The position numbers and the translations under genes were made by a program. A DNA stretch of 32,000 nucleotides, taken from the NCBI GenBank assembly GCA_963675915.1, contig OY780959.1, positions 1,710,001 through 1,742,000 of the forward strand. Reading direction: 5' to 3'. The stretch comes from Coprobacillaceae bacterium (GTDB lineage: Bacteria > Bacillota_I > Bacilli_A > Erysipelotrichales > Coprobacillaceae). Shown one piece after another: positions 1 through 32,000 of the stretch (position 1 is its first letter; every line of letters starts with the position of its first letter). The notes beneath the pieces are model-generated. The model worked only from the letters and a program-made list of their open reading frames with translations. It did not search any database and was not told where the DNA came from.

Positions 1-1449
1 TGGTGTCCCTTCAAGATACTGATGTTGCAGATTCCAAGATCCCCCTTCATTCAACTGAGCCTTGATGATATTAGTGATGAGTCCGGTTGACATGTTGGTC
101 TGCATCGCTGAAAGTCCAGCCTCCAGCAATGAAGGATAATTGGCAATTATTGAAGGCGAGATTGCCTTATCGATGATCGCAGAGATAATCCGTTGTTGGT
201 TCGCAATCCGATCATTGTCTCCTCCTGAGAGGGTGTGTCGTTCGCGGGAATAATATAATGCCTGTTTACCATTAAGATGAATTTCACCTTCTGGCATGTA
301 ATAGGTTCCTACTGCCGTAAATGTTTTAGGATTGTAGAAGTCGATGCCATCTAGAGCATTGACAATATCAATGACCGAAGAGAAGTTTACCCGGATATAG
401 TAATCGATATCAATTCCCATCAGGTCCTCGATTGTGGCAACACTTTCCTCTGCTCCGTATAGGCCGGCATGGGTAAGCTTGTCAGGTTCCTGATAAGTAT
501 GAAGAGTCACATAATAATCACGGGGAATTCCCGTCATCAGAATCTCATGAGTTTCAAAATTGATTGTCAGAATCATATTGACATCGGATCTCGAGACTGT
601 TGAGATCGAACCATAGGTATCAATCCCTGAAACGAACACGTTCATCACTTCAGGTACAGTTGTACTGGTATTTACCGGTGGCACTGTGGTGTCCGGATTT
701 TCATCTTCTACTTCTATTTCGTAAGATGCGATTACTCTGGTCAACTCCTGGTAGGTTTCAGTTGCGATCCCCTGGTTGTCAGATTGAAGTTGATCATCGT
801 AGGCAGAAAGATAGATCTCATCCACCGTATCGATGACAATCGCTGCCGTGTTACCGTCATAAAGGTCGGCTGCCAAGTCGCTGAAGTTATCAGCTATTCC
901 AGTTTCCAGTCCATGATCGTTTTGAAGGATGTTGATGTACTCTGAAGTATATTGGGCGGTATCATTTGTATCTGATCCGATACAGAATTCGATTTCCTGT
1001 CCGACCAGATCTTCCAGGGTTTCATAACTTGAATCAGCCATGACCCTAACATTGATTGTATGGACAACTGTTTTATCGATATCGGTTATTTCGTCAAGGG
1101 TTGAGGTGCTCAAATAGATATAATAATTTCCCAGAACCAAAATGATACAGTTGATGATGACTAAAATCATCGATACCTTCTCCCTTAGAAGCATTTTCCT
1201 TTTGCTAAAGAGCGATTTACTCGATGTAGTCTTGCCATGATTCTTTCTTTTTGTTCCGTTCTTTGATTTCTTGGCTCTAGGTCTTCTTTGTAAAAACAAA
1301 TTAAAAAACCAGATTACCAGCAAAACGGCACCCAAAAGGATTGAATATTTATATGGTAGGAAATTGAAATCCAAAATTAGTTTCATCAGGAAGACCGATA
1401 AGCCCAACTGAACGATTAAAGCTACTCGTGACAAAAATTTAAGCATCAT
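1..1449 (-). CDS. LytR-CpsA-Psr (LCP) family glycopolymer-to-peptidoglycan ligase, CpsA-like, C-terminus runs off the window start
   Basis: Minus-strand frame open from ATG at 1449 (ATGATG, AAAGGA RBS upstream) to position 1. It is absent from the supplied track because it has no in-window stop. My translation shows 3 N-terminal TM segments and a ~170-aa accessory region. LCP core motifs follow: SGIDTYG, RSDVNMILTIN, MTGIPRDYYV, KLTHAGLYG, DYYIRVNFSSVIDIVNALDGI, HLNGKQALYYSRERH, GGDNDRIANQQRII. Confidence 0.9.
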   Translation of the reverse strand, partial: MMLKFLSRVALIVQLGLSVFLMKLILDFNFLPYKYSILLGAVLLVIWFFNLFLQRRPRAKKSKNGTKRKNHGKTTSSKSLFSKRKMLLREKVSMILVIINCIILVLGNYYIYLSTSTLDEITDIDKTVVHTINVRVMADSSYETLEDLVGQEIEFCIGSDTNDTAQYTSEYINILQNDHGLETGIADNFSDLAADLYDGNTAAIVIDTVDEIYLSAYDDQLQSDNQGIATETYQELTRVIASYEIEVEDENPDTTVPPVNTSTTVPEVMNVFVSGIDTYGSISTVSRSDVNMILTINFETHEILMTGIPRDYYVTLHTYQEPDKLTHAGLYGAEESVATIEDLMGIDIDYYIRVNFSSVIDIVNALDGIDFYNPKTFTAVGTYYMPEGEIHLNGKQALYYSRERHTLSGGDNDRIANQQRIISAIIDKAISPSIIANYPSLLEAGLSAMQTNMSTGLITNIIKAQLNEGGSWNLQHQYLEGTP

Positions 1450-1493
1450 TTGTATCCTTTCAAATTATATTTATTAAGCCATTACAATTTAAT

Positions 1494-1522
1494 ATTATCT
1501 AACTTTTTTCAAGTAAAGTCAA
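1494..1522 (-). promoter_or_regulatory. Sigma-A type promoter for the LCP gene
   Basis: On the minus strand: TTGACT (1522..1517), 17-nt spacer, GATAAT (1499..1494). It lies about 45 nt upstream of the ATG at 1449. Confidence 0.5.
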
Positions 1523-1669
1523 CTGGATAAAAAATAATGGGTAGATATTGCTCTTTTAGTGGATTGTAGATAATAATATATCAATAACCGCCAAAAATCA
1601 TTCAAACGGTGAATTTCACACAATATCCTATATTTATCGCCGAACCCGAATAAATTAACCACATCTAGC

Positions 1670-1692
1670 AAAAAAGACAAGGGTCACTTGTC
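1670..1692 (-). terminator. Weak rho-independent terminator after the lipid kinase gene
   Basis: Minus strand reads GACAAG-tgacc-CTTGTC followed by TTTTTT, 23 nt after the stop at 1715. The stem is only 6 bp. Confidence 0.4.
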
Positions 1693-1714
1693 GTTATAGC
1701 AATTAAGATAAATT

Positions 1715-2617
1715 TTACGGTTTTGGAACAATCAATGCTAACTTACGGGATATAGCATCAATTCTAACTGGAAGGGCTGGTCCCTTTTCCCCGTCGATAT
1801 CAACATTGAAATCATGGTTGGGACTTGATATTTCAATCACCCGTCCCTGATGGTATTCGATATTACGGTTGTTAATATGGTTACCGGCCAGAATATCGGT
1901 AGATACCTGAATCAACTCCACCGCATTGCATGATTTCAAGATTTGAATGTCCAGCAATCCGTCCTGAATCGAAGCATAGGGAATCATTTTGTCAAAGCCC
2001 CCGATATGCTTGGAATTGGCTACCAGAAACATTCTCGCGTTGGTGTTAAATTCATATTCATCAACTTTCACTTTAAGCGGCATATTGACTTTTAGATGCT
2101 CGGGCAAATTGGCAACCGCATTCAAGAGATAGCCAAACGGTCCGAGGATTTTCTTGTCACTTACCGGCGTTTCATAAGAAACATCTGAAAACATGCCTCC
2201 GGCTACCACATTGATAAAGTAATGATCGTTGATTTTTCCTACATCGCTTTTGACAACGTGAAAATCCTTGATCATCTTGACCAGTTTGTTTGGTGTCTTG
2301 GGAATCTTAATATAATTGGCGAAATCGTTAACCGTCCCCGCTCCCATGATCACAAGCGGAACTTCAATATCGTTTTTGGCAATGAAATTTATCACAGCAT
2401 TGATGGTCCCGTCTCCGCCAACAGCGACAATAAAATCAAACTCTTCGATGAATTCTTTGGAAATTTCCGCAAAAACGTCGCGGTCTTTCATCGTGTAGAC
2501 AACCTCACATCTGTTGATAAAACAATCGAGCACTAATTTTCCGATTATTTCATCAAGATTTTTTTGATACATCTGTTGCCCGGAATTGGGATTGATAATA
2601 AATATTGCTGACTTCAT
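1715..2617 (-). CDS. Diacylglycerol kinase family lipid kinase (DagK/YegS/BmrU type)
   Basis: 300-aa ORF. It has the N-terminal IFIINPNSG motif, the DAGK catalytic-domain motif AVGGDGTINAV, and GAGTVNDFA. Confidence 0.85.
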   Translation of the reverse strand: MKSAIFIINPNSGQQMYQKNLDEIIGKLVLDCFINRCEVVYTMKDRDVFAEISKEFIEEFDFIVAVGGDGTINAVINFIAKNDIEVPLVIMGAGTVNDFANYIKIPKTPNKLVKMIKDFHVVKSDVGKINDHYFINVVAGGMFSDVSYETPVSDKKILGPFGYLLNAVANLPEHLKVNMPLKVKVDEYEFNTNARMFLVANSKHIGGFDKMIPYASIQDGLLDIQILKSCNAVELIQVSTDILAGNHINNRNIEYHQGRVIEISSPNHDFNVDIDGEKGPALPVRIDAISRKLALIVPKP

Positions 2618-2649
2618 TTAAAGCCCCCTCTTTTTATCATAAATATTCT

Positions 2650-2688
2650 AAAAAACCGATGTCAGCAAGAACCTAAGTTCTTACCGAC
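2650..2688 (-). terminator. Rho-independent terminator after the LtaS-like gene
   Basis: Minus strand has a 12-bp stem with 10 pairs (GTCGGTAAGAAC-ttag-GTTCTTGCTGAC). After 5 nt it is followed by TTTTTT. It starts about 20 nt after the stop at 2709. Confidence 0.55.
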
Positions 2689-2708
2689 ACCAGTCAATTC
2701 ATTAAATT

Positions 2709-4184
2709 TTAATTCAAATCAAGAAGCATATCATCATAGTAATCCGATTTTCGGGCTACCTGATTGATGACGTACCCGCCTCCAAGTTCCTCCATCAATG
2801 TCGGTGTTGCCGAGAACAGGTTAGTTCCCAAGCCCAGCCGGTCTCCCTCGATGTCGGCACCTAATGCCGCAAGAGTTGTCGGATACCAATCCATATGAGA
2901 GAATTGACGATTCTTGACATTTTCAGTATCGACCACTGAATTGATAATCACATTGTAGGTTGTTCTGGCATATCCCGAAACATCAGGAAGATATTCTTTC
3001 GACATACTCACATGATCACCCCTGATGACAATTGTAGTGTTTTCGTAGAAATCCTGTTGAGCCAGCCAGTCGAGGAAATCATCAATCTGATGATCAGCGC
3101 AGCTGATTACATTTGCATATTGTTCATCATACTTGTCTTCGCACAAATCACATGCATATCCTTCCGGTGCATGGGTATCAACCGTCAACATGTTAAAGTT
3201 GAAAGGTTCATCTTCAGCAGCCAATTCAGTCAACCTGATTTTGGCAAACTCATAAAGTTTCTGATCTTCATAACCCCAGAATACTCGATAGTCTTCAGGA
3301 ATCCAACCTCTTTCGATTGCATAATAATAATCATCTATTTCAACTCCACCGTGAGTTTGGAAATAACTGCTTCGACCCCCAAATTCGCCATCCGATCCAC
3401 ACATGAACACTTGGTTGTAGCCCTGAGTTTCCAGAACATCACTGATCGAATATGCCCCCGGCAAAAAAGTACCGTAACCGGTGTACGAGTTTCCGTTAAT
3501 TGGTATCGTCAATGGGACCCCGGAAGTTTGAGCCACCAATGATCCAACTGTAAATCCGGTTCCCCCAGTGGAAATATCCCCATTATAAAGTTCAGTTGTC
3601 GAGAATGACAGATTATCGTTTCGCAACTTGGAAAGATTTGGAATCAGATTGTAATCCAGATAGCCACCTTGATCCTTTGAGGCAAAAGTTGATTCCATCG
3701 ACTCAAGATTGATATAAATCAGGTTTCTTTTTTGTTCAGGAAATTCGATTGCAACTGTAGCCGGATCGACATAATCTTCCTCATAGATTACCGATTTATT
3801 CCTTTGGGAATCAATATAATCAGATAGTCTGATTGAATCAGCAGCATTTACCACATTAACCGAGCTCAAGCCAACCAGTCCTACCAGAACAATTACCGAC
3901 GACTTGACATGGAAGTGTCTTTTGCCAGTATGAATCCGCAACTTGGGAAGCAAGGTGATGAACATTAGGAACATTGTCACCAGAAAACTCATCGCCACTA
4001 CCTGAATGATGAAAGAATTGACCAATTGAGAATCTATGCCTCCAGCCGGAGCTTTGATAGTAAAGATGATTCCACTGACGCTGACCCCGCCAAAGTGGCT
4101 TAAATACCAACTTGAAATCAAGCCGATGAAACTGATCAGATATGTTATGATAAAAAACATAACGGTTTTTAATTTATTATTCAT
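2709..4184 (-). CDS. LTA-synthase/phosphoglycerol-transferase family protein (sulfatase-fold, membrane anchored)
   Basis: Start chosen at ATG 4184 (MNNKLKT, AGGT-type RBS) rather than the TTG at 4238. About 3 N-terminal TM segments precede an alkaline-phosphatase-superfamily ectodomain. Motifs: INLESMESTF, GGTGFTVGSLVAQTSG (candidate Thr nucleophile), TVDTHAPEGY, VIRGDHVSM. Confidence 0.8.
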   Translation of the reverse strand: MNNKLKTVMFFIITYLISFIGLISSWYLSHFGGVSVSGIIFTIKAPAGGIDSQLVNSFIIQVVAMSFLVTMFLMFITLLPKLRIHTGKRHFHVKSSVIVLVGLVGLSSVNVVNAADSIRLSDYIDSQRNKSVIYEEDYVDPATVAIEFPEQKRNLIYINLESMESTFASKDQGGYLDYNLIPNLSKLRNDNLSFSTTELYNGDISTGGTGFTVGSLVAQTSGVPLTIPINGNSYTGYGTFLPGAYSISDVLETQGYNQVFMCGSDGEFGGRSSYFQTHGGVEIDDYYYAIERGWIPEDYRVFWGYEDQKLYEFAKIRLTELAAEDEPFNFNMLTVDTHAPEGYACDLCEDKYDEQYANVISCADHQIDDFLDWLAQQDFYENTTIVIRGDHVSMSKEYLPDVSGYARTTYNVIINSVVDTENVKNRQFSHMDWYPTTLAALGADIEGDRLGLGTNLFSATPTLMEELGGGYVINQVARKSDYYDDMLLDLN

Positions 4185-4503
4185 TATTATTACCTGAATG
4201 TTCAAAGTGAACGCTAAAATCAAATTTCGAGTCGACAAAAAGAACCATCAAAGGCAAAATGATCGACCAGACCATTGATATCAATAGATATCTGATTACG
4301 AAAAGCATATCCGCGACATTAAAGTCGATAGCAGGATAATTGTTGCCAAAGAACAAATATATAATTGAATAATTCAACAAAGTTACTGCTAACACAAAAA
4401 AAGACAGATTGCAAAAATAAAAAGATTTAGATCTATCTCCACTTAATTTTTTCAAAACACCGGTTGCAACCACCGATGGCAATAAATAACAAATTATATT
4501 CAT
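4177..4503 (-). CDS. Small 3-TM membrane protein, translationally coupled to the LtaS-like gene
   Basis: Start chosen at ATG 4503 (MNIICYLL), which has an AAAGGTG RBS 8 nt upstream. The ATG at 4545 has no RBS. The protein has three hydrophobic segments. Its stop at 4177 overlaps the ATG at 4184 of the next gene by 8 nt. Confidence 0.5.
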   Translation of the reverse strand: MNIICYLLPSVVATGVLKKLSGDRSKSFYFCNLSFFVLAVTLLNYSIIYLFFGNNYPAIDFNVADMLFVIRYLLISMVWSIILPLMVLFVDSKFDFSVHFEHSGNNNE

Positions 4504-4572
4504 TCTACGCACCTTTTCTATTATCGATTTACAATGATTTAACATTATTTTAACGTTTAGTTAACTTATTAT

Positions 4573-4601
4573 ATAATATCTATCTTAGTAAAAAAAGTCA
4601 A
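4573..4601 (-). promoter_or_regulatory. Sigma-A type promoter for the small-membrane/LtaS-like unit
   Basis: Minus strand: TTGACT (4601..4596), 17-nt spacer, TATTAT (4578..4573). Confidence 0.5.
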
Positions 4602-4662
4602 CACTCATCGCTATCAATTCGCAGATATTTTCATGACCAGAGGTTCGGATTCTCAAGGTAAT

Positions 4663-4692
4663 AAAAAAGGCGTCTCCCCAAGGGAAAACGCC
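4663..4692 (-). terminator. Rho-independent terminator ending the long glycan operon
   Basis: Minus strand has a GC-rich hairpin GGCGTTTTCCC-ttg-GGGAGACGCC followed by TTTTTT. It starts about 70 nt after the GT2 stop at 4765. Confidence 0.6.
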
Positions 4693-4764
4693 AAAATAGT
4701 TTATCTTGAATTCCTTTGCTCAAATTAGTTAAACCGCCTCTTTCAAGTGCTAATTTTGAAATAA

Positions 4765-5637
4765 TCAGTAGAACCCGGCCAACTTATATCCGATGGTATG
4801 GATAATGACATCGAGATTTTTAAGTGCAATGACCGACTTTGTAATCGGATTTGAATTTTTCTTCATTGCAACTTTCAGGCGATACCGTCTTCTCAAAATC
4901 CGAATTTTCCAATTATCAATAAGATGTTCATCTTCAAGAATGTCACACATATCTTCAAATGAACTGGTCATATTGTCAGATGAAGCTGAAAAGTTGTCCT
5001 CCGTTTCAGTGTGATAATAAAGTTGATCCCGGTTCAGGACAAACTTACATTCAGTTTGGAACATCAATAACCATAAGAAAAGGTCATCACATCCATTGAC
5101 CTTCATGATATTTTCCTTCCACTGATCCGGGATAGCCTTTTTTCTGATTAAACACTGTCCTGGTGAAAGAATCATGTCGGTTCCATAGATGTACATTCGC
5201 TCCTTTTGGGCCAATTTCAAGGCCAGGTCGCGAGAATAAAGCAATTCATTTCGATCAGGAAATTTCCGATACCCATTGGCAACTATTACATCCGCATCCT
5301 GAATTCGGTTGAACTGGCTTGACAGACAATTATCAGTGATTTCATCATCCTGGTCCAAAAAATAGATGAACTTTCCGGCCGCTCGCGCCAATCCGTTTAC
5401 CCTTGTCTGATGAATTCCCTCATTTTTGTTATTTTCCATAAAAATGATTTTGAAGTTGGTATCCGCTTGTTCAAAAACTTGCAAAGGGACCTCGGGATAA
5501 TCGTTGACAAAGATTAGTTCCACTTCAATATTGGGATGCTGTTGTTTTAAGATATTTACATTTTTTGAAATCATACTTATAAGCATATCAAGGTATTTTT
5601 GTCCCTTGTAAATAGGAGTTATTATTGATATATCCAT
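4765..5637 (-). CDS. Glycosyltransferase family 2
   Basis: 290-aa ORF. It has the GT-A N-terminus ISIITPIYKGQKYL, VNDYPE and the DxD-like FLDQDDE. The stop/start arrangement with the upstream gene is TAAtATG. Confidence 0.8.
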   Translation of the reverse strand: MDISIITPIYKGQKYLDMLISMISKNVNILKQQHPNIEVELIFVNDYPEVPLQVFEQADTNFKIIFMENNKNEGIHQTRVNGLARAAGKFIYFLDQDDEITDNCLSSQFNRIQDADVIVANGYRKFPDRNELLYSRDLALKLAQKERMYIYGTDMILSPGQCLIRKKAIPDQWKENIMKVNGCDDLFLWLLMFQTECKFVLNRDQLYYHTETEDNFSASSDNMTSSFEDMCDILEDEHLIDNWKIRILRRRYRLKVAMKKNSNPITKSVIALKNLDVIIHTIGYKLAGFY

Positions 5638-5638
5638 A

Positions 5639-6772
5639 TTATCCCTCCACCTTATTGAATAACTCGAGGTATTGCTTGGCGATGTTGAGGTAATTATACT
5701 CCTCCACCATTGCTGAGCTCATCCGCTCCAATTCATCTTCATCATAATTTTGCGCCAGACATTCCACAATCCGTTCGGCCAGTATTTTTTCGTTTTCGGC
5801 CGGACCGTAATATTCGCACAGCCCCTTGGTGACTTCCACATTTACCGGAATATCCGAAAGAAGCGCTGGAATTTCATTAATGATCGCCTCGACTGCTGTC
5901 ATCCCAAAGCCCTCAAAAAGGGTCGGATTGACATACAGCGATGCATTGGCAAACTTATAATTCAAAGTTGACTCATCCACAAACCCGGTGAACTTGATAT
6001 AGTCTTCCAGATGATGGTCAACAACATATTCCTTCAGATAAGATACCCTCTTGGGCACACTTCCTATCAGAACCAACTTATGTTCAACTTGATCCTTGAT
6101 CAGCTCGAACGCCTTGATCAGCGTAATGATGTTTTTATGATGAAACTGCAAGTTCAGCGCCACAATGTATTTCTCATCATTGGATTTGTCCTTTTCAAGT
6201 TTGTTGACCACGATTGGATTGTAGATCCGGATCACTTTTTGTTTATATTTGCCGTAGTACTCCAATATCTCTGATTTGTCAAAATCACTGATGGCGATAA
6301 TGTTATCGGCATGCTTGAAATCAAGCCAATACATCAATCGGTAAAGCAGGTACTTGTACATCGGTATTTTGACACTCCCAAGATCCCGGTGAGCTACCGC
6401 TTTGATATCATGGGGAATGACAATAGACCTAGTCTTGAGTTTTTTCATTCCGTTGTTGCAACTCAGATGATAAATAACATCAATCCCATTTTCTCTGATT
6501 ATTTTAGGTATTGTAAAAGTTCCGGTCATACATACTTGCAACATCCGCTTAAGTTCGTTATTTACGGGCGCCGATTTGATTGGGATTATCTTAATCTCGG
6601 GGGCAATTTCCCTGATGATATTCACAGAATAGTCAAAACAAATCACAATCAGATCGTCAGTTTTTCCCAACTCATGAAAACCTTTGAGAAGATTTAGCCC
6701 TACCTGATCTTTTCCTCCGGCATGATTTTCACTTAAGTATATGTAATTCAAAGCTATTTTCATAATTTTCAT
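5639..6772 (-). CDS. Glycosyltransferase family 4 (GT-B, group 1)
   Basis: 377-aa ORF. It carries the C-terminal GT1 signature EGFGMTAVEAIINEIPALLSD. There is an ATGA overlap with the upstream gene. Confidence 0.85.
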   Translation of the reverse strand: MKIMKIALNYIYLSENHAGGKDQVGLNLLKGFHELGKTDDLIVICFDYSVNIIREIAPEIKIIPIKSAPVNNELKRMLQVCMTGTFTIPKIIRENGIDVIYHLSCNNGMKKLKTRSIVIPHDIKAVAHRDLGSVKIPMYKYLLYRLMYWLDFKHADNIIAISDFDKSEILEYYGKYKQKVIRIYNPIVVNKLEKDKSNDEKYIVALNLQFHHKNIITLIKAFELIKDQVEHKLVLIGSVPKRVSYLKEYVVDHHLEDYIKFTGFVDESTLNYKFANASLYVNPTLFEGFGMTAVEAIINEIPALLSDIPVNVEVTKGLCEYYGPAENEKILAERIVECLAQNYDEDELERMSSAMVEEYNYLNIAKQYLELFNKVEG

Positions 6773-7950
6773 CCCTCTTGAATTGAATAAAACAAGTCAC
6801 GGTACTTTTCACCGATCACCTCATAGTCGTATTTATGCGACGTTTTTATGGCTTGTTCCCGCAACGCTTCATAAAGACCTCTATCTTCGATCAGGCGGTT
6901 GAGGTTTTTGGCAATATCATCGCTGTTTTTTTCCTCACTAAGCAGCCCGTCATGAGAATCATTGATCAAGTCAACAATTCCCCCTGAATTACTGGCAACC
7001 ACAGGCAATCCAGATGCCATCGCCTCGAGGATAACCAATCCGAAACCTTCCTTATCGCCATCTAAAGCAGTGATAGAAGGTGCGCAAAATATATCCGCAG
7101 AAGCATAGATCAGTTTCAATTCGTCATGGGTCTTTGACCCAAGAAACTCTATGCGACCTGCAGCAACCGCATTTATCTTTCGGGCTTGTTCCTTCAATTG
7201 ATTTTCCAAAGGCCCGCCCCCGACGATTACCAGTTTGGCCTCAACCTGACTCATTGCCTCAATCAAATATGTCACGCCTTTTTTTTCTGCCAGACGCCCC
7301 ACGAATAAAATCACCTTTGAATCATTTTGGTTAAAGTAATTGGCAACCCGATAATCAGGTGTGAAATTTTTAGTATTGCAGCCCATAGAGATGATCTCAA
7401 GATGAGGGACCTTTTGAATTTTGAAAACTTCATCCGCTAAAGCCCGAGACACCGTCGTAACGCCTGCCGCTTTTTTCAAGGCCTTTTTCTTAAGTAGTTT
7501 GAGAATACCTTTATTCAAAGATGTCACGTCTCCACCATGTCCGGTTACAATATACGGAGTTTTGAAAAAACTCTGAATTATCCCCTGGGGGATTATCCAG
7601 TGGGCATGAACCATATCATATTCTTTCAATAATTTTGCTAGATGGAAATAAAGGGACAGCAACAAAAACGGAACCAGCAGGATCCGGGATTTCTTCTCTT
7701 TGATTCTGGGAACAATCGCCCCAGGATAGCATAAAGTCTCAAATCGGTGCAAGGGGAAGTAATGATATCTGATCACCTTCACACCTTCTATAGTTTCCCG
7801 GTCGGCTGAACCGATTGCTGCTGGAACCATAACAGTCACATTGAAATACCGATTAAGTTCCTTGCACAAATCCAAGACAAATCGCGGCTCGGTATCCCCT
7901 TCATATCTTGGAAAAGTCGAAGCTGTAACTAATAATTTTTTCTTGTTCAT
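6769..7950 (-). CDS. Glycosyltransferase family 4 (GT-B, group 1)
   Basis: 393-aa ORF. Motifs: EGFGLVILEAMASGLPVVASNSGG and HAHW. An AGAGGT RBS lies 4 nt upstream of the ATG at 7950. Confidence 0.85.
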   Translation of the reverse strand: MNKKKLLVTASTFPRYEGDTEPRFVLDLCKELNRYFNVTVMVPAAIGSADRETIEGVKVIRYHYFPLHRFETLCYPGAIVPRIKEKKSRILLVPFLLLSLYFHLAKLLKEYDMVHAHWIIPQGIIQSFFKTPYIVTGHGGDVTSLNKGILKLLKKKALKKAAGVTTVSRALADEVFKIQKVPHLEIISMGCNTKNFTPDYRVANYFNQNDSKVILFVGRLAEKKGVTYLIEAMSQVEAKLVIVGGGPLENQLKEQARKINAVAAGRIEFLGSKTHDELKLIYASADIFCAPSITALDGDKEGFGLVILEAMASGLPVVASNSGGIVDLINDSHDGLLSEEKNSDDIAKNLNRLIEDRGLYEALREQAIKTSHKYDYEVIGEKYRDLFYSIQEG

Positions 7951-7996
7951 ATTGACCTCTCATTATATATGTCCAAATGGTATTTGACAAAATCAA

Positions 7997-8938
7997 TCAG
8001 ACAAAATTATTTCTCAAGTATTCAAGGGTTTCTCTGATTGTTTGTTCGATAGCAATGCAAGGCTGCCAACCTACCGTATCTCTAATTTTGCTGATATCAG
8101 CTTCAATTATCGGAACATCAACCGGTCTGAACTTTGACTTGTCCACATTGACTGCGATTTCCTTGGTTGAATATTTCAAAATCGTCTTCAATATTTCATC
8201 AATCATAACCGCATTACCGCTACCCACATTGTAGGTTTCCCCGGCTTTGCCTTTTTCCATCAGCATCACATATGCTTTAACTACATCCCGAACATCAGTG
8301 AAGTCTCTTTTGGCCGAGAGATTCCCGACATTGATAACCGGTTTTTGCAATCCGTTTTCGATATTGACAACCTGATTGCAAAAATCAGCCACCACAAAGA
8401 GCGGTTTTTGATTGGGCCCGATATGATTGAATGCCCGAACCGAAATAATATCAAGATCATAAGCATCACAATATATCTTACCAATCATGTTTTGGCATGC
8501 TTTTGTCGCTGCATAAATGTTCCCCGGTCTAGTGTTGTTGTTTTCAGCGATTGGAACCTCGGTCGCTTTAACATGACCGTACTCCTCACCAGATCCGATC
8601 AATAAAAGACGGAGATTTTGATCAATATCCTTCAATACTTCCAGAATATTCAAAGTCCCATTGATATTGATATCAACTGTGAGTTTGGGATTCTTCCATG
8701 AAAGCGCAACTGATGACTGCGCCGCAAGATGGAAAATCCAATCCGGTTTCAGTTCAACTAACAACTCATATATCATCTCTTTATTCAATATATCGAGATC
8801 AACAACTTTGGATTTACTGCTATGATATTCTTCATGGGGAAGTTTGGTGATATGAACTTCATTCCCACTTATTTTATGAAGTTCGGCCTCGAGATACGGT
8901 CCGACAAATCCCGCTCCGCCTATAATCAATGATTTCAT
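7997..8938 (-). CDS. rmd: GDP-4-dehydro-6-deoxy-D-mannose reductase (Rmd-type SDR); product stereochemistry (D-rhamnose vs 6-deoxy-D-talose) not resolvable by eye
   Basis: 313-aa ORF directly downstream of gmd. It has the Rossmann motif IIGGAGFVG, GSGEEYG, YAATK (YxxxK), and FNHIGPNQKPLFVV...VGNLSAKRDFTDVRDVVKAYV...GETYNVGSG. These match the Rmd pattern as I recall it from Pseudomonas aeruginosa Rmd. They do not match the Fcl/WcaG pattern. Confidence 0.72.
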   Translation of the reverse strand: MKSLIIGGAGFVGPYLEAELHKISGNEVHITKLPHEEYHSSKSKVVDLDILNKEMIYELLVELKPDWIFHLAAQSSVALSWKNPKLTVDININGTLNILEVLKDIDQNLRLLLIGSGEEYGHVKATEVPIAENNNTRPGNIYAATKACQNMIGKIYCDAYDLDIISVRAFNHIGPNQKPLFVVADFCNQVVNIENGLQKPVINVGNLSAKRDFTDVRDVVKAYVMLMEKGKAGETYNVGSGNAVMIDEILKTILKYSTKEIAVNVDKSKFRPVDVPIIEADISKIRDTVGWQPCIAIEQTIRETLEYLRNNFV

Positions 8939-8954
8939 AGTTGGTCTCCTTTTG

Positions 8955-8982
8955 AAAAATCAGAGAGTGGTCACTCTCTGAT
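8955..8982 (-). terminator. Intra-operon hairpin between gmd and rmd (attenuator or RNA stabiliser candidate)
   Basis: Near-perfect palindrome ATCAGAGAGTGgtCACTCTCTGAT at 8959..8982. On the minus strand it is followed by TTTTTCAAAA and then the rmd RBS AAGGAG. Confidence 0.4.
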
Positions 8983-8987
8983 CGTTT

Positions 8988-10028
<1,041 letters not shown>

Positions 10029-10108
10029 CTAAGTTGTTTTTTTATATACTACCATTTATCAGCCCAAATTTTAATATATTATCTGATAAAATAGTTGATT
10101 TTCGAATT

Positions 10109-11062
10109 TTATTTAGATTTCGAATTATCATAATCCATTCTTTTTACCCTTACTTGGATATCTTCCATCATTTTGCGGTTTGTCGAAATCAAATCACCCA
10201 ACAAGCCCACAACTACAGTCATAAAGCCAAGCATCATCAGAGTGCTGGCCAGTATCAGCGATTGGACATGTCCGTCACCCGCTCCAGTAGCGAGATAGAT
10301 CAGGTATCTGACCCCTAACGCCATTCCTAGCCCAAAAATCACAGCTCCCAAGGTAGCAAAGAATTTCATTGGTTTGTAGACAATATACGCTCTTACAATG
10401 GTCACCATTGAACGTTTGACATAACCAAACATACTGCTAAAAAGTCTTGATGGGCGCAGTTCGGCATTAGTTCTTATCGGAACCGATGTCATCGCAATTT
10501 TACTTCTTCCCGCCTGTACAATTGTTTCCAGCGTATATGTATATTCATTAGTAACATTCATCGCCATAGCCGCATCCCGGCTAAAAGCCCTGAATCCACT
10601 TGGTGCGTCGGGAATATCCGAATTAGAGGCAACTCGAACAACCCAGCTTCCAAAGTGCTGCAACATTTTTTTTAAAGGAGAAAAATGTTCAGTTTCATCA
10701 ATCGGTCTTGCTCCAATAACAATATCCGATTTACCTTCGATAATCGGTCGTACCAGTTTCTCAATGTCCGCTCCGTTATATTGATTGTCAGCATCGGTAT
10801 TGACAATTATATCCGCGCCATTTCTCAAACAGGCATCAAGCCCGGCCATAAACCCTTTGGCCAAGCCTTTATTCCTCTTGAAATTAACAACATAGTTGAT
10901 CCCCCATTTTCGGGCCACTTCAACTGTATTATCCTTTGAACCGTCATTAATGATCAGATATTCAATCTCGTCAATTCCGTCAATCTGCTTTGGCAAATCA
11001 TTGAGGGCAATCTCAAGAGTCTCAGCTTCATTATAACAAGGTATTTGAATAATTAATTTCAT
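10109..11062 (-). CDS. Polyprenyl-phosphate glycosyltransferase, GT2 with two C-terminal TM helices (GtrB/CsbB/DPM1-like)
   Basis: 317-aa ORF. Motifs: IQIPCYNEAETL, INDGSKDNT, NTDADNQY. Two C-terminal hydrophobic helices are present (FFATLGAVIFGLGMALGV and LILASTLMMLGFMTVVVGLLG). The RBS is AGAGGT. Confidence 0.72.
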   Translation of the reverse strand: MKLIIQIPCYNEAETLEIALNDLPKQIDGIDEIEYLIINDGSKDNTVEVARKWGINYVVNFKRNKGLAKGFMAGLDACLRNGADIIVNTDADNQYNGADIEKLVRPIIEGKSDIVIGARPIDETEHFSPLKKMLQHFGSWVVRVASNSDIPDAPSGFRAFSRDAAMAMNVTNEYTYTLETIVQAGRSKIAMTSVPIRTNAELRPSRLFSSMFGYVKRSMVTIVRAYIVYKPMKFFATLGAVIFGLGMALGVRYLIYLATGAGDGHVQSLILASTLMMLGFMTVVVGLLGDLISTNRKMMEDIQVRVKRMDYDNSKSK

Positions 11063-11076
11063 ATTGTTACCTCTAT

Positions 11077-11084
11077 CTTTCTAT
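11077..11084. repeat. Left copy of the 8-bp target-site duplication CTTTCTAT
   Basis: Identical 8-mer at 12770..12777. Each copy directly abuts a terminal inverted repeat of the IS. Confidence 0.9.
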
Positions 11085-11096
11085 GGTAGTGTCAAA
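11085..11096. repeat. IS left terminal inverted repeat
   Basis: GGTAGTGTCAAA; perfect reverse complement of 12758..12769. Confidence 0.9.
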
Positions 11097-11129
11097 ACCA
11101 GTTAGTTATTTATAGCTTTAAATAACTGG
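11093..11129 (-). terminator. AT-rich bulged hairpin plus T-run just inside the IS left end (terminator-like on the minus strand)
   Basis: Minus strand: CCAGTTATTTA-loop-TAAAT(aact)AACTGG (11 bp with a 4-nt bulge) followed by TTTTG. The stem is weak. Confidence 0.3.
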
Positions 11130-11275
11130 TAAACCGCATTCTACCTAGGTTTTTTATCTATTTTAGTCGCTCCCCTCCGGAATCGACATATAACTTAGCC
11201 ATTTCAATATACAAAAAAGGCAATAGCTCCTATAATTGTAAGTGACAAAACCACAAGTAAAGGAGAACTATTACC

Positions 11276-12739
11276 ATGGCTAAGATTATATCACTAATTA
11301 TCAAATTATTGAATATTGTCAATAAAATTTCTTTCAAATTCGAATGCTTTTTGATGAAATTTCTTCCCAAAGATCCTGATACTTTAATAATGGGCGAACA
11401 ATACCGCAAATTCAAGGTTGATCCAGTTCCTTTCATCAAAGAAGAAAATCTCCCGATTTCATTTGATGAAGCGGTAGAAATATATAAATCCAAACATAAA
11501 GGTCGCTCGCCCAAACCTATAAATAGACGGGTTCCTTTAAACATACCAAAAGATACTGTTTGCCCTCACTGTGGAGCTCCTTACGAATATCTTTATGACA
11601 ACAAGTCCGGCAAAATATCAAAGCAGTGTCGCTGCAAAGTATGCGATACCGCCTTCGTTCCTGGAAAACCATATATCCAACAAGTGGCACATTACTGCCC
11701 TTATTGCGGGGTAAAACTGGATCCACGTCATACCCGTGAACATTTCACTGTATATCGTTGTCCTAACAACATGTGTACTTACTACAAGCACAATCTCAGA
11801 ATGATGAACCGCAAGGAGAAGAAACTCTACAAGAGAAATCCTTCCGCCTTCAAACTCCACTACATAACCAGAGTTTTCAGTGCTACCATAGAACAATTGG
11901 AAAGACTTCAGGCAACCATAACCCCTTCAAAGGTCCAATTGTCGAGAATCCATAATTCAAAGCACATACTGGGCCTAATCCTCACATACCACATCAACTA
12001 CGGCTTATCTTTGAGGAAAACCGCGTTGATTATGCGAGAAGTTCATGACGTCAAAGTATCTCATCAGACTGTCGCCAACTATGCCGAAGCAGCCAGTTGT
12101 CTGATCAACCCTTGGTTGGACAACTACCAGTATGACAATTTGACTGTAGATCAGTGCGGTGATGAAACTTACGTGAAAGTCAAAGGCAAGAAAGCCTATG
12201 TCTTTTTCATGTGTGACAGTGTCAGAAAAATAATAACCTCTTACAACATCTTCATGAAAAGAGATACATTTTCAGCAATTCAAGCTTTCTATTCAGTAAT
12301 CAGAAAGTTTACAGTCATTCCAGAAGACCTGCCTGAAGATTTGAATTTCGTCGTTGATGGCAATCCAATCTACCTCGCTGCCCAACAATATTTACATATA
12401 AACAAAATAAGATTCAAAGTTCATCAGGTAATCGGTTTAGAAAACAAAGATGAAACTTCAAAGATGTATCGATCTCAAAAGCAAATAATTGAGAGATTGA
12501 ATAGAACATTCAAGTTCTCATATTACGTAAAGAATGGATTTGCGGATTTAAACAAAGCAAATGAATTCATGTGTCTGTTTACCACATACTTTAATTTCCT
12601 CAGGAAGCATAGTTCTTTGGAATACAGTCCTCCAGTTAAACTGGAATCATTCGAAGGTGTGACCAACATGCCTAGAAAATGGAATATGATTATCGCTATG
12701 GCCAATGATTACATCATCAACAACTCCATAACAAATTAA
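11276..12739 (+). CDS. DDE transposase, IS6/IS240-type catalytic core with an N-terminal double zinc-ribbon extension
   Basis: 487-aa ORF with an AAGGAG RBS. Catalytic core: GDETYVKVKGKKAYVF (D), VVDGNPIY (D), IIERLNRTFK (E). N-terminal Cys clusters: CPHCG...CRCKVC and CPYCG...CPNNMC. Confidence 0.88.
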   Translation: MAKIISLIIKLLNIVNKISFKFECFLMKFLPKDPDTLIMGEQYRKFKVDPVPFIKEENLPISFDEAVEIYKSKHKGRSPKPINRRVPLNIPKDTVCPHCGAPYEYLYDNKSGKISKQCRCKVCDTAFVPGKPYIQQVAHYCPYCGVKLDPRHTREHFTVYRCPNNMCTYYKHNLRMMNRKEKKLYKRNPSAFKLHYITRVFSATIEQLERLQATITPSKVQLSRIHNSKHILGLILTYHINYGLSLRKTALIMREVHDVKVSHQTVANYAEAASCLINPWLDNYQYDNLTVDQCGDETYVKVKGKKAYVFFMCDSVRKIITSYNIFMKRDTFSAIQAFYSVIRKFTVIPEDLPEDLNFVVDGNPIYLAAQQYLHINKIRFKVHQVIGLENKDETSKMYRSQKQIIERLNRTFKFSYYVKNGFADLNKANEFMCLFTTYFNFLRKHSSLEYSPPVKLESFEGVTNMPRKWNMIIAMANDYIINNSITN

Positions 12740-15237
12740 TCATACTTTTCATACCTGTTTGACACTACCCTTTCTATAAATTCCAATGATTGAATCGCTA
12801 TTCCCAAAGTACGGTTGTCTACCAATCCCAGTTCCGTTGGAGACCAGGTGTCCAAAATCAATTTGACCTCATTCTTACCATCTTCAACGACATCTCGGGC
12901 AATAGAGGAAACTATTGGATCAGAGTCGTTTTGGGAATTCACGGAAACTGTATTGATAAGAGTATCATTGAAATATACTTCAACTTCTAGATTTTTGGTA
13001 TTGATTGCATCAAATGGAATAATCGGTAATTGATTGATGACAAGATCGTAATTGTTTTGCTCAAGGTAAACATTGATGATTACTTCACTTGAATTAGTCC
13101 ATCTGAAATCACCCTCGATATCCCCAAATCCGTCTTGAATAACCTCAGGATTGTTCATCAGATAAATATTTTTTGGAGTTTCCATTTTCATTAGTGTGAT
13201 TTCAACTTCTTGCTGTGAAAAAGCAAATGGCAACGGAACATAGCGATAACGATATTCATTGAGGTCCTGAGAAGTAAGATAGCTTCCCTTGGAGATAACC
13301 CGGTTATCGAAATCCAAATAATCAATCTCACTGTCCGTCAGCAAATAGACATTGCTGTATTTGTCACTCAAATAATCAATAGTGCTTTCGACTCCCTCGC
13401 TAAATATCGGATAGACATCAGTGGCCGCCAAGCTTTTTAGCGGCAAGGCAAACAATCGGCTGATCCTGCTGTCAGTCAATATCACAGCGCTGTCAGCTCC
13501 GATATCTTCAAAAACCTGGGTCATTATATTGTAACTCATTTTTGAATCATCATCGTTATCAAGCATAACATATCCATAATAACCGTTGAATCCGGCGGCA
13601 ACTATCAATATTGCCAAGACAATCCCTTTAGGCAGATACTCGCAGTAAATAGCGTATGCCAATGCAATTATCAAAACAAACGGCGCAACATAACGGGCAT
13701 AATAATAATAATGAAGTATCTCAATTCGCATGAACGTCGATGTTATTAATATATTGTAGATGAACAAGAACGTGATAATCAATCTCTTGTTGTCCTTAAG
13801 GAAAATCCGGGTTTTGAAGAACATAAACAGCAAGCCAAGCGGCAAGGCCAGTAAGCCGGTCATATAGACGTAAGCCGACAAAGTCAGGTTTTTGATCCCA
13901 CCCAGTTTACCGTAATACCCGGCTTGGGATGAATTTTCTACCGGCAACATTCCACTGACAAGCTTATAGGCATAGTAAGCTGTATACAGGATGACAGCGG
14001 CAACAACCAACTTTACCAACCAGGCAAGAACCTTGTTATTCGTAAATTCAAATTTGAATTTAGCGCCGAACTTGCCAAGCAAAAAGATTATCACTCCACA
14101 AAGTACCACAACACCCAAGACAAACGGAATAAGATTGCCATGGTTCAAAGGCCCAAAATACATCGGTCTGCTATTATTGAAACTGTATTCAGGTGTGATA
14201 TACAACATGAATAGGTACCCGATGGTAAAGAACAGCAAAGCCAGATAATTTGCCCGCAGGTATGTCTTGTTACGAGTATTAATAAATAAAAGCCAGTAAA
14301 GAACTACTATTTCCGGCATGATTGTATAAATGGAAATATGGAAGAATGAAAATACTAAAATAGGTATTGATGTCAGTATGATCGAACCTGGCTTTGAGGA
14401 TGTGAAGTAATAAATCAAAAACGTGAATATCAACGTCAAAAACATCTCTGTCAATGACGACTTTGATACCCATAGTACAATCGGTGACATCGCAGCAATT
14501 GCCAGAACCACATAAGAATTCAATTCACTCAAATTCAGGTTGTCGGCAATCTTTTTGACCATGATGGCAAATGCGATAAAGAATACACTTTGAAAAATCA
14601 ACATGTTTTCAATCCCAAAAACACTGATTGCCAGTGCCAAAATCGCTGGGAATGTCGGTATTCCGTGGAATATCCCGGAAACTTCGCTCAGCTCATCACT
14701 ATCGCTTAAAAATGGTTTCTGGGAATCGTAATTGTCAAATCCCAACAAATCCAAGACAAAATCGCTGTAATCTTCTTTTTGACTATCAGTTGCCAGTCCG
14801 GAATACTCCTCGAAGTCAAGTTGTCTTGACGAGTCGCCATAAACAAGCTGGATTGCTTTTGTTTGGTAAACCCCTTCATCCTGACCCATTCCAAAAAATT
14901 CAAATTTATTGAATGAGAAAATTGTTGCAATAATCAAGACTATCACAAAAAGCGGTTTTTTTGGTTTCAATAATTCCAATTCATTGTTGTTCTTTATCTT
15001 ATTTTTGTAATATAAATATCCCAGAATGACAACGTTAAGAATCAACATGAAAAGTTGAACACGCTCAACCTTGAATTTATCAATAAGGAAAAAACCGGAA
15101 CTGATCAGGATATATTCGCCAAAATAATAGAACACAAGCTTGGCAAACCACTCAAGAATATCAACTTTTTTCAACGCCAATATCATGATCATTCCCGCAA
15201 CAAATATGTTTATTGTAAATAACCAAAAATTATCCAT
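12736..15237 (-). CDS. Large polytopic membrane protein, GT-C-fold glycosyltransferase candidate (ArnT/PMT_2/YfhO-like); last 10 codons are IS-derived
   Basis: 833-aa ORF with more than 10 hydrophobic segments. An acidic motif FGMGQDEGVYQTKAIQL sits in the first extracytoplasmic loop. There is a ~250-aa soluble C-terminal domain. The gene lies next to a GtrB-like GT2. Codons from 12768 down to 12739 (VVSNRYEKYD) lie inside the IS. Confidence 0.6.
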   Translation of the reverse strand: MDNFWLFTINIFVAGMIMILALKKVDILEWFAKLVFYYFGEYILISSGFFLIDKFKVERVQLFMLILNVVILGYLYYKNKIKNNNELELLKPKKPLFVIVLIIATIFSFNKFEFFGMGQDEGVYQTKAIQLVYGDSSRQLDFEEYSGLATDSQKEDYSDFVLDLLGFDNYDSQKPFLSDSDELSEVSGIFHGIPTFPAILALAISVFGIENMLIFQSVFFIAFAIMVKKIADNLNLSELNSYVVLAIAAMSPIVLWVSKSSLTEMFLTLIFTFLIYYFTSSKPGSIILTSIPILVFSFFHISIYTIMPEIVVLYWLLFINTRNKTYLRANYLALLFFTIGYLFMLYITPEYSFNNSRPMYFGPLNHGNLIPFVLGVVVLCGVIIFLLGKFGAKFKFEFTNNKVLAWLVKLVVAAVILYTAYYAYKLVSGMLPVENSSQAGYYGKLGGIKNLTLSAYVYMTGLLALPLGLLFMFFKTRIFLKDNKRLIITFLFIYNILITSTFMRIEILHYYYYARYVAPFVLIIALAYAIYCEYLPKGIVLAILIVAAGFNGYYGYVMLDNDDDSKMSYNIMTQVFEDIGADSAVILTDSRISRLFALPLKSLAATDVYPIFSEGVESTIDYLSDKYSNVYLLTDSEIDYLDFDNRVISKGSYLTSQDLNEYRYRYVPLPFAFSQQEVEITLMKMETPKNIYLMNNPEVIQDGFGDIEGDFRWTNSSEVIINVYLEQNNYDLVINQLPIIPFDAINTKNLEVEVYFNDTLINTVSVNSQNDSDPIVSSIARDVVEDGKNEVKLILDTWSPTELGLVDNRTLGIAIQSLEFIERVVSNRYEKYD
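12758..12769. repeat. IS right terminal inverted repeat
   Basis: TTTGACACTACC; reverse complement equals the left inverted repeat. Confidence 0.9.
12770..12777. repeat. Right copy of the 8-bp target-site duplication CTTTCTAT
   Basis: Identical to 11077..11084. Confidence 0.9.
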
Positions 15238-15239
15238 CG

Positions 15240-16433
15240 CTATTTAGTTCCCCTTACTATTTCCTCAAACATTTCAGTATACTTTTCAACAATCACATTC
15301 CATTCGAAATTACTGTTGACAAAATCATAACCGGATTGCCCCATTTCGTCAGCAATGTTGGGATTATTAAAAAGATAATTAACCGTTCCTTCAAAATCAA
15401 AATAACTGTCGAAATACAGACCACCACGTGATTCAATAGCAAAATTCTTAGTCACCGCGCAACCGCCACTCACTAACACCGGGCGATGGGCCAACCAACT
15501 TTCCATGATAACCAATGAAAATGATTCACTGTTGGATGGCTGACAAAGGGTCATTGCGGCACCGTAAGCATCATATTTGTCCTGAATATCGACAAATCCC
15601 AGATCGTATACATCTTTTTTAACGTCTTGGGGAATTTTGATTTTTCCGCCCCCGATAAGGACTAATTTCAGTTTATTTTTATTACGTTTCTTATATTCTG
15701 AAAAATATTTAAGTAGAACATCGACTCTTTTTCCGGCTTCTTTTCTTCCAGCATACAGGATGAACGGGTCTTTGATTTTATATTTTGCAACGAAACGCTT
15801 TGCATCATAGGTGAAGTCAGTGTCAACCCCCTCACCTAGAACCTTATGTTTCAAATCAGGGGATAAGTTGTAATTGTCAAGAACCAATTGTTGTTCCGGT
15901 TTGGCATGGAAAATCATTCCAGAGATATTCGAATACAATTCCTTGAAAATATCCAGTCGGAAATATGATTCATCGTGGAAACAAGGAATCAACACCGATT
16001 TTTTAGGATTGACTTTGATCCCGTTGTAGGTTGTTCCAAACATGTAAGGGATGAAAACGAACAAATCATAGTCATCTTGATTCACTTCCATATATTCATA
16101 TAAAGCGGAACTGTTGACCATTTCATCAATGTAGATTTCTTCGTCTTTTCTTGTCAAAGGTATTGAACGCATCAACCTTGAATTGATTCGGTTGAATTTG
16201 TTAGTATCCCTTTTGTCTGCTTTGAAGCGTCTGATTGTAAGACCATTTTCCACGACAGTCCCTTCCTTGTGAAAGTTGACATTCCAATCGCTGTTGAAAT
16301 CCTTGACGCAAGTAGTCAATATTTCGATATCAAGATCAGTCTCATTCAGATGGCTAGCCAAACCTCTTAGTTCGGCCTCAGCTCCTCCGGGGATGTCAAA
16401 TCCAAACCAAGGTGTTACAAAACCTATTTTCAT
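15240..16433 (-). CDS. Glycosyltransferase family 4 (GT-B), paralog of the next gene
   Basis: 397-aa ORF. Motifs: N-terminal KIGFVTPWFGFDIPGGAEAELRGLA and SESFSLVIMESWLAHRPVLV. It aligns along its length with the 16435..17619 product. Confidence 0.82.
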   Translation of the reverse strand: MKIGFVTPWFGFDIPGGAEAELRGLASHLNETDLDIEILTTCVKDFNSDWNVNFHKEGTVVENGLTIRRFKADKRDTNKFNRINSRLMRSIPLTRKDEEIYIDEMVNSSALYEYMEVNQDDYDLFVFIPYMFGTTYNGIKVNPKKSVLIPCFHDESYFRLDIFKELYSNISGMIFHAKPEQQLVLDNYNLSPDLKHKVLGEGVDTDFTYDAKRFVAKYKIKDPFILYAGRKEAGKRVDVLLKYFSEYKKRNKNKLKLVLIGGGKIKIPQDVKKDVYDLGFVDIQDKYDAYGAAMTLCQPSNSESFSLVIMESWLAHRPVLVSGGCAVTKNFAIESRGGLYFDSYFDFEGTVNYLFNNPNIADEMGQSGYDFVNSNFEWNVIVEKYTEMFEEIVRGTK

Positions 16434-16434
16434 A

Positions 16435-17619
16435 TCAGCTATCCTCCAGTACAGTCGATATTAACTTGTCAAATCGTGAGATGATAACGTCCCAACGATA
16501 ATTTGTATCCACGTATTTTTTTGCATTTTCTTTCATGACGGCCACAATTTCTTCATTTTCAAGCAGGTAGTTAACCGTCGCCTCAAACTCGAAATAGTTA
16601 TTATAATAGAGAGCCCCATTGCTTTTTAAACAGTGTCCTTTCAATACCCGACACTTGCCATAGACAAGTACTGGGGTCTTGACACTCATTGCCTCAAGGA
16701 CGACCATTGAAAGTGATTCGAATTCACTTGGCAGAACCAGCATTTTGGCTCCTTTAATTCCATCATATTTGTCCTGTTCACTGACAAAACCGAGACTGAC
16801 TATATCCTTGTTTTTAGGAATATCCATTGCCGGTTTTCCCATCAAGACCAATTTCAAATCTCCCCCGATTCGCTTCTTGTATTCTTTGAAATACTTGAAC
16901 AAAACGTGACAGTTCTTCCCCTCATCGATTCTTCCGACATAAACTAGATAGTTTTCCAAACCATATGTTTGTTTGAATCGGTTGCTGTCGATATCTTCAG
17001 GAAGTTCAATTCCAACACCGCCAATATCATAAGGGATATCAATTCCAAACTTGGCTTCAATCATATCCCGTTCTTCTTCAGTGTTAAAAAAATATGCTTG
17101 CGGAAGTTTGAAAAGACGTTGATATTTTTCCATTCTTAAAAATGGCTCATCATGGGCCAGCGGAATCAGGATTGCTTTTTCTTTGACCTTATCCAACCCA
17201 ACAATGGTCGGATAATAAAGATAAGTGAAAAAGACAAATAAGTCATAATTATCCTTGTTCTCTTCAATATAGCTGATTAACTCAGGAGTATATGGCCCCT
17301 GCTTTTCAATCCACTCCGTTTCCCGTTCGTGAGGGAGCCTTCCCGACATAAACAAACCATTGATTTGGTCGAATTCTTTTTGATTTCGTTCTTTGGCAAC
17401 GGCAAATCTTCGAACCGGAACGGAATTGATCACTTCAAAATCCGATTTGTATTCATTTTTCCAAGTAGTATATTCGATTGCTTTAGTAGTCAAAACTTCG
17501 ATATTGGGGTGATTCACAATCATCTTCTCGACCAATTGGCGACAATGCAATTCCGCCCCGCCATTGACTTCTTCCCCATATCGTTGCACCACAAAAGCAA
17601 TTCGGACCTTATTGTTCAT
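16435..17619 (-). CDS. Glycosyltransferase family 4 (GT-B)
   Basis: Start chosen at ATG 17619 (MNNKVRIAFVVQRYGEEVNGGAELH), which has a GGAG RBS 9 nt upstream, rather than 17676. Motif: FESLSMVVLEAMSVKTPVLV. Confidence 0.82.
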   Translation of the reverse strand: MNNKVRIAFVVQRYGEEVNGGAELHCRQLVEKMIVNHPNIEVLTTKAIEYTTWKNEYKSDFEVINSVPVRRFAVAKERNQKEFDQINGLFMSGRLPHERETEWIEKQGPYTPELISYIEENKDNYDLFVFFTYLYYPTIVGLDKVKEKAILIPLAHDEPFLRMEKYQRLFKLPQAYFFNTEEERDMIEAKFGIDIPYDIGGVGIELPEDIDSNRFKQTYGLENYLVYVGRIDEGKNCHVLFKYFKEYKKRIGGDLKLVLMGKPAMDIPKNKDIVSLGFVSEQDKYDGIKGAKMLVLPSEFESLSMVVLEAMSVKTPVLVYGKCRVLKGHCLKSNGALYYNNYFEFEATVNYLLENEEIVAVMKENAKKYVDTNYRWDVIISRFDKLISTVLEDS

Positions 17620-18694
17620 AATAATTCTCCATAAAGTCAGCCAAATATTCGACAAATTGCTGCTCGACAACTTCATGACTGAAAGAATTCAAACGCTTTT
17701 TCTGATTGGCAAGCAGATTATCCTGAAGTGCTTTGTTATTGACAACGTAGTCGATCAACCCGGCTGTTTCAATCGGATTTTTTTGAGCAACCACCAGGCC
17801 ACCGGCACCCAAAGTCTCCGGCACTGCACATGAATCATAGGCTATGATCGGTGTTTCAAACTTCATTGCTTCCACTAAAGGAACACAGAAACCTTCATGT
17901 TCACTCATGCACAAAAACAAATCGGCAATTGTGTAGTAAGCCAGGATATGATCGAAGGGAATATGTCCCGGGAAAATCACATCTTCCACCCCTAAGGCTT
18001 CGATATAATCTTCAAGGCGTTGATAGTAAGATTCCATTCCCTGACTATTTCCTACCAGGATCAGACGGGAATTTTTGTTATAGTATTTCTTGTAATGGAA
18101 AAATGCATTGATAACGTCTTCCTGCTTCTTATTTGGCGCAATCCTTCCGGTAAACAGAATATTGGTGAAACCATCATCCTGATATTTCTTGATTACTTTG
18201 GCATTTGGTTTTTTCTCATAGTCTTCAAAAGGAATCAATATCGGCAGAACCTTCATCGGACAATCAAACCCAATTTCTTTCAATTCATCGACGTTATATT
18301 GAGAATCTCCAATCACATAGTCGAATTTGTCTTTCAAAAATTCCAGGCTCTTACGACCTTCATTGCACAAGTTATAGGCGATATCCGAATATGGTTTGAA
18401 AAATTCAGGTGGTGTGATGTTATGGTAAATCATGATTTTCTTACCAGGATAATCAGCAATTCTGTAGTTGAGTTTGGTTCCGGTCGACATGTGATAAATA
18501 ATCACATCTTCAGGACTCACATTCAGATTATCCACCGAAAAGATGAATGAGTTTTTAAGCAGCCTTTGATCGATATTTTCACTGTATATCCCAGTTTGGT
18601 AACCTTGGCGTTCCAATGAACGGTGGATTGCCATGGTATCATTACTGACAGCGTCGCCAAATGAGATAGTCGTAAGTACTTGTAGTATCCGCAT
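17609..18694 (-). CDS. Glycosyltransferase family 4 (GT-B)
   Basis: 361-aa ORF. Motif: EHEGFCVPLVEAMKFETPIIAY. The RBS is AGGTG. Confidence 0.85.
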   Translation of the reverse strand: MRILQVLTTISFGDAVSNDTMAIHRSLERQGYQTGIYSENIDQRLLKNSFIFSVDNLNVSPEDVIIYHMSTGTKLNYRIADYPGKKIMIYHNITPPEFFKPYSDIAYNLCNEGRKSLEFLKDKFDYVIGDSQYNVDELKEIGFDCPMKVLPILIPFEDYEKKPNAKVIKKYQDDGFTNILFTGRIAPNKKQEDVINAFFHYKKYYNKNSRLILVGNSQGMESYYQRLEDYIEALGVEDVIFPGHIPFDHILAYYTIADLFLCMSEHEGFCVPLVEAMKFETPIIAYDSCAVPETLGAGGLVVAQKNPIETAGLIDYVVNNKALQDNLLANQKKRLNSFSHEVVEQQFVEYLADFMENYYEQ

Positions 18695-18702
18695 TAAATC
18701 AC

Positions 18703-19107
18703 CTACTCTTCATTTTCCAGTTTTTTAATGTGTTTGTTGAGATATTCGACGTCTTCCTGCAGCTCTTCAATCATCGCTTTTTGTTCATTGATGATTCTTA
18801 CCAGATGCACGTTGAAAGCAGTCTGTTGGTCACTGATTGGATTAACATAGAAAAATGTCAGTTTTCTGATCACTTTTTTTAAAAAAACCGCAAGAGGGTT
18901 TCCTTCCAGTGGGAAGAATGTCTGAATATGGAATGATGAACCGATATACTCGATGCTTTCTTCATAGCTTTCCGCCACTCCGGTCGCGTGAGAACTGATC
19001 AGTTCAATATCATCAAAACTCAAATCCTCGTTTTTATATCCCTTTTCTTTGATTTCCTTACGAATTTGCCCCATTATTTCTTCAATATCAATTTTTTCAT
19101 TTTTCAT
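18703..19107 (-). CDS. Hypothetical 134-aa cytoplasmic protein with a C-terminal coiled coil
   Basis: A strong GGAGA RBS lies 9 nt upstream of the ATG at 19107. There are no TM segments. The C-terminus IINEQKAMIEELQEDVEYLNKHIKKLENEE is heptad-like. The gene sits between wzt and a GT4 gene. Confidence 0.6.
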   Translation of the reverse strand: MKNEKIDIEEIMGQIRKEIKEKGYKNEDLSFDDIELISSHATGVAESYEESIEYIGSSFHIQTFFPLEGNPLAVFLKKVIRKLTFFYVNPISDQQTAFNVHLVRIINEQKAMIEELQEDVEYLNKHIKKLENEE

Positions 19108-19192
19108 AATACTAATCTCCGTATATTATATTTATTGGTTCAAACTGATAATCCTTACAGTCCTAGCCAGTCAAAACAACACGACTTGAAAA

Positions 19193-20452
19193 CTACAGTT
19201 CCCAATCATGTTCAAGGTGGGCCACACCAACGTCGTTAAGACGTGAAAATACATTGAAATTAATGGCATTTTTGTAGAAATCCACTGGAATTCCACTGTC
19301 ACACTCAATTGAAACATCAAGAACATAACTTCCCGCCAGAAGTTCAAGATTATCCAAAACAATCTTGAATGTTCCCGAAGTTTCAATCTTTTCGATATCG
19401 ATATTGTCGATGCGGGTGTTGGTACCATAAATATGGACTCCATCCGCTCTAAAAATTCCGATTCCAAAAATCACATCTTCAATTTTTTTCTTAGGTTCAT
19501 AGTCAACCTCGATTACTACCCGGTCCCCGGTATTGAATGATGTGTTAAGTTTCCCACGCTTGTCAATCATTCTTACTTCGGTTACCTTGGCATTGCCATT
19601 ACCCCAACGGGTTTTGGATTTTTTCGGATTATCTTCATTTTCAACCGATTCTTCTCGCTTGTTGGCTTCCTTCTCTTTTTGACGCAATGCCTCTTTTTCG
19701 GCAATGATACTGCGCTGTTCCGCCATATAATCCAGATACTGAGGGTGCACATCACGCGGTTTCCCTTCAGCCTCGATCTTACCTTCATGAATCCAGATTG
19801 ATCTCTCGCAGATCTGTTCAATCTGACCGAGTGAATGGGACACGATTACGATAGTTGTCCCATTGGATTTGATGTCTTTTAGTTTATTGAAACATTTGGT
19901 CTGGAATCCGGCATCACCTACTGCCAGAATTTCATCAATCAGCAGGATATCGGCATCAACATTGATGGCAACCGAAAAAGCTAGCCTCATGTACATTCCC
20001 GATGAATACGTTCTGACCGGATTGTCGATAAAATCTTCCAATTCCGAAAACGCGATAATATCATCCAGTCTGGCTTCGATTTCTTTACGGGTCAGACCGA
20101 AGATTGCCGCATTGGTATAGATGTTCTCCCTACCAGTCATGTCCTTATGGAACCCGGCTCCCAGTTCAATCAGGCTGGATACCCGACCTGCCATTTCAAT
20201 TGTTCCACTGTCCGGATAGATTATTTTTGACAACAGTTTCAAAGTTGTACTTTTTCCACAGCCGTTATGCCCAACCAGTCCAATCGCTTCTCCTTTTTTT
20301 ACCGAGAAACTAATATCATTGATGACCCAGCGGTTTTCATGGGCATTTCTTTCCTTGAACAGTAATCTTTCTTTAAAACTGTTTCCTTTATCATAAAAAA
20401 CCTTAAACTTTTTAGTAAGATTTTTAACTTCGATTGCGTTGTTTCGCTCCAT
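19193..20452 (-). CDS. wzt: Glycan-export ABC transporter ATP-binding protein with a C-terminal carbohydrate-binding extension (Wzt/TagH type)
   Basis: 419-aa ORF. Motifs: Walker A GHNGCGKST, signature YSSGMYMRLAF, Walker B ILLIDEILAVGD, H-loop IVSHS. A Lys/Glu-rich linker follows. The last ~140 aa form a beta-rich module (VTEVRMIDKRG...GDRVVIEVDY...IFGIGIFRADGVHIYGTNT...LLAGSYVLDVSIE) typical of Wzt C-terminal domains. Confidence 0.88.
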   Translation of the reverse strand: MERNNAIEVKNLTKKFKVFYDKGNSFKERLLFKERNAHENRWVINDISFSVKKGEAIGLVGHNGCGKSTTLKLLSKIIYPDSGTIEMAGRVSSLIELGAGFHKDMTGRENIYTNAAIFGLTRKEIEARLDDIIAFSELEDFIDNPVRTYSSGMYMRLAFSVAINVDADILLIDEILAVGDAGFQTKCFNKLKDIKSNGTTIVIVSHSLGQIEQICERSIWIHEGKIEAEGKPRDVHPQYLDYMAEQRSIIAEKEALRQKEKEANKREESVENEDNPKKSKTRWGNGNAKVTEVRMIDKRGKLNTSFNTGDRVVIEVDYEPKKKIEDVIFGIGIFRADGVHIYGTNTRIDNIDIEKIETSGTFKIVLDNLELLAGSYVLDVSIECDSGIPVDFYKNAINFNVFSRLNDVGVAHLEHDWEL

Positions 20453-21228
20453 TATAATTCCTCCGCAAATCCTTTTTGAAGTTTATCAAAAACAATATAT
20501 CCGATTGCCAAAAAAGCAACCCCCAGCACTGTTGCAGTAAGCAAAGTGCTCAGTTCCGGAATTTGTTTGAAGTATAAAATCTGACGATATGCTTCGATAA
20601 CTGCTTTCATTGGATTAAGATTCCAGATTGGCAACAGGGCCTCAGGAACCATATCCGAAGAATACATAACCGGTGTCAAGAATTGCCAAGCCATGGCAAT
20701 GATTCCCAGAATATACTCCAAATCACGCAAATATACCGTGCAAGCCGAAGAAATCAAAGCGATTCCCAGGGCCAGAAGATATTCAACCAGCATGATTATC
20801 GGCATGAACAGCAAAGCCACAAAATTGATTCCATAACCGGTAACCAGCAGCACCAGCAAAACGACAACAAAACTCAAGACCATGTTGACAAACGCACTGG
20901 TAACATAGGCGATTGGCAGCACTTCCCTTGGGAAATAGATCTTTTTGACCATGTCACCTGATGCCAGTACCGAAGATGATCCTCCGGTAATTGCAGCAGC
21001 GAAAAATATCCAAGGCACCAAAGCCACAAACAGGAAGACATAATAGTTTTCAATTCCCGCTCGCATGATAACCGAAAACACCATAGTATAGACGATCAAC
21101 TGCAAAAGCGGATTGACAAAAGTCCACCCAAATCCTAACACTGAACCTTTATAACGGCCGCGAAGGTCTTTTCTAACCAGGCCGTTTATCATTTCCCGAT
21201 AATTATATATTTCCTTTATTCTTTTCAT
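20452..21228 (-). CDS. wzm: ABC-2 type glycan-export permease (Wzm/TagG type)
   Basis: Start chosen at ATG 21228 (MKRIKEIYNYREM), which has a GAGGT RBS 8 nt upstream; the ATG at 21249 has no RBS. Motif: RDLRGRYKGSVLGFGWTFVNPLL. There are 6 hydrophobic segments. The stop overlaps the wzt start (TAATG). Confidence 0.85.
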   Translation of the reverse strand: MKRIKEIYNYREMINGLVRKDLRGRYKGSVLGFGWTFVNPLLQLIVYTMVFSVIMRAGIENYYVFLFVALVPWIFFAAAITGGSSSVLASGDMVKKIYFPREVLPIAYVTSAFVNMVLSFVVVLLVLLVTGYGINFVALLFMPIIMLVEYLLALGIALISSACTVYLRDLEYILGIIAMAWQFLTPVMYSSDMVPEALLPIWNLNPMKAVIEAYRQILYFKQIPELSTLLTATVLGVAFLAIGYIVFDKLQKGFAEEL

Positions 21229-22474
21229 TAAATCTAACCTCAATTTCATTTAAACGTGATTTTATTAATTTGGTCGATTGCTCCGCACCCAGTTTGACAT
21301 TGATGTAGTCGTAAGCAGCCTTTTGAAGACTTTCATAATAATCCTTGTCTTCGTAAAGTTTTCTAAGACAAGATGCCCCGTGGGACACTCTAGCTTCCGC
21401 CCAATGGTTTCCCCGGCGGTACCACAGATCATCGGTTTCAATTTCAACAATGTCGTATTCGACCATGCAGGCAACATCATTGTTCATGAACTCGGTGTTG
21501 GATGACCAGTTGGTGGCTACACAAACTGTTTTTAGTGCCATCGCCTCGGCCATCACCAGTCCGAATCCTTCCGCCCGGTGCATCGAAATAAATACATCGA
21601 CACAAGCAATCAGCGAATCGACTTCTTTTTTACTCATTCTACTTGTAACAAGGTAAATATTACCACAATCCTTGGTCAAATTCAAAAGGTATTGGAGGTC
21701 TTTCTTGCTGGGATTGTTCACTTTCAAAACCAATCCGACATCGTCATTTCCGTTCGAAAAAGCCTCAACATAGGCTTTGACGGCACCCACCGGATTTTTT
21801 CGATTTGCTGAACTGTTGACATCATACATGCATAAAACCAGGAACTTATCTTCAGGCAAATCAAAATAGCTACGGTCAAATTCAGTGTTCGAATCCACCA
21901 GAAGGTGGTAAGGAATCGTATAGACCGGCTTATCGGTCACTTTTTTGATGCTTGAAGTGACAAAATGGGAAGGCGTCCAGATTTCATCCAGTACCGGAAT
22001 CGGGAACTCCCATTCTTTCGGGAATGTTTCCAGCTCCCAAAGCCAATACGCAATATTGTAGCGTCGGTCAAAAACATCATCCGGCAAATTCATCCAAGCC
22101 AAACCAAGTTCATAGGGTTCGATATGGAACAGGTTGATGCCGTAAGGATATCCATCTCCAATTTTATGATCGAAACTGGTATCCCCTTTTGAGATATTTC
22201 CGGAAAAATCCATGTTGTAGATAGTAAAAGGAATGTCCGATTCTTCCAAGGCATTTGCCAATAAACGCATGCTTTGGCCCAGGCCTATTTCCGCCCGGAT
22301 ATTCCCAAATAAATTTATCCCAAATTCGTGCGCATTGCAATCATAATTTGTCTTAATATTCCGGACAATTTCATTGACACGTCTTTCCATCACTTTAATT
22401 TTCAAATTTCTGCGAGTTTTCTCGGGAACTACCTTTTTTAACAACTCTTTCCCGGTGTTTTTTATATTAACCAT
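21203..22474 (-). CDS. Glycosyltransferase family 4 (GT-B)
   Basis: 423-aa ORF. Motifs: N-terminal-domain GINLFGNIRAEIGLGQ and IAYWLWELETFP...DEIWTPSHF, and C-terminal HRAEGFGLVMAEAMALKTVCVAT. Confidence 0.82.
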   Translation of the reverse strand: MVNIKNTGKELLKKVVPEKTRRNLKIKVMERRVNEIVRNIKTNYDCNAHEFGINLFGNIRAEIGLGQSMRLLANALEESDIPFTIYNMDFSGNISKGDTSFDHKIGDGYPYGINLFHIEPYELGLAWMNLPDDVFDRRYNIAYWLWELETFPKEWEFPIPVLDEIWTPSHFVTSSIKKVTDKPVYTIPYHLLVDSNTEFDRSYFDLPEDKFLVLCMYDVNSSANRKNPVGAVKAYVEAFSNGNDDVGLVLKVNNPSKKDLQYLLNLTKDCGNIYLVTSRMSKKEVDSLIACVDVFISMHRAEGFGLVMAEAMALKTVCVATNWSSNTEFMNNDVACMVEYDIVEIETDDLWYRRGNHWAEARVSHGASCLRKLYEDKDYYESLQKAAYDYINVKLGAEQSTKLIKSRLNEIEVRFNEKNKGNI

Positions 22475-23564
22475 TACAATTTTCCTTTAATATAGCGTAT
22501 ATGTTTTCTGTCAGATTCTCCGAACTGAATTTTCCAAAATATTCAGCTGGATCATCGATCTTCAATTCAAATTTTTCTTCCAGCATTGTCTTTGCCAGTT
22601 CGTCGATATTATCCTGTTCATTATCGGACAACTCAAAGTAATAAGCATGATCAGCCATGATTTCTTCGAAGACATCCAGATTCGACAAGATAACCGGTTT
22701 GCGCGACAAAGTGGCTTCGATAACCGGCATCCCGAACCCTTCGGCTCTTGAAGGGAATACCAGACATGAACATTCACGGTAAAGCTTGGACCTGGTTTCA
22801 TCGTCGACATAGCCTAGATATTCAATCCGTTCATTCCCGGCCAGATGCTTTTCCAAAATTTCCCTGATTGCATCATCACGGATTTTTCCAGCGAGCTTCA
22901 ATTTTTTGGTACCACCCAAATTACAGTACTTCTGGTAGGCCCTGATCAGGATATCGACTCCCTTGCGGTATTCAAGATTTCCGATATAAAGAAAATAGTT
23001 TTCATCACTGATTTGGCTCGAATTGACCTCTTGGTCGAAAATTATATAAGAAATATAGTTTTTGACTTGGCCGGCCTTGGGAAAATATTTTTCACAATTG
23101 GTTTTCGATGACTTGGAATTGTAGAAAATCAAGTCGCTGTATCGCAGCGTTTTTTTCATAAAAAAACGGAAATACAAACGGTACACCAATCCGTATGATT
23201 CTTTCTGGTACAGCGGGAAGACATCATGAATTGTGACAATTGATTTGCATTTCGAACATTTGATTCGTCTTGGAATCAAATTGTTGATTTCCCAAAAGTA
23301 ATCAGGCTGATGTTTCCTGACCTCCTCTTGAATGAAATTGAAATATTCAAATACTTTGAAACTCTTTTTGATTTCTTTTCCGTATTCGACCACTTTGATA
23401 TCCATTCCCTGCAGTTCTTTGATTTCATTGCTCCAGGCAACATCAGTCACGAGAATCATTTCAATATCTTCAAACCTTGACAATCCCTTGATGAAATTGT
23501 ATGCATAATAGCCGACTCCGCTGGGCCTGCTGCCCAGCGTTCTAACATCTATCAATAGTTTCAT
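22467..23564 (-). CDS. Glycosyltransferase family 4 (GT-B)
   Basis: 365-aa ORF. Motif: SRAEGFGMPVIEATLSRKPVILS. It overlaps the next gene by 8 nt. Confidence 0.85.
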   Translation of the reverse strand: MKLLIDVRTLGSRPSGVGYYAYNFIKGLSRFEDIEMILVTDVAWSNEIKELQGMDIKVVEYGKEIKKSFKVFEYFNFIQEEVRKHQPDYFWEINNLIPRRIKCSKCKSIVTIHDVFPLYQKESYGLVYRLYFRFFMKKTLRYSDLIFYNSKSSKTNCEKYFPKAGQVKNYISYIIFDQEVNSSQISDENYFLYIGNLEYRKGVDILIRAYQKYCNLGGTKKLKLAGKIRDDAIREILEKHLAGNERIEYLGYVDDETRSKLYRECSCLVFPSRAEGFGMPVIEATLSRKPVILSNLDVFEEIMADHAYYFELSDNEQDNIDELAKTMLEEKFELKIDDPAEYFGKFSSENLTENIYAILKENCNG

Positions 23565-23566
23565 AA

Positions 23567-24928
23567 TTATTTCTCTGCCGTTCTTTGGTTTTCATCAATA
23601 CCTTCAGTGTTATCTCTCTGGAATAATATTCTGACTGTCATCAGGATGATTTGAATATCCAGAAACAGGGAGTAGTTTTCAATATAGGTCAAATCCAATT
23701 TAAGTTTATCATATGGTGAAGTATTGTATTTCCCATAAACTTGGGCAAAACCGGTCAATCCGGCTTTGACTTTCAACCGGAAATCGAATTCCGGGATGTT
23801 TTGTTTGTATTCCTCATGGATACATTCACGTTCAGGACGAGGACCGACAAAAGACATGTCTCCTTTAAGGACACTGAAAATTTGCGGCAGTTCATCGACA
23901 TGCAGACGACGAATCACTTTTCCAACCGGAGTAATCCGATCATCATTCTTACGGGCCAGTTGGGCCCCTTCTTTTTCCGAATCCATTTTCATCGAACGGA
24001 ATTTATACATCATGAAATTCTTATGATCGCGGGTCAGCCTTTCCTGTGAGTAGAATATCGGTCCTCCGTCATAGAGTTTGACCGCGATCGCTATCATGAT
24101 CATGAACGGTGAAGAAAGGACAATCAAAATCAAGGCCACCAAAATATCCTCAATTCGTTTGGCCCATCTTAGCGACAGCGAAATCCCATAGTTTCTAGCC
24201 AGATACAAAGGCGTGTCGAAAAGGTGAACTTTTTCAGCCGCATCCAGGATGATATCCGATATTTTCGGAGTCACATAAACCCGGATCCCTTTTTCGTAGC
24301 AGTATTTCAAAATATCATTTCTTTCCTGTGCCGGGATATCGTCGAGCACTACGGCGCTGTGTTTGTCGATCTCCATAAACAGGTGTTTGGAATAAGTTGA
24401 ATATTTGATTGAACCGGAAATTTTGAATTTATCCTCACGGGTCTTGAATTTGTTCATCAGATCAACAGGTGTGTTTTCTCCATAGATTAAAAGCAGTTCC
24501 CTAGGTGGATAGAGTGATGTGTAAACATAGCGGACGATGATGATCCAAGGTACCACCAAAGTAACCTGCAATGCCCCAACTTTATACAGCGAGGTCGGCA
24601 CTACCAACCCTCTGGCAATCAATGAAATCAGGATGAATGCCATGACGTTGGTCACGATTATGGCAATTATATGAGTGATACATAAATCGATAGTTCGTTG
24701 ATATGAAATTCGGTATCCGTTCAATGAGCGGGTGACAAAGTACATCATCAGCATATAGAACACCACCACCGCAACATCACCCATAAAGAAATAGGGGTTG
24801 TGAAGGAATGCGGAATAATGATGAAACCAGCTGTAGGCAAACGCCGTACTTTCGATTAAGGTCAAGACGATATTGGCAAACAGATTGACCAAATGTTTAT
24901 AACGATCTTTGATTTTGATATTTTTCAT
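23567..24928 (-). CDS. Polyprenyl-phosphate hexose-1-phosphate transferase (WbaP/CpsE-type large PHPT), initiating enzyme
   Basis: 453-aa ORF with 4 N-terminal TM segments plus a later one. Bacterial sugar transferase motifs: PIFYSQERLTRDHKNFMMYKFRSM, DDRITPVGKVIRRLHVDELPQIFSVLKGDMSFVGPRPE, GLTGFAQV. Confidence 0.9.
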   Translation of the reverse strand: MKNIKIKDRYKHLVNLFANIVLTLIESTAFAYSWFHHYSAFLHNPYFFMGDVAVVVFYMLMMYFVTRSLNGYRISYQRTIDLCITHIIAIIVTNVMAFILISLIARGLVVPTSLYKVGALQVTLVVPWIIIVRYVYTSLYPPRELLLIYGENTPVDLMNKFKTREDKFKISGSIKYSTYSKHLFMEIDKHSAVVLDDIPAQERNDILKYCYEKGIRVYVTPKISDIILDAAEKVHLFDTPLYLARNYGISLSLRWAKRIEDILVALILIVLSSPFMIMIAIAVKLYDGGPIFYSQERLTRDHKNFMMYKFRSMKMDSEKEGAQLARKNDDRITPVGKVIRRLHVDELPQIFSVLKGDMSFVGPRPERECIHEEYKQNIPEFDFRLKVKAGLTGFAQVYGKYNTSPYDKLKLDLTYIENYSLFLDIQIILMTVRILFQRDNTEGIDENQRTAEK

Positions 24929-24983
24929 AAATTCCTCACTTTACTAACTTGAATCTTCAAGTCAAACAGAAAACATTTTCTGT

Positions 24984-25745
24984 CTAATGATATTTTTTAA
25001 AACCGCTGATAGTGTATGAAACCATCAACAGCAGCGATTTGAATATTGAGTTGCCAAAATAACGATACACCCCAAAATTCATCTTCGCAGATTTAATCTT
25101 ATTTCGTGATTTTCCACCCGGAGCCATCCGCGAAACAAGCAAGGCTTCATTTATCCCATAGGCATATTTTTCGTTTTTTAGCAGATTGAGCCAAAGAATA
25201 TAATCTTCATGAAGATTGTCTTTGACAAATGCCGGATTGGGCAGAATGTCTTTTTCGACAATGACCGAACCACAGGGAATGACATTTGATTTCAAAAGGG
25301 TGGCAAAATCAACTTTGCTTGGTACCGGGATAATTTCTTTGATCAACGTCCCGCTTTCAGTAATCAAACATCTCGCTGCATAAACGAATCTCACTTGAGC
25401 GTTGTCGAATAGCGGCATTTGCTTTTCCAGTTTGTCCTTGCTCCAATAATCGTCTCCATCAAGAAAAGCGATATATTTTCCTTCGGCCAAACCGATTCCC
25501 AAATTTCTTGATTTTGATGCACCCAGGTTTTCCCCGTTCTCGACATACCTGATCAAAGCATCCGGATTGGCTGTAATCATCTCACGGATTACCTTACCGG
25601 TGTTGTCATTCGAATGATCATTGACCACGATAACTTCCACAATGTACTTGGATGACTGATCCAGCACACTTTTAATAGCTTTTTTAATATATTTTTCGCA
25701 ACGATAAGCTGGAATTATAACCGAAACATCAATCTTCATTTTCAC
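24984..25745 (-). CDS. Glycosyltransferase family 2
   Basis: 253-aa ORF. Motifs: VSVIIPAYRCEKYI, VNDHSNDNT, FLDGDDYW. Confidence 0.82.
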   Translation of the reverse strand: MKMKIDVSVIIPAYRCEKYIKKAIKSVLDQSSKYIVEVIVVNDHSNDNTGKVIREMITANPDALIRYVENGENLGASKSRNLGIGLAEGKYIAFLDGDDYWSKDKLEKQMPLFDNAQVRFVYAARCLITESGTLIKEIIPVPSKVDFATLLKSNVIPCGSVIVEKDILPNPAFVKDNLHEDYILWLNLLKNEKYAYGINEALLVSRMAPGGKSRNKIKSAKMNFGVYRYFGNSIFKSLLLMVSYTISGFKKYH

Positions 25746-26832
25746 CGATTATCTCCGTCAAATCAGAATCCGAGTTGGGCACAACACAAATACTGGTTTT
25801 TCCGACATTCATCTCCAATTGGCTTCCGTCCTCCCGGTAGAACTTGGTCGGACTTTTGACCCCATCACACTTCCAGGTAACCGGGATATATTCGCCATTG
25901 GTAAAATAATAGCCGCTGCCACTGCCGGTAGTATTGATGTTGAGCGTATAGTTGTCAGCCTCATAATGGCTGGCCACATATTGGATAATGACATTCTTGA
26001 AAGCCAGTTGCTGTCCATTGCTTTCATCGATATGCGCATGATTGAACTCGTATCGCTCATAAAGACCGGTTGTTGCGTTGTATTTGAAAGTTGTATCGCT
26101 GTACTTGTAGCCAGGATAGATTTCATTGGCTTTGGTCGATCCCAGATTGACCTGAGCTTCCAGATTGAATCTGAACGGACTTTGGTAATTGGCTTCCAGC
26201 TGGCTTTGATAACCTGCCTGAGCGATTCCTGCTGTCAGCATCTGGCTATTTGTATAAACATTATGAGGCGCTCTTTTGGCACTGCTTCGATAAAACGCCA
26301 CCGACTCCAAATTATGTTTGATTGGAGTGATATTGTCAATGCTGCTGCTTTTAAGATAACTCAAAGCGTATTTGGACTGACCGTAGTGGACATAGATGGC
26401 ATCGTAACTTTGCGATATATACGCAAAATAAAGTCGGCTGGATCTGATTGACCCTAACAAATCAAGGTTCGAATAGTCCTGGAATATCGCCATACATCTG
26501 GTAATCGATCCCTCTACTGGAATTTCATAGAAGATATCCGCTTGAGATATCCCAGCTTGGGGCAGAGCCTGTTCAATGTTGTTGATCATTACAGCAACCG
26601 GTCGGGTCGCTGCAACTGTTTCACTCACTTCTTCTCCGGTATAGGGACTGTAGTAGACCACCGGTTCTGGTTCCGGTTCAACCTCTTCTTGAACATCGAT
26701 CTCGCTTTGGGATTCTTCCTCATCCAGGACATCGCCTTCGTTGCCATTACCCAGGGAAACAGCCACAAAAACGGCGATTATAACCAGGAATGAAAACAGC
26801 GCAATTATCAAAGTTTTTTGTTTGCGTTTCAT
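25729..26832 (-). CDS. Exported/membrane-anchored DUF3048 (YerB-like) protein
   Basis: 367-aa ORF with a GGAGG RBS. It has an N-terminal TM/signal anchor and an acidic linker (EEESQSEIDVQEEVEPEPEP). The motif PVAVMINNIEQALPQAGISQADIFYEIPVEGSITRCMAIF is one I associate with the DUF3048 family. Confidence 0.6.
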   Translation of the reverse strand: MKRKQKTLIIALFSFLVIIAVFVAVSLGNGNEGDVLDEEESQSEIDVQEEVEPEPEPVVYYSPYTGEEVSETVAATRPVAVMINNIEQALPQAGISQADIFYEIPVEGSITRCMAIFQDYSNLDLLGSIRSSRLYFAYISQSYDAIYVHYGQSKYALSYLKSSSIDNITPIKHNLESVAFYRSSAKRAPHNVYTNSQMLTAGIAQAGYQSQLEANYQSPFRFNLEAQVNLGSTKANEIYPGYKYSDTTFKYNATTGLYERYEFNHAHIDESNGQQLAFKNVIIQYVASHYEADNYTLNINTTGSGSGYYFTNGEYIPVTWKCDGVKSPTKFYREDGSQLEMNVGKTSICVVPNSDSDLTEIIGENED

Positions 26833-26986
26833 AATAACCAGCCTCCGTTTGTCTATATTTTCAATTACTTATTTTACCATAATAACAGCGAAAATGAAAT
26901 CATTTTCTAACCCAGGTGGTACTAGCAGTAACTTTATTTACCGGCCAAAAACAGATAAATTACAGATAATTATATTTTCGTAAACA

Positions 26987-27013
26987 AAGGATGGTTAGCA
27001 GCTAACCATCCTT
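26987..27013 (-). terminator. Terminator-like hairpin after the mutase::Gmd-like fusion gene
   Basis: Perfect 11-bp stem AAGGATGGTTA-5 nt-TAACCATCCTT, 8 nt after the stop at 27021. On the minus strand it is followed by TTTGTTTAC, an imperfect T-tract. Confidence 0.5.
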
Positions 27014-27020
27014 AAATATT

Positions 27021-29708
27021 CTAATCCATATCCGCATTTACCATCAATTTTACCAGGCCTTCGAACGAAACATCACGTTTCCATCCCAAGGTCTTGGTCG
27101 CTTTGGTATTGTCGCCCCGTAGCTCTTTGATGCTTGATGGACGGAAATATTTCGAATCGATATCGACAAGCAGATTCCCGGTCTGTTTGTCATAACCTTT
27201 TTCATCAATTCCCTTGTCACGCCATTCGATCTCGATTCCGACCGTCTTGAACGCCAGTTCCACGAATTCGCGGACACTGTGCGATTCATTGGTTGAAAGG
27301 ACATAGTCACCCGGAATCGCTTCCTGGAGCATCAGCCACATTCCTGCCACATAATCGCCGGCAAAGCCCCAGTCTCTTTTGGAATCCAGGTCACCCAGGG
27401 TCAGTTTGTCCTGACGGCCGTTGTAGATGTCAGCTACCGCTTTGGTGATTTTACGGGTCACATATTTGCTGTCACGGCGTGGTGATTCATGATTGAACAT
27501 GATTCCGTTGCACGCGAAGATATTATATGACTTGCGGTACATCACCGTAGTCCAGTACGCATTCAATTTCGAAATTCCGTATGGGGAATTCGGAGCGAAA
27601 GCTGTCGTTTCGCTTTGAGGCACGGTTTCCAGATTGTCTCCATACATTACACATGAAGAAGCCTGGAAGTATTTGGCATTTAGTTTCGACTTCTGGATTG
27701 CATCGAGAATCCGAATCGCCCCCAGAGAGTTGACATCGTTGGTGTATTCCGGTATCTCATATGACGTCGAGACGAATGACTGTGAAGCCAGGTTGTAAAC
27801 TTCGTCCGGTTTGATCTGTTCGATCAGACGGTTGACATTGGTTCCGTCAGTCAGATCCCCGTAATGAAGATAGAATGATTTGTTTTCGATTCCCTCGAGG
27901 ATTTCCCCTTCGAGATCATTGTCGTTGTTTGAGAAACGACGCATCATCCCATGGACTTCATAGCCCTTGTTGAGCAGGAAGCGGGAAAGATAGAAACCAT
28001 CCTGACCGCTTACCCCGGTGATAAAGGCCACTTTCTTTTCTTCCTTGGTTTCAATGATACTCATCAGCTCGGTTTCCAGCTGTTTTTGTTTGTTGTTTGC
28101 TTCATACTTGGTTTCACCGATGACACAGTAGTAGAACTTGCACTTCGGTTCAGTTCCACTAGGTCTTACCGCAAACCATGATCCGTCTTCAAGATAATAT
28201 TTCAAAACGTTTGATTTGGGCAGGATCTTGTATGAATGACGGACGAAGACATTCTCATTGGCGAAGTCTTCGACTTTGACCACTTTGTATCCGGCAATTC
28301 GGTTAAGTTTCTGCTTGCGCAGGTTGTTGACCACGATTCCGGCATTCTTGAGTTTCTTCGACTTGTTCACATCGATATAGTAACCGTATTTTTCATAGAT
28401 ATCATGCAAAGCATCAACCAGGTCTTTGCCTTGTGAGGCATAATAGTTAACCACTTCAGCCAGAACCATACATGATTGCACGGCATCCTTGTCTTTTGAG
28501 ATCCCGCTGAACAGATAACCGTATGATTCCTCATAACCGAAGACAAAATCGAATTCATTGGTTCTTTCATATTCACAGATCAATTCCCCGATGAATTTGA
28601 ATCCAGTCAGAGTAGTCTGGTTTTTGATACCATAGTTCTGGGCGATTACTTTACCCAGACTGCTGGTCACCACTGTATCGAAAATGATGGTATCCTGATT
28701 AAGTTTCCCTTGTTGTTGCAAGGTTCCCAAGATGTATTCAAGCAGGATCGCTCCGGTCTGGTTACCAGTCAAAAAGACGAATTCACCTTCATGTTCAACT
28801 GCGATTCCCAACCGGTCACAGTCGGGATCGGTGGCAATCACATACTTGGCATTGTTCTTTTTTGCCTGAGCGATTCCCAGATCGAAAGCATGGATATTTT
28901 CCGGATTCGGATTGGGCGTGTTGATGAACTCGGTCGAAGGGAAACATTGTTCCTCGACGATTTCATAATTGACTCCGCGACGGTCGAACATTGTTGTGAC
29001 CGGCACGAATGAAGTCCCATGTTGTGATGAGAAGACAATCTTGGTTGCCTGGTAGTCGACCTCATTGTATTTGACCTTGTCAAGCAAGTCATAATACTTG
29101 TTGTCGATTTCTTCACCGATGTACTCGATGTATTGTTGTTCTTTTCCTTTTGAGGCCATTTCAACATCGAAACCATCCTCAACCATGGTGATGTACTCAT
29201 AGATCCGGTTGGTTTCATGGACAACACACTGGTTTCCATAATGGTTGTAGACCTTGAATCCGTTGTATTCCTTGGTATTGTGGCTGGCAGTGATTACCAC
29301 TCCCGCAAAAGCCTGCAACTCCTGAATCGCAAACGACAATTCCGGAGTCGGGCGCAAATCATCAAACAAGTAGACCTTGATTTCATGATTGGCCAATACC
29401 GAGGCCACGATTTTGGCGAATTCCTGAGAATGGCGGCGGTTGTCATAAGCGATAACCGCTGACTTGTTATGGTCGCCGACATAGGCATTGATATAGCTAG
29501 CCAGCCCTTCAGCCAGTTTTCTGATAGTGAAGATATTCAGTTTCGATGGTCCCACTCCCATGATTTCGCGGACTCCACCGGTACCAAATTTCAATTTAGA
29601 ACCGAAAATCTCTTTGATTTCAATCTCACTTAAAGATTCGATTTCTTCTTTCAATTCATCTGTCAAAGGAGCTTTAAGCCACTTTTCATATACGTCCATG
29701 TATTCCAA
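27021..29708 (-). CDS. Fusion protein: N-terminal PgcA-type phosphohexomutase (phosphomannomutase/phosphoglucomutase) plus C-terminal GDP-mannose-4,6-dehydratase-like SDR domain
   Basis: 895-aa uninterrupted ORF. The start is TTG at 29708 with a GAGGT RBS 8 nt upstream. Mutase motifs: TASHNTKEYNGFK (phospho-Ser loop), DPDCDRLG (Mg site), GYEESYG (sugar loop), RPSGTEPK (phosphate loop). From about codon 559 onward the Gmd-like motifs are ITGVSGQDGFYLSRFLLNKGYEV, SPYGISKLN, NHESPRRDSKYVTRKIT, GDLDSKRDWGF. The catalytic TSE position reads SCV. Confidence 0.85.
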   Translation of the reverse strand: MEYMDVYEKWLKAPLTDELKEEIESLSEIEIKEIFGSKLKFGTGGVREIMGVGPSKLNIFTIRKLAEGLASYINAYVGDHNKSAVIAYDNRRHSQEFAKIVASVLANHEIKVYLFDDLRPTPELSFAIQELQAFAGVVITASHNTKEYNGFKVYNHYGNQCVVHETNRIYEYITMVEDGFDVEMASKGKEQQYIEYIGEEIDNKYYDLLDKVKYNEVDYQATKIVFSSQHGTSFVPVTTMFDRRGVNYEIVEEQCFPSTEFINTPNPNPENIHAFDLGIAQAKKNNAKYVIATDPDCDRLGIAVEHEGEFVFLTGNQTGAILLEYILGTLQQQGKLNQDTIIFDTVVTSSLGKVIAQNYGIKNQTTLTGFKFIGELICEYERTNEFDFVFGYEESYGYLFSGISKDKDAVQSCMVLAEVVNYYASQGKDLVDALHDIYEKYGYYIDVNKSKKLKNAGIVVNNLRKQKLNRIAGYKVVKVEDFANENVFVRHSYKILPKSNVLKYYLEDGSWFAVRPSGTEPKCKFYYCVIGETKYEANNKQKQLETELMSIIETKEEKKVAFITGVSGQDGFYLSRFLLNKGYEVHGMMRRFSNNDNDLEGEILEGIENKSFYLHYGDLTDGTNVNRLIEQIKPDEVYNLASQSFVSTSYEIPEYTNDVNSLGAIRILDAIQKSKLNAKYFQASSCVMYGDNLETVPQSETTAFAPNSPYGISKLNAYWTTVMYRKSYNIFACNGIMFNHESPRRDSKYVTRKITKAVADIYNGRQDKLTLGDLDSKRDWGFAGDYVAGMWLMLQEAIPGDYVLSTNESHSVREFVELAFKTVGIEIEWRDKGIDEKGYDKQTGNLLVDIDSKYFRPSSIKELRGDNTKATKTLGWKRDVSFEGLVKLMVNADMD

Positions 29709-29722
29709 AATAAATTACCTCA

Positions 29723-30766
29723 TTATCTGTTTCTTAACTCGTGTACCTGAGCCAATTGTTCTCTTGTTCCTACTACGATCATATCATCCGCTTCGATGCA
29801 GAAGGCATTTTTCATCCCCAAAAAGACGATTTCTTTTTTGGTCGAGAAGATGATATTGTTCTTGGCGTTGTCGACATAGAACTTACCTTTGGTGATATTG
29901 CCGTTTTCATCTTTAGGCAGATATCTTTCCAAAGCCGCCCAGGTTCCCACATCATCCCAACCAAATGATCCCGGGATCACATTGATGGTATTGATTTTTT
30001 CCATGATGGCATAATCGATTGAAATCGATTCGCAGCCCGGATAAATGTCAAAAAGACGATCTTTGAAACCAGCTGATGATACTGATCCGATTTCACTTAA
30101 TTTTTCATAGGTGTCTGCCATATGGAGTTGAGCCAATTTTTCAACATAATTGACATTCCACATGAAGATCCCGGCATTCCAGAAATAACCGCCTTCTTCA
30201 AGATACTGTTTGGCTGTAGCCAAATCAGGCTTTTCCACGAAGCGTTCAACCTGTTTGATTGTATAACCGTTGACTTCACTCTGGTTGGCAGTCTGTTTGA
30301 TGTAACCATATCCGGTTTCCGGACGGGTTGGTTCGATTCCGATTGTCACAACTGATTCTTCATTCTCATTCAAGAAAGCATCTCCGGCTTTCAAAACATT
30401 GCAGAACTCTTCGACATCCTGAATCAGAGCATCAGAAGGTAAAACCACCAGATTCCCACCTGGGAACTTGGCATTGACTTGCATCGCCCCAAATACCACG
30501 CATGGCGCCGTATTGCGGCCAACCGGTTCCACCAGGATGTTTTCTTCAGGCAAGTCCGGCAATTGTTCTTTGGTAAGATCAACATATTTGTCACCGGTTG
30601 CGATGAAAATCTGTTCAATCGGCATTATTTTCAAAAGACGGTCAACCGTCATTTGGATCATTGTTTTTTCTCCAATCAGATTCAAAAACTGTTTTGGATG
30701 TTCATCGGTAGACAAAGGAAAGAAACGAGTTCCTCTTCCACCGGCCATAATTAAAGCGCTTAACAT
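29723..30766 (-). CDS. manC: Mannose-1-phosphate guanylyltransferase (short form, no PMI cupin domain)
   Basis: 347-aa ORF with a GGAGG RBS. The N-terminal nucleotidyltransferase motif is ALIMAGGRGTRFFPLSTDEHPKQFL. The overall layout is ManC/CpsB-like. Confidence 0.85.
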   Translation of the reverse strand: MLSALIMAGGRGTRFFPLSTDEHPKQFLNLIGEKTMIQMTVDRLLKIMPIEQIFIATGDKYVDLTKEQLPDLPEENILVEPVGRNTAPCVVFGAMQVNAKFPGGNLVVLPSDALIQDVEEFCNVLKAGDAFLNENEESVVTIGIEPTRPETGYGYIKQTANQSEVNGYTIKQVERFVEKPDLATAKQYLEEGGYFWNAGIFMWNVNYVEKLAQLHMADTYEKLSEIGSVSSAGFKDRLFDIYPGCESISIDYAIMEKINTINVIPGSFGWDDVGTWAALERYLPKDENGNITKGKFYVDNAKNNIIFSTKKEIVFLGMKNAFCIEADDMIVVGTREQLAQVHELRNR

Positions 30767-30797
30767 AAAAGTCCTCCATTACTCAGTAATATGAATT

Positions 30798-30806
30798 AGT
30801 ATACCA
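30798..30806 (-). promoter_or_regulatory. Extended -10 element (TGgTATACT) for the manC unit
   Basis: Minus strand reads TGGTATACT about 32 nt upstream of the manC ATG. No convincing -35 element was found. Confidence 0.4.
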
Positions 30807-30992
30807 CAACAACAACAATAATAATATAAAGATAATCTAAATTCCCATCATTTCCCCCGCTTTCTTGTCATCAAAAAATGACCAGGGAAATAGGATTAAT
30901 TTCTCGTCTAGATGCAAAAAGCTAATACCACAATGTACCAGCTCTTCATCTATCATCAAACATCTTGGGGCGTATTTTTTTCGGTAGACCCA

Positions 30993-32000
30993 TTATCTTT
31001 TTAAATCGATATCATAATATTTTTTGTACCAATCTACAAACTTCGCTACGCCTTCAGCGACAGTCACAGTTGGTTTGAACCCGATTGTTTTCTCCAAATC
31101 TAAAACATCGGCATAAGTTTTCAATACATCACCGGGCTGCATATCCATGAAGTTCATTTGGGCTTTGATTCCCAGGGATTTCTCAATTGCTTTGATGAAA
31201 TCCAACAACTGGACCGGATTATTGCTGCCGATATTGTAAATTTTGTATGGCGCAAAACTGGAACTTGATTCACCAGTGATATCGTTCCATTCAGGATTTG
31301 GCAACGGCGGTTTATCAATCAGACGGAATATTCCCTCGACAATATCATCGATATATGTGAAATCCCGCTCCATCTGACCGTGATTGAAAACTTTGATCGG
31401 CTTTCCGGCGGTGATGCTTTTGGCAAACAGAAAGTAGGCCATATCCGGTCGTCCCCAAGGGCCGTAAACCGTGAAAAATCTCAGTCCAGTAGTCGGAATG
31501 TCATAGAGATTGCTGTAGGCATGAGCCATGAGTTCATTGGATTTCTTGGTAGCCGCATAAAGACTCACCGGATGATCGACTTTGTCATTAGTCGAAAAAG
31601 GAACTTTGGTATTGCCACCATAAACCGAACTTGATGAAGCATACATCAGATGCTTGACCGGATGATTCCGGCAGGCTTCCAAGACATTCACAAAACCAAG
31701 CAGATTGGAATCAACATAGTCATATGGATTGGTGATACTGTGTCGGACTCCAGCCTGGGCGGCCAGATGAACCACAACATCAAAATTGTTTTTAGCAAAC
31801 ACTTCATCCAGACCAGTTCGGTCAGCGATGTCGATTTGATGGAATGTAAAACCGTCAAATTTGTCAAGAAGCGTCAATCGGTCCTCCTTTAGGACAGGAT
31901 CATAATAATCGTTCATATTATCAATCCCGACAACCTCAAAAGACCTTCCCAACAGTAACCGGCACAGATGAAAACCGATAAAACCGCTTGATCCGGTAAC
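30993..32000 (-). CDS. NAD-dependent UDP-glucuronate 4-epimerase-like SDR (CapI/GlaKP-like), N-terminus runs off the window end
   Basis: The frame stays open upstream of the TTG at 31952 listed in the track. My translation of 31953..32000 gives VTGSSGFIGFHLCRLL, part of the Rossmann GxxGxxG motif. Other motifs: YASSSSVYG, YAATKKSNE, RFFTVYGPWGRPDMA. Confidence 0.75.
   Translation of the reverse strand, partial: VTGSSGFIGFHLCRLLLGRSFEVVGIDNMNDYYDPVLKEDRLTLLDKFDGFTFHQIDIADRTGLDEVFAKNNFDVVVHLAAQAGVRHSITNPYDYVDSNLLGFVNVLEACRNHPVKHLMYASSSSVYGGNTKVPFSTNDKVDHPVSLYAATKKSNELMAHAYSNLYDIPTTGLRFFTVYGPWGRPDMAYFLFAKSITAGKPIKVFNHGQMERDFTYIDDIVEGIFRLIDKPPLPNPEWNDITGESSSSFAPYKIYNIGSNNPVQLLDFIKAIEKSLGIKAQMNFMDMQPGDVLKTYADVLDLEKTIGFKPTVTVAEGVAKFVDWYKKYYDIDLKR

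Follow-up and report, generated by a model that had tools for sequence, protein, structure and literature searches.

The window, a 32,000-nucleotide stretch of a Coprobacillaceae genome, carries a mobile element of 1.7 kb that inserted recently between two cell-wall glycosylation genes. The left end of this insertion sequence (IS) lies 22 nt from the ATG of a GtrB-like glycosyltransferase (GT2) gene, just 5′ of its Shine-Dalgarno (SD) sequence. This arrangement raises the question of whether so precise a position is an accident of one event or a property of the element, and of what the insertion does to the operon that received it.

Borders of the element and its empty site

The features that define the element are as follows.

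11085..12769, + strand: insertion sequence, 1,685 bp (alignment gap against the empty-site locus L001, inverted repeats, 8-bp duplication)
11077..11084, no strand: left target-site duplication CTTTCTAT (single-copy site in L001)
12770..12777, no strand: right target-site duplication CTTTCTAT (read in the sequence and in the L001 alignment)
11085..11096, + strand: left terminal inverted repeat GGTAGTGTCAAA (complementary at 12/12 positions to the right repeat)
12758..12769, + strand: right terminal inverted repeat TTTGACACTACC (exact complement of the left repeat)
11085..11156, + strand: left-end nested palindrome, then TTTTTT (11151-11156) on the transposase strand (fold and comparison with relatives)
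12740..12757, − strand: right-end subterminal motif, ATGAAAAGTATGA on the operon strand, starting 17 nt from the tip (sublineage comparison)

The empty site is found in L001, a locus on a 2.57-Mb contig of a related strain. Ungapped blastn aligned L001 1-5986 with window 18755-12770 and L001 5979-12954 with window 11084-4109; the blocks share exactly the eight duplicated bases, which therefore places the IS at 11085..12769. L001 reads ...TTG GAA TTT ATA GAA AGA TAG AGGTAACAAT ATG, and the membrane protein encoded there has 823 aa and ends LEFIER*. This is, base for base, the empty site that a preliminary description of the window had rebuilt and proposed to seek in relatives. The perfect 12-bp inverted repeats and the 8-bp direct repeat reported there were likewise recovered (12/12 between 11085-11096 and 12758-12769; CTTTCTAT at 11077-11084 and 12770-12777). 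The span that it removed, 11085..12777, has the correct left border, but on the right it takes in one copy of the duplication in addition to the IS. The locus presents every generic hallmark of an IS: besides a transposase ORF, it has inverted repeats and a target duplication, and a relative carries the empty site.

The interrupted glycosylation operon

The genes and signals around the insertion are listed below.

12736..15237, − strand: GT-C-fold membrane glycosyltransferase (predicted) with a C-terminal CBM-like beta-sandwich, now 833 aa (AlphaFold/Foldseek, homologues)
10109..11062, − strand: target gene, GtrB-like GT2 of the polyprenyl-phosphate glycosyltransferase type, 317 aa (Pfam, NCBIfam, hydrophobicity)
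4765..10019, − strand: genes downstream of the IS, namely gmd, rmd-like reductase, GT4, GT4, GT2 (Pfam/NCBIfam)
4692-4669, operon strand: terminator-like site after the downstream genes
7990-7962 (11/12) and 10105-10078 (9/12), operon strand: promoter-like sites downstream of the IS
27021-31952, upstream of the IS: second GDP-mannose 4,6-dehydratase (GMD, fused to phosphomannomutase), nucleotidyltransferase, epimerase

Structural modelling predicts a GT-C fold for the upstream membrane protein, as the preliminary description had proposed. The AlphaFold model (pLDDT 90.7) drew GT-C enzymes as all of its top 20 Foldseek PDB matches (STT3, ALG9/12, ArnT, AftD, PglB, DPY19 and AftA), with E down to 1e-5, though TM-scores were only 0.2-0.5. 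The family has no Pfam model, and its G-x-G-Q-D motif (D120) is invariant in 54 homologues. The last ten codons and the stop of this gene (12736-12768) are now IS sequence, the native form being 823 aa long (P0121). The insertion changed AGA to AGG and added the ten residues VVSNRYEKYD, exactly as had been deduced, and no homologue has this tail, all of them ending at 822-823 aa. The stop codons of the transposase and GT-C genes overlap, also as described, with TTAA at 12736-12739 common to both.

The GtrB-like assignment of the downstream gene agrees with its Pfam Glycos_transf_2 domain (residues 7-165) and two C-terminal membrane helices (hydrophobic stretches at about 233-256 and 268-292); the best NCBIfam matches (AglJ, PpgS, PgfS and ArnC) all fall far below their cut-offs. 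A two-helix GT2 directly after a GT-C-fold protein resembles the three-component extracytoplasmic glycosylation systems GtrA/GtrB/GtrC, CsbB/YfhO and PgfS/PgfM, although, unlike in those systems, no flippase gene was identified adjoining the pair. The GT2 start signals (SD at 11070-11074, ATG at 11060-11062) are both intact after the insertion.

The GT-C gene and its GtrB-like partner now stand 1.7 kb apart with antisense DNA between them. Transcripts would have to read through the IS to reach the GT2 gene, whose expression is therefore probably lowered but not lost. A stronger outcome, in which the IS stops transcription, silences the GtrB-like GT2, gmd, rmd and three glycosyltransferases and abolishes side-chain glycosylation, is conceivable, although we lean against it. 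Such a natural polar knock-down would fit the 1.7 kb of untranslated antisense sequence, with its convergent, promoter-bearing transposase gene, and the stable hairpin at the IS exit. The empty allele has just 10 nt between the GT-C and GT2 genes, so that a dedicated GT2 promoter is not expected.

The structure of the left end nevertheless argues against transcription stopping there. Pairing of the tip GGTAG with CTACC at 11142-11146 encloses an inner hairpin at 11097-11130 (z = -3.0), an architecture found in 10 of 12 sublineages with differing inner sequence; the left-repeat tip itself recurs in relatives with 46-88% transposase identity. On the operon strand the hairpin is followed by TTTT only, whereas the run of six T (11151-11156) comes after the full palindrome on the transposase strand, and it is on this opposite strand that relatives conserve it. 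Of the terminator-like hairpin plus T-run placed earlier on the operon strand at 11093..11129, the hairpin stands, but the terminator reading does not: a terminator scan called no such site on either strand of 10900-13000, thus none inside the IS.

Other evidence also speaks against complete silencing. The promoter-like sites at 7990-7962 and 10105-10078 could serve the downstream genes, and relatives of the IS occupy like positions in many operons, a conjugation operon and an ECF transporter locus among them, which argues that such insertions are often tolerated. The proposed knock-down of GDP-6-deoxyhexose supply is weakened further by the second GMD, nucleotidyltransferase and epimerase at 27021-31952; GDP-sugar supply therefore does not depend solely on the genes below the IS. 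The polar knock-down is thus unproven and a weaker claim than first stated. A search for a conserved outward-facing promoter found none. The terminal repeat of the window IS carries a −35-like hexamer, TTGACA, reading outward. The terminal repeat of IS26/IS257 has a −35-like hexamer in the same direction, TTGCAA.

Transposase and family placement

The coding part of the element comprises two features.

11276..12739, + strand: transposase, 487 aa, with N-terminal extension, four CxxC zinc-ribbon motifs, HTH and DDE core (Pfam/NCBIfam, alignment)
11208..11236, + strand: promoter-like site for the transposase (TATACA, 17 nt, TATAAT; 10/12 matches), 40 nt upstream of the ATG

Sequence comparison shows an intact DDE transposase. 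In an alignment of 20 sequences with 44-96% identity to the window transposase, D296 (CGDETY) and D361 (DGNPIY) are invariant and E406 (IERLNR) is shared by at least 90% of them. The cysteine pairs C96/C99, C120/C123, C141/C144 and C162/C167 are preceded by about 90 residues. We identified 2,372 homologues, and the same genome (2,625,387-bp contig) holds at least six related transposase genes.

These features place the window IS among the long IS6-like elements of Firmicutes that bear a zinc finger, a group that has been little studied. It corresponds to ISHahy6, ISHco2 and ISTet2 of Clostridia, which form clade VIII of Harmer & Hall 2019 (PMC6807381), equivalent to clade i of Varani et al. 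2021 (PMC7986276). Shared with these are a length of about 1.7 kb (1,713-1,761 bp vs 1,685 bp), a single transposase of about 450-490 aa with a CxxC zinc finger and a further N-terminal extension (~100 aa), an 8-bp duplication and Firmicutes hosts; this match is by description, sequence homology having been shown only to the clade VII members ISCpe7 and ISCbo1. The tips of the window IS are perfectly complementary and begin GG, whereas long elements rarely have complementary tips and one alone begins GG (PMC6807381/PMC7986276). Neither review mentions a target specificity for clade VIII/clade i (PMC6807381, PMC7986276).

ISCbo1 and ISCpe7 (clade VII/clade h) are likewise IS6-like with a zinc finger, and their transposases are homologous to that of the window (22-26% identity over residues 92-474, E 1e-15 to 1e-18). 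Five of five copies have an 8-bp duplication, and the right end bears the same TTATGAAA motif 17-18 nt from the tip. They differ in length (1.27-1.31 kb), in transposase size (~340 aa) and in the absence of the extra N-terminal extension.

Resemblance to the canonical elements IS26, IS257 and IS6100 extends to the DDE core (DDE_Tnp_IS240), the 8-bp duplication and the GG start with G7, but those elements are 0.8 kb long and encode transposases of about 230 aa without a zinc finger. We know of no start-codon-directed targeting among them. The window transposase matches DDE_Tnp_IS240 barely (28.0 vs a cut-off of 27), with rve_3 also matched, and scores 70.6 bits against NCBIfam transpos_IS6, under the 125-bit cut-off. 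Strict IS6/IS26 membership, defined by a transposase of about 220-240 aa, an element of 0.7-0.9 kb and an 8-bp duplication (Harmer & Hall 2019, PMC6807381), was accordingly rejected: the duplication agrees, whereas the 487-aa transposase, the sub-threshold IS6 model score and the 1,685-bp length do not. The terminal sequence GGTAGTGTCA has G1, G2 and G7 with A at position 10, vs G1, G2, G7 and G10 in the strict 14-bp repeat.

Target choice among relatives and direction of the event

The position of the IS before a start codon is no coincidence, and this is our main new result. Across 31 distinct, independent insertion sites of relatives with 38-96% transposase identity, 29 have an ATG with an SD 22-24 nt from the IS left end; in one of the other two the ATG is at 26 nt, and the last is ambiguous. 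Short metagenomic contigs supply most of these sites, and some of these contigs are chimeric, their left and right flanks belonging to different copies. Wherever the site can be interpreted, the transposase gene runs antisense to its target. GGAGG-like bases lie at about −12..−8 of the target ATGs, and (T)ATGRA is found in the targets at 22-23 nt from the point of insertion. What had been described as a peculiarity of one event is instead the habitual target of this IS group (29-30/31 sites). ISCbo1 and ISCpe7 show a looser form of the pattern: three of five plasmid copies lie upstream of the SD and ATG of a gene that points away from the element, at a spacing of 24-27 nt, and the other two do not fit. 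ISCbo1, of which C. botulinum BKT015925 has 25 copies, has been described as "in most cases located directly upstream a gene" (Skarin et al. 2011, PMC3098183).

Could chance and purifying selection produce this pattern, with random insertion into AT-rich DNA and survival of only those copies that spare coding sequence? The duplicated 8-mers, verified at 13 sites (the window IS and 12 more of relatives), are indeed AT-rich and otherwise unconserved, and surviving copies are a filtered sample. Selection against disruptive insertions must contribute; the share of true target choice is therefore not quantifiable from surviving copies. Selection cannot, however, fix a distance to the nucleotide, and the spacing is exactly 22 nt in 14/14 unambiguous sites of window-like sublineages and 23 nt in 6/6 sites of the P0026 type. 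Nor can it impose a single orientation, and the strict target pattern fits just 0.37% of positions and orientations in the window. The window insertion, moreover, alters the upstream coding sequence, so its site is not a neutral intergenic one. We consider this explanation very improbable.

We infer that the transposase reads the start region at the DNA level. The right-end motif is kept 17-18 nt from the tip in all sublineages, ISCbo1/ISCpe7 included, and the domain that binds this TATGAAAA motif may also capture start-codon contexts: with TATGAAAA at 17-18 nt from the tip and (T)ATGRA at 22-23 nt from the insertion, one domain may bind both. The spacings covary, a motif at 17 nt accompanying targets at 22 nt and one at 18 nt targets at 23 nt; these are two phylogenetic classes, and the covariation could reflect a single evolutionary event.

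Other elements use safe sites: Tn7 inserts downstream of glmS, IS1397 and ISKpn1 insert into REP palindromes, and class C group II introns insert after terminators. All share with the window IS a recurrent, recognisable landmark outside coding sequence and a fixed orientation. Here, in contrast, the landmark is the translation initiation region of almost any gene, so that each genome offers thousands of sites, and the element comes to separate genes from their upstream neighbours within operons.

Leaving aside a single recombination patch at a distance of 4 kb, the flanks in the window share about 99.5% identity with the empty-site strain, in keeping with the recent event first suggested. That the IS-bearing allele is instead ancestral, and was lost from the related strain by precise excision, is very unlikely. 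Only two alleles were seen, and recombination between the 8-bp repeats could in principle delete the IS precisely; but membrane-protein homologues from many genera (28-57% identity) end at the same ...F-x-x-K/R without the tail, the empty site keeps the tight stop/RBS arrangement, and precise excision is rare for elements with IS6-type replicative transposition (PMC7986276). An assembly artefact, with a repeated IS collapsed or misplaced, is hardly credible despite the several related copies in the genome and the demonstrably chimeric short-read contigs of relatives, as the same 8 bp, present once in the empty allele, flank the IS at both junctions, the contig has a length of 2.6 Mb and the flanks are colinear with L001 over 6-7 kb per side.

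Collectively, we think it likely that one strain received a long IS6-like IS in its cell-wall polysaccharide operon by transposition, at the kind of site where the group habitually lands, 22 nt before an ATG and antisense to the gene. Whether the 480-aa IS6-like elements of Firmicutes are in general specific for translation initiation regions is a more evenly balanced matter: their transposase may read the SD and (T)ATGRA on double-stranded DNA, probably with its TATGAAAA-binding domain, and insert at −22/−23 in one orientation before almost any gene. The insertion itself is ordinary, and the noteworthy part is the targeting rule, which, if true, would be family-wide and has so far been described only in one sentence on ISCbo1 in 2011.

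An IS insertion parts a GT-C gene from its GT2 partner

The window holds a large cell-wall polysaccharide locus encoded on the minus strand, with the following components.

Initiating sugar transferase, minus strand
Many GT4 and GT2 enzymes, minus strand
ABC exporter of the Wzm/Wzt type with a Wzt C-terminal domain, minus strand
GDP-sugar genes, minus strand

At its upstream side, an 895-aa ORF (27021-29708, minus) encodes a fusion of two complete enzymes, a phosphomannomutase (four PGM_PMM domains) and a GDP-mannose 4,6-dehydratase, the latter being the second GMD of the locus. Next to this ORF lie a nucleotidyltransferase (29723-30766) and an epimerase/reductase (30993-31952). Beyond the operon terminator (4692-4669) lie a sulfatase-family membrane protein of LtaS-like architecture (2709-4238, minus; 509 aa, TTG start) and a YegS/DAGK-type lipid kinase (1715-2617, minus).

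The preliminary description placed an insertion sequence (IS) between a GT-C membrane protein gene (12736..15237, minus) and a GtrB-like GT2 gene (10109..11062, minus), and claimed perfect inverted repeats and an 8-bp direct repeat. Both were readily seen. The left inverted repeat GGTAGTGTCAAA (11085-11096) has its exact complement at 12758-12769 (pair I10 of the inverted-repeat scan), and the 8-bp duplication CTTTCTAT directly flanks both IS ends, at 11077-11084 and 12770-12777. The originally proposed range, 11085..12777, comprises the element and one duplication copy; the element proper spans 11085..12769 (1,685 bp) and carries a single long ORF between its ends (11276..12739, plus strand, 487 aa).

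An exact look-up of the GT2 protein led to a 2.57-Mb contig of a related strain (ena:ERZ21878204:ctg9560c, locus L001) that matches the window in gene order and carries no transposase. There the membrane protein is shorter (823 instead of 833 aa), with its end 10 nt ahead of the GT2 ATG. Across the junction the sequence is TTG GAA TTT ATA GAA AGA TAG AGGTAACAAT ATG (empty-junction sequence ACCTCTATCTTTCTATAAATTCC), identical to the empty site that had been rebuilt from the window and was to be sought in relatives. Ungapped blastn aligned L001 1-5986 with window 18755-12770 and L001 5979-12954 with window 11084-4109, the two blocks overlapping by exactly the 8 duplicated bases. Only ~0.5% of positions differ between the two strains outside one 1-kb patch (~16755-17755, 12% divergent), which makes the insertion recent relative to strain divergence. 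The patch itself, with 123 mismatches per 1 kb against 1-11 per 500 bp elsewhere in the 13-kb alignment, probably marks recombination inside two GT4 genes (16435-17676 and 17609-18694). In metagenomes, a 25-mer of flank plus duplication gave 0 matches; a 17-mer scan for the left end gave 54, all by chance and without the IS, and was discarded.

At the 3′ end of the GT-C gene, the AGA to AGG change, the IS-encoded tail VVSNRYEKYD and the overlap of the transposase and GT-C stops (TTAA at 12736-12739) are as initially reported. The tail is absent from all membrane-protein homologues (28-57% identity), which end where the 823-aa form ends. The 823-aa protein has no match in Pfam, NCBIfam or PDB sequences; lacking a PDB match, its fold had to be predicted. 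The AlphaFold model, built on 54 homologues, was confident (pLDDT 90.7), and its top 20 structural matches were all GT-C enzymes (STT3, ALG9/12, ArnT, AftD, PglB, DPY19), at TM-scores of only 0.2-0.5. The C-terminal domain matched CBM6/CBM35/BcsB-type beta-sandwiches. The GT2 protein (317 aa) has two C-terminal hydrophobic helices, with polyprenyl-phosphate glycosyltransferases as its best, sub-threshold matches. The labels GT-C and GtrB-like are thus valid at the level of fold and architecture, and the GT2 probably makes a lipid-linked sugar donor for the GT-C enzyme.

A long IS6-like element with relatives in the same genome

The transposase matches Pfam DDE_Tnp_IS240 and rve_3 barely over threshold, and falls far under the cut-off of the NCBIfam IS6 model (70.6 versus 125 bits). 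It carries an N-terminal extension of ~90 residues, four CxxC pairs, an HTH region and conserved D296, D361 and E406. The protein collection yielded 2,372 homologues from gut, food and thermophilic Firmicutes; most have ~480 aa, and many lie on contigs of ~1.7 kb, as expected of a repeated element. Among plasmids, tblastn recovered relatives from Geobacillus, Pediococcus, Levilactobacillus and Clostridium estertheticum (38-45% identity) and the ISfinder-named ISCpe7/ISCbo1 (22-26%, E 1e-15 to 1e-18). A scan of genome contigs with the transposase found one 5′-truncated relative in a Coprobacillaceae MAG, without recognisable ends; there was no match among phage records, and no Rfam family in the window.

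A handful of long clostridial IS6-family elements (ISHahy6, ISHco2, ISTet2) have been described, of 1.71-1.76 kb, with a transposase of ~453 aa bearing a zinc finger and an extra N-terminal extension, and an 8-bp duplication; experimental data are lacking for them and their family placement is disputed (PMC6807381, PMC7986276). The window element fits this description. It is classed here as a new member of the long IS6-like group; its insertion, made by a known kind of element, is in itself ordinary.

The window's own 2,625,387-bp contig encodes at least six related transposases of two subtypes. Exact-protein look-ups of the window transposase, its two closest relatives and the 833-aa protein returned no match; the cluster table locates all four on this 2.6-Mb contig. 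The window transposase is a clean mosaic of the two resident subtypes, following the 483-aa subtype (P0002) at residues 1-40 and 423-487 and the 487-aa subtype (P0001) at 53-400, with 0 private among 81 informative sites. Such a chimera indicates recombination or gene conversion between IS copies.

Insertion at a fixed distance before start codons

Insertion sites of relatives were drawn from public assemblies and complete annotated plasmids, giving 31 distinct sites in total.

Distinct insertion sites by sublineage (P numbers name transposase types; identity is to the window transposase)
Window sublineage: 100%, 1 site
P0245 type: ~88%, 6 sites
P0007 type: 67%, 7 sites
P0006 type: 67%, 1 site
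P0026 type: 57%, 6 sites
P0033 type: 58%, 1 site
P0071 type: 48%, 3 sites
P0096 type: 46%, 2 sites
Plasmid copies: 38-45%, 4 sites

At 29 of the 31 sites, a gene reading away from the element has its ATG 22-24 nt from the left end; GGAGG-like bases fall around -12 to -8, and the 8-bp duplication spans -22 to -15. One further site has an ATG at 26 nt and a GTG at 23; the last is ambiguous, its contig stopping 30 nt from the element, with a GTG at 22. The distance is exactly 22 nt at all 14 unambiguous sites of window-like sublineages and 23 nt at all P0026-type sites (6/6). The transposase is antisense to the target gene at every interpretable site (30/30), and genes on the far side are mostly co-directional with the target gene (gene tables). 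Duplications of 8 bp were verified at 13 sites. By comparison, the strict pattern of CAT at 22-23 nt plus an SD complement occurs at 0.37% of window positions and orientations. About ten other gene starts in the window fit the target consensus, and the GT2 start is one among many possible targets.

Several short-read metagenomic contigs (L058, L060, L070, L073, L078 and others) pair the left flank of one copy with the right flank of another: the right flank TATGTCAC..., proper to the L071 site, recurs in L070, L073 and L078. These mixed flanks are an assembly effect, and flank pairing in such contigs is not to be trusted; the left junctions themselves are unaffected. Two relatives reside in food lactobacilli, one between the trbL-like and topB-side genes of a conjugative-transfer operon (Levilactobacillus brevis pKB290-1, L107), the other, a copy without a left end, in an ECF transporter locus (L. 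plantarum pMF1298-5, L108).

Alignment of 21 sites on the ATG revealed A at +4 and a purine at +3 in all 21, and T at -1 in 15. Within one sublineage, GGAGG moves by ~1 nt at constant ATG distance, which rules out the SD as sole anchor and points to the start codon region as the tighter one.

Every sublineage further carries, at its non-coding right end, the motif (T)ATGAAAA, often repeated (operon strand, tip to interior; TATGAAAA in the window). In the types with the target ATG at 22 nt (window, P0007 and P0006), the motif begins 17 nt from the tip; in those with the target ATG at 23 nt (P0026, P0071 and P0096), it begins at 18 nt. The distance from the target ATG to the centre of the staggered 8-bp target (-18.5) approximates that from the IS tip to its own motif. 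We infer that a transposase domain binding the subterminal motif may also capture start-codon contexts in target DNA. The covariation (17/22 versus 18/23) may reflect one single evolutionary change.

The motif is also present in the plasmid relatives and in ISCbo1/ISCpe7, 17-18 nt from the tip. Targeting by ISCbo1/ISCpe7 is, however, looser: of five plasmid copies, three have an ATG with an SD at a distance of 24-27 nt, a fourth has just an SD-like run beside it, and the fifth departs from the pattern. Collectively, the sites are evidence that elements of this group insert upstream of start codons with constant spacing and in one orientation, a property barely noted in the literature. Searches on IS targeting of ribosome-binding sites or start codons found nothing, and a search by element name gave only a single sentence, that ISCbo1 is 'in most cases located directly upstream a gene' (Skarin et al., 2011; PMC3098183).

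Effect on the operon and significance

The insertion leaves the SD and ATG of the GT2 untouched, so that the transcript is what matters. The terminator-like hairpin initially proposed on the operon strand did not stand: only four T follow it, and a scan of 10900-13000 found no terminator-like site on either strand. It forms part of a larger palindrome, closed by base pairing of GGTAG at the IS tip with CTACC (11142-11146); a TTTTTT run comes next on the transposase strand. Such pairing of the tip is shared by 10 of 12 sublineages, although their inner sequences differ. A second small hairpin in the left non-coding region (11167-11193, with equivalents in relatives) lies upstream of the transposase promoter-like site; its loop is C-rich on the transposase strand (CTCCCCTCC; CCCCC in relatives) and resembles the anti-Shine-Dalgarno core.

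Downstream, two operon-strand promoter-like sites were identified, both as consensus matches only: one before gmd (10105-10078), the other (7990-7962, minus; near-consensus TTGTCA-17-TATAAT, 11/12) in the 46 nt that separate the rmd-like gene from the first GT4. A transcription unit of their own is possible for the last three glycosyltransferase genes. The gmd/rmd-like gap contains a perfect 10-bp palindrome (ATCAGAGAGTGGTCACTCTCTGAT, 8959-8982), scored as terminator-like on the plus strand, a possible attenuator of operon transcription. Genes for a second GDP-mannose 4,6-dehydratase (the phosphomannomutase fusion), the nucleotidyltransferase and the epimerase are found upstream of the IS. The lack of a terminator-like site in the scan, the four-T hairpin, the downstream promoter-like sites and the second GMD weaken the case for strong polarity.

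Other features point towards lower expression. Neither the left end nor the interior of the IS yielded a conserved outward promoter, and the transposase gene, with a good promoter-like site (11208-11236), runs against the operon. A hybrid outward promoter using TTGACA of the inverted repeat gave a passable match in only one of seven sublineage representatives, and was rejected because its -10 position coincides with the SD. Taken together, these opposing points make reduced GT2 expression after insertion plausible and a wholesale loss of GDP-6-deoxyhexose supply unlikely. The observations of the preliminary description are confirmed in full save the terminator reading, and its interpretation is partly supported.

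At this cell-wall glycan locus, the insertion is a recent change at strain level that parts a GT-C enzyme from its GT2 and may alter surface glycosylation. It is the targeting evidence, not the insertion, that lifts the case above routine, and the property is directly testable. A large, barely studied IS group appears to pick its targets by the gene start region, with nucleotide precision and in fixed orientation, which explains why these transposase genes are recurrently annotated antisense and wedged within operons. If the transposase makes the choice, this would be a new way for a DDE element to reach safe sites, a natural source of operon-splitting or expression-changing mutations, and a possible tool to place DNA before genes.

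Follow-up and report, generated by a model that had tools for sequence, protein, structure and literature searches.

A phosphohexomutase fused to a Gmd-like domain that lacks the dehydratase glutamate in Erysipelotrichales

The window that we analyzed (32,000 nucleotides from a Coprobacillaceae bacterium) contains, at 27021..29708, a single open reading frame of 895 amino acids plus stop; this frame and all features given below with coordinates lie on the reverse strand. It opens with a TTG at 29708, and an alternative ATG at codon 4 may be the true start, because the NCBI models of its orthologues are 892 amino acids long. Directly after the stop codon, at 26982..27013, lies a terminator-like hairpin followed by a U-tract (fold energy -17.2 kcal/mol, z = -5.2), which was seen by direct folding and was not flagged by a simple scan for the consensus terminator. 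Pfam divides the product into PGM_PMM_I-IV (amino acids 39-527) and GDP_Man_Dehyd (amino acids 562-889), and the reading frame together with both domain sets confirms the continuous mutase-Gmd fusion described in the first-pass annotation of this DNA. Also as described there, manC lies immediately upstream (29723..30766; mannose-1-phosphate guanylyltransferase of 347 amino acids without a phosphomannose isomerase [PMI] domain, whose N-terminal GMP part scores 278 bits to TIGR01479). The two genes are separated by 14 nucleotides, and they are adjacent in every related locus.

The fusion gene heads a cell-surface polysaccharide locus of the Wzm/Wzt type. The window also holds a canonical stand-alone gmd (8988..10019; TIGR01472 479 bits, catalytic TSE at 9645..9653) and a canonical rmd-like GDP-4-keto-6-deoxymannose reductase (7997..8938; motifs S-G-E and YAATK, 252 bits to PDB 2pk3). 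In a second genome (locus L009) a canonical gmd and rmd follow directly downstream of the fusion, and the fused domain is therefore not the only Gmd of these loci; in three further relatives (L010-L012) we found no gmd or rmd within 10 kb. Within the window there is no obvious consumer of GDP-4-keto-mannose (aminotransferase or RmlC-type epimerase).

The mutase module (amino acids 1-552; 28053..29708) is a PGM2/PgcA-like 'phospho-sugar mutase', in which all four Pfam domains exceed their gathering thresholds. All four signature loops are intact, as had been claimed for it: the phosphoserine loop TASHNTKEYNG (amino acids 140-150; 29259..29291), the metal-binding loop DPDCDR (294-299; 28812..28829), the sugar-binding loop GYEESYG (391-397; 28518..28538) and the phosphate-binding loop RPSGTEP (515-521; 28146..28166). 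It shares these domains and loops with the PGM2/PgcA-type mutases of Firmicutes (alpha-D-phosphohexomutase superfamily); its closest stand-alone homologues, from Erysipelotrichia and Clostridia, are 45-52% identical to it and differ in that only the fusion carries a C-terminal short-chain dehydrogenase/reductase (SDR) module of about 340 amino acids. The module reaches no NCBIfam equivalog. Some of the stand-alone mutases directly follow manC, among them the unfused homologue P0005, and we infer from manC adjacency here and beside P0005 that the fused module acts as a phosphomannomutase.

Between the two modules lies the short linker ETKEEKK (amino acids 553-559; 28032..28052), flanked in the AlphaFold secondary structure by the C-terminal helix of the mutase (534-552) and Rossmann strand beta-1 (560-564). 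The junction from ETKEEKK into VAFITG (28014..28052) is kept in the fusion orthologues. An assembly or sequencing artefact (neighboring pmm and gmd genes joined by a lost stop or a frameshift), or a decaying pseudogene, might be suspected from so short a linker and from the resemblance of KKVAFITG to a Gmd N-terminus (MKKALITG in the gmd of the window), a resemblance consistent with descent from two neighboring genes. Such an account is exceedingly improbable: the frame runs uninterrupted in approximately 16 sequences from NCBI, ENA and Logan assemblies, two complete chromosomes (2.6 and 2.9 Mb) carry the fusion, and orthologues as low as 84% identical align with no gap. Both halves evolve at a dN/dS of about 0.06-0.07; the NG86 estimates, obtained at a dS near 1.6, are 0.073 (mutase) and 0.058 (SDR). 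Because an 892-895 amino acid fusion with the motif SCV recurs in approximately 16 sequences from independent assemblies, all of them from Erysipelotrichaceae/Coprobacillaceae, a chance or artefactual origin is excluded. On this comparative evidence the gene is a genuine two-module enzyme, kept by selection in a small clade of Erysipelotrichales.

Among 1.84 billion representative proteins we found no further mutase-Gmd fusion, in keeping with the earlier remark that the architecture was unfamiliar. One apparent relative (L002, Phocaeicola) was rejected as a chance DNA-pattern match within a glycoside hydrolase. An ancestral unfused mutase-gmd pair was not found either: unrelated genes follow the closest stand-alone mutases, and the closest canonical Gmds lie in ordinary manC-gmd-SDR operons.

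The C-terminal module (amino acids 560-895; 27024..28031) is an extended SDR domain of the Gmd family (PF16363, 409 bits). It scores 368 bits against GMD (PDB 7kf3) and 102 bits against Rmd (PDB 2pk3), and it reaches 463.3 bits against TIGR01472, the NCBI gmd equivalog (cut-off 415), so that NCBI names the orthologues 'GDP-mannose 4,6-dehydratase'. Its identity is 59-61% to Clostridium Gmds and 50% to the stand-alone gmd in the window, and on these values we rejected a recent duplication of the resident gene. Of the 117 columns with at least 99% invariance, the domain matches 94, among them those of the motifs GxxGxxG, RR, YxxxK, NHESPRR, VTRKIT and KRDWG, and the extended-SDR residues (GVSGQDG, S685, Y710 and K714) align to their canonical columns. 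In the cofactor site, the Gly motif GVSGQDG (565-571; 27996..28016) precedes a Phe, at a position held by an invariant Ser in canonical Gmds, and MRRFS (589-593; 27930..27944) keeps the pair of arginines that is typical of Gmds that bind NADP. The loop after this pair is divergent (T62, R64 and D66, human numbering, are lost). The SDR Tyr/Lys catalytic pair is kept in YGISK (710-714; 27567..27581), as had been noted, and two helix residues after it are altered (Y185N and N192M).

In the substrate site, NHESPRRD (739-746; 27471..27494) retains the Gmd-specific loop with the Gly after RR changed to Asp, and five of the six GDP contacts listed for the Escherichia coli enzyme (N179, V190, K193, R218, R279 and E282; PMC9415975) are retained, the sixth (E282, the Glu of RPAEV) being Ser in FRPSS (855-859; 27132..27146). 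The claim that the GDP-binding features are kept thus stands for five contacts and falls for the E282 equivalent, a guanine-contact loss that had escaped the first-pass annotation. The Phe of QSFV (His to Phe in QSHV) is not a signature of the fused domain; the TSE-bearing gmd in the window has it too.

The main difference lies at S685-C686-V687 (27648..27656), which occupy the T-S-E catalytic columns of Gmd; this observation of the first-pass annotation held up, with the correction that its codon ranges each included one codon too many. Ungapped HMMER alignments place QASSCVMYG opposite QASTSELYG of solved GMDs, and aligning the domain with 230 canonical Gmds in MAFFT shows the substitutions T155S, S156C and E157V (human numbering) at three columns that are 100% invariant in those Gmds. 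The catalytic Glu (human E157, E. coli E135) lies two residues after the triad Thr/Ser (position +2). Val687 replaces it in all of the approximately 16 fusion sequences, whereas all 230 canonical Gmds, and the solved structures as well, have Glu there. The motif and the adjacency of manC are constant across the carriers, and the unchanged SCV is flanked by synonymous changes between orthologues.

Is the domain nevertheless a GDP-mannose 4,6-dehydratase that works with another acid/base (Cys686, like the Cys in TCE of TunA, or a water network on Tyr710)? The TIGR01472 score (463 against a cut-off of 415) and the resulting database name imply as much, L010-L012 have no other gmd within 10 kb, and acid/base sets do vary among dehydratases, with none identified at these positions in SQD1 (PMC8987622, Table 1). 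Every 4,6-dehydratase class listed in that review nevertheless has Glu or Lys at +2, where a Val can abstract no proton, and Glu is the sole additional acid/base in GMD (PMC8987622); its invariance among the canonical Gmds weighs in the same direction. A second dehydratase would, moreover, be redundant in the two genomes that have a canonical gmd in the same locus. We also considered a relocated catalytic acid, D746 (G215 to Asp/Glu, human numbering, in both fusion families described here), and rejected it as a compensating change, since Asp/Glu at this position proved common in Gmd relatives that retain the catalytic Glu (84 of the 109 in a metagenome scan for NHESPRR[D/E]). Taken together, continued dehydration seems to us an unlikely function for the domain.

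Gmd relatives without the Glu are fairly common in metagenomes, an aspect that the first-pass annotation had missed: the +2 column is without an acid in 23% of the metagenomic relatives that carry one at position 215. Stand-alone forms exist (SSL, SCQ and others), and Tyr/Lys is kept in 24 of the 25 metagenomic relatives that have no acid at +2. The SSL subgroup adjoins C-methyltransferases and DegT-type enzymes, which are users of 4-keto sugars; this context, with the retention of Tyr/Lys, suggests catalytic competence at C4 in the Glu-less relatives. It could equally be compatible with relatives that still dehydrate, because their neighbors require 4-keto(-6-deoxy) sugars, and it is to that extent a point for the dehydratase function.

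A second fusion family, also missed in the first pass, joins a PMI to a Gmd-like domain with the motif TCQ (P0343 and P0494), and it too adjoins manC. Like the mutase fusion, it places an enzyme of the GDP-mannose pathway N-terminal to a Glu-less Gmd domain with Cys at +1 and YxxxK; it differs in that the partner is a type I mannose-6-phosphate isomerase, not a mutase, the motif is TCQ, not SCV, and no RR pair remains. The SCV and TCQ domains are only approximately 45-50% identical, yet both have Cys at +1, and they share 10 derived positions against 4.1 expected (P = 0.002). Their grouping as sisters receives a neighbor-joining bootstrap of 46%, both being long branches.

These two families bear on the idea that the module is a non-catalytic pseudoenzyme, serving in GDP-sugar sensing or scaffolding, in feedback on the mutase (or PMI), or as a tether to a Gmd oligomer. 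That two entry enzymes of GDP-mannose synthesis are fused to Gmd-like domains without the key catalytic Glu suits end-product sensing, and the nearby canonical gmd is a possible binding partner. The changed post-RR loop and the substitutions Y185N and N192M would be in keeping with such a role as well, falling in what we take to be oligomer-interface elements of Gmd. Mere binding, however, would need neither Tyr and Lys nor the triad Ser, Gly motif and RR pair, all of which are kept at an omega of about 0.06; the Cys at +1 persists in both fusion families despite their divergence, and the Glu-less relatives almost all retain Tyr/Lys. We consider a purely non-catalytic role improbable.

The best-supported reading is one that the first-pass annotation had proposed, namely that the domain is a neofunctionalized oxidoreductase, epimerase or reductase and not a second dehydratase, and the activity itself we infer from sequence. 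We favor it because GMD has no extra acid/base other than Glu (PMC8987622), because purifying selection is strong with the cofactor and Tyr/Lys residues intact, and because a canonical gmd and rmd pair co-occurs. More specifically, we give about an even chance to the C-terminal module being a non-dehydrating, NADP-dependent GDP-hexose C4 oxidoreductase, with the mutase and ManC supplying its GDP-mannose. In this model the mutase module would convert Man-6-P to Man-1-P for the adjacent ManC. The C-terminal module derives from a true GDP-mannose 4,6-dehydratase and has lost, in the change from TSE to SCV, the single Glu for elimination of water across C5/C6; its NADP-binding motifs are retained, as are the Ser/Tyr/Lys redox triad and the majority of the GDP contacts. 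It would most likely still bind a GDP-hexose and move a hydride at C4, with dehydration made impossible, and the conserved Cys686 may serve as a new acid/base. Candidate activities, in no order, are a 4-epimerase-type reaction on GDP-mannose or GDP-rhamnose, 4-ketoreduction of the product of the resident Gmd, and C4 dehydrogenation like that of Cj1427. There are precedents for GDP-sugar C4 oxidation without dehydration (Cj1427; PMC10680097) and for 4-reductase activity on a Gmd scaffold (PBCV-1 GMD; PMC9415975).

Several observations count against the oxidoreductase assignment. The canonical Rmd already in the window would make a second 4-reductase redundant, and SCV exactly matches no known non-dehydrating GDP-sugar SDR, since Rmd has Glu at +2 and GME/GMER have Cys at +2. 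To these we add the lost guanine contact, the lack of a keto-sugar consumer in the window, the lack of gmd and rmd within 10 kb in L010-L012, and an AlphaFold confidence that reaches its minimum in two divergent loops of the active site (644-656 and 687-692).

We also entertain, with more doubt than confidence, the broader proposal that the SCV and TCQ domains are founders of a Gmd-derived subfamily (Cys at +1, no acid at +2, Tyr/Lys kept) that makes a GDP-sugar product new to the Gmd scaffold and was fused twice, to a phosphomannomutase and to PMI, committing flux to that product in gut Firmicutes. The product would be, for example, GDP-talose or GDP-6-deoxytalose (by 4-epimerization), a C5 epimer (through the Cys) or free GDP-4-keto-mannose.

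For annotation, the consequence is that proteins without the dehydratase-defining residue exceed the cut-off of the gmd equivalog and receive the name GDP-mannose 4,6-dehydratase, so that reconstructions of GDP-fucose and GDP-rhamnose pathways in gut Firmicutes may be wrong; judged by its sequence, a database-named dehydratase here probably performs different GDP-sugar chemistry. With the fusion at the head of a Wzm/Wzt-type locus in gut Erysipelotrichales, its GDP-sugar product could reach the cell surface. The fused domain, approximately 60% identical to working dehydratases and differing from them mainly at S-C-V, is in effect a natural experiment in the repurposing of the Gmd scaffold.

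Fusion of pathway steps has a precedent in the bifunctional PMI-GMP enzymes (AlgA/WbpW/ManC type), which combine non-consecutive steps of GDP-mannose synthesis in two domains whose activities are both known; their domains differ from the mutase-Gmd pair. Cj1427, which we liken to the fused domain by its described function only, is an SDR that oxidizes C4 of a GDP-manno-configured sugar without loss of water, so that the 4-keto sugar keeps its 6-OH, and its tightly bound NADH is recycled by alpha-ketoglutarate (PMC10680097); this window shows neither the RmlC-type epimerase nor the dedicated reductases that partner it. GME and GMER are non-dehydrating GDP-sugar SDRs with an added catalytic Cys near the triad Ser, at +2 (S143/C145 in GME) and with a Lys/His base (PMC8787198), whereas the Cys of the fused domain is at +1 and we identified no Lys/His partner base for Cys686, which places the domain outside that class. 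It also falls outside Rmd (PDB 2pk3 and 6x3b): its score to 2pk3 is well below that to GMD, and Rmd has S-x-E.

The GalE-type 4-epimerases (including an archaeal GDP-sugar subgroup) and UDP-GlcA 4-epimerase rely on the [ST]...YxxxK triad alone, with no further acid/base (PMC8987622, Table 1; PMC12171764), and the SSxxxYG motif of the GalE type is similar to that of the fused domain; an upstream SDR in the window itself carries ASSSSVYG. The earlier view that SS..(V/M)YG marks epimerases and reductases holds for these epimerase types, but not for the window Rmd and 2pk3, which keep Glu at +2, or for GME/GMER with their Cys there. The fused domain has no acid at +2, but Cys686 at +1 may itself function as an acid/base; by lineage the domain differs from GalE, nesting within Gmd and scoring only 56 bits to GalE (TIGR01179). 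With canonical GMD (PDB 7kf3, 6gpj and 1db3) the fused domain has in common the fold family, Gly motif, RR, YxxxK, NHESPRR, VTRKIT and KRDWG, and it is set apart from GMD by S-C-V in place of T-S-E, Ser in place of E282, a divergent post-RR loop, a long branch and a mutase partner.

The fusion gene is an uninterrupted reading frame of 895 codons (27021..29708, minus strand) whose product, in a Pfam search, contains all four PGM/PMM domains (aa 39-527) and a GDP_Man_Dehyd domain (aa 562-889). All four mutase loops are intact (TASHNTKEYNG, DPDCDR, GYEESYG and RPSGTEP). At the mutase/SDR junction (28014..28052, minus strand), ETKEEKK is followed directly by VAFITG in the sequence, and in an AlphaFold model (mean pLDDT 88.5, pTM 0.67) the C-terminal helix of the mutase (534-552), a coil of about seven residues and Rossmann strand beta-1 (560-564) succeed one another. 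The gene begins 14 nt from the end of manC, which lies on its upstream side, and a strong hairpin with a U-tract stands just past its stop codon (-17.2 kcal/mol, z = -5.2).

Among 5.8 billion proteins searched, the fusion forms only two clusters, one containing the window's protein and another at 84% identity. Their members, gathered by cluster look-up, number about 16 and come from NCBI, ENA and Logan assemblies, with chromosomes 2.6 and 2.9 Mb long among the sources; all have SCV and are 892-895 aa in length. In GTDB genomes, a DNA-pattern scan detected the fusion in one MAG of Erysipelotrichaceae and one chromosome of Coprobacillaceae. When the window is compared with L001, a relative's locus bearing the fusion, the mutase has a dN/dS of 0.073 and the SDR one of 0.058 (dS about 1.6), with synonymous changes in the codons beside SCV. 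The claim of the first-pass annotation that one frame joins a mutase to a Gmd domain with SCV in place of TSE is borne out by the single frame, both domain sets and the approximately 16 sequences; the fusion is genuine and selection acts on it, and we give almost no credence to its being an artefact. When the whole protein was run by HMMER against all 1.84 billion representatives, no other protein spanning both domains came up except a same-clade fragment, and we found no description of a mutase-Gmd fusion in the literature.

The minus strand of the window reads, in order, a UDP-GlcA-epimerase-like SDR, manC and the fusion; DUF3048, a GT2, a priming phosphoglycosyl transferase and two GT4s; wzm, wzt, three GT4s and an 833-aa ORF; and, preceded by an IS transposase that is encoded on the plus strand, a GT2, canonical gmd, rmd, two GT4s and a GT2. 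The SDR upstream of manC (30993-32000, minus strand; motif ASSSSVYG) is similar to UDP-GlcA or TviC-type 4-epimerases; it runs off the window edge, starts VTGSSGFIGFHL... and is not truncated, and in relatives its position is taken by rmlACBD. The DUF3048 gene (25729-26832, minus strand), which separates the fusion from the conserved GT2, is seen in the window only, the GT2 directly following the fusion in six relatives' loci (L001, L003, L004 and L010-L012). The IS-type transposase (rve_3 / DDE_Tnp_IS240; 11276-12739, plus strand) splits the polysaccharide locus, separating the GT2-gmd-rmd block from the 833-aa ORF (12736-15237, minus strand), which matches no Pfam family at E <= 1e-5.

The canonical gmd (8988..10019) has the TSE motif and shares 50% identity with the fused domain, and the rmd-like gene is canonical when compared with PDB 2pk3 (S-G-E, YAATK); the locus therefore encodes every step from GDP-mannose to GDP-D-rhamnose without need of the fused domain. 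L010-L012 contain rmlACBD, manC, the fusion, a GT2, a priming transferase, GT4s and wzm/wzt, and in another relative, L009, manC, the fusion, a gmd (TSE) and a degraded rmd follow in direct succession. That rmd (L009:13916-14560) is truncated at both ends, with Phe replacing the catalytic Tyr (NVFAATK), and past it lie a helicase/DUF4365 block and IS genes. Stand-alone mutase homologues (49% identity) likewise directly follow manC, which supports a PMM role for this module.

In an ungapped HMMER alignment, QASSCVMYG of the fusion falls on QASTSELYG of solved GMDs. The T155, S156 and E157 columns (human GMD numbering) are 100% invariant in a MAFFT alignment of human GMD with 230 canonical Gmds, a reference set skewed to Clostridia-type Gmds, and the fusion has S, C and V there. 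Much else is kept, namely GVSGQDG, the RR pair, YGISK, NHESPRR, VTRKIT and KRDWG; overall, the fusion agrees with the alignment at 94 of its 117 near-invariant (at least 99%) columns. The loop after the RR pair and the helix after YxxxK may have roles in oligomerisation. Five of six GDP contacts (PMC9415975) are retained, the equivalent of E. coli E282 being Ser. The GMD motif is [ST]SE...Yx3K, in which Glu is the sole additional catalytic residue for dehydration (PMC8987622, a review); that the fused module nevertheless dehydrates its substrate by means of another acid/base, Cys686 for instance, we consider unlikely.

Scanning metagenomes for NHESPRR[D/E] gave at least 120 loci, and 109 proteins were scorable among the matches listed. 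In this wider scan, a Ser in the triad position or an Asp/Glu at 215 proved to be normal variation; only loss of the acid at +2 (the second residue after the triad Ser/Thr) combined with Cys at +1 is truly distinctive in the fused domain. Among the matches listed, 84 of the 109 have an acid at +2; D746 was rejected as a relocated catalytic acid because the Asp/Glu state is common in such Glu-retaining relatives. The 25 matches listed with no acid there comprise SSL (13), SSK (two) and single cases of SSA, TSA, SSV, SCQ, SSH, SSN, SSR, SSF, SAH and QTQ (the last likely a misalignment), and 24 of these 25 keep Tyr/Lys. The SSL proteins form a family of unfused Gmd-like proteins about 325 aa long (AGSSLMFG, Glu to Leu, YxxxK kept; L058:5890-6864, L023:5231-6229, L123:8391-9359 and about ten more metagenome loci), score 338 bits on TIGR01472, the NCBIfam gmd equivalog model, which is below its cut-off, and are consistently neighboured by TylCIII-like NDP-hexose C-methyltransferases, DegT-type PLP enzymes and GT2s; they may be uncharacterised deoxysugar pathway enzymes. 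Others are otherwise near-canonical high-GC Gmds (L084:915-1973, SSA; L099:1767-2834, TSA), a 317-aa SCQ protein (L129) and a partial SSV protein (L089); the GQDGF substitution of the fusion recurs in L129 and L065. The SCV domain stands out in lacking Glu while sharing about 60% identity with canonical Gmds, the other Glu-less metagenomic groups being 35-47% identical to these.

A second fusion family, P0343 (from the representative search; 640 aa, Logan contig) and P0494, joins a type I mannose-6-phosphate isomerase to a Gmd-family domain with S-T-C-Q at the TSE column. The P0494 gene (L008:1083-2732) is directly upstream of manC (L008:2735-3409). The N-terminal part of its isomerase module lies in another frame (L008:827-1082), with an apparent 1-nt deletion near GAATTAATAAG, which may reflect either a genuine frameshift or a mistake in assembly. 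The SCV and TCQ families have ten derived states in common at otherwise invariant positions (expected 4.1, P = 0.002), including Y151F, S156C, E157 loss, A182S and G215D/E, with the same residue at six positions; both domains are long-branched, and their sister grouping has 46% NJ bootstrap.

TIGR01472 accepts both kinds of protein without the catalytic Glu (the SCV fusion at 463 bits and the Gmd-like domain of P0343 at 458 bits, cut-off 415 bits), and such proteins accordingly receive the PGAP name GDP-mannose 4,6-dehydratase, which two fusion orthologues carry at NCBI. What we describe is a lineage-restricted domain fusion with an active-site-remodelled Gmd paralogue, annotated as a dehydratase by current rules. 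The protein is most economically read as a two-module enzyme with a non-dehydrating Gmd-derived half: the mutase module and ManC would yield GDP-mannose, and the Gmd-derived module would bind GDP-hexose and NADP(H) and perform C4 hydride chemistry with no elimination of water. The first-pass suggestion of an oxidoreductase, epimerase or reductase in place of a dehydratase is plausible and best supported, though we still only infer it; we put at about an even chance the prediction of a non-dehydrating C4 oxidoreductase (4-epimerase, 4-ketoreductase or C4-dehydrogenase). The fused module might instead be a non-catalytic sensor or scaffold, which would fit the loss of the catalytic Glu and sits less easily with the retained YGISK; we think this improbable.

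Among known enzymes, none of Cj1427, PBCV-1 GMD, TunA, GME and GMER matches the SCV motif exactly. Cj1427 oxidizes C4 without dehydration (PMC10680097), PBCV-1 GMD has reductase activity on a Gmd scaffold (PMC9415975), TunA has a Cys acid/base in a TCE motif (PMC8987622), and GME and GMER also use Cys acid/bases (PMC8787198). Rmd keeps the Glu, whereas the fused domain has Val at +2, and the Cys that GME and GMER carry at +2 is at +1 in the fused domain.
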